Source: Octopus vulgaris (taxonomy: Eukaryota). Taken from it: a stretch of 64,000 nt of DNA. Positions 1 to 64,000 of this stretch are shown here, piece after piece; positions within the stretch are counted from its first letter, which is position 1, and each line of letters begins with the position of its first letter. The stretch spans positions 62,062,001 to 62,126,000 of the forward strand of contig OX597822.1 in assembly GCA_951406725.2 (NCBI GenBank), read 5' to 3'. A program made the translations under genes and the position numbers. The notes beneath the pieces were generated by a model. That model did not search any database, was not told where the DNA came from, and saw only the letters and a list, made by a program, of their open reading frames with translations.

Positions 1-2120
1 AAAGGTGAAAGTGAGTCACCTTGAAAAATTCCACAGTTGATGTTTATATTTTCTGAGGCAAGTACTCCATTAGAGTGGTATAATTTGAGATTTGTATTCC
101 ACAACGACATATTGTGCTTCAGGAAGCTTGAAATCACAGGGGAAATTTTGAAGATGTCAGCGATCTCAAGATCCATGGATGCGGTATACTGTCGAAGGCC
201 TTTTTATAGTCAATCCATGCGGAGCTGAGATTTCTGCGCTTGTGACAGTTCTCAAGGATCATACGATTAATTAGCAGTTGATCTTTACATCCGTATGAGC
301 CTCGGCGGCACCCTTTTTGTTCAATGGGGAAAATATCGTTCTTCTCCATGAATGCATATGTTTTCTCCGCCAGGATAGATGTTAGGATTTTATACGTGGT
401 GGATAGACAGGTTATAGGCCGATAGTTTTTGGAAGGTTGGTTTCGTTATTCTTTGGGAGTAAGTAATACCACTTGCTAACCATTCAGGTGTTTTCTTTGG
501 GTCTCTCATAATTCCATTGAGCAGCTGAACTAGCTTACCGTGTGCGCATGGGAGCGATGCGACCAGAAATTCGGCACCCTATCTTTACCGGGGGATTTCC
601 AATTATGGGGATTTCGTGAGTGCCTTTCTTAGGTCTGCTATTGTGATGTCTTCCCATGCTTGTTGCTGTAAATTTTGGTAGGATCCTTCTGTTTGTATAA
701 TCCAGTCTGCATTTATGTTGTACGTCTTCTTGTCACTCCAAATCCTTTTCCAAAAGTTTTGAACTTCTTCCATGGGAGGAGGGTCTTTAACGGTTACTTT
801 CTCCTTCCCTATTTCTCTGTAGAATTTTTTGGCATTGTATGTGAACAGCTTATTTTGCTTGTAAAACTTGTTTCTCTTCTCAAATCTTCGTATTCTTTGG
901 GCTTTTGCTTGGACTTTTTGTTTCTTTTATTGATATCAGTTCTTCTCTTGGTAAGGATCCAAATTTTGTCTTCATCTTTCTTCCTGTTCTGGATCTTACA
1001 TCATTTCCACATATCAGTTCATTTGATATTGATATTTTCCCTCTCATAAATTCAATCTCTTTTTCAATTTTACTTCTCCGGGTTTGATTTCTTACCAGGT
1101 TTGGTTTTCTTTGTTTTTTCGGGGCATACAGCTGGTTTCAATTGCCCTAGCAGAAGCGTAAATAATTTCATTTAACTCAGTAAAATCAGGTTTTAATTCT
1201 CGTATTATTTTATTTGTTACATAGTTGCCAATTTGGATTTGTTTTTTATTTTGGTTTGTATTTGAGAGTTTATGAAGTGGTTCTCTATCATTCATACTTG
1301 TATGTCTTACAACTTCAAGCGTATTCAGGATTTTCTGCCTCATTTCTGCCATAGACTCTCTGTGTTCTTCAGCAAATGCGAGATCTTCACTTACTGTTGT
1401 TTTATCATTTTCCTGGCTATCTTTAACAGGTTCAATAGAATTTTTTGTATCTTCGGGCCTTTGCGTACTTTGGTCAGATGGCAGTCTTTCAATTAAACCT
1501 CGTGGCGGGCTATACTGTTCATCTGATTCTTCATTTCCTTTGTGTCTTATATTTATGTCATTTTCCGTTGCGTGCTTGATCGCGCTTATTTCACTGTCTG
1601 TGACTCTGTTATTTCTAAGGATATCCCTTCTCACATTTGCCAATTTGTTCTCGTCCAAATAGGGCCTACTGTCTTGATTCCGTGTTCTCCATATACTGTA
1701 AGAGTTTGCGGTGTGTCTCTCTTGAGATGGCCTACCTAATGCATAGTAATAAGCGTATATTACTTCTTTATACTCTTCTCGGGTCCATTTGTTCCGCTTA
1801 CATTTTTCTTTCTGTGGTGGTGAACTTGGAGGGCTCGAGTTGGGGGATTTCCCGTTCAAGTGACCATCCATGTCCGTATTCGGAGAAGAGTTTGTGCCAG
1901 TTGATGACTTTTCGATCCCAGGCTGGCTCTTCCCTGGGGACGCGCTTCCAGATTAACCATAGGACAAGCGATTTGGTATACTGATTTAGTTTTCCTTTTA
2001 GTTTCCAAAAACATTTTGGTGCTACGATAATGTTATCATTTTTGAGCTTTGATCGGCTCGTGGGGAGACGGCCATCATTGCCGTTACAATTATAATCGTA
2101 CCATTATAGCAGCCGTAGTC
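1..2120 (-). mobile_element. R4/Dong-like non-LTR retrotransposon, 5' portion, degenerate (runs off window start)
   Basis: Minus ORF 134-349 has RT motifs QKGCRRGSYGCKDQLLI and AWIDYKKAFDSIPH. ORF 1092-1871 (KWTREEYKEVIYAYYYA) resembles the R4-clade N-terminus. Frameshifts and stops lie between them; 5' end abuts TTA/ATC repeats. Confidence 0.85.
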
Positions 2121-2387
2121 GGCTTATTATTGTTATTATCATCACCATTATTATCACCACTATTACTATCATCATCACCATCACCATCATCATCATCAAT
2201 GATATTGTTTTATGTGTAGTCACAGCAGTATCTTATTTTTGTTATTTTTGTTTTTATCATTATCACCATCACAGTAGTGTCTGTCTGTCTCGTTGGCTGG
2301 CTGGCTGGCTGGCTGTCTTCAACGCCAGAATTCTTGCCTGTCAAATAATACTTTCATATTTGGTTAACATCTAAAGAACCGAGGTGT

Positions 2388-2760
2388 GGAGGCGCAATGG
2401 CCCAGTGGTTAGGGCAGCGGACTCGCGGTTTCGATTCCCAGACCGGGCGTTGTGAGTGTTTATTGAGCGAAAACACCTAAAAGCTCCACGAGGCTCCGGC
2501 AGGGGATGGTGGTGATCCCTGCTGTACTCTTTCACCACAACTTTCTCTCACTCTTACTTCCTGTTTCTGTTGTACCTGTATTTCAAGGGGCCAGCCTTGT
2601 CACTCTCTGTGTCACGCTGAATATCCCCGAGAACTACGTTAAGAGTGCACGTGTCTGTGGAGTGCTCAGCCACTTACACGTTAATTTCACGAGCAGGCTG
2701 TTCCGTTGATTCGGATCAACCGGAACCCTCATCGTCGTAACCGACGGAGTGCTTCCAAAT
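2388..2760 (+). mobile_element. tRNA-derived SINE, family A
   Basis: Head ggaggcgcaatggcccagtggttagggc...ggtttcgattcc (A/B-box-like); partial inverted copy at about 18852-19106. Confidence 0.75.
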
Positions 2761-3574
2761 CCAAAGAGCCGAGGTAAGGTTTGTGTTGGCTGAACTCTGT
2801 GAGTGTGTGTGTGTGTGTGTGTGTGTACGTGTGTGTAAGTAGATAGATAGATTATCAGCACTATTACTATCATTATCATCATCACCATCATCATCAGTGA
2901 TTTTTCCCCTTTTTTTTAGGTGGGGTCCTATCGGTCAAAAAAAGTTCAAATGCCTACTACTAGTACTAGCATTAAGAAAAATTACGGAAGGGCTGTTCTG
3001 TATTGTTTGTGAATAAAGAAGTTGTGTTCGACCAGAGAGAATCTTAGCATCACTATTTTTTTTTTCCATATGCGTTTGTGTTATTGCAATAAAAAGTGTT
3101 TGTATATTTCGTGTAAGGTAGTATTGTGGAGGTTGAAGTTGACTTTTCTAGAGATGTTTGTATGTCCAGTTAGAAGAACAGGTGTGTTTTTGCAATAAAA
3201 AGTATATGTTTACATTTATATTTGAATATTCAGGGAGGAAGCAAAGAAAAGTCAGATTTTCATAGAAAGTTTTAAGGTTTTGTGAGTCCACAAAAAGAAA
3301 AGCGTGATGTTTTTAGAGAGAAGAAAAAAAAAGGATGCTTACAGAGGCAATTGTGGGTGTATGTTTGAAAACTGTAGATATGTAAAATTGTAAATTTCTT
3401 AACTTATTTTGAAGAGAATTTTAAATACTCACAAGATATTGTAGATGTTCCAGTCTTTGACAGCTATTTTCCCCGTTGTCAAACTGGGTCATATTAGTGT
3501 TTCTATGGCTTTCGGCTACTTAATTGTCAGCGCTGTCAAGGCTGGCGCTCCACCTCCTTATTATTATTATTATT

Positions 3575-4103
3575 GAGTGAGAGAGCAGTGCATGCTATCA
3601 AAGTGACACTGGAGTAAAATTTACAAAGCCTGCCCGTCTGATAAGGGTACACCAGACACATGCATCACAACCATATGTGCATGACATGGTGATCTTATAT
3701 CAAGATAAACAGCGCATGGCCTTGCAGATGGAACCCAGTTAGAATTTTCTTTAGGTCTTGTAACCCATCCAGCTCAAAAGGTCCCTGAATAAGAGTTGTT
3801 TAAGGATGTTGAACGAAACACCCATGTTTCCAAAGGTGAATTATCCAAACCCTACAGAAGTCCTCTCAACACATAGCTATGATGCTCTCCTCCAGTACTT
3901 CTACACGTGATTAGAGATGCACATGTCGTCAACCACTAAGGGACATGCTCAACTGGTTATGGCCAAACAACTGACAAGCAAATCTGTGGTATTAAGCAGA
4001 ATATTTGCTGTAGCCCATCTTTCGTACCAAGACAAAACAATATACATGATAACACTTCCAATCAGTTAAGATCAGTAGCCATAAGAGCCACTGCCTGGTA
4101 TTT
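3575..4103. repeat. Non-coding interspersed repeat embedded in TTA/ATC microsatellite, possibly a LINE 3' UTR
   Basis: Complex sequence with sharp boundaries against (TTA)n on the left and (ATC)n on the right; no credible ORF. Confidence 0.35.
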
Positions 4104-4110
4104 ATCATCG

Positions 4111-4152
<42 letters not shown>

Positions 4153-4200
4153 CCATCATCATTACCGTCGTCGTCGCCGTTATTATTATTATTGTTATTA

Positions 4201-4240
<40 letters not shown>

Positions 4241-4468
4241 GGCAGCGGGATAACAGAACCGTTAGCACGCCAGGCAAAATGCTTAGCGGCATTCCTTCTG
4301 TTTTTATGTTCTGAGTTCGAATTTCGCCGATGTCCACATTACCTTTCATCCTTAGGGGTCGATAAATTAAGTACCTGTTACGCAGTCGGGTCGATGTAAC
4401 CGACTAGTCACCCCCACCAAATTTCAGGTCTTGGTGCATATAGTAGAAAGGATTATTATTATTATTAT

Positions 4469-4527
<59 letters not shown>

Positions 4528-4563
4528 TCATCATTATTATTATTATTGTTATTTTTATTATTA

Positions 4564-4660
<97 letters not shown>
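4104..4660. repeat. Compound trinucleotide microsatellites (ATC/TTA/TAG/TAA) with an embedded family B SINE at 4239-4452
   Basis: Directly visible; source of the poly-N/D/M/Y junk ORFs. Confidence 0.9.
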
Positions 4661-4661
<1 letters not shown>

Positions 4662-4855
4662 GGCGGTGAGTTGGCAGAATCGTTAGTACGCTGGATGAAA
4701 TGCTTAGCTGTATTTCGCCCGTCGCTACGTTCTGAGTTCAAATTCTGCCGAAGTCGAGTTTTATCTTTCATCCCTTCGGGGTCGATAAAATAAGTACCAG
4801 TGAAACACTGGGGTCTATGTAATCGACTCATCATCTCCCCACAAATTGCTGCCCT
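4660..4855 (+). mobile_element. SINE family B (aaggcggcgagctggcagaa... head)
   Basis: Shared core ttctgagttcaaattc...gcctttcatcc...taagtaccag also seen at about 4239, 5774, 14023, 26060, 26605 and 40330. Confidence 0.8.
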
Positions 4856-4866
4856 TATTATCATTT

Positions 4867-5761
4867 GAAGGCGCATGGCTCAGTGCTTAGAGCGTCGAGC
4901 TTACGATCGTGAGGTTGTGAGTTCGAATCCCGGACCGGGTTCGTGTTGTGTTCTTGAACAAGACACTTTATTTCACGTTGCTTCAGTTCACTCAACTGTA
5001 GAAATGAGTCATGACGTCACTAGTGCCAAGCTGTATCGGCCTTTGCCTTTCCCTTGGATAACATCTGTAGTGACGCTATACAACAGCGCGCGCGCGCAAC
5101 GCCCTTTTCTGATTCGCGCGTGTTTTCATCACCAAGAGGAAATATTGCTATCGTGGAATTAGCTGATTGGCTAGGAAAAGCGACCCTTAGAAAAGAGGCA
5201 AGGGAACGCAAAAACCTTGACGAGAGACAGCGTCCAGCAGAGACAGCAGAAGGCCTTTAATACAAGCAGACATATATTTCTCTCCGTCCAGCTTTGATAG
5301 CAGTCGGCCGAAGGTTTTTACCAAATTGTTGCGGACAACATCGTCTTCATATTCCGCGGCCATCTTTAACCCGTTCTGTTTTTAGCGGCTGAACATTGTA
5401 AATATTACAATCGATTAACTTTCAGCCTTGCGCGCCCAGAACCAAGGATATCAGATATACCACTGACCTCTCACCATAAAACAATAAAGTATATCTATTT
5501 TTACGTCTGCGTTTTGTGTTTCTTTGACTGGTAGAGTCTGGATATAAAAGCAACGGAAAGTGATTGCTTCTCGCACCCCCAAAAGGTCGGGAGAAGATAT
5601 TCACATTTCCTTTACACATCAGTGGTGTGGAGAGAGAGAGGAGACTAGTATGCATGGGCGTCTGCTGGTCTTCCATAAACAACCTTGCTCTGACTTGTGT
5701 CTAGGAGGGTAACTTTCTAGGTGCAATCCCATGGTCAGTCATGACCGAAGGGGGTCTCAGC
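4867..5761 (+). mobile_element. tRNA-derived SINE family E, interrupted by a solo LTR
   Basis: Head ggcgcatggctcagtgcttagagcg...gttcgaatcc. The uninterrupted inverted copy at 55083-55418 reads ggataacatcagtggtgtgg across the insertion point. Confidence 0.85.
5066..5616. mobile_element. Solo LTR (551 bp), probably Gypsy-type
   Basis: Begins TGTAG, ends TTACA; 4-bp TSD CATC at 5062-5065 and 5617-5620; internal AATAAA near 5483. Confidence 0.8.
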
Positions 5762-6527
5762 ATATCATTTGAGTAAGGCGGCGAGCTAGGAGAATTAGTA
5801 ACGCTTTGGACAAGATGCTTACTGTTATCACGTCCGGCATTAGATTTTGAGTTCGGCTTTGCCTATCTTTCCTTCAGGCTCAATAATTTAAGTACCAGCT
5901 GCGCACTGGAGTCAACCTGAATATCCGAGTTCCCCTTTCCAAGTATTGAGCTTATAGTAAAAAGGATTATTATTACTATTGTGAGGTTGGTGGTATTGAT
6001 AGTAGTGCTCATGGTGGTAGTGATGATGATGATGATGATGATGAAGAGAAGGTTTATGGCGTTGATGATAAAAGTTATGAAAGCATACATGATGCAAGGA
6101 AGGGAAAAGAGAAGGTAAGCGATGACGCCTTTGGTGCTAATAATGCTTGTGCTGCGGCTGCTGCTGCTGTTGCTGACAATGACGACAACGACGACGATGA
6201 TGACGACCACGATGATGATGACGACGACGACGATGTTGATGATGATAATGAGGACGACGGTGATGATAGACAGAAAACGAACAGAAACGAAGATGTGAAT
6301 GTTAGTCATTTAATAGAGAGGGATGGAGAATGCAATAAAGTGAGAGGTGAGGGCGAGAGAGGGAGGAGGGAGGGAGAGAGAGTGTGTGAGAGTGAGATGG
6401 AGAAAAGTAAAGAAAGAAGTGGTGGAAAAAAATTTCCAAAGAATGTTTGAATGAGCGAACGAGAGAAAAGTAATGTAGGTTGGTAGATGTGCGAAAGAAA
6501 CAAGGTGTGAAATAGGTGTGTGTATGC

Positions 6528-6580
<53 letters not shown>

Positions 6581-6583
<3 letters not shown>

Positions 6584-6945
6584 ATATATAAACGGCAGTT
6601 TGTCTGTGCGTGTTTCTGTGTGTCTGTTTTCTCGTACCCTCACCCGACCACGGCTTTCAACCGATTCTGATGAAACTTGACACACGCATAGCCCAATGTC
6701 ATAATTCAAAACTAACGCAGCGAAAATTTTGAAAAGTTCCCCCAGTTCTGAAAAAATCGATAAATTCGACATGGGGTCGAGAATAAAAAAACAAACCACA
6801 GACTGTCTAGGGGACGCAACTCAACCTTTTTTACTCTCAAAAACAATTTACCATAATTTTTTTCCATATTTTTTGGCTATAACTCTCTAAAGATGCTTTA
6901 TAGTTATTTCCCTTACAAACCTGAGCAACGCCGCGATACTGCTAG
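6581..6945 (+). mobile_element. Non-autonomous Helitron
   Basis: A|TC start, GC-rich subterminal stretch then CTAG|T end; the last ~60 bp are shared with the element at 60897-61290. Confidence 0.75.
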
Positions 6946-6957
6946 TATACATATAAT

Positions 6958-7018
<61 letters not shown>

Positions 7019-7122
7019 ATATATATAGATAGATAGATTGATAGATAGATAGAGAGAGAGAGAAAGAGAGACTAGGATTATAACCAAGAGCTAGCTAGTG
7101 AGCTATATGTGTATATATATGT

Positions 7123-7175
<53 letters not shown>

Positions 7176-7245
7176 CGGGAAGCTTTATGAAAATAGACAA
7201 ACGAACAATTGTATTAGTATGGCGCTCAGGAAATATAAATAAAAC

Positions 7246-7276
<31 letters not shown>

Positions 7277-8454
7277 TATATACATAAACGTATATGTATA
7301 TTAAATATATACATTAAGAGAGAGAAAGAGAGAGAGAAGAGAGAGGGAGATAAGATGAGAGTTAGGAAAAAGGAGAGTCATCGGGGAAGAGTGTAATCGT
7401 ATAAGCATGAACTAGACAGATGGATAGCCAGAAAGATAGACAAACATATTGCTAGATAGACATCGAGAGAGAGAGAGACAGACAGACAGAGAAAGAGACA
7501 GAGAGAGAAACAGAGAGAGAGGGGGAAGTGAGTGAGAAAAATTGAATAGCGGAAGGAAAAGAACGTAAAGTGCAAATTTCTATTTGATTAGACATGTCTC
7601 TTCATTTACTTAATATTCACAACGAACAAAATGAATATAGTTGTAGAAATTAGGTTCACTTCACAGTTTCAGTTTTATTTGTTGTAATTGTACTTTTAGC
7701 TGGTGGAAACTAGGCGGAGAACAACAACAGCACTACCAACAGTGTCAACAGCAGCAAAAACAATAACAACATCAAAAACACTAACGTTAATAAGATGGAG
7801 ACAAACAAAAACAGCCGTACAAACGTCTAATGGCGACGTGTAAGCTTCAACAAGCGTTCAAGTTCTTAATTTTGCCTTTCTGTTTCTTGCAGTTCTTTAA
7901 ATGTCTCAGTCGATAAGTAGTTAGAGAAATTACTTTAGTTTCACGTTCCAACGAAATCAGATTTGATCGGCTACATGACGGTAAAACCGAGTGTGAATCT
8001 ATTTTTAAAAGAATGGTCATTTATACTTGAGATTTAAAAAGACACATACACACACATGCACGCACACATATACACACTGAAGTGGAGAAATAATCGTCAA
8101 ACGGTGATTATTAACAGATACTTCTCTATCAAGATTTAGATCTAAATCCATCGGATAACTTAATAGTATATTGTAAGAGTGACCGAAACATACGCAGCTT
8201 AAGGATTCTGTATCAGAAATCAATGGATCGTGTGCCCAGTTGCGAAACCGACGAAAGAACATATGTGTGATCGCTCGAATGCTAAAAATAGTAGATGAAT
8301 TCTCCATTAATCATGCCCTATCATCTTAAATGGAAAGGAAGGACATGTTGTATAACATAGTTCCACATATAGTTCTAGATATAAAAATAAACAGATGAGA
8401 AAATCATTGTTAGAACACCTTTGACTATAGGTTTGCATAATTAGGGATGAACTC

Positions 8455-9440
8455 CGGTGAGTTTGGTTGAAAATTCCTGGGAAGTTCCGAGGATTTTCTA
8501 ACTTCCGGTAAGTTTGGTCGAAAAATTGCTAAGTTCCGACGAATTTCTAACTTCCGGAAAGTTTGGTCGAAACTGCCTGGGAAGTTCCGAGGATTTTCTC
8601 ACTTCCGGGAAAGTTGTTCGAAAACTTCCTGGGAAGTTCCGATGATGTTCTGACTTCCGGCAAATTTGGTCAAAAATTGCCTGGGAATATCCGATGATTT
8701 TCTAACTTCCGGCAAATTTGGTCGAAAACTTCCTGGGAAGTTCCGAGGCTTTTCTAATTTCCGGGAAGTTTGGTTGAAAACTGATTAGGAAGATCCGAGT
8801 ATATTCTAACTTCCGGTAAGTTTGGTCGAAAACAGCCCGGGAAATTCCCAGGATTTTCTGACTTCCGGGAAGTTTGGTAGAAAAATTCCTGGGAAGTTTC
8901 GAGGATTTTCTAACTTACGGAAAGTTTGGTCGAAAACAGCCTGGGAAGTTCCATGGACTTTCTAACATCCGGGAAATTTGGTCGAAAACTGCCTGGGAAG
9001 TTCCGGGTAAATTCGTCGAAAATTTCCTGGAAAGTTTCGAGGATTTTCTTACTTCCGAGAAGTTTGGTTGAAAATTACCTGGGAAGTTCCGAGTATTTTC
9101 TAACTTCCGGTAAATTTGGTCGAACACTTCCTGGGAACATCCGAGGATTTTCTAACTGCCTGAAAGTTTGGCCGAAAACTTCCTGGGAAATTCCGATGAT
9201 TTTCTAACTTCCGGGAAGTTTGGTCGAAAACTGCCTGGGAAGTTCCGGGGACTTTCTAACTTATGGGAAATTTGGTCGAAAACTACCTAGGAATTTCCGA
9301 AGATTTCTAACTTGATGGAATTTTGGTTGAAAACGTCCTGGCAAGTTCCGAGTATTTTCTCTCTTCCGGGAAGTTTGGTCGAAATCTGCCTTGGAAGTTC
9401 CGAGTATTTTATGACTTCCGGGTAGTTTGGTCGAAAACTG
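8455..9440. repeat. 52-bp tandem satellite; resumes at 10140-10335
   Basis: Unit gaagtttggtcgaaaacttcctgggaagttccgaggattttctaacttccgg; period 52 (tttgg at 8821 and 8873). Confidence 0.95.
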
Positions 9441-9444
9441 CTTA

Positions 9445-10135
9445 ACGGTTCGACAAACGTGATCGATAAATTGACTTAGCGGTTCGTCAAGCGAGATCGA
9501 TAAAATGACGTAGCGTTTCGCCAAACAGGTTCGATAAAATGATCTAGCCATTCGACAATCGTGATCGATAAAATGCCATAGCGGTTCGCCAAAGGAGATC
9601 GATAAAATGACGTAGCGCCTCGCCAAAGGATATCGATAATATGACGTTGCGGTCCGCCAAACAAGATAGATAAAATGACGTAGCGGTTCACCAAGCGATA
9701 TCGATAAAATGAAGTAGCGGTTCGCCAAACGAGATCGATAAAATGAAGTAGCGGTTCGCCAAACGAGACCGATAAACGGACGTAGCGGCTCGCCAAATAA
9801 GATCGATAAAATGACGTAGCGGTTCGCCAAACGGGTTCGATGAATGGTTTAGTAGTTCGACAAACGACATCGATAAAATGACATAGTGGTTCGCCAAACG
9901 GGTTCGATAAAATGACTTAGCGGCTCGCCAAACGAAATTGATAAAATGACGTGGCGGTTCGACATACGAGATCTATAAAATGACGTAGCGGCTCGCCAAA
10001 CGAGATCGATAAAATGACGTAGCGGTTTGCCAAAGGGTCAGATAAAATGATTTAGCGGTTCGACAAATGAGATAGATAAAACGACGTAGCGGTTCGACAA
10101 ACGAGATCGATAAAATGACTTAGCTGTTCGCCAAA
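9445..10135. repeat. 34-bp tandem satellite nested inside the 52-bp array
   Basis: Unit gttcgccaaacgagatcgataaaatgacgtagcg; period 34 (ttcgcc at 9721 and 9755). Confidence 0.95.
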
Positions 10136-10335
10136 TGATGAAAACTTCCTGGGAAGTTCCGAGGATTTTCTAACTTCTGGAAAGTTTTGTCGAAAACTTC
10201 CTAGGAAGTTCCGAGGATTTTCTCGCTTCCGGGAAATTCGGTCGAAAACTTCCTGGGAAGTTCTGATGATTGTCTAACTTCTGCGGGAAATTTGGTCGAA
10301 AACTGCCTGGGAAATTCCGAGAATTTTCTAACTTC

Positions 10336-10665
10336 ATTCCAGACATACCAAATGTCGTTAAATGCCAGACATTCTAGATATTCCTGACATTCCGGATATT
10401 CCAGACATTCAAGGCATTTAATGACATTGGAATATCAGGAATATCTGGAATGTCTCGTACGCCTGGAATGTCTGTGACATTCCTGACACTCCAGAAATTC
10501 CTGACATTTCTGACATTCCCGAAATCCTTTACATTCCAGACATTCCTAACATTCAAGATATTTCAAACATTCCTGGCATACGAGACATTCCTGACATTCG
10601 GCACATTTCCAGACATTCTTAACATTCCAAACATTCCTGACATCCCAGACATTTCTGAAGGTCCC
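10336..10665. repeat. 9-bp tandem repeat (ACATTCCWG) with a short inverted block
   Basis: acattccag/acattcctg units; inverted tggaatatc/tggaatgtc units at about 10428-10473. Confidence 0.9.
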
Positions 10666-10682
10666 AAGAAATTCCCCCGCTT

Positions 10683-11365
10683 TGGAATGTTCATCATTCC
10701 GTCCTCCCCTTCCCCTTCTCTGGAATGTTCAACATTCCCTTCTCCCCTTCCTCTCTCGAATCCCACTGTCTGGAATATTCAACATTCCTTCCTCCCCTTC
10801 CACTCTCAAATCCCCCTCTCTGGAATGTTCAACATTCCTTCTTCCCCTTCACTTCACAAATAACCCTCTCTGATATGTTCACCATTCGTTCCTCCCCTTC
10901 ACTTCTCAAATCCCCCTCTCTGGAATGTTCAACATTCCTTCTTCCCCTTCCCCTCCTAAATCCTCCTCTCTGGAATGTACATTCCTTCATCCCATTCTTC
11001 CCCTCTCAAATCCCTCTCTTTGGAATCTTCAACATTCCTTCCTCCTTTTCACTTCTCAAATCCCCCTCTCTAGAATGTTCAACATTCCTTCCTCCCCTTC
11101 ACCTCTCAAATCCTCCTCTCTGGAATGTTCAACATTCCTTCCTCCCCTTCACCTCTCAAATCCTCCTCTCTGGAATGTTCAACATTTCTTCCTCCCCTTC
11201 ACTTCTCAAATCCCCCTCTTTGAAATGTTCAGCATTCCTTCCTTGTCTTCCTCCCCTTCCCCTCTCAAATCCCCCTCTCTTGAATGTTCAATATTCCTTC
11301 CTCCCCTTCACCTATCAAATTCCCCTCTCTGGAATGTTCAACATTTCTTCCTCCCCTTCACCTTT
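10683..11365. repeat. 50-bp tandem satellite
   Basis: Unit tggaatgttcaacattccttcctccccttcacctctcaaatcctcctctc; starts at 10721, 10771, 10821, 11121, 11171. Confidence 0.95.
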
Positions 11366-11504
11366 AGAGAAGCAGAAAATTGGCGGGCGTTTTCTGCCTT
11401 CTCTCATCAATATCATCCTTGTTTCATCATTTACCTCATCAATGTATATGTCCAGCCCGCAAGTTACTCTTTGTAATGCCTTTATGGCAAATCTTAATGA
11501 AATA

Positions 11505-11832
11505 ATGTAGCTTGCTTACCAACCATATGGTTCCAGGTTCAGTCCCACTACATGACACCTTGGGCAAGTGTCTTCCACTATAGCCTCAGGCATTGTGAGT
11601 GGGTTTGATAGACGGAAACTGAAAGAAGCCCGTCATATGTATATGTGTCTGTGTCCCCCCACTATCGCTTGACAACCGATGCTGGTGTGTTTACATCCCC
11701 ATAACTTAGCAATTTGGCAAAAGAGACCGATAGAATATGCACTAGGCTTACAAAGAATAAGTCCTGAGGTTGATTCCTTTGACTAAAGGCAGAGCTCCAG
11801 CATGGCTGCAATCAAATGACTGAAACAAATAA
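11505..11832 (+). mobile_element. SINE family C (most abundant in window)
   Basis: Core ggcaccttgggcaagtgtcttctactatagcc...gagtggatttggtagacggaaactgaaagaagc and tail atgactgaaacaagtaaaag. Copies at about 16175, 17900(-), 21690, 27295, 27785, 30262-33133(-), 36573-38253(-), 53317, 57117, 58365(-). Confidence 0.85.
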
Positions 11833-12387
11833 AATTAAATTTAAAAATATGTGTGTGAGTGTATTTATGTAAATATATATATATATGGGTATATGTCTAT
11901 ATATATTTATATGAGGGTGGGGCTGAAAAGTTTCTGGCTTTAAGGGTATCACAATAGGCCTGGTTAGAGACCCAACCTTCCAAATTCTTTTACAGGTCTT
12001 AGAAAATTGAAGGACCACTGCAATGTGACTGAATCTGAGAGGCATAGCGATGCTAATAACCAGGTGTTACAGGGAAAAATTCAATTCAGCAATACTAAAT
12101 CAAATTTCACAATACATATATAAATAATTAAGAGGTATATTAAGTAATTCAATTAAAAGTGTAAGATATTATCTATAATAAATCATATAGAAAGATTTTA
12201 AATATATTTTAATAAATATTATTCTAAAAATCACTAAATTATATAATGTTTATTTAATTTAGTGATTTTTAGAATAATATTTATTATAATATATTTAAAT
12301 TCTTTCTATATGATTTTAGATATCTTTCAATATTAATTGAATTACTTAATATAGGTTTTATCTCTTAATTATTTACACATATATATA

Positions 12388-12880
12388 TCATCATCATTTA
12401 GCGTCCGCTTTCCATGCTAGGATGGGTTGAACGGTTCAACTGGGGTCTGTGAAGCCAGAAGGCCGCATCGGCCCAGTTTGATCTGGCAGTGTTTCTACGG
12501 CTGGATGCCCTTCCTAACGCCAACCACTCTGTGAGTGTAGTGGGTGCTTTTTATGTGCCACCCGCACAGGTGCCAGACGGAGATGGCAAACAGCCATGGA
12601 CGGATGGTGCTTTTTATGTGCCATCTGCACGGGGGCCAGGCGAGGCTGGCAACGGCCACGAACGGATGGTGCTTTTCACGTGCCACTGGCACGAGGGCCA
12701 GGCGAGGCTGGCAACGGCCACGATCGGATGGTTCGCTTACTTGTCACCGGCACTGGTATCACAGCTGCAATTACCATTGATGTTGATCAACTTCGATTTT
12801 GGTTCTGCTTTCTGATAACTGATTTGATTTTGATTTTCACTTGCCTCAACGGGTCTTCACAAGTGGAGTTTTGTGTCCCA
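12388..12880 (-). mobile_element. SINE family D with internal GC-rich tandem units and ATG-repeat tail
   Basis: Near-identical inverted copy at about 30575-31245; further copies at 16895-17145 and 34725-35100. Confidence 0.8.
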
Positions 12881-12881
12881 G

Positions 12882-12912
<31 letters not shown>

Positions 12913-12950
12913 ATTTCAGAACAAAGCATTAATCGGGTACAGAATGTAAT

Positions 12951-13197
12951 ATGAAATTGAATGACAAAGGAACAGGGAATTGTACACTGAACTTCATTAG
13001 TTTACAGCTGTTTCTGTAATAAGATGCAGTATACTCAGAGTAGACTGCTTGTACATCACCTTATAACTCCAAGGAAGCTATACAGTGATGCACACATGCT
13101 CCGTTCTGAGGACACTGCATCTAATAGTAGAAACGCTTGTAAGCTAATGAAGTTTATTGCATAATTTTGTGTTCTCTTGTCATTTGTTTAATTTCAT
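12951..13197. repeat. Inverted repeat carrying two degenerate hammerhead-like cores (Penelope pLTR-like)
   Basis: Arms about 12951-13045 and 13100-13197. Plus strand CTGAGGA...GAAAC gctt GTA at 13106-13141; minus strand CTGAGTA...GAAAC agct GTA near 13000-13040. Confidence 0.55.
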
Positions 13198-13201
13198 AAA
13201 A

Positions 13202-13830
13202 ACAGGGTGTCCCAAAAGTCACTAATGGATTTCAATTTTTAATAACTTCCTTAACTTTACAAATAAATGCATGAAATTTTCATATAATAAGGATATAATG
13301 GAAATTAATATGCACAAGTCAATTTTTGCAGCTCCACTACATCACATATGAAAAATGACATCGCTTAAATGGCAGCCATTTTCGACTTTGCACGCCCGTG
13401 CTCTTTCCAAAACTCCCAAGAATTTCAGACCCAACTTCTCTGATTTCTCTATTGATGTTCCCCTCAGTTGCAACAGGGTCTCTGGTTTGTTGACGTAAAC
13501 CATCTCTTTCAGGTATCTCTAGAAGAAAAAGTCTGGGCCATTCAAGTCTTGGGAACATAAAGGCCAGTTGACATTGCCATAGTGGATTATTCTCTCTACA
13601 AAGCACTGCCATAGCAACTGCATTGTTTCTCTTGTGGTATGAACTATGTGTGTGGGGGTGGAACTATGTGTGTGTGGGGGGTGGGGGGGTCTATTTTGAA
13701 TGGCCGTAAGGCCTCAATCATGGTTCTGTACCATTCTCCAGTCAAGTTGATTATAATTGTAATGGCAAGTATTTATTGACCTTTTTCTTGCCTTTGAAAA
13801 TCGGCACGAACTTTCCAGACAACCCAATAT
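13202..13830 (-). mobile_element. Tc1/mariner-superfamily transposase remnant
   Basis: Terminus acagggtgtcccaaaagt; minus strand reads SQDLNGPDFFF*RYLKEMVYVNKP, a decayed SPDLNPxDFFLWGYLK motif. Confidence 0.65.
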
Positions 13831-14018
13831 TTCTGACAGTTTCAACACATTATACAAGCCAAAGTATCAACCTCAGTATTCTGAGTGAGCTTAGCTTAAC
13901 TGGAAACGGAATGCTAGCTGGACGGATTGTGGCTCTAATTCAAAGTATGCCTTAGTATACTTTAGTGTTGTGTGTGTGCATGTAAAGTGGTGAGTCCTGT
14001 ATATTGATTCAGGCTTGT

Positions 14019-14400
14019 CCAAAAGACGGCGAGCTGGCTGAAGTTAGCATACCAGGCGAAATGCTTCGCAGTATTTCATCTGTCTTTACGTTCTAAGTTC
14101 AAATTCCACCGAGGTCGACTTTGCCTTTCATCCTTTCAGGGTTGATTAAATAAGTACCAGTTACGCACTGGGGTCGATATAATTAACTTAATCCGTTTGT
14201 CCCCTCTGTGTTTAGCCCCTTGTGGGTAGTAAAGAAATAGGTATTTCGTCTGTTTTTTCATTCTGAGTTCAAATTCCGCCAAGGTTGGCTTTGCCTTTCG
14301 TCCTTTCAGGTGAATAAATTAAGTACCAGTTGCGTACTGGGTCGATCTAATCAACTGGGCCCTCCCCAAAATCTTCTGGCCATGTGCTTAGAGTAGAAAA
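14019..14400 (+). mobile_element. Dimeric SINE family B copy with 13-bp TSD
   Basis: gattcaggcttgt at 14006-14018 and 14401-14413. Confidence 0.8.
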
Positions 14401-15379
14401 GATTCAGGCTTGTTCAATATCTGTGCACCCTTGTATGCGTGTTGTGGTTTCCAAGCCTTTTTTTTTTATGTTTATGTATTTTTGGTTCATCTTATGGTTG
14501 GATGTAGTGATAACAAAGCAAATATGGTAGAAAGGTATATATTTGTGCTGTATGAATTGATGGCAAGTTTAATCGGCTCAGCAGAAACAAGATGGAAGAC
14601 AAGAAAAGCAGAATGTTTAAAAAGTGATGAAGGAAATAAAGAGAAGATTCGATATACTTAACTTATTCAAGCTAGGTAGATGAAAACTGGTTTTATATTA
14701 TTGAGTCCATTCAAGCTTATGTGTACCATTCATGTATGTGTGTCTCAGAAAATCATAATATTCAAATTGTCATCAGTTAAGTTAGAAAGTCAAAATCTCA
14801 ATTATGATAAGCTCACTAAATATAAGTAATCTTTCAGTTTAAAAGTTAAATTGTTTTTATGCATGGCCTAACAATAAAACAAACAATGTGTGTGCATACT
14901 TATATGTACATATGACTCCAGAGAGGCTGTCATCTCTATAAGCAGCAAAATGTCTGTGTATGTGTGTGTCCTTTATACAAATCCAGTTTTTCACATAAAA
15001 GGCTCGCATTTTCTATGGGCTTTCAAGACTGTCTGAGGGTGGTCATGAAGATCTTTTCATTTCCCCAGTCACCCCAGAAAGCCATTAAAAGAATCAATAA
15101 ACCAGCCCCTTGTGCCATAAGTTATTTCCCAGAAATTCGAATTTTTCGCCTCCTTTTTTGTCCGACTAATGGCATGTGCACAGTCCCGTTAATTTTCCAT
15201 GATTGTGTGAAAACCAAAGTCCAATGAATATTAATTACTCTCATAAAAAGCTCCAACTAGCTCATAAACAACAAAACTGGCCCAAGCTGAAAGGTGACAA
15301 GAAACTTAGCTCTTGATTTAGTGAGAAATTTTTACTGCAACCCAGCAACAAACAACAAACAGTAGCACTAGACCCAGCA

Positions 15380-15727
15380 ATGCTGGATCATAGAGCTAAT
15401 CAAAGCATAAATGAGTACATAAAGTGTTGGAGGTATGAAACATGTGGCCATATACTCCTTTCCAAGGCTGAGTATGCTGACCATCTGAAGTCCTATGAAA
15501 GATCAACTGCATGCAACATCCTTCTTCCAAGACCAGGTGATTTGAAATGTTTAGTGTGGGAAATGGCTTGCAAGTCAGTTTCACGTCTGAGGAGACACAT
15601 GACAGTTCACAGGGATCACATCTCACAAAACGACCCACTGAGAGTCCAGTGGAACAACTTTCATCCCTCACCTAAACTTCAAAACATGCAGCTCTATGGG
15701 ACTGGAGGGTCATCAGAAGTGTCATAG
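15380..15727 (+). mobile_element. Decayed C2H2-like zinc-finger tail, probably a LINE 3' remnant
   Basis: TCGHILLSKAEYADHLKS and CLVWEMACKSVSRLRRHMTVH are broken C2H2-like patterns; no splice support seen. Confidence 0.35.
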
Positions 15728-16340
15728 AGAAAATGTCAGAAATGACACTGACAAGAAAGCTCAGAGAAATAGTAAACATTTATGAAGATGAGGCCATCAT
15801 CATGTACATATAAATGAAAATTGTTTTTTTTTTTACTTGCAAAATTTTTCCCAACACATCAGCTGAGTTACAGAACTCAATGAAGTAAAGAACGTACAAT
15901 TTATGATTGTATGAAAGCTATTTTGTGTTGGTGTGTATATATGTCTGTTGTATCTCACCATTCAGAAAACATTGAAGTTTACCTGAGACAATGTATGAGC
16001 AGCAAGAGTAACATCTTACCGAATGGCTGCAGCTGGCCAAGCCAGCCTAACTATCAAGAATGTCAATGAGAAGCTTTAACCACTGAACTACATTTGCCGT
16101 TACCCTTTTATATGACTAAGGAATAGTAGGTGTTTTTGAAAGAAAAAAACTACTTTTGCTGTGGAATTTGTCATAGGCATAGGGGTGGCTGTGGTAAGTA
16201 GCTTGCTTATGAACAACATGGTTCCAGGTTTAGTTCAACTGCATGGCACCTTGGGCAAGTGTCTTCTACTATAGCCTCGGGCTGACCAAAGCCTTGAGAG
16301 TGGATTTGGTAGACAGAAACTGAAAGAAGCCAGTCGTTTA

Positions 16341-16387
<47 letters not shown>

Positions 16388-19300
16388 GCATGTGTGTATA
16401 TGTTTGTCCCCCAACCAACATCACTTGACAACTGATGCTGGTGTGTTTACGTCCCCGTGACTTAGCGGTTCAGCAAAAGAGACCGATAGAATAAGTACTT
16501 ACAAAGAATAAATCCTGGGGTCGGGTCACAGTCACATGACTGAAACAAGTAAAAGAGTATATAACCAAAGGACAGGCAATATGAACAATGCCTGCGTGAA
16601 ATCATAGGTGTTAAGTTCAAATCTGGCCTGCTACAAATCTGTACTGCATCACAATATATCATTTGAATTTTATTTATTCATCTAGCATTGTATGGGCATA
16701 AAATTTATCATGACAGGCTTTTATAAAGTTAGGTTCATATTTTTATTTTTGTTTTGCATTTTAACCTTTCATCATGTAAAAAGTAGAAAATGGGATAACA
16801 AACGTCTGCTTTTCACAAGAAATGATGGCTCACAAAAGGCCCTATATATTCAGTGTAGTGTTGTTTCTAACTCAAATCTGAAGCTATCATTTTCATCATC
16901 ATCATCATCGTTTAACATCCGTTTTCCATGCTAGAATGGGTTGGACGGTTCCTGGATGCCCTTCCTAATGCCAACCACTCCATGAGTGTAGTGGGTGTTT
17001 TTTACGTGCCACCAGCACGGAAGTCAGTCAAGGCGGTGTTGGCATCAGCCACGTTCGGATGGTGCTTTTTACATGTCACCGGCACAAGTATCACAACTAC
17101 AATTTCCATTTGATTTTTATTTTGATGTTGTTGTACTTGACTCCTTGTGATCCAAGCTACTTTTGATGGGCTGGAGCTGCTATGTGAAACAGCCATGAAC
17201 TCACGTTATTTTGGGGGTTTTCGCTGTTACAGCATATCTTCACCTCAAAAGCTCTTCAAAAACAAGCACAGCCAAGCTAATGCTGAAAATCATGTTGCTG
17301 AATCACTGAAAAAAGTACTAGTTTTAATTCTAAAGGAACTTTTCTGAAGTTGGGTGGCCTTTCTGTTGAAAAACCATTAATCTTTGCTTCATACCATGTG
17401 GCATATAAAGTGGGCAAATCAACGAAGTACTATAGTTGCAGATCTTGTCAAAGTCATGTGCACTGGAAATGAAACAATTTTGAGAAAAGAACCAAGAATA
17501 AAATTTAACAAGTGTCCCAAACAACTGAATCAGTGATGTGAATATTTTGAACCAAATCCTCTCAGACAGCAGAGCTAGTCATTTGAAAATCTCTATTCAA
17601 CTGGACCAGTTGACTGATCAAGATCCAGCAAGCTGAGACACTGACACAAATCTAACTTGTTACCAACAAAGGGTGAGTGAAGCTAAACCACCCTTTTGCA
17701 CCAAATCATGGTAGGTTCTGTAGATTCGGGTGCTTAGAGTGGAATTGAGACCCAATGACAAGGTGTTGCTACAGACGTAGTAATGTAGAAGAGGCAATTT
17801 TACAACAATGAGAAAATGTGGTGGGTTGTGTGTGAATATTCCCCAAGTGAGCAGTACATACCAAGCCCAGACCTTGCTGTGACCCATATTCTAGGAAAAC
17901 TCTTACTTGTTTCAGTCATTTGACTGGAACACTGCCTTTAGTCGAGCAAATCGACCCCAGGACTTATTCTATCAGTCTCTTTTGCCGAACTGCTAAGTGA
18001 CAGGGACATAAACATTCCAGCATCAATTGTCAAGCAATGCTAGGGGGACAAACACATATATATATATACATATATACGACAGGCTCCTTTCAATTTCCAT
18101 CTACCAAATCCTCTCACAAGGCTTTGGTTGGCCCAAGGCTATAGTAGAAGACACTTGCCCAAGGTGCCATGCAGTGAGACTGAATCCAGAACCATGTGGT
18201 TGGTAAGTAAGGTACTTACCACACAGCCACTGAAACTTTTTTTTTTGTTAATCAGTGTTGAAATACAAAATCTTTTCAACCATTGCTGTTGCTCCATCAG
18301 AGTGCACAAAACCCATGGTTTTAATGTTTGACAAGTCTTTCATAAATTACATCACATCTTTAAGGTAACTTTATGGTGAGGAGTACATCAATGACAATGC
18401 CTGTGAGGGAAAAGTTCTGGCTTTGTGAAAATCTGAAAACAAGTACAATTGCAAAAGATGTTCAGAAGACCCAGTAGAATTATGTGCTACTTCTAGCAGA
18501 ACGGGTAAGCACACTGAGGATTCCTTATTAGCAGTTACTGTTATTCAGCTCTAGTAAACCACATCTATGACCCAAGGCACTTCACTCATAACCCTCCATC
18601 TTTTATTTTTCCAGTGTTATTTAAAATATTTCTTTTTTGCCCTCTCTCTAAATTTCTAGAGTAAAATTTGTACTAACAAGTGTCCTTACGAGTAAAAATG
18701 TTCGTGCATTTGCGTTTAAGTCAACCAGTCAGGTCCAAATGATTATTCGTTAAATTTTTTTCCAGTCTGATCACAACTGTCCAACGGACAGGAACGTGAA
18801 ACAAAATTTTTTGTGATATTTTTGCAGCTTTAATAAAATGTGTGTGTATATCACCATGACCGACCAGGCTATCAGATGTTGTTATACATCGCGCTTCGCA
18901 TTGTCTTAGCCTTCAAATGACGCCACCCCGCTGGCTAAGTGAGCAGGCCAGCAGAAGAAAGAAAGTTGTGGTGAAAGAGTACAGCAGGGACTGCCACCAC
19001 CCCCTGCCGGAGACTAATGGAGCTTTAGGTGTTTTCGCTCAATAAACACTCACAACGCCCGGTCTGGGAATCGAAACCGCAATCCTACAATCGCGAGTCC
19101 GCCTCCACACACACACACACAACACGAATCTGTTTCAAGTTATGTATGTTTAACCAGCTGATCTAGCCAACCGGCCATTAAAGACGATTCCATTTTTACT
19201 TTTCATGTTTTGGGTATCTCTTATACAGGTTACAAGACAGATCTTGGCTTTAAAAGGATATAGTCATGCTTGGAACGCTTTCAAAAGGACCGTGCTCACG

Positions 19301-20647
19301 TTTAGAAAGTGCTTAGACGGTTTTCGTGCCTCCGCACATGAACAAATGTATCAGACATTTTCGAAAAATTAATGTAACAAGTATGGCGCTCACTTCGAAA
19401 GCACATGTGCAAAAACCTATGAGCTAAGAGACAAAAATGAGTGATCTTAAGCGGCAACAGTTGATTAATACGAAGAATTTCGAACTAATCAAGCCCATTT
19501 CAGTTGTCTCCCTTGCTTTTCCAATGACTAAGATAAATGCGAAGTTACCTCCCTTCAACCACTAGCTCTATTCAATTAGTCTTTATTCCACACCTAAAGT
19601 ACAGGAAATTGATATCCTCCTTCCCCTCTTATTTCTACAATGGTACATCTACTTGCGCCCTTTTTTATTTGTATTATTTTGGTCACCAATTAATGAAGGG
19701 CTCACTACATGTGAAAACATTCCTGCAAAATCATTTTAAAAAAATACTAAGGTTAGTAAAATCAAAAGTTATACCCATTGTACATACACGTGTATATCAT
19801 ATTGACCTGCTTATATTATACACACACACGTTTACGGCGAATCGAGCCTATTGCTTTGGTCTGGACAGCACAGGAAAATAAAAAGACACTTCAGCAATTA
19901 GCTCAAGTATTTGTAACGTCTTAATGCAAATATTTTACACAATTTCTTATACAATAAGGGTGGAGTTAATGAATATACCACCCGTTTTCGGCATAAAAAG
20001 CCTGAACACCGAGTATTCGTATTCTTTACCTCCACCGCAATCCAGAGTGATCTGTGGTTGCAAAACATAAGCGTCGCATGTTGTCTAGCTCCAGCTAAAA
20101 TTGTGATCAAAACCATTTTACTCATGACCAGACTTCCGAAATACCATAACAAAAATCGGGATCGAATTCCTGTCCAACCACCTCCTCAGACCTTAGGAGT
20201 AGCAACCACGACGACTTTCGTAACGTTTACAGAACACATATTGAAACACTTATAACCCACAATTTTAAAGAAAAAAAATCGTAATCTATAAGCATCGTAC
20301 TTTGCAGGATTAACATTCCGAAAACCCGGAAAAATTCCCTAACTTAATACAAGTCTAATCGACATATCATTAAACATCCACTCTTCCATGGAGCAAGCAA
20401 TGAGTATATTTATTAGTTTCAATTTGCATATGCAGGATATTACAAAAACAAAAAAGGGACAGAAAGGAAGGATTCTGTTTCTCAGTCACCATGCACCCTG
20501 AAGTACACATTATCCCTAATCTCAATCATGAAATATTCCACAAGAATGACACAGACGGAAACTGAAAACCCATCATACACAGTACCTGCCCATGTTACCA
20601 TTAGAATGAACCAACATGCGCCGCTGAAGGAATTTCAGCTCACTAAA

Positions 20648-20720
20648 GTCTTCCAAAACTGTTTCTAACAAGGAATTCACTCGACACGAAATTCTTCATA
20701 TATCGATAAGACGGGGAAAG
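20648..20720 (-). pseudogene. Decayed copy of the SNORD12-like snoRNA
   Basis: Retains tctttccccgtcttatcgatatatgaaga and ttttggaagac, but lacks boxes C and D. Confidence 0.6.
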
Positions 20721-20868
20721 ACATAATTAGTGCGAATTATAAGTAGACTTACAAGACTGATACACACAAAACGAAACGAGGTGCACAGGAAAAAATCACA
20801 AATCTAAACTATAAAAGCTGGCAGAACTATCGCAGGCGACAATCATAAAAACATGGTTAGCTCGTCTT

Positions 20869-20973
20869 CCAAAATTGTCTCAGACAAAAAAAATTGGCTT
20901 GTAAAGACAAGGTATGTCTTCATATATCGATAAGACGGGGAAAGAATTTGATAATCATCACTGCCAATTTTGG
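20869..20973 (-). ncRNA. Box C/D snoRNA, SNORD12/SNORD106/snR190-like, copy 4
   Basis: Minus strand: stem ccaaaattg, C box GTGATGA (20961-20955), guide TTCTTTCCCCG, D' CTTA, C' ATGAAGA, D box CTGA (20883-20880), stem caattttgg. Confidence 0.85.
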
Positions 20974-21558
20974 ATAGACAAAATCCATGAAGAGAAAGGA
21001 AACACTAAGATACATACGTTTGTATACAGTACGAAACTAATATCAAATTACAAGTACTACCTACTTCCAGGGGGGGACTAAAAATAAAAGGACCAAAGGA
21101 ATTGCCTTAACGCATTGATGATAGCTAAACTCGAATAAACCTTCTAAAACATGCACACTAAGGGAATGAATCTAAAGACGGTCGTCCCCATATAGATGAG
21201 AAAGTAAAACCGACTATTTTCAATTAAAAAAAAAATATTAAGAAACGAGAAAATCGAGCACCCGGAAACCTCACACACTTGTCCAGCAGACGTCTGAAAA
21301 ATGCAATGGATCAAAGGGAAAGCTACACAGAAAATACACATCCTCATAAACAGAACATCGGCGGAATTCACACGTATGTGTAGTAGCGGGGGGGGCTGCA
21401 CAGTATCTCCTTAAGCTATCAACGGATTTACAAGTATTAAAATATATTGAAGTCATCCTCTGATCAAAATCCTACACAAGTTTTAAAGAGAAACGATGGA
21501 AAGAATGTTGTAACAAGCTGACCTGTAAAACCAAAGAGGATACGCTCAATCAAGTCTT

Positions 21559-21662
21559 CCAAAATTGTCTCAGACAAAAAAATTGGCTTGTAAAGACAAG
21601 GTATGTCTTCATATATCGATAAGACGGGGAAAGAATTTTGTAGTCATCACTGCCAATTCTGG
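21559..21662 (-). ncRNA. Box C/D snoRNA, SNORD12-like, copy 3
   Basis: C box 21650-21644, D box 21573-21570, same guide; candidate acceptor ttggttttacag about 45 nt downstream of box D. Confidence 0.85.
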
Positions 21663-22405
21663 ATAGACAAAATCCATGAAAGATAAAGTAAATGGTTCTG
21701 GAGTCAGCCCCACAGCGTGGCACCCTGGGTAAGTGTCTTCTAAAGCCTTGAGTGGATTTGTCAGACAGTTAACTGAAAGCCCATCGAATGTGTATATATG
21801 TGTGCGTGTATATCTGAGTCTGTGCCCCCACATCGCTCGACAACCGATGCTGGTGTTTACGTCCCCGGAACTCGGCAAAAGAGATCGATAGAATAAGTAC
21901 TAGGCTTACAAAGAACAAGTTCCGGGAGTCGATTTGCCCGACTAAAGGCGGTGCTCCAGCACGGCCATAGTCAAATGACTGAAACAAGAGGTACACGTAC
22001 CTTTTCCCAGGTAAGACTAAAAACAAAAGGACCAAAGAAATCGCCTTAACGTAAGGATGATGATACCTAAAATTTACCTCGAATAAGCCTTCTAAAACTA
22101 TCGCCGACAAAGAAATGAATTGAAAGACGGTTTGTCTTCATATATCGATGAGACGTGGTGCTGAGACTTAAATAAAAACGACTATTTTCTGTAAAAAAAA
22201 AAACTATTAAGAAACGAGACAATCGAGTACACTTCTGTACAATGCTAGAGAATCAAAGGAAAAGCCACATCCTCGAACAGAATATCGGGGGAAATCCACG
22301 TGTTGGAAGAGGGCCACGGATTTACAAGTAATAAGATATATTGAAGTCATCGCCTAATCAAGATCCCACGGAAAGTTGTAAGCTGACCTACGCTTAATCA
22401 GTCTT

Positions 22406-22509
22406 CCAAAATTGTCTCAGACAAAAAAATTGGCTTGTAAAGACAAGGTATGTCTTCATATATCGATAAGACGGGGAAAGAATTTTGTAGTCATCACCGT
22501 CAATTTTGG
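22406..22509 (-). ncRNA. Box C/D snoRNA, SNORD12-like, copy 2
   Basis: C box 22497-22491, D box 22420-22417, same guide and terminal stem. Confidence 0.85.
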
Positions 22510-22770
22510 ATAGACAAAATCCATGAAAAAAAGAATAGAAACACTAAGATAGTACAAAACTAATATTAATTACAGAAAGTTCCTTTTCCTATTGGGTGGG
22601 GGACCAAAACAAAAGGACCTCAAGAGATTGCAAAGTCATCGTCTGATCAAAATCCTACACAAGTTTTAAAAAGAACCGATGGGAAAAGTATAACAAGCTG
22701 AACGTGAATGACTTTAAATATATTTAAGATCGAATCTACACTGTAAAACCAAACATAAGCTCAAAGTCTT

Positions 22771-22874
22771 CCAAAATTGTCTCAGACAAAAAAATTGGCT
22801 TGAAAAGACATGTAATGTCTTCATATATCGATAAGACGGGGAAAGAATTTTGTAGTCATCACCGTCAATTTTGG
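22771..22874 (-). ncRNA. Box C/D snoRNA, SNORD12-like, copy 1
   Basis: C box 22862-22856, D box 22785-22782; candidate acceptor tttggttttacag at about 22741-22753. Confidence 0.85.
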
Positions 22875-23029
22875 TCGGACTTTATGAGCTAAATTATGGG
22901 ACATATCTATATAAGAAAATCGACAAATAAAAACATCCTTAAGAGATATAAAACTGCAATAGCGAAGTCAAGAAAACAGAAAATGCTACGGAATCGACTT
23001 AACTAGGAAGAGAAATAAAACTATGGTAT

Positions 23030-23150
23030 AAATATACATACAAACCATCACTCTTCATTCACTGAAAAGAAAAAGTTATAATTAAAATGTAAGTGAAGAC
23101 CAGCACGTGGTGACAGCCAAGAGAAAAAGAAATTATCGAAGCAAACACAT
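23030..23150 (-). promoter_or_regulatory. Candidate TCT/5'TOP-like start and first exon of the snoRNA host gene
   Basis: Minus strand ttcgataatttCTTTTTCTCTTggctg near 23130, with a possible donor atg|gtttgt near 23045; locally CpG-rich. Confidence 0.35.
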
Positions 23151-23987
23151 GTATAACAGAAGTGGAAGAGACTGAGACGATGAAATTTGTGCTTATATAG
23201 TTGTCTTATGACGTGTCACAAACCGACCAATTACAATGACTTTAACAAACATCACGAAGCAATATCCTATCAGCTAATCAAAATAGCCGTAATATTTCGT
23301 GCAAAGGCGATACCGTCAACGGAATTGACAGTCTCCCAAATTGCTAAAGATAACAGCCAAACCTTGTCTATATTCTGCGATTTCAAAGCAACCACCGTAG
23401 TCAGCAATTTCTTCATGTAAAGAACACTTTTCCAGTTATATAAGAATAAGAAACAATTGAAGAAATATTCCTCGGCCATTCTTTACAATAAATATAGTAT
23501 AGAACATTTTTACATTTTATCAGATTTTTAAAAAGCAAAAGAATTTTTCTTCGCACCCTCTTCGTAGAGAATTGCTGTTCTGCTGTCGTACAGATTAAAA
23601 GATACATTGAATAGTGATGTTTGGTTTATGTCGAAATGTTGCCGCTGGAGCATGAAAATTAAAAGCCCATGTTTCGTTTTTAATACCGTAATAGTCATGT
23701 AAAGACGAAACATCGCCCAATGAAAACTTTAAAATTCTGAGTGCACCTGAGCACTGTATACAATAATTTCATTATTATTATTAGAGAACATACAACCGCG
23801 CGCACGCACACACACTTATATATATCACCTGTAGATACCATCGGATGTTGTTATATACCACTGTACACAATGCCATTTTCTGATCTCTTTGATGTCACTC
23901 AGCAATTGAACGGGTCCGGCCCACCATAACTTGTGTTGTTATTCTGCGGTCATGTCGTTGATACTGCTACGTTCTCCAATTGTATGG

Positions 23988-24197
23988 ATATGCTGAAAAG
24001 TTCCTGTCTTTGGGTAAAAGAGAATACGGGAAGATCAGTTAATTATGATTCTATTCAACATACTTCCCTCCCAAGTTCACACACTTATTACAGCGGTCAT
24101 TCAGATTTTCTAAGCCCTTTAAAAGAATTCGGAAGTTTGGACCTCCAACCAGGCCTTTCGCAACACCCTTAAAGCCAGGAACTTTTCAGCACCCCCT
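23988..24197. mobile_element. Mariner-derived MITE
   Basis: TIR gctgaaaagttcctg / caggaacttttcagc; related inverted copy at about 11910-12045. Confidence 0.7.
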
Positions 24198-25429
24198 AAT
24201 CTCTCTCGGCATTACTATACATAAATGCCCCAAGAGTCCCTCCTAGCGTGTGGCATTTATGTGTAGTAATGCCCTCTATATATAATATAAATAACTATAT
24301 TTAAGAGAAAAATTTATGGTTTTTTTCTTCTTATGAGGTTTTCGCGCTAACTACTTGATAAATTCTTATAAAGATTTTATCCTATTTTAAAATTATATAT
24401 ATAGATAGATTATAACCAAGGTATAATATCTATGCAATATACTGCTTGTAGAAAACCCAATTATTAATACACAAGTGTTTTTACATTATATATTTTAATA
24501 ATTACTGGTATTTTTATATATTGTATACGTAAAGCATATTATGCTATATATGTATATATATTGTTAAAATGGTATTTTTAAAAAGATAAATAAATGGACA
24601 TAATATCATGTCTAAAAGTTGATGAATACCACCTCTTGATCTCCTCCATTTTCTTATTGCTGTGTATATATATATATATATATATATTTATACACTCACT
24701 TATAATATCATCATGACTTAATATCCGCTTCCTTGCTGGCATGGTATGCACACACACACATTTTGTGTGTACAGTTCAATGCATGACTACTATTAGTAGA
24801 CAGCTCCACATCTATTGTCCATGTTGGCATAGGTTGGACAGTTTGACCAGCGCTGGCTAGCTGGAAGGCTGTACCATACTCTAGTCTGATTTGGCATGGT
24901 TTCTACAGTTGGATGCCTTTCGTAATGCCAACCACTCCAAGAGTATAATGGGTGCTTTTACATGCCTTTGGCATGAGTGCCATTTACGTGATGCCAGTAT
25001 CTGCCATGACTACAATTTCACTTAGCTTGATGGGTCTTTCTCAAGCACAGCATAATGCCAAAGGTCTTGGTAATTTGTCATTGCCTCTGTGTACTCAGCT
25101 ATACTTCTGGTAATGATATACAGAGCATATATGGAATAAGCACTGTTTATATCATTTGTTCTCAATGTATGCTTCATCATCATGATTAATTTGCATTCTC
25201 TGTATTATTGAATGTTCCAAGTACAATTAAACGCTGAACCACAACAGTTCACCAGGGGGACACTTTATTGCATCAATATTTATTGCTTCAAATGAGGTGG
25301 CAAGCAGGCTGAATTGTTAGCACACTGGGCAAAATGCTTTGCCATCTAGAGTGGATTTAAGCATTTAAGCGGATATTTCTACAGACTTCAGGCATTGACA
25401 ATACAGTACCCCATATTTTTTTTACATTA

Positions 25430-26560
25430 AATTCTTTGAGAAACTCAGATACTAGCCTGACAAAATTAACTGCTTGCAGCAGATGTCTCATAAAATAGGA
25501 GCAATATTTAGACATAGTATGCCATTATCTTGGAGTTGGGTTAATGATATGTTATAAGATTGTAGGTAAATGCCAAAAGCATTCCTTTTACCAAGAATTC
25601 TGCTTTAGGATGTGGGGGACTAAAATAACCATTACCCTACAGTTGTGATTCAGGGCAAGAATCACTGCGAGCTTTTGCTTCGAGAACAAAATGATTTTCA
25701 AATCAATCCAACATAATGTCATTTGGTATCCAATACCTTTTCATTAGCACAATAGATCACAGGTAACTATGTCATACCTTTAAAAGTCCTTTTTACCAAT
25801 GGTCAGTAACTTGTAACTCTGTGTTTCTGTGATATTAGAGCAACCCAACACAATGATACAGTCTTGATGCTTTACAGCTTGCTTGTGATTCTCCATCTGC
25901 AGTTGCCAGAGTTCTTCTAGGCATACGTTTCCAAAACAATGCTATCTCAGTGTACCTTGTTCCTAATCGCAGCTTGGCACTGATTCTGCTATATTTATCC
26001 CAACCAGGTGACAGATTAGTGCAACTCAATCAAAGTGAAACTGAGTCAAAGGCAAAACTGAGCTGGCAGAAACATTAGCACGCCAGGCAAAATGTTTAGC
26101 GGTAATTCATCTACTGCTACGTTCTGAGTTCAAATTCTGCCATGGTCAACTTTGCCTTTCATCCTTTCGAAGTCGATTAAATAAGTACCAGTTAAACACT
26201 GGCGCTGATATAATCGATTTAATCCGTTTGTCCTTGTTTGTCCCCTCTGTGTGTAGCCCCTTGTGGGCAGTAAAGAAATAAGATTAGTGCAACTCAGTCA
26301 CTGTTGACTGTTTTTAGTTAAAACTACATCTTTGAATCAGCCCAGGGTTACCTCTCTTCAGTATTTTCCATTGAGGAAGGTTAAAGAGCAGGATATGGGA
26401 ATCAAATAGTGGGGAAGCACTGGGCAGATATAGTCTTTTTGCACCTTTTATCATAAGAGAGAATTTGTTCTTCCAATGTAACTGCAGTGAATTTGTTGTT
26501 AGAAGTTGAAATATGCCATGAATATATTTTAACTAACCTAAAGTTCATATATACATAAAT
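25430..26560 (-). mobile_element. Tigger/pogo-type DDE transposase remnant interrupted by a SINE
   Basis: Minus strand ALFWKRMPRRTLAT, then shifted frames IIVLGCSN...KLLTIGK...LPVIYCAN. SINE B insertion flanked by 16-bp TSD agattagtgcaactca (26013-26028 and 26281-26296). Confidence 0.75.
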
Positions 26561-26604
26561 ATACCTAATTAGCAGTGGAGCAAGATGTGCTGCAAGAATA
26601 GCTG

Positions 26605-26837
26605 TGAGCTGGCGAGCTGGCAGAAACGTTAGCACGCTGGGCGAAATGTTTAGCAGCATTTCGTCTGCTGTTACGTTCTGAGTTCGAATTCCGCCAAGGT
26701 CAACGTTGCCTTTCATCCTTTCAGGGTTGATTAAATAAGTACCAGTTATGCACTGGGGTCAATAAGATCGACTTAATCCGTTTGTCTGTCCTTGTTTGTC
26801 CCCTCTGTGTTTAGCCCCTTGTGGGCAATAAAGAAAT
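26605..26837 (+). mobile_element. SINE family B with 11-bp TSD
   Basis: aagaatagctg at 26594-26604 and 26838-26848. Confidence 0.85.
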
Positions 26838-26849
26838 AAGAATAGCTGC

Positions 26850-27080
26850 TAAAATAGGAACTGGCTGGAGAAGGTTCTGAGAATTGTTACTTCTGTTGCT
26901 AACGAAAGGCCTATCTCTCAAAGCTAAAGGCATATTGTATGATGTTTATATACAAACAGCCATGTTTCATGATTGTCAAACTTGGGTCATGAATGCAGAG
27001 GACATGCAAAGACTTAAAAGAAATAAAGCTAGCATCTTCAGCTGGATGTGCATTGTCAGTGTGCATAAACAACAAAGTAC
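26850..27080 (+). mobile_element. RTE-like LINE RT C-terminal remnant
   Basis: KGLSLKAKGILYDVYIQTAMFHDCQTW resembles the LINE thumb motif (K.. LY .. V ... MLYGSETW). Confidence 0.55.
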
Positions 27081-28899
27081 AATTTTGAGGTCCGTCTTCT
27101 CTACTTCATCTCATGACCTCCAAGTTCACACTTTTCCACAGGCTCCATCCATACTTAGCAATTGGCACTTTGTTATATAGGTGCCCTCAGCCATATGCAT
27201 GAGATGACTCTATCATGTGTGTGTCTTTGTGTCTGACAATCACTTGATGACCAGTGTTGATGTGTTTACATCAAGTGTGTTGAGAGAAAAACTGGCATAG
27301 GCACAAGATTGGCTGTGCAGTAAGAAACTTGCTTCCCAACCACATGGTTTTGGGTTCACTTCTACTGCATGGCACCTTTGCAAGAGTCTTCTACTATAAC
27401 TTAAGGCCAACCAAAGCCTTTTGAGTGGATTTGGTAGACAGAAACTGAAAGAAGCCCATCATATGTGAGTGAGTGAGTGTGTGTGTGTGTAAGTGTGTGT
27501 CTCTGTGTCTGACAATCACTTGATGACCAGTGTTGATGTGTTTACATTCCTGTAACTTAGCAGTTCAACAAAAGAGACTGATAGAAAAAATATCAGGCTT
27601 TAAAAAAAATGTACTGGGGATGATTCATTAAAACTAAAAATTCATGAACATGGTGCCCCAGCATGGCTACGAGGAATCAGCTGTAGTGAGCAAAAGATAA
27701 GACTGAACTGATAGAGTCATTTGATGCAGATGGATGAGGGCACCTATATAAAGTGCCAATTGCAAAGTGTGGATGGAACTTATGGCATAGGAGTGGCTGT
27801 GTGGTAAGTAGCTTGCTTACCAACCACATGGCTCCTGGTTCAGTCCCACTGCGTGACACTTTGGGCAAGTGTCTCCTACTATAGCCTCGGGCTGACCAAA
27901 GCCTTGTGAGTGGATTTGGTAGACAGAAACTGAAAGAAGTCTGTCGTATATATATGCATGTGTGTGTATATGTTTGTGTGTCTGTATTTGTCCCCCCAAC
28001 ATCGCTTGACAACCGATGCTGGTGTGTTTGTGTCTGGGCTTACAAAGAATAATAAGCCTGGGTATCGATTTAATCGACTTAAGGTGGTGCTCCAGCATGG
28101 CCACAGTCACATGACTGAAACAAGTAAAAGAGTAAGAGGGTGAACAAAGTGGACATGAGATGAAGTTGTGAAGACGGACCCCAAAATATTGAGCCTCATG
28201 GAAAGGATGACAAAAGAATAAGATAAATGATGATATGCTGTGCCTGAAGACTCATCCATCTAAGCCTTCCCTTACTCGCTCATGTGCTGGAAATTAAAGC
28301 TTTTATCATACACTTTACATTGTACCCCTACTACTGCCCTTATCTCATCCTCCTCCCTGCCCCACTCCTATTTCCTTCACTTCTATTCCCCCAAACTGAT
28401 ATTCATAGGATTCACCTCAGTTTCCATCTCTATCACACACCTTTTACACTCTAGAACACCCACCTGTTCTGTTCCTACCCACCCACTTGTTCTGTTCCTT
28501 TGTCTCTATTCTCTCTCTCATATTAACATTGAACTTCTTGGATACACCCTTGGCATCTCTCTCTCTCTCTCTCTTCTCAGATGGAAAACCCAAATATTTA
28601 CCTCTTCAGCAAGACACCTGTCCCTATTCCTCTATCACATCTTACTTATCACATCTATACTTCACTTAGTTGAGGGGGCCTTGCAAGTACTTGGGGACCT
28701 CACTAGCACTGGTGCCACAAAAAAAGTACCTTTTGCACTCTGTAAAGAGGTTGGAATTGGGAAGGGCATCTAGCTGCAAAAATCATGCCACAGTAGACAT
28801 TTTCCCAATAAAATCAGCATAGAAGAAGAGCTAGTGAATGATGCTAATAATGTATAATATTATATGTGTGTGTATATGTGTGCATGTGTGTGTGTGTAT

Positions 28900-29760
28900 A
28901 TATTGGGTCATCCCATAAATAATACGTTTTTTTTTATACTTCTTTTATTTTTAAAAATTAAGATAAACAAAGTTCCTTTTAATCTAAAATATACTCTCCT
29001 TCATTTTCTTCAATGCTCTTCCATCTATTTGGTAAACTTCCAAGGCCCCTCTTCCAAAATTCACTTGTCTGTGATGAAAAATATTCGTCCTGCACTGTTC
29101 TGACCTTGTCTAGAGAATTCATATTTTTTACCATCCAAATGATTTTGAAGACTGCGGAATAAATGATAATCAAATTAGGCAATGTCCGACAAATATGGTG
29201 AGTGGGGCATTGTTTCCCATTTAAACTGCTCCAGCCGTTGGAATGTCATCCTCACTGTATGTGGCCAAGCATTATCCTGATGGTAGAATACCTATTGTTT
29301 TGGAACAAAAGATGGTCATTTTTTTTTTTTTTAGCACAGGTATCGATGAATGGTTGGATGACCAAATCCAAGCTTCTCTGCTAGTCGCTCAACAATTATG
29401 ATGGGATTTTGTTCCACCAGGGTTTGAAGGATGTCCTCTTCGAGCTCTACAGATCTTCCAGGATGTGATAGAGGAATCGGGACAGGTGTCTTGCTGAAGA
29501 AAAGGCTCATCTTTTTGACTGTAGTTTCCAGCTTGAAATTTCTGGAACCACCATCAACACTGGCTTACGCTTATTGTCCACCCCCCCATATACTGCATTA
29601 ATATTCCTCACACTTTCCATTGCATTGTTGAACTCATAAAGCAAAATATACTGAATATGCTCCTTTATCACTTCCATGATAGATTTGAAAAAGTAACAGT
29701 TAAAATCGAACTGCACTCTTCAAAACTTGTACTAAGAATAAGTACAAGGTAAAATTATAT
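28900..29760 (-). mobile_element. Degenerate mariner element
   Basis: N-terminus MEVIKEHIQYILLYEFN and C-terminus FWKRGLGSLPNRWKSIEENEGEYILD are typical of mariner transposases; terminus tattgggtcatcccataa. Confidence 0.8.
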
Positions 29761-31388
29761 ATATATACATATATATATATATATAGAGAGAGAGCATGTG
29801 TGTATGTAAATGTATATATCTGTCGACCATTACTGTTTTTTTTCTCTGTTTTGTATAAGTCTAAGTCCTTTCACAACTGGAAATGCAGTTGGACAATTAC
29901 TGTGCAGGTGAAGGCTACTGAGCCAGTAACACGGGTCAACAACTACCCTCTTATCTTCAGACAATAAGTCTGTCCCTTTCCTTTAAGACATGTCAATTTT
30001 GGAGAAATTCTTGAATCTTCAGATTATCTCCCCTTCTCAAATGGAGCTGGTTATAACTGTTGTTTGGCAATTATGATACATCATCTAGAGGTGGAAATAA
30101 TTCTAATGAATCAAGAATTTTTGCTGTAAACAATTTAACATGCAAGTATTTCTCTATGATTTTCAAATACAAGCCACTGACCACTTTGAGGTATTTCTCT
30201 TAGTTCATTTTTGTTTATATATGTATATATGCATATATATGTGTGTGTGTGTATATATCTTTTATTCTATTACTTGTTTCAGTCATTTGACTGTGGCCAT
30301 GCTGGAGCACCGCATTTAGTCGAGCAAATCAACCCCCAGGACTTATTCTTTGTAAGCCTTACTTATTCTATCGTTCTCTTTTGCCGAACCGCTAAGTTAC
30401 GGGGACATAAACACACCAGCATTGGTTGTCAAGTGATGTTGGGGGGGACAAGCAAAGACACACAAACATATACAAACACATACGTATATATATATATATA
30501 TATATATATATAAGACCCGGCAAGACTAGTGAGACCATAACCCGTGGCCTCTACCTGGTATGTAGCCAGTCGACTTATACATACCTTTCCTTCTTGGGAC
30601 ACAAAACTCCACTTGTGAAGACCCGTTGAGGCAAGTGAAAATCAAAATCAAAATCAAAATCATAATCAAACCAAATCAAATCAGATATCAGAAAGCAGAA
30701 CCAAAATCGAAGTCGATCAACATCAATGGAAATTGCAGCTGTGATACCAGTGCCAGTGACAAGTAAGCGAACCATCCGATCGTGGCCGTTGCCAGCGCCG
30801 CCCCGACTGGCCTCCGTGCCGGTGGCACGTAAAAAGCACCATCCATTCGTGGCTGTTGCCAGCCTCGCCTGGCCCCCATGCCGGTGGCACGTAGCACCAT
30901 CCGTTCATGGCCATTGCCAGCCTTGCCTGGCCCCCGTGCCGGTGGCACGTAGCACCATCCGTTCATGGCCGTTGACAGCCTCGCCTGGCCCCCGTGCCGG
31001 TGGCACGTAAAAAGCATTATCCGTCCGTGGCCGTTTGCCAGCTCCGTCTGGCACCTGTGTGGGTGGCACGTAAAAAGCACCCACTACACTCACGGAGTGG
31101 TTGGTGTTAGGAAGGGCATCCAGCCGTAGAAACACTGCCAGATCAGACTGGGCCTGATGCAGCCTTCTGGCTTCACAGACCCCAGTTTAACCATCCAACC
31201 CATGCTAGCATGGAAAGCGGACGCTAAATGATGATGATGATGATGATATATATATGACAGATTTCTTTCAGTTTCCGTCTACCAAATCCACTCACAAGGC
31301 TTTGGTCAGCCCAAGGCTTTAATAGAAGACACTTGCCGAAGGTGCCATGCAATGGGACTGAACCCGGTGGTTCGTAAGCAAGCTACTT

Positions 31389-33094
31389 TTATTCATCAAA
31401 TTGGCCATGAAAGCTGTACACAGATAAGTAGCTGCGGGCTGGACAAGGACATTAATGTGATGAGGATGATAATGACAAAAATGGGAGGGGCACTGACCGA
31501 TTTAAAATTCAAGGAAAATTAATATACAGTAATTAGATACAGGTATAAAAATTCCAAAAATAAAAATTCGTTTTTCATTCATCTTCCTTGTCTGGGCCCC
31601 AAGTAAGTTTCCTGCCACCTGCAGGAAAGCCTGCATTGGCAGGCCCGGACGGAGGGACACAAAATCTTCATTATTGCAGCTCCTCCTGACCTCAATTAGT
31701 TCTTCTTGGATGACGACCTCTGCAGCCACCTGGGGAGGCCAACATGGACCATCTATACAGACCGAGTTGTATTATTCTCGGTCTAGAAGACTGTCCAAAT
31801 ACATCTCAACAGGCCCTCCCTTGAGGTAGAAAATGAAAAGTTCCACCTCTTCCTCACGGGGAGGGACCTCAACCTTTTCTGTCAGTGGCACAATCCCCAC
31901 TAACAGAGCTTCTCGCTCCGGTGGCACACTTTCCACCAGAGGAGCCTCGGGTTCAGTTGGCGGCACAACAACATCTGCCAACCGTCTCTCGTTTCTCTTC
32001 CTTCTCCTTTTTCTTTTTGCAGTTGCGGAAGTCAGGGACTCTATCGGCACACCCGGGAGGTTCTCCTCCTCTCCCACAAGCTGCACTTCAACTGGTGAGC
32101 AACCACCATTGCTCACCTTTCTCTTTCTTTTCATTGAAACCAACGCCTCGATGACTTCCTCCGTTTCTCCCTGCAATGGGAGAGCGGAGGGCACCTTCGC
32201 CTTTCCCTACTCCAGGACCTTGCCACGACCCCGGGGGCAGTCCTTCTTAATGTGGCCTGACTCCAGGCACGAGTGACACTTGGGGGTAGGGTGACCCTCA
32301 AGTATCACAGGATACCTTGAGTCATCCATTTTCAAAAAGTCAGGGAAAGTCATTTCACCCACGGTCACTGGGGTCCATAGAGTCAAAGTTGCCTTTGCAT
32401 CCTCCCATTCGACCGCAGGCTTTATCTCTATATGTAAGAGCCTGGGCCTACTATCCCCCAGGCTGCGCCGGATGGCATCTGCAATCCACTCTGCTTCAGT
32501 GCCCGGGGGCAGACTACATACCCAGGCCCTTATCACCTTCTTCCCACGAAATGTAGGAAGAAACAAAATCTCCTCCCCTTCCAGGGGCTGGCCTGCCACA
32601 GTGCAAGCCTCCTCAGGGGTGTCAAAAAGCAGTCACACCGTGGCATATTTGACTCCCCTGGTTACATAATAATTTTTGGCTGGCAAACATTTTGCCAGCT
32701 CTTTATTAATAATACCCTTGTCGAAGAGGGCGATGGCGTCATGCGACCTAGAATAGATGTGTAGTACCACCGTCCTCCTCTCAAGGTTTTTAATCCATTG
32801 CTTAGGTGGGACAATCTCCCACTCTAAGGCACTTTTTATATTTGCTATATTAAAAATCAGTTCAAAAGAAGAAAGTCCAAATAAATTAACAAGAAGTTCA
32901 AAAAGAAATAAACAAGTCCGTCCAAAAAATGAATAAAATATAAAATCCAAAAGAAACGCAAAAACAGTTCCAAAAAGAAAGAAAAATGGCCTTATGCTGA
33001 TGTTGTTCTTTTTTCTTCAGTTCAATATTGGACAGAGCCAACACACTCACATCCACCTCGGTTCTCTGTAAGAAGCAACAGCAACGCACGTGCC
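31389..33094 (-). mobile_element. ORF1-only non-LTR retroelement (HAL1-like) with CCHC knuckle
   Basis: 16-bp TSD cgtaagcaagctactt (31373-31388 and 33095-33110). Four listed ORFs (32950-32633, 32599-32207, 32194-31772, 31729-31502) share one frame, separated only by stops. CHSCLESGHIKKDC knuckle; AATAAA at the 3' end; no EN or RT. Confidence 0.75.
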
Positions 33095-33304
33095 CGTAAG
33101 CAAGCTACTTACCACACAGCCACTCCTAAGCCTATATATATATATGCGGATATCGAACAGTGAGAATGGGGAATGAACACTGCATTGATACCTCAATATT
33201 CTTTATTTGTGATTTAACGAGTCTACCATTGGTTTCATGCTGAAAAAATTCTTACCAATCATCAAGCCTGTCACATTGGACATTGGTAACTTGTCTCCAT
33301 CATG

Positions 33305-33340
<36 letters not shown>

Positions 33341-34257
33341 TAAAGTTTTGATTATTGAATTATATCCTCTTCCGAGGAGGCTAGATCAATCACTTGATGG
33401 CAGTTGGTATCAACACCAAATGGGAAAAGGGAGACACATGCAAAAGTTAAGTATTCTCCAAAATTTACATGCAATTAAGGAAAAGACAGTCTGATTGTCT
33501 GAAGACAAGGGAATAGCTGTAGGTACATTTTTCTTACTCAATAGGTGTCATCAGCACAGCAATTGTCCTGCCTTAGTTCAGCAAACAAGGCATATAGACA
33601 TATGCAAAGAAGAAAGAGGAAGTGAGAACACATTTATGGCCAAGATCAGTGGCAAGAAGCATGTATTTGAACAATAAAAATGAATAGGGGTACGTTAAAT
33701 AAAAGAGAAGATAAATTCTTGATGTACTGAAATTATTGCCAATTCTAGAGAGTAGATAAACTAATTGCTTTGAAGTATCTGGTATCAACTCCAGATGAGA
33801 AGGGTAGACAATTGCAAAAGTCAAGCATTCTCTAAAATTTGCATACCATTAAGGAAAAGACAGCCAGAGTTAGTAATTAATTAGTTTATCAAAAATTTTG
33901 AATGATTTGTAATTTTTAAACTTTAGAGATTAGGAATCTGGAAAAAAAAATTGAAAATATTTTGCCTCATTTCCATAATTTTTGCATTTTAGACTTCTTT
34001 TTTCAAAAATAAATACAGTAACAAAAAGGGTTAATACCTACAACTTTAATTTGGGTAATAGTTAAGAATTTTCTGTAAAAAAAGAAAGTGGTGAGAGGGG
34101 GATTCAAAATGAACCTTGCTTCAAAGCTAAATTTGTGAAAAAATTTATTTTGCTTAATTGTAATCTCCAATGTTTAGTATGAGGGTGGAGGAGACCCAAA
34201 TCTTAATAACCTCCATCAGTTTTCTCAAACTTCTGTTCAAGTTCGTCATGTTTATAT

Positions 34258-34685
34258 TCAACATAGCTGTTTGTTTGCAAGTGATGGTACCATTACTTGT
34301 CCTTTGTCTACAATTATAAGTGGTTCACCTTTATACGTAGTAATGCAGTTGTTGTTAGGTTTCATATGAGGTTTGACGAAGTCCCAAATTTTGTTTTTTG
34401 AATTGATGAGGCATTCCGGTTCACCAGGTTACTTAGCACACATGACACGGTCTCCCGGAACACTACCTTGCGGTGGTTTCAACAGTTCCACTTTGTCTCC
34501 CCCGTTGGCTTCAAGAATCATTCCTTCAGATAAGATACCACGCAGCTAAGCAGGTTTCAGGTTACATAGGAAAACACACATGCGACCCTCAATTTCGGAC
34601 AATGCAAGCGAACCGACCAAACTGGATAACATGTTTCGTGGTTTCTCCTCTCCCATATCAGCTGAAAATGATGATGATGACGATG

Positions 34686-34727
<42 letters not shown>

Positions 34728-35538
34728 TGTGCTTGAGGAAACCTATTGAGTCAAGTACATCAACATCAAAAAATCAAATGGAAATTATAGTTGTGATATC
34801 TGTGCCGGTGGCATGTAAAATGCACCATCTGAATGTGGCCGATGCCAGCGCTGCCTTGACTGGCTTCCGTGCTGGTGGCACGTAAAAAGCACCAACTGAT
34901 CGTGGCCGTCGCCAGCCTCGCCTGGCATGTAAAAAGCACCCACTACACTCACGGAGTGGTTGGCGTTAGGAAGGGCATCCAACTGTAGAAACACTGCCAG
35001 ATCAGACTGGAGCCTGGTGCAGCCTCCTGGCTTCCCAGACCCTGGTCGAACCGTCCAACCCATGCTGCATGGAAAACGGACGTTAAACGATGATGATGAT
35101 TGTGTCAGCATCAGGGTGCTTTTTAGCAGATTTGACAAATCCTACCCAAATATTTAACTTTGATAAGTCCACATCGGAGATCTTGTTGTTGGTGTTAATA
35201 GGAACAACAGGCTTAGGAGCAGCTTTCACATTTTTAACTTCGATTTCTTTCGTTGGTGATATTGTCTGGCCTGATATTTGATTTAAATTTCTTTTGTTCA
35301 GAAGAGGTATCTGCTTTATCCCATTACCGATTTCAGCGAGCAGTAACTTCTTTTTGTACTCATCTGCCTCTCTTTTTAATTGTTCATTTTCCCGACAAAT
35401 TTGTTTTTCTTCCTTGTTCATGATATTTTTCATTGCTGTACATTTCACTTCTTCTAACTGCTGTTTTAAATTAGTTAGTATTTCCACGGCATGTAGTGCC
35501 TGTTGACTAAGGTGCTGCATCGCTGATATGGCTGTCAT
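34258..35538 (-). pseudogene. AIMP1: AIMP1 paralog, disrupted
   Basis: Colinear with 39226-40101. SINE D plus microsatellite insertion at about 34661-35102 after KHPDAD; AAG>TAG stop at 34546-34548; original stop at 34258-34260. Confidence 0.9.
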
Positions 35539-36777
35539 CGTTTTGGTAAAAAATGTTATTGCTTAGAAGATAAACGTGTTAAAAAATGAAAAACAATTGA
35601 ATGTTGTTATTTAGGGTGTGAAGTAATACACTGAAATAGTTAACTCTTTTACTGCCGAAAATGAAGTTGCATAGATGCTCTCATTGTCTATCCAAGTTGT
35701 TGTTTAGCCCCAACTTTAATTCTGACAGAGCAGACTTATCCTCAGAAATGTTACAGCCATGACCTTTACATTTTTTTTCTTCAGGTATATCTAGAAGATT
35801 TAGTTACTATTTCTAGCAGGCCAAAATATCGTGACTCTAGTCTCAACATCAAATCTTGTCTGTACGCTAGAGAATCGAAACCACAAATCTAGTATGTTAC
35901 CTATCTGTGATTGCCATTTTCCCAGACATCAGTAACTAAACTAATCCAGCTCATACATGCACAAGTGGCACAATATGGACATTGAATAATCTGATCTTGC
36001 TCCAGCTCATTCTGAATGAAACACACACATCATCATTTAACACCCGTTTTCCATGCTAGTATGGGTTGAAACTGCCCAACCCAAACCAGCATGGAAAACG
36101 GACGTTAAATGATGATGTATATGTGTATATTTGTTTTTCATTAGGCAGAAAACTGCAACCAGTGTCACTCTGTTTTGGCAGGGTTCTTACAGCTGGATGT
36201 CCTTCATAACATGTTACAGAGTGGACTTTGTAATTATATATATAATCAATTGTTATTAATCCAAACAAAGGAAGGAATAGAAGAAATGGAGTTGAAAATA
36301 CACAGGGAATATATCAATTAAATTATAATTTAAAATAGAGGAATACACTTGACCGATTTGTATGTACTATAACTAAATAATCTATTTTCGTGTTCTGAAC
36401 TGCAAACATTTACATAAACGATACTGTTAAGATATTTTTAAATATAATTTATAGAATAAATACGATTAACGAAAATATGTTCAATCAAGTGTACCAAGCG
36501 CGATGTCTTATTAGCAACATTCTGCATGTGTAAGGATGGACTTGTGATTGTATTTTCGCTAATCCTTTTACTCTTTTAGTCATTTGACTGCAGCCATGCT
36601 AGAGCACCGCCTATAGTCGAGCAAATCGACACCGGGACTTATTCTTTGTAAGCCCAGTACTTATTCTATCGGTCTCTTTTGCCGAACTGCTAAGTGACGG
36701 GGACGTAAACACACCAGCATCGGTTGTCAAGCAATGCTAGGGGGACAAACACAGACACACAAACACACACATATATA

Positions 36778-38075
36778 CGAGGGACGTTCAATAAGTAATG
36801 CCTCTGACCCACTTGCAGTTGTTCGATCTAGCTAGTTCGATTTTGCATGTGCAATTATTGATATCTCTATAGATTAAGTGGCAAATTACAGCTCTGAGAT
36901 AATTGTGGTTTCTGATTTACAGGTGTTTGAACTGAGTCAAGTGTGAAATGGAGCCTGTTGAGTGTCGAGCAGTGATCCAGTTTTTGTATTTGAAAGGACG
37001 CACACCACAGGAGACTTTTGATGAAATGAAAGTAACTTATGGTGATGATGCCCCATCATATGACCTTGTAAAACGCTGGCATCGTAAATTCAAACATGGT
37101 CGGAACTCTGTGGAAACAGCTCCCAGATCTGGTCACCCCACTTCTGCCATTGATGAGGTATCTGTCCGTCAAGTTGAGGATGCTATTTTGGAAGATCGAT
37201 GCATAACTATTCACCAAATAGCACATGAGGTCAAGATTAGTACCGGGTCTGTGGAAACTATCATTCATGACCATTTGCATATGCAAAAGGTGTCTGCCAG
37301 ATGGATTCCCAGGTTGCTCACACCTTTCCAGAAGCAAGAACGCGTCGAGTGCTCGAGGATGAATTTGGAGATGTGCCAAGAAGATGAGTCAAAATTTTTC
37401 AAAAGACTCATTACACAGGATGAAACCTGGGTCCATCACTATGATTCAGAGACCAAAGCCCAGTCAATGCAGTGGAAGCACTGTGACTCACCTCCTCCAA
37501 AGAAGGCAAGGGTGCAGCCCTCCGCTGACAAGGTCATGCTGACAGTCTTCTGGGACCAGAACGGAGTAGTGATGACAGATTTCCTGGCAAAGGGTACCAC
37601 AATTACAGGAGCCTATTATGCTTCACTTTTGAGGAAATTAAGAGAAGCTATCAAAATCAAGAGGTGGGGCAAGATCAGCAAAGTCATCCTCCTCCTGCAG
37701 GACAACGCTCCAGTCCACAACTCGCGTCTCGCCAGATCAGAAGCACAGGCGTGCTGCTATGAACTCCCCCCCCCCACCCCCCTACGCTCCTGACCTTGCA
37801 CCCTCTGATTTTCACCTCTTCCAAGCCATGAAGTTGTTTTTGAAAGGAAAGCATTTCACAGATGATGCAGCCTTGATTTCTAAAGTCACGTCGTGGTTGG
37901 AGGACCAAGCTGGGGGTCTTCTACAAAAACGGTCTCCAGCGCTGCATCAAACGATGGGAGAAATGTGTAACTCTGGGTGGTTCCTATGTAGAAGAAGACT
38001 AATAACTGTGCCAAGTTTCGTTGCTCTACTGCTATGGGAAGTAGGTCAGGGGCATTACTTATTGAACGCCCCTCG
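36778..38075 (+). mobile_element. Full-length mariner (about 1.3 kb, Himar1/irritans-like), frameshifted transposase
   Basis: TIRs cgagggacgttcaataagtaatgcc / ggcattacttattgaacgcccctcg with TA TSD; WIPRLL, DETWVHHY, DNA and YAPDLAPSDF motifs; frameshift in the poly-C at about 37766-37782. Confidence 0.95.
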
Positions 38076-39225
38076 TATATACATATATACGACAGGCTTC
38101 TTTCAGTTTCCATCTACCAAATCCACTCACAAGGCATTGGTCGGCCCGGGGCTATAGCAGAAGACACTTGCCCAAGATGCCACGCAGTGGGACTGAACCC
38201 GGAACCATGTGGTTGGTTAGCAAGCTACTTACCACACAGTCACTCCTGCGCCTATACTGTTAAGATATTTTTAAATATAATTTATAGAATAAATACGATT
38301 AACGAAAATATGTTCAATCAAGTGTACCAAGCGCGATGTCTTATTCGCAACATTCTGCATGTGTAAGGATGGACAAATAAATTTGGCACTCGTGAATGTA
38401 TTTTCGCTAATCCTTTTACTTCTGTTAAGTTTTACAATTTTATTTTAAAACGAAAGTCTATAATGAACCAAGGCATTCGATAACAGTATTTAAAGAAAGT
38501 GAGCGTCCCATGATAGGTGTAAATCGATGGAATGTGTATTGTATAGTACTGCCCATTCACCTCTCGATTCTTACTACAGCTGTTTTATATTTTAAAACTA
38601 CTGTATGAACAAACTAACAAAGGAGACTACGTTGCAACTAAGCTCGTTAGAAAAGCAGCTAATCTCCTTCGAACCATCCCCTGCATCTTAAAAGAGACAT
38701 GTTGGATAATAGTGTCTGGGGTACATTATTCCTGAAAATAAAAGTGGATGGTCATGGCTGGAATGGCTTTGATCTGTCTACAAGAGAACAGCCAACTTCG
38801 GGTTAAACAATAATATTTGTACGAAAATACACATTTTTACAGACAATTCAAGGATCGTAAGAAAAAAATTACTTAAAAATTATGTAAGAAATATTTTAAT
38901 GGGGTGGGGAAAATAAATTCCTTTATATCTTTCAAATGTATATTTAATTTGCTTTCATTTTTTGTTCAGTCAATAATTACATGAAGTATAACTATAGCAA
39001 TTTACAGTTGACATATTTCTACACTTAGCCCTCAAGCAAAAATAAACACATAATTACCATAATAATTCAGTATTTATTAATACTTGTATGTTGATACTGA
39101 AAAGTTAGAGTGAAAAAAAAAAAAAAAACAGTTTAAAAAAGTCAAAAGGAAGGAAGGAGGGATGGAAAAGTCAAAAACTTTCAATCTGGTTTCACAAACA
39201 TTTTCTCCAGCTGTAAAAGTTCTGA

Positions 39226-40101
39226 TTAACAAATCTGACTGTCAGATACTGATGGTACTGTCACCTGTCCTTTGCCCTCGATTATAAGTGGTTCACCTTT
39301 ATAGGTAGCAACGCAGCTGTTGTTGGTTTTTACGTCTGGTTTAACGAAGTCCCAAATTTTGTTTTTAGGAGTGATGACGCGTTCCGGTTCGCCGGGGTAT
39401 TTGGCACACACGACACGGTCACCCGGAACACTTCCTGGTGGTGGTCTCAACAGTTCAACTTTGTCTCCGTTGTTGGCACCAAGAATCATTCCTTCAGATA
39501 AGACACCACGCAGCTTAGCAGGTTTCAGGTTACTTAAGAAAACACACAAATGGCCCTCAATATCCGACAACGGAACGGCACCAACGAGACCGGAAACTAC
39601 AGTTCGTGGTTTCTCTTCTCCCATATCGACTTCTTCAACGTACATCTTGTCAGCATCAGGGTGCTTTTGTGCAGACTTAACAAATCCTACCCGGATATGT
39701 AATTTGGATACATCCACCTCAGAAGTCTTGTTGTCGGAATTAACGGGAGCAGCTGCCTTAGGGGCAGCAGGCTTAGGAGCAGCTTTCACTTTTTTAACTT
39801 CGATTTCTTTCGTTGGTGAAACTCTCTGGTCTGTAGTTATTTGATCTAAATTCCTTTTGTTCGGAATAGGTATCTGTCTTATCCCATTACCGATTTCGGC
39901 GAGCATTAACTTCTTTTTGTAGTCACCCACCTCGATTTTCAGTCGTTCATTTTCCCGACGGATTCGTTCTTCTTCTTTTTTCACAATATTTTTCATTGCT
40001 ACACGTTTCACGTCTTCTAGTTGGTGTTTCAACTTAGCCAGGATTTCTTCGGCAAGAGTGGCCCGTTGACTTAGGTGCCGGATCGCAGATTCAGATGTCA
40101 T
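39226..40101 (-). CDS. AIMP1: Aminoacyl-tRNA synthetase complex-interacting multifunctional protein 1 (p43/pro-EMAP II), intronless
   Basis: 291-aa intact ORF: N-terminal coiled coil, then EMAP II OB-fold motifs KHPDAD, PRTVVSGLV, NLKPAKLRGVLSEGM, PPPGSVPGDRV, VATYKG. Confidence 0.95.
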   Translation of the reverse strand: MTSESAIRHLSQRATLAEEILAKLKHQLEDVKRVAMKNIVKKEEERIRRENERLKIEVGDYKKKLMLAEIGNGIRQIPIPNKRNLDQITTDQRVSPTKEIEVKKVKAAPKPAAPKAAAPVNSDNKTSEVDVSKLHIRVGFVKSAQKHPDADKMYVEEVDMGEEKPRTVVSGLVGAVPLSDIEGHLCVFLSNLKPAKLRGVLSEGMILGANNGDKVELLRPPPGSVPGDRVVCAKYPGEPERVITPKNKIWDFVKPDVKTNNSCVATYKGEPLIIEGKGQVTVPSVSDSQIC

Positions 40102-41780
40102 CCTTCTGATTTTTTACCTTTTATATACTTTTTCAGATCTTTGTTGTAGAATAGATCGCACGTTGCATCAGACAACAGATTAATTATCGTTATACTTTCA
40201 TATCTCTTTTACAAGAAAGCTTCCTGGGTTAAAATTTAGAGTTAACTCCCCTGATATGAAATTATCTCATTTCAGATTTGTCCTTTCATTATCCCTCTAT
40301 CAAAGAAGTCGTTCTTACGTTCTTACGAACAAAATGCTTGGGGGCATTCCTTCCGGTTTTACGTTCTGAGTTCAAGTGCCACCGAGGTCGACTTTACCTT
40401 TCATCCTCTTGAGATTGATAAAATAAGTACTAGTCGAGCACTAGGATCGTATGTGATCGACTGGCCCACTCCCCCAGAATTACAAGCCTTGTTCCTATAG
40501 CTGAAAAGATTATTCCGGGGCCGGTAAAATAAGTTTCCAGTGAAGTACCGGTGTCGATGTATTTGACTGTTGTCGCTTTCAAAATTTTCGGCCTTTTACT
40601 GAGATAAGAAATCAATTTCCGTTTCAATTCTCGTTGCAGTCTTTGGGGCGATGTTTCGTTTTATAATCCAGAAAGTGAAGTGAAGCAACCGAAATTAGCA
40701 TGTATTCTTTGAAATGTAATAAAGTGATGCAAGCCTAACGTTACAAAATGATAACTGTGAATTTTGGTGGTGGTGGTGTTGGGGAGATGTTTTTGGTTTA
40801 TTTTATTATATCTTTTAACTTTTACCTACATCAGTCATTGGACTGTGGGGCCATGTTGAGGTACTGCCTTAAAGGGTTTAGTCGAACAAATACACTCTTT
40901 GTAATTGTTTTTTTCTTTTTATAAGTTTGGTACTTGTTCTATCACTGCTTTTGGCAAACTACTAAGCTACGGGGCTGTAGATAAAACACTGCTTGTCAAG
41001 CAGTGGTGGGAGCATACACATACACAAAAACACAGATGTGTGTGTGTACTGTTTCGTCATTGAAGAGATCAGGAAACAAAATACTCCATCTAGTACATTG
41101 CTGTATTCATCATGCACGTATGTTTTCAATGCGTTGCAGGCGTACGATACATAACGACGACGTTTACAAGACGCACAAATATCATCTCTTATCGTTTACT
41201 TGTTTCAGTCACTGGACTGCGGCCATTCTGGGGCATCACCTTGAAGGGTTTAGTCGGACAAATGGATCCCAGTACTTCTTTTTTAAGTCGACCACTTGCT
41301 CTATCGGTCTCTCTTTGCCGAACTGCTAGGTTACGGGGACGTAAGCAAACCAATACCAGCTGTTAAGTGATTGTGGGGGACAACACAACACACACACACA
41401 CACACACATCCATGTCTTCAAGTCAAGAGATTTACGATGCCGCGGCTCAACGATGCTCTGGCATCTAGTGGGCTTAAGGACCGCATCTCTTGTATGAGAG
41501 ACCTGGCATTCGCAAAAGGAAGTCCCACCGTTACGTTGTTTGGTTTACCCCACCCTTCTCTTCCCCTATGTGAGAAGAATATTCCTTAGATTGGTGGACA
41601 AACACTTCACTCAGTCACACAAATACAGACGTTTGTTTTTTCGCCACAACCTAAGGTTATCCTTCAGTTGCGCGCTCAACGTTAAGAAAATTTTAGCGAG
41701 CATCCTTAAGCCGCGAGCAGAGGCAGGATGCTCATGTTGACAAATATTATTCAAATTTCTTATATATATATATATATATA

Positions 41781-44173
41781 TCTAATATATAAAATCCGTT
41801 CTGTCTGTCTGCTTCTGTGCTTATTACTCGAGTATTGTTCCTCTGATCGCGCTGAAAATTTTAAACATGGATACATGAGAGAGCGGGTCATTCTGTGATC
41901 TAAAAAGATTTTCAAAATTTTCAAAGTGACAATCGTTATTTTTGTAATCTTTTTGTCCCGTTTGTTCCGCCATTAAAAGCAATGAGTTTGCTCAGATAGC
42001 CGGCACATACCAATTCGCTAGCAACAAGGGGAGTGCAGGATGATAGTCAGCCCAAACCGTCACTATTCTGTCTCTCTTCTTTCCTCCCTCTGTCCCTCTT
42101 ATGATGTCCGATTCCACTTGAAGTTGCATATATATTGTGTTAAGATTCGTTATCAATCAATTGTCTTTATTGAGAAGAAACAGTCAAAAGTAACCACAAC
42201 ATACAATCACCAAACATCTCCACTACTTAATACTGCCCAAGTTAACCCTCTTTACCTTTACAGCTGACATGAAAAACTACGACGAAAAGGCAACCATTTT
42301 AATTAAGCGAAAACGAGAAAAAAATTGATTGCTATTAAAATGCGTAAAATTTTGGGGTTAATAATCTTAATCTTTAGTTACAGTTTCTCATTCAAACTAC
42401 ATAATAGGCAGAATTGTCGGATTAAGATAGGGTGTATAGACATATACACATGCAGATATACAGAAAATCGAAATAAAATACTTAAAGCAACAGGCGTCAA
42501 ATACAACAGCCAAGGTCCATGCAGTGGAAATTTCGAACTTCTTGCCTAATGTGAGCCAAGTGCAATCTCTTATCTCTTACACTATTTCAGTATATCGTCT
42601 CTATTGTAAAGTTGTGAGATAATACTTACAGTTTGAAAGAGGCCTGTCCTATATATATATATACATATATATATATACATATATAAATTCCTTATGCATT
42701 CAAAAACGAGTTACAGATTTTGACATATGAGGTATCAAAAGATTCAGTACTATTTCGATTACAAATTAAACTTAATTTCCATTCACATATTTGCATTTCA
42801 AAAATTTAACATTATAATCTTTTCCACAAAACAACTATCATAAACATTTTATACGGTAATATCACATTTTCTATATGTGTGTGTATCTTAAAAGACATGA
42901 ATCATCACGACACACACCTTCACTCACTCACTCACTCACACACATATTCTATCTCTCTTTCTCACTTTCTTTCTCGCTGTCACACACTCGCACGCACGCA
43001 CACACACACACACACACACACCTCCATTTCATATAGCCGTACATACATCATTCACTTTCTCTGTCCTTTTCGCTTTCTCTTCTTTCAATTTTTGCTCTCA
43101 TCAAATACATTTTTACGGATACAACTGCATACAAAAATAGGGATTAATGTATAATTTCTTTCTATGTTCATAATTTTTTTGTTTACAATATTGAAAAAAC
43201 TATGCTACCAAAGAAAAGACGTAATCTCTCCAGAAACAAGTATAAAGCAAAGAGGATTGTAGAAAACCGAAGGCGAGAGTCTGAAGAGAGAAGCGAGATG
43301 AGATTTTCTCAAGATCAGCAAATGCAGGTTGCAGCACTTAATGCTGGATCATTAATCAATGTTTTAATGATTAGACAGAGGTCCAATGGTATAGCTCTCA
43401 GAAACAGATTTCATACAAATTCGTTCTTCACAACTCCTGAAGCTGTTTTCAGATATGATCCATCCCATTCTTATAAAAATAATAACTCTTACCAAATTGG
43501 TGTGCTAAACACAAATTGTCGTTTCTGTAGAGCTTTAAAAATTTCAAATGAAACAGATTGTATGTACTGCTCGGGCGGTCAGGTAACATTACCAGTACTA
43601 CCGGCTCCTTCTCAACCTCTTATGGATCTTCTAGAAGACACTTCTATCCAGTCAAAGTATTTTCTGAACAATATCAGACAATACAACTTTGCCTTTCAAA
43701 TGACATCGTTTGGTGCATCTAAGAAGATAGATAAACATGAATTTACGCCGACGTCAAAGTTCAAGGGTAAGTCTTTCACCTGTTACCCAAAAAGGAACAA
43801 CCACAGTTCCTCCAAATTTACTTTATGAATGATGTAGGCCAACAAACCCGAAGGAGGTGTCAAAATTTCAGATGATGGGTCGTGTTAGACACAGCGCCAA
43901 CTGCTGCAAAAGAAAATATATCCACTGACAGCTTTTCGGTGCGTTAAAAAAATCACATAACCCCCACCACCATTTTCCATGACACGTTAGGGCATGAAAT
44001 ACTCCAAACAAACGCATAGCATGTTGCTTAGTCGAATTAGCCCATCATTTACTCCACAAATGTTTTGTTGTCAATGCTGCACTTTCCCATATCACCTGTT
44101 TCAACATAACTGTAATATATTATATACAAAATATGCCATTTTAATCCCGAGCAATGCCGGGTATCTCTGCTAG
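41781..44173 (+). mobile_element. Internally deleted Helitron with RepHel N-terminal fragment
   Basis: A|TC start; 3' hairpin cccgagcaatgccggg then CTAG|T. ORF 43202-43828 has CRFCRALK...CSGGQVTLP...FLNNIRQYNFAFQMTSFGA, typical of the Helitron N-terminal region. Confidence 0.85.
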
Positions 44174-44334
44174 TGTGTATGTATGTATATATATATATAT
44201 ATTTAAATTATGAGGGTGATAAATTGAATATTAATTTAATTAACATCAATTTAAAACCAGTAGTCTAGCATATAGAAAAATCTGAAAAATTGTATTACAT
44301 GCAATATATACGAATATGCATACATACATACATG

Positions 44335-45968
44335 TATGCCGACTTTCTTAAGAAAGTCGGCAACAAAATAGAGACAGATATCTATTATAAACCGACAGAC
44401 TCCAAGCAGTACCTACCCTTTGATTCATGCCACCCAAGACACACTAGAATAAATGTCCCTTTTGTTTAGCTAGAAGGATTTGGACCATAATATCAGACAC
44501 AATCACCCGACACATACGTCTCCAGGAACTTAGAACTACACTCATAAATAGAAATTATCCACAGCTCCTAATAGACAGTGCAATCCAACGAGCACTTAAA
44601 TTAAGTGTAGAAGACCTGAGACAAACAAAACCAAAAAAAGAAAGAAAAATTAAAAACCCTTCCCTACATCTCTACACACAACCCACTTAACAATGAGGCC
44701 TTCAACACCATACTACAAAGCACAGCCCTACTAAAGGGAGACCCAAAGATGAACCGGATCCTCGAAACACACACCATCATCAAAAGTAAACGGCAGCCAA
44801 AATACTTGAAAAAAATTTGAACCCAGGCTAAACTGCACTCAACATCAACCACAAAACCAGCAGTTAGAAAATGTGGAAAGCCCAACTGCGGAATCTGTGT
44901 CATCTTGGTAGAAGGTTCAGAATTCACATTAGAACAAGGCCATCAGTTCACCATCAGAACAAACTTCACCTGTGCACCAGAAAACTTAATTTACGTCTTA
45001 ACATGCGCAGGTTGCAATAAGCAGTATATAGGCCATACAAAAAACAGCTTACGTAAAAGGATGGCTGTGCATAAATCCCAAATTAGAAACCCTGAATACC
45101 GGAAAATACCGTCAGCGGACACATAGATAGATGTGCTTCAAATAAAAATCCGAAATTTACAACTTGCCCACTTTACAAATTCAGTGACAGCGTAACCTTC
45201 ACTCAACGCCAAAATAAAGAACTTTATTTCATTAAAAAATTTAGACCAAGTCTGAACACCCTAGGCCAGGAATATTAAAACAAAACATTGGTCTTCCGAA
45301 AAGAAAAATGGAATTCTACCACAACCACCACGATTGTTCCTACTATCACTGCTACTACAACCACGGTGGTCACTACTATTGCTGCTACGATCAACAGTCC
45401 TCCACTACTGCTGCTGCTACTACGGCCACAGCTTAACTGCTACAACCCCCAACCACCACCACGGTTGCCACTACTACGACCAACAGTAACTGCTACTACT
45501 GCCATTTCAGTCACTGGTCATCCTACTGCTGCTAAGACTGCCAACAGCTGAGCTGCTGCAACCCCAACCACCACCACGGTTACTACTACTACAACCAACA
45601 GTCACTACAGCTGCTACCATTTCAGTCGCGGGTCATTCTAACACAAGAAAACTAAAAAACAACCACGTGGATCCCGTTGATACTAGCAAGAAACAATAAT
45701 GAACTTCTTTACTACACTCAACTTGAAATTTATAATTATTATACCTACTACCGACAAAACACCACCACATGGATTCTATTGAGACCAGTAAGAAAAAATT
45801 AATGAACTTTTCTATGACACTTTACTTTTTAAAATATTTTTGATAAGGTTCGTTTTTTCAAGAACCGAAACATGTAAAATTCATAAGAAAATTAAAATTG
45901 ATATAATATAGTAGCGTTTTCAAACTTCTTTTCTAAAAATATATACCCACTCGTACACGATCTACTCT

Positions 45969-45975
<7 letters not shown>
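44335..45975 (+). mobile_element. 5'-truncated Penelope-like element (RT thumb + GIY-YIG endonuclease + pLTR)
   Basis: YKPTDSKQYLPFDSCHP near 44385; CGKPNCGIC and NLIYVLTCAGCNKQYIGHTKNSLRKRM (GIY-YIG); hammerhead in the 3' region. Confidence 0.9.
45836..45880 (+). ncRNA. Minimal type I hammerhead ribozyme, U3:A8 core variant
   Basis: attt TTGATAA ggttc(gttttttcaa)gaacc GAAA cat GTA aaat. Confidence 0.6.
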
Positions 45976-46016
<41 letters not shown>

Positions 46017-46143
46017 GTTAGAAGTATTGGGGGTGATGTACAGATTTAATACATATGAAAGAAAAAAGGTGTTCAGAATCCTGGATGTTTGTAAAGATAT
46101 ATATTTATTTACATATCATATATAATATATGTAAAAAAAAAAA

Positions 46144-46785
46144 GGTATTTTTAATGAAAATTTCTCCAAATACTTTTCAGATGGTGTAGATTGCGATGAT
46201 ATCAGAATTTAGTGTGAAGAAAGAAAGAAATAACCTTCCTCGAATTTCTTTCGTCATATGTTTTCATGAAGAAGACTACAATAATGTTGAAAAAAAAAAT
46301 TACTTTAGAGAACCATTACATATGTTTCCTACTGATTTCTTAATCGAATAATTAAAAAAAAAAAAAAAATTCATCGCAGTCTTAATTCCTTTCCTTTCAA
46401 CAAACTCAGAGGCAGCCCTTTCATTACGAGGTCGCTTGGTCTGCAAGAAACAGCAGAGATCATGTGGGTATATTCTATGACATATAGCATACAAAACAGC
46501 TATCCCCTCAAATTCATTTCTGAAAATTTTAATCTCAAATTATGCTAGTATTTCTAGAAAAGTTCAACTTCTTAAAAATTACAACTTAACAAATTCCAGC
46601 GAGAAAGGGTAGAACAGTTCTCAAAAGTTTTTTTTTATTTTTTGAACATAGTTGTAATCGTATGAGGAAACAAAGACGAGATGCGTAAAATATCTCATTG
46701 CTTCCATTTTTTTTTTTTCAACATCAATCTCTGATATAATCGTAATCTGAAAGATGTCTGAAGAAAATTTCACTAAAAATGCCTA
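46144..46785. mobile_element. Old MITE-like element with long diverged inverted arms
   Basis: About 46144-46312 is a degenerate reverse complement of about 46617-46785. Confidence 0.5.
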
Positions 46786-48185
46786 TTCATATGAAAGTTA
46801 TGTGGAAGCAAGATCAAGAAGCGGGTGTGCCTGCATATATTTCCGCAAAATGCACTGGTCAGACGGGAGATCAGTAGGAGACAAAATTGCTATGATGTCT
46901 CAGTGATTCTCAACCTGAAACAACGTGGTTCCAACTGAGCTTCAATAACTACACAACCGTACCGGCGCCGAGGAATGGAATGATTTCTGCTCCTGTGTTT
47001 CTGAAGCGTTCACCCATCTTTAGGCTCGACGTTGCTTATTTATACATATTTAGGTGTAAAAACCGTAACATTAACTATTTTTAGAAGTGAAAAAAAAAAT
47101 CCTTTTAAAATATATTTATTTACTTTTTTTTTTTTTGTTTTTCTGAATTTCTGTTCTGAACGAACAAAATAAAAATTCTAAAAAATAAAGGTGATTAAAA
47201 AAAAACTCATAGTGAAACGAATAAATGCATCTTTCAATATAAATGCAATATCTTCATTATATGCACAAAAGTTCTTCAGGACGTCCCGAAATTTAACCAC
47301 CTGTGAAGAATTACTTAGTAGTGAACCGTTGCGGAATCACAGATAAACTTTGATCAAAAACTTTCCACCTGCGACCACTTTGTATGCTTAAAAATAACGA
47401 AGGAAGAATATTTATTTGATGCGTCATTCTTTCTCTCTAATATAAAGGGTGTAATATGAAGGCGATTACGTAGGTGTTTCTAGCAGGTTGAACGATCCCA
47501 TAGAGGCTCTCTTCTTAGCGGAAGTTGGTTCGTAGTTATCTGCCCCTGTTGGCACGAATTGATTTTTGTTCGGTGGATTCGCAGACAAACCTCTTTTTTA
47601 AAAAACAGAAATTCTTCAGGCTGACAACTTGGGCCTAACTGTGTGTCGCTTGGATGTATCCAGGTCATCCTTAAAAGTAATTTAGACCACAACCCAACGG
47701 CTCCTAATTTTCGTGTTTGTCCTATTCATCTTTTTATCTCCGCAAGTTAACAGAAAGCTCTAAAAAAAAAAGAGGTTCTGTAAAACAAGCAAAAAAAAAC
47801 ATTTAAAAATTTTATAAACTAAAAAAAAAGCATCGAAAGAAAAGAAAAACAACGAAAAAGCAAAAAACAGAAAAAAGAAAAACAACAAAAATCCGAAAAA
47901 AAAAGGAAAATTAAAAAGTAAACCTCACAATACATACGACAAAAACAAAATAATTTCCAGAAATTCTAAATTAAGTATAAAGTAAAAGGACATAAAAAAA
48001 TAATTGCAGAAATATTATTTATTATTAGCTAATAGCTTCTAAAAGTAATACAAACCACAGAAAGAAAAGAAAGAAGGAATACGACATCCGTGAAAGCCAA
48101 ACCAAAAGCAGGAACGAAAGTTCTACAAGGTAGTTTAGAGAGACTAAGAGATTGAAAGAGGAAGACAGAAAGAACAAGTGCAAGA

Positions 48186-51100
48186 ATGGCGGAGAGCCTG
48201 GAAGCTAAGATTGAGAAATATTCTCAAGAAAACGTTTTTCTGCATAAATATTGCATCTTAAAGAAGAAATGCGACACACTTCAGCAGGTAAGAAAACGCT
48301 CTGACTGTAAACAAATACCTACACAACACCTGTGCTACCTACAGTGATACTAGTATGTGTGTGTGTGTGTGTGTATAAAGTATATATACACACACCTAGA
48401 TTTTTGTTATTTTATTACTTTTACATGTGGTATGGTATTTTCACTTCTGCATAACTTGTTTCGTATTTCTTTTGTTGCTTTACCACTTGATGAAACGTGT
48501 TATATATATATATACACGCATACACAGATAAATTGTGAGTAAATCCACCTGCCTATGTCTAATGAGCAAATTTAGCGTCTTTGTGAAAATAGATCCCGTT
48601 GTTAAGCCAGGCTGGACTCGTCGTGAACACCTCGATTAGTTTCCGCTATTTATTGCAGCCTTATTGAGAATATAAATGAACATTTAGATTCATTTTGTGT
48701 GCAGAGAGAAAGTGTTTACACAGCGTGACAAAAATATCTCAAACAAGCATGTGAACTTTTGCATAGTTTATATACTCACGCAATGTTACTGTGTGTGTGG
48801 GTGTGCGTATATAGTTATAAATCATTTTTACGTCGGCATTTCTTCATTGACGCTGGTTGGATCAGTCGTTACGGTCCCAATAGTTAATGTCCTCTTAGAC
48901 GTTGTGGGTGATAATATATCGCTCGTATGTTCTGCTATTTGCTTTTTGCGTTTAAGAAATAAATTAATGGTCCAGAAAGTGAAACTAAAGTCGGCAGTGA
49001 TCGTCATTTTCCAGAACTTAGCAGTGAAAGAATTGTTTTCTTTGGAATAAAATAAAAGTGATGCAAACCTAATGTAAACCGATTTGTTTTCGTAAAATGC
49101 TTTTATTTTATAATTTTTTAAAACGATAAACTAAAATTTAAGAATTAGACTCTCAAGGCATTCAACAAATTCTGTAGAATTTAAATTTCTTTGTGCGATC
49201 GTCATGAAATAAATATGAGAAAGCGCTGAAGTGCTATACGTAGCCTAATGTTTATTTTCTATGTTTGCTCTATACACCTCATTGTATTTATGTAGATAGA
49301 TAGATTGATCGCTTGGATCTACAGAATAAAGACTGACAGTATCGTGATAGGTAGCTGTTGACATGCATGCTGGCAATCGGTTATATGTCCAGGCATGGCT
49401 GTATGGTTAAGAAGTTTGCTTCCTAACCACATAGTCGAACTGAACCTGGAGGCTGTAGTAGAGAGGATTTTGGTAAGTCCATTACTATAGCCTCACTACA
49501 ATCAAAGCCTTGTGAGTGGATTTGGTAGACTGAAGCTGTGTATTTGTGTGAGACATATATAGCGCCCGTACTGGTGCCACATTAGAAGTACCCAGCACAC
49601 ACTGTAATGGTTAGCATTAGGATAGGCATCCAGCTGTAGAAACCAAACCAAATCAGAGTGGAACCTGGTACAGCTCTCCAGGTTGTCGGCTATGCTCAAA
49701 CCGTCCAGCCAATGCTGGCATGGAAAATGAACATTAAAGAATGATTTATATATATATATACATTCTCTGTTTCATTTTATTACTAACTTTAGTTTGTTGA
49801 GTACTACTGAACACTATTTCAAATCATTATGCCAGTTTTTACTGACTTCACTAGTTTCACTTTCTGGATCATAAAATGAAACATCAACTGTTTTTACTTT
49901 TTGCATATTCTCTATGGCTGTATGCATCTCTTATGGTCAGTTACAGTGCAAAGTGGAATGGGTGCATTTTTATCATGACAGCACTATTTTGCCGTGTCCT
50001 TGACAAGGTATAAAGCATCTTCTCCATCCTATGTTGTCTCCTTTTGTTCACAAGCATTTAAAAGCTAGAGTAACAAGTTAGTATTGGATGTGAGCAAGTT
50101 AAGGGACAGAGAGTTTGTGGTTGTTACAATAATAGGTAATGTAGGGAGTAATGTGAGGTTGACGAATAGCAATGAAGATAGGTGATAAGAGTGGGAGTGA
50201 TGAAATGTGTTGGAGGAGAGAGTAATGATAGAGAGAAAGAAGTGAGTAATGAAGAACTTGTGATAGTAACGTGGGGAATTGAATACAAACAAGACAAATC
50301 CTTGTGATGCTAACTGTCATAACAGGCAACATGCAGAGAGAAAGAATAATTGCTGCAGGTAGGGGAATGCAATGAGTGGAGTGAGAATAATGGAAAAATG
50401 AGATAGTAATTAAGAGAGTACATAGAGACATAAAATGAACATGATGCTCCAGAGAAATCCAAATATAGATATACATCCCAATTTCCATTACCATCAATAT
50501 TTTACATGTGTTTTTCTATGCTTGCATAGGTTGGGCAAATCATCTCCAGAACAGTGTTTTGCCACAAGTCATGTTCTTTGTCTTTTAACAAGGTTCAACT
50601 TCTTGAGATAAAACTTTACCACTTTATCGATTGTCTTCCTTGGCTTCACTCTTCCGGGGTCCTCTCACTTTGAACTCTCAGCACTTCTTTACACCACTAG
50701 CATCTGCCATTTACATCACATACCACCATTGGCTTCTTTCCTGCATACTGCATTAAATTCCTCTTATATCTAGTTTTTCTCTGTTTTTTTTTGCTCCTTC
50801 ATTCATGCTCACTAACAAGTGGAGTATGCTTGCTTCATTCTTCTCTTTCCAGCCTTTGCAAATTCTCTGTGTTCAAGGTTCACATCTTGCTGCCATGCAA
50901 TATTACATTATCTGAGAAAGGAACTCTTTGTTGTTAGAAGTAATATCTCCTTGAATTTTTCCATGGCATTCTTACTATGGCATTACTGTATCTTGGTTTC
51001 AGAATAGGTACTCCATATCCTTGTCATAAGAGGTGGCTAAAAGGGCTGGTGACTGGGAATTTGCCCTACCAATTCTAGCATGTAGCAGTAGACATAAAAT

Positions 51101-54100
51101 CATAATTATTATGTTCCTATTGTAATAGCTGAAAGGGTTTTAGGTGGAGATATGGCTGCTATTTCTAGCAGGTTGAATGACTGTATAGATGTTCCCTCAT
51201 TTGCTCATGCTCTAGCTGATGTCAGTTATATAAATTTTTATAGGCCCAGATTTTCTTTTGATGTCTCCTATATCCATTTGTAACCCCAACTCAGTTCTAA
51301 TTGAACAGATCCATAGCAAGTTGACAGATATACAAGTGCAAGACAGATCTCTTGATGGTATAAGTATGCCATACATCTGCTTAGTTGTGATCCATACAGC
51401 ACACTCAAACACTCGGTTAATCATATGGAATGCAGTGGTGGACGTGTTACAATCTTTACAGTTTTATTTGTGCATGTTTGTAGATTCTAGTGGAAGCAGT
51501 CAGTAACAGTTTAAGTTCTTTTGAATTTATCATTGATGGTATATATTATCCATGCTAATAAGCTTGAAACTGCTGCAGGTATTATTATGTCTGTTCTGTT
51601 TATGTTTTTTTTTTTTGGACTAAGTAAGAGGGATAATATTTTTAGGATACCATTGAATATGTGTCTTAGGGGAGGAATTGCAAAACATACAGCAAACAAA
51701 AAGAAAACCCTCTTCATCACTCTCCATCTCAACTTTTATAATATATTTATCTGTTTTCAGTCCAATGAAAGGATAGTAAACCGTATTCAGCATGTGAAAA
51801 AACTCATAAAAAGATTCAAGAAAGAAAGACGGTGAGTTTCTGTATATTTCTGGGAAGAGTGTATTATTATTGGTTGTGGTAATAATAATTTTGATTAGAG
51901 AATCTTTGTCTCTAGTTTGTATTTTATACAGAGCTATGTTTTAACTTCATATCTAAAGTAACTCATTAATTCATATCTGTGCAGTGGGATTGAACCTGGA
52001 GCCATGCAGTTATGAAGTTTTACTTAACTATACATCCATGACCAGTGCTCATTTCTTAATTACTTACTCTGTAGCTTTTCATTAAAGATTTCATCTCTTT
52101 CCAGTCTTTATTTAATTAATACTTTACATTTATATATATTTTAGGTTTTTATCCAATAAACTAGACGAACATGGTGATAACTACAGAGAGGCATCTGTTC
52201 CTGTTATGTGGGAGGTATGTTTCTATGATGTGGTAGTATTCATTCATTTTTTGTTCTGTAAAAGCAGGACTTGGTCTTCTAGCGCTTGTAACAACTGAAT
52301 CAAAGCATAAAACTTCCACTTTCTTTCTAATCTATTGAGTTGTGTAGCCCCTGGTCAGCCTTGATTGAGCAAGCCTCAATCAAAAGCATTGAAACTGTGA
52401 CCAACTTTTGCTATATTTAAACACAATGTATGTGTATTTGAGTGTGCTTATGCTTGTCACCCTATCTTGACATTGCATATAAATGTTATTCATTTCCAAT
52501 ATACTGCAAAAAACATGTCTGGACATGGGAAAATATTACTTTGCTAGGAAACAGGTAAGGATTGGCAACAGGAAGGCTGTCAGAAATCTGCCTCAAATCT
52601 GTTGACCTAATGAGGCATAGAAAAGTGATTAAAACAATGATGATGTGCTTGTACAGTTGTCTGTATTGTGTATATTTGTATTTATGAGTATACATGTGCA
52701 GGTGTGTGCATGTTTGTGTGTATGAGTTTGTACAGTGTTCCCCTGTTGTTACCTTCTTTTCTTCAATATCTGCTGGTGTTCTATTTATTTTTTCCGCCTC
52801 TTTTTGATGCTACTCCTAAACCTCTGCTTTCCATCAAAACTTGTTCCCTCTCCACCCCTCTTCCGTTATTCCTCACTGTTGTAATAATTTTCTTCTCTCT
52901 CACTTATTCCACTTTATTTATCCTAACAAACCAGTAAACACTTTGCACTTTCTGGTGAAGAATTCTCTCCAAAACATTAACCTTTTGTTCTTCTTCATGG
53001 CATAACATTTATTCCACTGTTTGGACAATTGGTGTGACCATTTACTGAAACAGACCATCATTAGTCTCCTAGGATTGTACTGTTTCATTATAGTGTAACT
53101 AAACTTTCATTATCTAATGGGCATTTCCATTTTGTTGTTGTTTTTTATTTTAATATAAAGTGGTTGGCATCAAGAAGGGCATCCAGTCATAGAAACATAC
53201 CAAAGGAGATACTGGAATATGACACAGTACTCTGGCTTTTTAGATCTTGCTGAATTGCCCAACCCATGCTAGCATAGATGATAGACATTAAATAATGACA
53301 GTAATATATATATATGTAGGTGTAGGAGTGGCTGTGTGGTAAGTAGCTTGCTTACAAACCACATGGTTCCAGGTTCAGTCCCACTGCGTGGCACCTTGGG
53401 CAAGTGTCTTCTACTATAGCCTCGGGCTGACCAAAGCCTTGTGAGTGGATTTGGTAGATGGAAGCTGAAAGAAGCCTGTCGTATATATGTAGATATATAT
53501 GTATGTGTGTGTCGGTGTTTGTCCCTAACATCGCCTGACAACTGATGCTGGTGTGTTTACGGCCCTGTAACTTAGCGGTGCGGCAAAAGAGACCAATAGA
53601 ATAAGTACTAGGCTTACAAAGAATAAGTCCTGAGGTCGATTTGCTTGACTAAAGGCGGTGCTCCAGCATGGCCACAGTCACATGACTGAAACAAGTAAAA
53701 GAATATATATATATATATATAGGCTCCATACTTTGAAATGACTAAACATGAACTACTGTTGGAACTTACATAACATGTACAGGAAACTTTTACCTCTTCT
53801 GTACACCACTTTCCTTAAATAATGGAACTGCAACTACAATATCTTTATATATTTTATATTTTTATTTCTATTTTCATTCTCTTATTTCCTTCTATATTCC
53901 CTATCTCCTCCTTTTCCATAATAATTCCTTATTTCGAACTCAAATATTAACCTCTATTTAACCATCTCACATTGTCTCTGATGAAGGGATATCCATAATA
54001 TCCCAGAAACAGCTGTAAGACTATCTTTTTTTACTTATAAATGTCCTGAAAACTCCTCAAAACCTTGGCTTTGTTATCTCATTTTGTCTGATATATATGT

Positions 54101-54257
54101 ATATATATATATATATAATCAATAATAATAAGGGAGTTTCTTCTTATAGTAGAAGAAATAGCTAAGTTCTTTGGTTGCTATTTCTAAAGTTCGGTATGTG
54201 GCAAAGCAAATTTTGCTGAACCCTGATTATAATTATACTCATAATTATAAAAATATT

Positions 54258-54299
<42 letters not shown>

Positions 54300-57278
54300 T
54301 CATCATCATCTTTCTGCACCTTTTTTTCCCCACTGTTGTTGTGGCATTGTTTCTCTTATCTTATTCCTCCATTACAGGAAGACCAGATATACCTCAATGC
54401 TAACCAAACAAAGGTAAAGAGTCCACCGGAATCATGTGAAGAAGAGCCTCCTTCCAGAGTTGCTAAAGGGTCGTTGGGTTTCAGTAGTCTACTAGAAACG
54501 ACGGGCAAAGGTCCACTGCCCTCAGCACTTGCTAAAGTGCGTAAAATGAAGGCTGACAAGAAAGATGGTGTTTCTGACAGCAGCAAGAAGCACCCATCGA
54601 AAAATGCATTTCTGACATTCTATGAGCATCATAAAAATATTGTTCAGGATGAGTATTTCCAGGTTTGTATATCTTTTTATAAAGTTTTGTTCTTTCTTTT
54701 CTCCCTTTCAGTCAAATAAGGAGATTTCTTAGGACTGGGAAACTTTTCGGACTTACATCTTGAATTAACCTTTTAGCATTGAAACCAGCCATATCTAACC
54801 TAAATATTCTACCAGTTTTATGTTCAAGCCAGCCAGATGCAACCTCTCACTCCTACCCTACAATGTCCTAGAAATAAGCAATCACATCTTGAAAATCTCA
54901 AAGCTACAAGATGATGAATGATTAATTCAAAACAATGAGAATAAATAAGCATTACATTTGACAGAATAATCTGACTGTTATAAGGGTTAAGCAATATTTG
55001 TTTTTTTATGACATCTCTGTTTTAATCACATCAAGCAAGGTAGCTGGGCATTATCCCTTCCCTTTCAAGTGACACAGTTTGCTGAGACCTCCTTCAGTCA
55101 TGACTGACTGTGGGATTGCACCTAGAAAGTTACCCTCCCAGGCAGAAGTCCGGGCAAGGTTGTTTATGGAAGACCAGCAGTCGCCCATGCATACCGGCCT
55201 CCCCTCTCCACACCACTGATGTTATCCAAGGGAAAGGCAAAGGCCGATACAGCTTGGCACCTGTGACATCACAACTCATTTCTACAGCTGAGTGAACTGG
55301 AGCAACATGAAATAAAGTGTCTTGCTCAAGAACACAACACGCAGCCTGTTCGGGATTCAAACACCCAACCTCACGATCATAAGCTCAACGTTCTAACCAC
55401 TGAGCCATGCGCCTTCACAAGTGATACAGTAATGTATCTTAATACTGCAAATAAATAAAAGGTCTGTCAATTTTACATTTTGTGACTCAGAATTCCAAGA
55501 GTCTTGGTCTATCTTCATTCTTCATATCATATCTACAGCCTCCCTGTATATTAGAGTAGACCTGCTGTTTTCTGCATCTGAAAGAAAGAGCTGATGCTAT
55601 TGTTTGCTGATAGATGAGAGGCTTTCACAAATGGCCAGCCAGATATTCTTGCCTGACTAACCCACTGGTGTTTTGCAGTACTACCAAGATATGTGTTAGT
55701 CCTGTATACACTTTTCAGATTTATCTTTACGCTTGTGGCTCGTAATTTTGATATGATTTACTGGCTGGATACTCTTTCTGTGGTTGGGTTTATTTGCTTT
55801 GTCCTGAATTCCAAGAAATGGACTGGGAATGAGGAAGTTCACTTGTAGGTTGTTGTAATTGAAATAATGGTGGCTGGTGGAGTGGAGATGGCAGAATGAT
55901 AACAAGCTCACTATTGACAGGATGCACTTGTCAAGCAAAGTTCCACCTGTATACCTTGGAAGGAAGAACAAGATATTAACCCTTCAGTGTTCAGATTATT
56001 CTATCAAACATAATGCTTATTGATACACATTGATTTGAATTAATCATGCATTATCTCATATCTCCAAGATGTTGATGGTGTAATTACTTAATGTAGAATA
56101 ACATTGTAGGGTAGGTGTGAGAGCCTGGATCTGGTCAGTTTGAGTATAAAACAGATTAAATATTTTGGCCGGATATGGCCAGTTTAAATACTAAAGGGTT
56201 AAGATATGAGTGACACACACACAATTATATTTTGTAAGATGTTCTTTCTTTTTGTGATAAAATAGTTATTTAATATTTTAATAAGATTTGGTTGTAATTT
56301 ATTATCAGTTGATCATGTAGAGGCTTTCTCTTTGACTCATGCAGTAAGGATAATAGTGCAAGTAGTGGTGGTCTATTAATTTAACTTCTGAATCCATTTA
56401 AGATATATTTGAGTTTCTTACAGTAAAAATAGGGTTTTATTATTATTGTTATTATGTTTGACTTTTGCATTGTATTTGTACAAGTTGACTCCAAGTCTCA
56501 CTCAGGGACCTCAAGAGAAAACAGGTTTGAAGTTCAAGTTGGTGTTATGCCTGGAGTGTCATATATTTGGTTTTGCACATAGTATTGTTCTAGAGAATGT
56601 CTAAGAAAACAAGAAAATAATAAGTTTGTTTTAAAATTTGAGATTACATAGACAAAATTTCACGTAGGATATGAGCGGTTCCCGTGTGCACTATCTTTTG
56701 AATTTCTGTCCTTTTGGGGTTTCTTGGTATCTGAGCTAGGTAGGAATCAGCCCCATTTATTATTACCTCCACCATAGCGAAGGTAGAGGTATTGCTTTCA
56801 ATCGTTCTTGTTTGTTTGTCCATGGACAAGATAGCTCAAGAACTGCTGGATGGATTCAGATGAAACTTTCAGGGTTGTTTGGTCTCATGACTAGCACAAA
56901 CTGATTAGATTTTGGGATCGATCTGATAATGGACAAGGATTCTGGATTATTTTTCCTGTTTTTTTTAACTTTTGAGAGTGGTCGTTTGTGAAAGCAATCG
57001 AGTTTATTTCAGATATTCTCATTTAAAAAATCCTCTCTGGCTAATCGTTGAGAGGATGTTGGTGTTGCCTTTGCAGAGGCTTGCGCTCTCTGAGGGCTAT
57101 TATTATTATTATTATAGCGTAGGAGTGGCTGTGGGGTAAATGGCTTGCTTACAAACCACATGGTTCCGGGTTCAGTCCCACTGCATGGCACCTTAGGCAA
57201 GTGTCTTCTACTATAACTTCGGGCCGACCAAAGCTTTGTGAGTGGATTTGGTAGATGGAAACTGAAAGAAGTCCGTCG

Positions 57279-57317
<39 letters not shown>

Positions 57318-60192
57318 ATATGTTTGTGTGTCTGTTTTTGTCCCCCCAACATGGCTTGACAGCCGATGCTGGTGTGTTTACGTCCCTGTAACTTAGCAGT
57401 TCGGCAAAAGAGACCGATAGAATAAGTACTAGGCTTACAAAGAATAAGTCCTCGGGTCGATTTACTCGACTAAAAGGTGGTGCTCCAGCATAGCCTCAGT
57501 CAAATGACTGAAACAAGTAAAAGAGTATATGATGATGACGTGAGAGCCAGAACAAATGCTACAAGGCAAGTCTAACACTCAAACTATTCTGCCAACAATA
57601 ATGAGCAATAATAATAATCTTAATAATTTTTTTTTTTTAAAGATCATATTCTGATTGAATTTAACCAAATTGCTTTTATATTCTTACAGAGAACTGGTGA
57701 AGAAATTCCACATCATGTACTAATTGCAAAAGTTACAGATAACTGGCATAATCTGACGCCAGAGAAGAAACAGGTAAATTTCTAATTTGATTTTATTTAT
57801 ATTTCTTGTACTAGATTATCTCATTGGTCTTGCAGCCATGTTGGGTCAATTCATTTCAGGGTGTTTAGTTGATTAAATATCGATCTTAATACTTTGGTAC
57901 AATTTCAAGCTTCTCATAAAGGGACATAATTCAGATGGAACTAAATGTGCATTTTTTTTTTTTTTCACATCAATGTTGATATGTAAACACTCGAAAAGAT
58001 TTTGCAGGTTCTCTCTGCCAAATTCCATCAACCAGTTTCTATCATTCTCTAGGAATTCGTTGACCAATATTATGAGTAGTTAACTTTTGCCGAAGACTGT
58101 GCACTTTGGAATCAAACTTGGAATCATGGATGCAAATTGAATGTCTTAAAACCGCACAGTTACACCAGCAACCGTTTATATTTTCAAATTATCTCCCCTG
58201 TGTTTTACTTGTTTCATCAATAAATTTTAAAAAACTATTAAGTATAATACTATTTGACTAAAATACAATACAGTGGGTGTGTGAAGTACTCTATATTTTG
58301 TACGTGAAGTACTTTATTCATCGGTGATGTAGTATACGTTGTATGTATGAAATATTCTTTCATTTTACTCGTTTCAGTCATTGGACTCCAACCATGCCTG
58401 CAATATTTTTTTAAAACCTGATAGTAGTCTATTGTTCTCTTTTTACATAACTGTTGTGGTGAACAGTTCTCAGTCACTGTGGGGTGAACACAAAGATGCC
58501 AAGCCCCATATGTACGATGTGTGTGTGCATACACACACACTCACATGTAGAACAGGGTTTCATGCTGTTTCTGTCGACTAGAGGCACTCACAAGGCATCT
58601 GTTGATTTTGAGCTGTAGTAGAAAATACTTGCTCAAGGTGTTGTGCAGTGGGACTGAACCAGAAATTATGTGGTTGTAAAGTGAACTTCTTACTGACACA
58701 GCCTATTGAGTGAATACATTTTTCAGTATGAGGTTTGTACTAAAGTTTGAGTATAAAGTGTTGCGAATGCATTATGGTACTAGTTTCAAACGTTAGTATG
58801 TTGTTTCTGAACTGCAAGTAAAGCTATGACTGAGTAAAACTATGCTCAAAGGCATTCTCGCCTTTTTAGTGCTACCTAGGAATGGCTGTGATTTGAGAGA
58901 TATTTAGCTGCTATTTCTAGCAGATTGAGCAACCATGTAGTGCTTTCCTTGTTGCCAGAGTGGCATAGTAGAAGCATTGGGCAGGTACATAACTTTGCAT
59001 TTGTCTTACTAATGTTTTCACTCATGCTTTACTGTTACAAATATACTTCATGTGTGTGCATGTTGATATCCTAAAACCATAGAACCATGTAAAAAGCACT
59101 GGTGCCATGTTAAAGCACTGGTGCTGGTGTCACATAAGGGGCACTGGTGCTGGTCCCACATAAGGAGCACTGGTGCTGATGCCAGATAAGGAGCACTGGT
59201 GATGGTCCCACTTAAGGGCTTAAGAGGCACTGGTGCTGGTATCACATAAGGGGTACTGGTGCTGGTCCCATATAAGGAGCACTGGTGCTGGTCCCACATA
59301 AGGAGCACTAGTGCTGGTCCCACTTAAGGGCTTAAGGGGCACTGGTGCTGGTCCCACATAAGGAGCACTGGTGCTGGTATCACATGAGCAAATATTTAGT
59401 ACGAGCAACCCCCCCCCCCCCCGTCCAATCGATGGTGCTGAGTTGTCAAACATTTAAACCAAATTTTCTCAAAACAACTTGTCTGACTGTCCCATAGGCC
59501 TCCCTTTTGAGAAACACTGACTTAACCTAAATTTGAGACACCAGCAAAAGAAGAAATAAAGATAATCTTTTTTTCTATTCCAAAGAAAAACGATTTTATT
59601 CACACAAATATGCAACCGAAGAGTTTAAAGTGGAAGGTGCAGTTATGTACAGGTTGACGGAAGAAAAGCAGGACAAAAACGGCTTTATCGTTCGCATTCT
59701 CACCTGGAATCGATTTTTGTAGTCTTTTCAAGACTTATACATGCCCTGATACCGTCGGTATCTACATATCAGATTTGAGCACAATCGGATGGAGGATGCC
59801 TGAGATCCTAGAAGAGACACACACACACAGACAATGGATTTTATATAATAGATGAGACCTGGAATAACTGAAACGGTGATGAGGGTTAGAGAAAGATCCA
59901 TACAGTTTTGAATTTTTGTGTATATTGGTATTTCTCTTTTGTGAAAGTTTTGTGGTTCTTGGACTTTGTATATTGAAATGACAATCTTTTATGCCTTTTA
60001 TTAAAAAAAAAAAAACAGGTATACTATGACATGTATGAAAGAGTGAAGGAACCAATACCAAACAGCAAGTATTCCAGTCAAGAAACGAATGAAGAATTGG
60101 TGCGTAAACAGTCTGAAGAAGCTGCTGAGGCAGCTGCGAATCTCTTGGCCGATGACAGCGACATAAATGTTAAACAGGAGATGGAAACATGA
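48186..60192 (+). CDS. TFPT: TFPT/INO80F-like coiled-coil + HMG-box protein (Nhp10-like), 6 exons, 261 aa
   Basis: Exons 48186-48287, 51761-51831, 52145-52214, 54378-54662, 57690-57773, 60019-60192; all GT-AG with consistent phases, 786 nt. KYCILKKKCDTLQQSNERIVNRIQHVKKLIKRFKKERRFLSNKLDEHGDNYR resembles the TFPT coiled coil. KNAFLTFYEHH...DNWHNLTPEKKQVYYDMY is an HMG box. Confidence 0.85.
53974..54021 (+). ncRNA. Minimal type I hammerhead ribozyme (Penelope pLTR type), intronic
   Basis: gtct CTGATGA a gggatat(ccata)atatccc a GAAA c agct GTA agac; A.A mismatch at the base of helix II. Confidence 0.7.
54765..54990. mobile_element. piggyBac-like TTAA MITE
   Basis: ttaacctt...agggttaa ends; inverted second copy at 55976-56202. 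Confidence 0.65.
55083..55418 (-). mobile_element. SINE family E, uninterrupted copy
   Basis: Reverse complement of 4867-5065 joined to 5621-5761. Confidence 0.85.
56455..56765 (-). mobile_element. 3' end of an R4/Dong LINE
   Basis: YLAQIPRNPKRTEIQKIVHTGTAHILREILSM* resembles the R4-clade C-terminus, followed by a 3' UTR and (TAA)n. Confidence 0.75.
56762..57100 (+). mobile_element. Helentron/DINE-1-like non-autonomous element
   Basis: 5' attacctcc...gaggt short inverted repeat, GTTT microsatellite, gatgaaacttt core, 3' gcagaggcttgcgctctctgag. Confidence 0.5.
59095..59385. repeat. Minisatellite of about 27-bp units (gcactggtgctggtcccacataaggag)
   Basis: About ten visible units; two carry a cttaagggcttaag expansion. 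Confidence 0.9.
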
Positions 60193-60396
60193 AAGGTGAT
60201 GCTTGAGTGATTGCTTTGCATGTGATTGTAAATGGGTGAGTGTGTGTGTGTGTGTGTGAGCATGGTTGGGGATTGTGTTGCAATTGAGGTGTACCCTCCA
60301 CACACACATACACTCAAACACAAATTCATAAAAAATAGTATGCATACATTTATATATATATGTATGTATGTATGTGTGTGTGTGTGTATATATGTA

Positions 60397-60427
<31 letters not shown>

Positions 60428-60444
60428 GTGTGTGTGTATATTTA

Positions 60445-60494
<50 letters not shown>

Positions 60495-60896
60495 TACACA
60501 TTTTGCCTATTTATATATACATGACTGCATATGTATGTAATTTTATATATTTATATATTCACACGAACAGGAGCACTTATGTATACATACACACATGTAT
60601 ACATATGTGTATACATACATTGTATATATATATTTAAGTATATAGTTATGTGTGTATATATATGTATACATATATATATGGAAAACGGACGTTAAACGAT
60701 AATGATGATATATATATATATATATAATAATAATAATATTGGGAGTATAACTCCAAACTTACCGGGAAAAATTCAATCTAGTATTAAATCAAATTTCACA
60801 ATATAAATATATAAAGTATAAATTAGAGATAATTCCACTATTATGCAATTCAAACAATGATAGACATAAACCAAATCATAAATAAAAAATAAAATA

Positions 60897-61290
60897 TCTT
60901 TATATATAAAAGTGAGGTTGTGTGCTGTTTGTCTCCTACGATTTAGATTCCTAACTACTCCCACATTTTGCGGTGCAGTTTAACCAAAACCGGGTATCTT
61001 ATAGTTGTGATTCATATCGAGCCCTTCTGGGTATTAGCGCGCATCTACGATGAGTCTACAATTTAAAAAAAAATTTACCATCAATTTTTCTCATTTTTAA
61101 TGCATTTTTGGCATATATAAGGGAAGTAACTCTCTAAAAATTTATTAAATCTCAGAACGTAAAAAGCTACAGTAACACCCCCCCCTTTGTGGTTAGCCAT
61201 ATTGAGATGGCTATTATACTTTACATCTCTAAAAATGCTTATATAGTTATTTCCCTTACAAACCTGAGCAACGCCGGGCGATACTGCTAG
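60897..61290 (+). mobile_element. Non-autonomous Helitron inserted in one arm of a long palindrome
   Basis: A|TC...CTAG|T ends; removing it restores the arm symmetry with no TSD. Confidence 0.85.
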
Positions 61291-61490
61291 TATTTTTATA
61301 AAACATATAACTAGATCACAAAAAGTATAAAAATCAATATATAATATATAATATATTGATTATTCATTTTTATACTTTTTGTGATCTGGTTATATGTTTT
61401 ATAAAAATATATTTTATTTGTTATTCATGTCTATCATTGTTTGAATTGCATAATAATGGTTTTATCTCTCATTTATATTTTATATCTCTC

Positions 61491-61534
<44 letters not shown>

Positions 61535-62363
61535 ACATACATACACACACATATGGGTATATATAAATTCACGCACACTGACTTACACTCAGCATTGTTA
61601 TTAAGTCTTGCTTGAAGTTAGTCTGAATCTTCTGAAGTTTACTCTACCCTGGTTTGTGTCACCCTGAACAAAAATTTGCTTTAATTTTGGTCATCATCAA
61701 CCACAAGCCTTGCTTAGTTTTAGTAGAAGAAAAGAGTTAAAAAAAAATTGAAAGAGATAAAAATCTATTTTAATTAAAATATTTTCCTTCTCTGGAATGT
61801 CAGAATTGGAAGGGAAGAACTGTATGTAAAGTATTTTATATTATTATGTTGGCATATGGCGAGCAAATTTGTAATATTGGATGCATAGTTGTCTGAATCT
61901 ACACCAGTTCATGCTTGTTACTTCCATTTTAATTACCTTCAAGTGATGTAATTGTCAAATTTAAATCTTGGCACCAAGCTCAAAATTGACTTTGATATGA
62001 AAATTGATTTTGATCTCAACATGAGGCAAATTTAATTTCAATATGAATGTTCAATATTACCCTGACATAAAAGTCTGATTCAATCAAACAGAGCTAGACA
62101 AGTCATCTTTAGCTTTGATCTGGAAGTCAAATTTGGATTTACATGTGAGGGTCAAATTCAACCTTTGGATGAGTTCCATTTGATCTTGACATACTTTAAA
62201 TTTGAGCTTTGAATCAAAGGACTGGAATTAAATACTGAAAGATGTTTAGTGTGGTGCATTTACTGTTTCTAACACAGTAACAACCGTTTAATGATATCAA
62301 AATAATATATAATAACGAGGTCTGTGGATTTAACAGATATGGTAGAGTTCCTGGGTAAATGTC

Positions 62364-62784
62364 TTAAAGTACTTTCACTTTTGTTTCTACAACATTCTGA
62401 CTGCTGCAAAATATGTTGTTGTTGGGTGAAGCCACCTCTCCTGTGTGGCATGGATACTGGAAAACAAAAGGAACTTAGATATTGATTTAGATGATCTACA
62501 AATTTTCAACCATATGCTAAGATATATATATATATATGTGCATGCATGCAAAAAACAAGTATTATTATATAAGTGAGAAAATTGTGTGAGGGCAAAAACA
62601 AATGATTTTTGAAAAAAAAAACAGAAAAAAGGAAAAATTTCTATTTAATTACTATAAAAATGTTAAAAGAAATTAATAATTTTTAAAAAATCACAAAAAT
62701 AATGAAAATACAAAAAAAGCCCAAAAAACAATGACTTCACCTCAATTTTTTATAGTATTTATTCATATTAGAGATTTTTTGATG

Positions 62785-62824
<40 letters not shown>

Positions 62825-63177
62825 CACTAAAATTTCAACACAGTGTTGTTTTCAATACTTGCATATATGAATTCATATACATAATGTTTACTAAAACCTG
62901 TTTAGTCTCACTGTGAGCCAATCACAGAAGTTTTTCTAGGAGATTTGAAAGTCCCTTTAGCATTAATATAATCTGAGGTCAGCTGAACTATGTATGTTTC
63001 TGTCTTCCCAAACATTTCTTATTTGTTTGCCACTGCTTTCATTCACTTCCCTACTGCATTACATTGCCCCAACCCTTACTCCACCACGGCTCAGGGATTC
63101 CATGATAGCTGGTCTACGACCCTGCTGTTCAAACAGCCAGCCGTCCAAATCAACCCTGGCAGTTGAACTAGGTATAT
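62364..63177 (-). CDS. Possible last two coding exons of an unidentified convergent gene
   Basis: Exon 63177-63080 (ccag|...|gtaagg; IPSSTARVDLDGWLFEQQGRRPAIMESLSRGG) joins in phase to 62456-62364 (ttttgttttccag|YPCHTGEVASPNNNIFCSSQNVVETKVKVL*). No homology recognised. Confidence 0.3.
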
Positions 63178-63446
63178 CTGGACAATTGGACAGGATTACC
63201 ATTTTGTGGTGCCATTTTTAGCACATCATTCTTTCATCATTTGATATATATATATATATATATATATATCAAAAGATATTCCCAGCAAAGATAGTATTAA
63301 AAAGGTAAAAATAGAAAAATTGTCAATACAAAAAAATATAAATTTTATATATTATTTTAATGCTAAAGGAATCTTTGGATCACTCCTTCACATCCAGACT
63401 AAATGTATGTTTATTAGTCACATTGTATATAATTTTATATATGCAG

Positions 63447-63509
<63 letters not shown>

Positions 63510-64000
63510 CTTTCTTTCTTACTTTATTAATTTATTAGAAATGTTGTGCAGCAGAAATGTGGTGTAGTTAAAATTCCTTGCAAGCCAAGGTTGTTTTCCA
63601 TTTGTTACTTTCATTCTTCAGTTAAATTCCCATTTCATTTCATAATTAATATTACTAATTGCTGCTGTGAATGCAAAAGTTTTCATTTCAATTGCCACTG
63701 ATGTCATCTCTGGCTCAACCACCAAGATCCACTGGTTAGAGCCTTTGTGTGGCATTCAATATGTTGAAAATAGCAACCAATTTTATGTTGTCTGGGAAAA
63801 AAAAAAAGACAAAAACAAAATGTCTGAAAGGCTGGATGGTTATGACTGGAAAGCTTAGGTCTGACAAGGCCAGCATAGTTCTTAGCAACAACAATAAATA
63901 CCAGACGAGATATTGCCTGGTATTTTGTGGTCTTCTGACAATAATAATAATTATAATGATAAAAATAATTATTAATTGTTATGACATCAGCATGTCAGCC

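Follow-up and report, generated by a model that had tools for sequence, protein, structure and literature searches.

The repeated units on the minus strand of positions 20648..22874, within the 64,000-nt stretch of octopus DNA analysed herein (the window), raise the question of whether they encode box C/D snoRNAs and, if so, what these RNAs do and what has become of them elsewhere in the genome. The presence of a tandem box C/D snoRNA array was confirmed: four intact minus-strand units, 91-97% alike, were found at 22770-22875 (c1), 22405-22510 (c2), 21558-21663 (c3), and 20868-20974 (c4), and the boxes C, D', C', and D that the preliminary description had assigned to four nearly identical units were located exactly in all four. 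Each unit contains, at exact positions, GUGAUGA, UUCUUUCCCCGU, the D' box CUUA, the C' box AUGAAGA, and the D box CUGA; in c1, box C lies at 22861-22856, the guide at 22847-22836, D' at 22835-22832, C' at 22824-22818, a second element AGCCAA at 22800-22795, and box D at 22785-22782, all on the minus strand. All four intact copies thus have boxes C and D near their ends, a terminal stem, and internal D' and C' boxes. The stem CCAAAAUUG/CAAUUUUGG comprises 9 bp, or 10 bp in c2 and c4, and the position in c3 that had been described as a mismatch is a G-U wobble. Minimum-energy folds (z from -2.0 to -3.2) contained the full stem in c1 and c2 and alternative pairings in c3 and c4. When the intact units were aligned, their bodies agreed at 91-97 of 100-101 columns, and the 60 nt downstream of the bodies at only 36-46 of 63-69 columns.

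As for the family to which the units belong, an Rfam search at gathering thresholds gave no matches in the whole 64-kb window. Ranked by E-value, all four intact units matched SNORD12 first and snR107 second, the SNORD12 matches covering the full model with 40.0 (c1), 38.3 (c2), 36.0 (c3), and 35.6 bits (c4) and E-values of 4e-6 to 7e-5. Since these scores fall below the SNORD12 (RF00581) gathering score of 43 bits, the units are not filed under RF00581 but only placed in the same orthologous group, and for the same reason they are skipped by automatic annotation. The covariance check proposed earlier hence succeeded as to the family matched by every intact unit and failed as to the gathering score, which none reaches. 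The guide, D' box, and loop reproduce the snR107 model nearly letter for letter, and snR107, snR190, and SNORD12/B/C have been reported to be orthologues (PMC11971394). The SNORD12/snR190-like identity put forward before therefore holds, SNORD12 being the top Rfam family, and extends to the Schizosaccharomyces pombe snR107 kind; the sub-gathering score, the non-methylating yeast snR190, and the SINE chimeras treated below had gone unmentioned. Relatives among metagenome sequences (10 matches, 6 distinct) were complete C/D units throughout, all with GCC(A/G) ahead of box D. Each of the 6 distinct relatives was single-copy in the DNA available, and one is closely followed by an exon of ribosomal protein L31.

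The guide of the intact units, which precedes D', forms a duplex of 13 bp including one G-U pair with the genome's own 28S rRNA, longer than the 11 nt first described. For each intact copy it was the longest such duplex within a 20-kb rDNA stretch, and across 28S, 18S, and 5.8S rRNA the best duplex was the guide duplex (-20.5 kcal/mol). The 28S target text was identical in all seven rDNA-like loci. The +5 rule points to the third G of GGGG in helix 73 (target GGCGGGGAAAGAA), as had been anticipated; this G is 28S position 3490, counted from the start of the Rfam match in locus L017. A guide before D' aimed at this third G is also among the features expected of the orthologous group. The intact units are thus predicted guides for ribose methylation of the third G, as the corresponding G2483 and G3878 are reported to be methylated by snR107 and SNORD12, respectively (PMC11971394). 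A methylation guide at box D was rejected, there being no contiguous Watson-Crick element of 10 nt abutting that box; three candidate sites rich in G-U differ little in energy.

Alternatively, the RNAs might be expressed and bind to helix 73, yet serve as folding chaperones without methylating, like Saccharomyces cerevisiae snR190, which shares the guide and yet leaves its target G2395 unmodified (PMC8536666). A hairpin predicted over box C' in all four intact copies, a pairing predicted in c1 and c2 between the 5' end and part of the guide, and a D' box reading CUUA instead of CUGA would suit such a role. S. pombe snR107, whose D' box is CCUA, and human SNORD12 are nevertheless reported to methylate (PMC11971394), and the UCGA loop and the C' spacing of the octopus units agree with the Rfam consensus. 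Moreover, the domain-I pairing linked to chaperoning is lost, the second element reaching only -6.7 kcal/mol against the homologous 28S site in one copy of the rDNA array. We thus consider a purely chaperoning role rather improbable.

With methylation guidance as the preferred reading, the second element may still contribute. Its GCCA motif before box D is kept, and in c1 it forms a duplex of -21.5 kcal/mol just 5' of the guide target, equalled in 0 of 2000 shuffles and in 1 of 758 rRNA windows. The pairing, which contains much G-U, was weaker in c2 (22/2000 shuffles, 11/758 windows) and marginal in c4 (105/2000 and 15/758), where another site ranked first. snR190 and HBII-99 are among the snoRNAs listed with extra pairing of this type (PMC3116282), and the human second element has been termed relatively small (PMC11971394). 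The second element, CAAGCC with a U run, might accordingly help by pairing just 5' of the target rather than in domain I. The array shows that the second element is separable from the domain-I site once the rRNA drifts, which bears on whether animal SNORD12 retains the chaperone role of snR190 and snR107.

Besides the intact units, the array holds three decayed copies, in none of which the full set of boxes and stem is present: d1 (about 22075-22165, minus strand), which keeps the D'-C' region but lacks box C, has an altered box D, and is about 79% identical to the intact copies over 75-90 nt; d2 (about 21130-21205, minus strand), strongly decayed and recognized by alignment within a block homologous to d1; and c5 (about 20640-20745, minus strand), which keeps 10 nt of the guide, D', and C' and has lost C and D. 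The last is the decayed fifth copy noticed before, although it is not the sole one; judging from common 3' letters, it seems to be of the same unit lineage as d1 and d2. Likewise, the spacers are diverged as described but not unrelated, 22533-22015 and 21688-21076 still being homologous at 68.5%. The spacer upstream of c3 contains an insertion of about 290 nt (21692-21984, unstranded), missing from the homologous spacers, which is a common interspersed repeat of another family than the chimera SINE. Text similar to this insertion turns up in other frames of the window. From these alignments, the array evidently grew locally, a pair made up of an intact-type and a decayed-type copy having been repeated three times, while c1 stands alone, its decayed-type partner evidently deleted. 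Such duplication in tandem at one locus makes the multi-copy state look independent of that in ZFAS1; an ancestral multi-copy host, considered earlier, is not borne out, as the spacers are homologous and the outside relatives found single-copy. A search of 16500-20700 found no further snoRNA (a single chance match), nor did an antisense scan of 16500-24500 (two isolated 10-mers).

The locus that would give rise to these RNAs was delimited by eye at 20580-23200 on the minus strand, with a candidate TATA at 23197-23192, a pyrimidine-rich start near 23176, candidate acceptors at 23062, 22741, 22017, 21523, 21078, and 20624, and candidate donors near 23041, 22001, 21060, and 20585, all on the same strand. 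A protein-coding host was rejected on frame length, no ATG frame on the minus strand of 20400-23400 exceeding 74 codons. A non-coding spliced host is plausible, from the introns of which the units would be excised and then trimmed to about 85-88 nt. Alternatively, the precursor might be unspliced or polycistronic, with endonucleolytic cuts freeing the copies, instead of splicing releasing one from each intron. In line with this, all seven dispersed spacer fragments are unspliced and stop 12-51 nt before a stem, and at the donor site preceding c2 (22582) the window has GA, as against GT in two older dispersed fragments. Furthermore, the spacer fragments all stay clear of the intact bodies (conditional uniform null, P about 0.04), although this null is crude and the fragments may be DNA-templated and non-independent. 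Donor- and acceptor-like sites, on the other hand, repeat in register around each unit, and we regard release by cutting as unlikely.

Regarding the ancestry of the putative spliced host, fungal orthologues are reported to share their position with U14 (PMC11971394). No U14 was found at the gathering threshold in the 64-kb window. A ZFAS1-like host would be expected to share its position with ZNFX1; synteny with ZNFX1 was not found by what is a weak test, the sole match to zf-NF-X1, a short and insensitive profile, being on another contig (C27). Queries 22880-23400 and 20300-21530 revealed no spliced retrocopy of the host. An apparent splice junction on contig C15 was rejected as a copy of the c1-c2 spacer, where the segment is already absent.

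The genome contained 15 matches to the unit, 4 local and 11 dispersed, and this number led us to reject a high-copy transposon, in agreement with the original proposal. c1 was the best parent of 5 of the 11 dispersed copies, which imply that at least two source genes have been transcribed. None of the 11 runs beyond the terminal stem into the spacer. Unless truncated, they begin 0-5 nt before UGAUGA, and where box D is reached they stop 2-4 nt after CUGA. These trimmed copies likely fix the mature ends of an RNA of about 85-88 nt; the retrocopies speak indirectly for the RNA that had been foreseen, about 85-90 nt long and ending close to boxes C and D.

Nine of the 11 dispersed copies carry the same SINE in sense orientation 8-52 nt downstream of the snoRNA part, that is, the small RNA is 5' and the retroelement 3' in the same orientation; the remaining two (L020 and L023) have no SINE. 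With 45,321 exact SINE heads in the genome, the chance of a SINE neighbour is about 4e-4 per copy. An A tract joins the snoRNA to the SINE in eight of the nine fusions, the exception being L009, and in seven a single target-site duplication of 7-18 nt, short in two cases (7 and 9 nt), encloses the whole fusion. No duplication was called for L007 and L019, the latter of which stops before box D. Unselected SINE copies had 0-9 extra A-rich 5' bases and no internal A tract where a duplication was called (14/30), SINE copies with a second tail type getting no end called by the duplication finder.

The fusions most likely point to template jumping. A LINE reverse transcriptase would prime on the SINE tail, copy the SINE to its 5' end, and then jump to the 3' end of a snoRNA bearing an A tail, whereby both would enter the genome in one event; judged by end chemistry, the junction would stem from an enzyme switch and not from RNA ligation. 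The products would be dead ends that found no spreading family. Overall, that the units are guides of the SNORD12/snR107/snR190 kind for the third G of the helix 73 GGGG, and that their trimmed RNA has repeatedly been captured by the SINE enzyme, is a joint reading in which we have considerable confidence.

Two other routes to the same arrangement were weighed. In the first, an A-tailed snoRNA retrocopy inserts and a SINE later lands in its A tail, as Weber read mammalian snoRNA-SINE neighbours (PMC1687206). An A-rich run on either side of the SINE in L010 and the uncalled duplications of L007 and L019 would fit. A second insertion should, however, leave a duplicated A tract behind the SINE, and in L006, L009, L021, L022, and L025 the SINE tail runs directly into the duplication of the pre-snoRNA sequence. 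A plain copy consisting of snoRNA, A tail, and duplication is absent among the 11, and ten As precede only 32 of the 45,321 SINE heads, so that A tracts are no favoured landing site. Two successive insertions are thus highly improbable.

In the second, each fusion is a single event, but the A tract is made by the reverse transcriptase, through untemplated T addition or slippage, as a bridge for the jump. Thirty of the 32 loci with ten As before a SINE head were read; two of them were the array snoRNA, and in 12 the A tract alone separated the duplication from the SINE, so that the enzyme, and not the RNA, could be the source of the As. The 0-9 extra A-rich bases on unselected SINE copies, the absence of an A tract from L009, a snoRNA end of GA or GACA that a T overhang could grip, and the reported requirement of untemplated addition for jumping are also compatible with enzyme-made As. 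Against this, long tracts are rare among SINE heads yet occur in eight of nine fusions, bare tracts would also result if the enzyme jumped onto any poly(A) RNA and stopped early, and A-tailed snoRNA and snRNA intermediates are reportedly known and retropose in mammals. We consider this variant possible but the less probable one. It alters one step of the mechanism outlined above, namely that the captured snoRNA need not be adenylated.

Three further C/D RNAs, each traceable to a source locus in this genome, make the same SINE fusion. Among the 30 A-tract loci, Rfam at gathering gave no match in the 20 scanned and ARAGORN no tRNA in the 28 scanned, and an Rfam E-value scan of 15 of 17 CTGA-pattern loci was dominated by microsatellite matches and yielded no usable snoRNA. 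An 18S 3' end in L123 was not accepted, the match being only partial. The chances are about even that hitch-hiking with one SINE family is the main copying route for box C/D snoRNAs in the octopus-like lineage, with SINE 5' junctions cataloguing germ-line tailing intermediates and mature ends. Were this so, the SINE enzyme would jump onto other A-tailed RNAs too, and a standing source of snoRNA-headed elements would exist. The three C/D RNAs traced to source loci make reading upstream of SINE heads a route to unannotated snoRNAs.

Taken together, the array represents a known snoRNA family, of which it is an overlooked invertebrate member in a well-studied group, and the dispersed fusions a new form of known chimeric retroposition. 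The fusions matter more than the array, as they provide evidence of expression and of ends without RNA. For fusions of guide C/D snoRNA, oligo(A), and SINE, or for octopus snoRNA retrocopies, no report was found in a literature search that left subscription papers largely uncovered. The literature instead yields chimeras of the U6-SINE and U3-L1 types and, separate from these, snoRNA retroposons.

Like human SNORD12/12B/12C in ZFAS1 (RF00581), the octopus units have the same guide, helix 73 target G, D'-UCGA-C' core, and GCCA motif before box D, and occur as several copies in one apparently non-coding locus (PMC11971394). They differ from the ZFAS1 set in their sub-gathering scores, their CUUA D' box, and their composition of four near-identical and three decayed local tandem copies, with no evidence of host homology. 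With S. pombe snR107 (RF04328) and S. cerevisiae snR190 they share the guide, D', loop, and a hairpin near C' (PMC11971394, PMC8536666), and they differ in a second element that misfits its own domain-I site, in the lack of U14 in the window, and in being multi-copy. The platypus snoRTE (Schmitz 2008, as cited in PMC4233971) derives from an H/ACA snoRNA and reportedly inserts at new loci; like the octopus fusions, it combines a snoRNA with a retroelement-derived 3' part. The nine fusions differ in linker, SINE length, and source copy; as each has its own junction and site, no self-spreading family with a common junction is seen, unlike snoRTE. Mammalian Type-1 snoRNA retroposons resemble the fusions in their mature 5' start, an end a few bases past the last box, and an A-rich tract, but they terminate in the A tail, and SINEs next to them are reported to have a duplication of their own (PMC1687206), whereas the octopus fusions end in a SINE under the same duplication and include no plain SINE-free form among the 11. 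Further parallels are the template-switch chimeras U6-Mon-1 of platypus, U6-AnolisSINE2 of lizard, and U6/U3-L1 of mammals (PMC4476161, PMC13174262); the U6 chimeras likewise have the small RNA 5' and the retroelement 3' in the same orientation under one target-site duplication, and arose in independent events. In the octopus, an invertebrate, a trimmed C/D snoRNA of the methylation-guide type is the passenger, and the junction is an internal A tract leading to a mostly full-length SINE. The fusions would add guide snoRNAs of a mollusc to the template-jump chimeras already described, by steps each of which has a vertebrate precedent.

On the minus strand of the window (G000:C9:62062001-62126000, in an assembly of 2.8 Gb), four intact units of about 104 nt, c1 (22770-22875), c2 (22405-22510), c3 (21558-21663) and c4 (20868-20974), carried in the same order GUGAUGA, the guide UUCUUUCCCCGU, D' (CUUA), UCGA, C' (AUGAAGA), AGCCAA, a U run and CUGA, all enclosed by a 9-10 bp stem. 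In pairwise comparison, the bodies were identical in 91-97 of 100-101 columns, the 60 nt downstream in 36-46 of 63-69, and the 30 nt upstream in 26-27 of 30-31 among c2-c4 and in 16-17 of 34-36 against c1. Three decayed copies, d1 (~22075-22165), d2 (~21130-21205) and c5 (~20640-20745), were interleaved with the intact ones. Self-comparison revealed that block c2-d1 is homologous to block c3-d2 (68.5% over 645 columns) and that the c1-c2 spacer is this block after deletion of the decayed copy; the array therefore grew locally, by tandem duplication of a unit containing two copies. Either selection or gene conversion kept c1-c4 intact. A literature search conducted mostly outside subscription journals found no published account of this array.

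The preliminary description, which had proposed a SNORD12/snR190-like array, is borne out: the array is real and belongs to the known orthologous group SNORD12/snR107/snR190. At the gathering score, Rfam returned zero matches in the 64-kb window; in E-value mode, all four intact copies matched SNORD12 over the whole model with 35.6-40.0 bits (gathering 43), followed by fungal snR107 with 26-33 bits (gathering 44). According to the available part of PMC11971394, snR107, snR190 and SNORD12/B/C are orthologues, and snR107 methylates G2483 via its first element and serves 60S biogenesis via its second (25S 333-343); for snR190, the available part of PMC8536666 describes G2395 as not methylated and a chaperone role instead. 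One metagenome scan gave 10 matches, 6 of them distinct. Each was a complete C/D unit sharing the core and was single within the 1-3 kb of sequence read; since the search pattern itself fixed the core, box D and the GCC(A/G) preceding it in all six are the sole independent findings. One such relative, from an unrelated eukaryote (L098, 399-572, minus strand), sits close upstream of an exon encoding ribosomal protein L31.

The target was assessed against the rDNA array of the same genome on contig C20, of which one unit was read. The guide UUCUUUCCCCGU pairs over 13 bp, including one G-U, with 28S GGCGGGGAAAGAA, and this duplex was the longest for every intact copy in the 20 kb of rDNA scanned. 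Counting +5 from D' leads to the third G, 28S position 3490 (counting from where the Rfam match begins), and the target was identical in all seven rDNA-like loci compared. As to the second element, pairing with the homologous domain-I site CUAAAUACGGGGACGAG was poor (-6.7 kcal/mol, one rDNA copy read), and in c1-c3 the 20 nt preceding box D are predicted to pair best immediately 5' of the guide target. The duplex of the whole C'-D segment scored -21.5 for c1 (equalled by 0/2000 base shuffles and 1/758 rRNA windows), -18.9 for c2, whose segment is the same as that of c3 (22/2000 and 11/758), and -16.9 for c4 (105/2000 and 15/758). HBII-99 is presumably SNORD12. The predicted pairing, rich in G-U pairs, agrees with the additional base-pairing that the accessible part of PMC3116282 describes for snR190 and HBII-99; the supplements of PMC11971394 and PMC3116282 give the exact second-element pairings, which could alter this reading. 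A hairpin over C', predicted in all four intact copies, calls for caution over the methylation claim. The 28S gene measures 4,891 nt (L017, an rDNA stretch, 1818-6708, minus strand) and the 18S ~2,640 nt, with large GC-rich expansions; the rDNA repeat on C20 spans ~18.3 kb, and 11 further rRNA-motif matches are scattered over other contigs.

Between 20400 and 23400 on the minus strand, no ATG frame exceeded 74 codons. By eye, candidate splice donors and acceptors could be made out that repeat in register, as could a TATA-like box at 23197-23192. All seven dispersed spacer fragments were unspliced (an eighth match covered upstream sequence only); they stop 12-51 nt before a stem and avoid the intact bodies, with P ~0.04 under a crude conditional null and 0.008 unconditionally. 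These fragments weakly hint that the array RNAs may be released independently of splicing. The candidate promoter (23187-23358) shares 70% identity over 190 nt with L075, a stretch on contig C4, and could be an old repeat.

A genome search with c3 gave at least 15 matches, 4 local and at least 11 elsewhere; match counts are lower bounds, and all 11 dispersed copies were read. In nine of the 11, the same SINE followed in sense 8-52 nt after the snoRNA, full length from its head in seven and 5'-truncated in two, with an A tract of at least 6 intervening in 8/9. Given 45,321 exact 16-base heads, a sense head would fall within 50 nt by chance with a probability of ~4e-4 per copy, a figure that stays below 1e-2 even if diverged heads are tenfold commoner. 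A single duplication flanked snoRNA plus SINE in seven of the nine fusions: 18 nt in L021, 17 in L008, ~11-15 in L005, 12 in L006, 11 in L010, 9 in L009 and 7 in L022; none was called for L007 and L019, because the former sits in a SINE array and the latter has lost its 3' end. In L005, a 30-nt segment of no known origin stands between two A tracts, separating the snoRNA from the truncated SINE, as if two jumps had occurred. The two copies without the SINE run into a (TAA)n tract (L020) or form a 37-nt piece inside a TA repeat (L023). None of the 11 extended past the terminal stem into the spacer. The 5' ends of full-length copies fall 0-5 nt ahead of UGAUGA and their 3' ends 2-4 nt beyond CUGA, with the last base blurred by the A tract. 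In c1 the stretch from UGAUGA through CUGA measures 80 nt, which makes a mature RNA of 85-88 nt likely. Judged by best match, five copies descend from c1 and the remaining ones from c2-c4 types, implying germ-line transcription, at some point, of at least two genes.

The first 30 of 7,901 SINE copies with an exact 42-base head served as the unselected control. A duplication was called in 14 and none in 16; in those 14, 0-9 additional bases preceded the head, and no A tract lay outside the duplication. Only 32 heads follow ten As, and 30 of these loci were read. The duplication enclosed an A tract alone (at most 5 other bases) in 12, and another SINE-type RNA, A tract and SINE in seven (L105, L109, L110, L119, L120, L130 and L131), some being heads of another tRNA-like SINE family; these represent six independent events, L130 and L131 being one event duplicated 45 kb apart. 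The passenger was the array snoRNA in two loci, another C/D-like piece with 15 nt antisense to 28S in one (L107), what we take to be the 3' part of U6 in one (L128), and of unclear class in the remaining seven. Just before 1510, L128 shows a SINE head fragment, the U6 part, A tract and SINE, possibly a three-part chimera. The pattern CUGA, A tract and SINE head gave 17 matches (control 0): two array snoRNAs, four other C/D RNAs (L025, L032, L036, L038), four possible ones (L029, L035, L028, L034) and seven that were not. Upstream of its SINE head, L029 has a C/D-like passenger with a 13-nt antisense stretch to 28S. The L032 RNA resembles SNORD24 (26.7 bits, gathering 41), with a SINE-free source gene in L136 (G000:C6:73846077-73849143, 1501-1567), and that of L025 resembles snoR77Y (26.5 bits, gathering 52). 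SINE-free sources of L038/L036 and of L025 lie in L138 (G000:C2:174744565-174747629) at ~1495-1575 and 1775-1850, two different C/D genes ~280 nt apart, and L138 is thus probably another snoRNA host locus. No additional dispersed copies turned up for the L032 and L038 RNAs. Since these four were chosen as fusions, the only unbiased fusion rate is the 9/11 of the array snoRNA. In L041-L070, SINE-bearing stretches, the SINE ends in either of two 3' tails and frequently occurs as head-less dimers or in longer arrays.

Elsewhere in the window, an intronless 295-codon frame at 39226-40113 (minus strand) has a tRNA-binding domain (PF01588, E 1.6e-27) and is presumably AIMP1/EMAP-II; a shorter, diverged copy lies 4 kb away at 35083-35562 (minus strand). 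Adjoining minisatellite arrays with periods of 52, 34, 9 and 50 nt occupy 8462-11363, a broken transposase frame, which we assume to be mariner-like, 36936-38157 (plus strand), and a zinc-knuckle ORF1-like piece, with PF00098 just below the cut-off, 31772-32632 (minus strand).

Starting from the observed anatomy, guide duplex, tandem origin and fusions, we propose that the array RNAs would be released from a non-coding host and guide methylation in helix 73. A LINE enzyme copying the SINE through to its 5' end may occasionally jump onto a trimmed and probably A-tailed snoRNA at its 3' end, SINE and snoRNA then being inserted together. In the parts available of the sources cited here, ligation and template switching are the two routes to chimeras (PMC13174262), and jumping requires untemplated addition (PMC8857657), so the As in the fusions may be enzyme-made. 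Active octopus LINEs include RTE, Dong-R4, CR1 and L1-Tx1 (PMC13282606, PMC9115989), the text covered of both containing no mention of such chimeras; the portion of PMC4824008 consulted allowed no family assignment of the SINE, and the snoRTE account was taken from part of PMC4233971. Published guide snoRNA-oligo(A)-SINE fusions were not found in the literature search, mostly outside subscription journals. No plain snoRNA copy was found among the 11 dispersed copies, which would be accounted for by the argument in PMC4476161, as far as available, that stringent LINEs seldom mobilise plain A-tailed RNAs. Mammalian snoRNA-SINE neighbours have separate duplications according to the accessible part of PMC1687206, the opposite of the octopus fusions. 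In the available part of PMC4476161, U6 joined to Mon-1 and to AnolisSINE2 shows the geometry seen here; the octopus fusions are an added variant of known chimeric retroposition.
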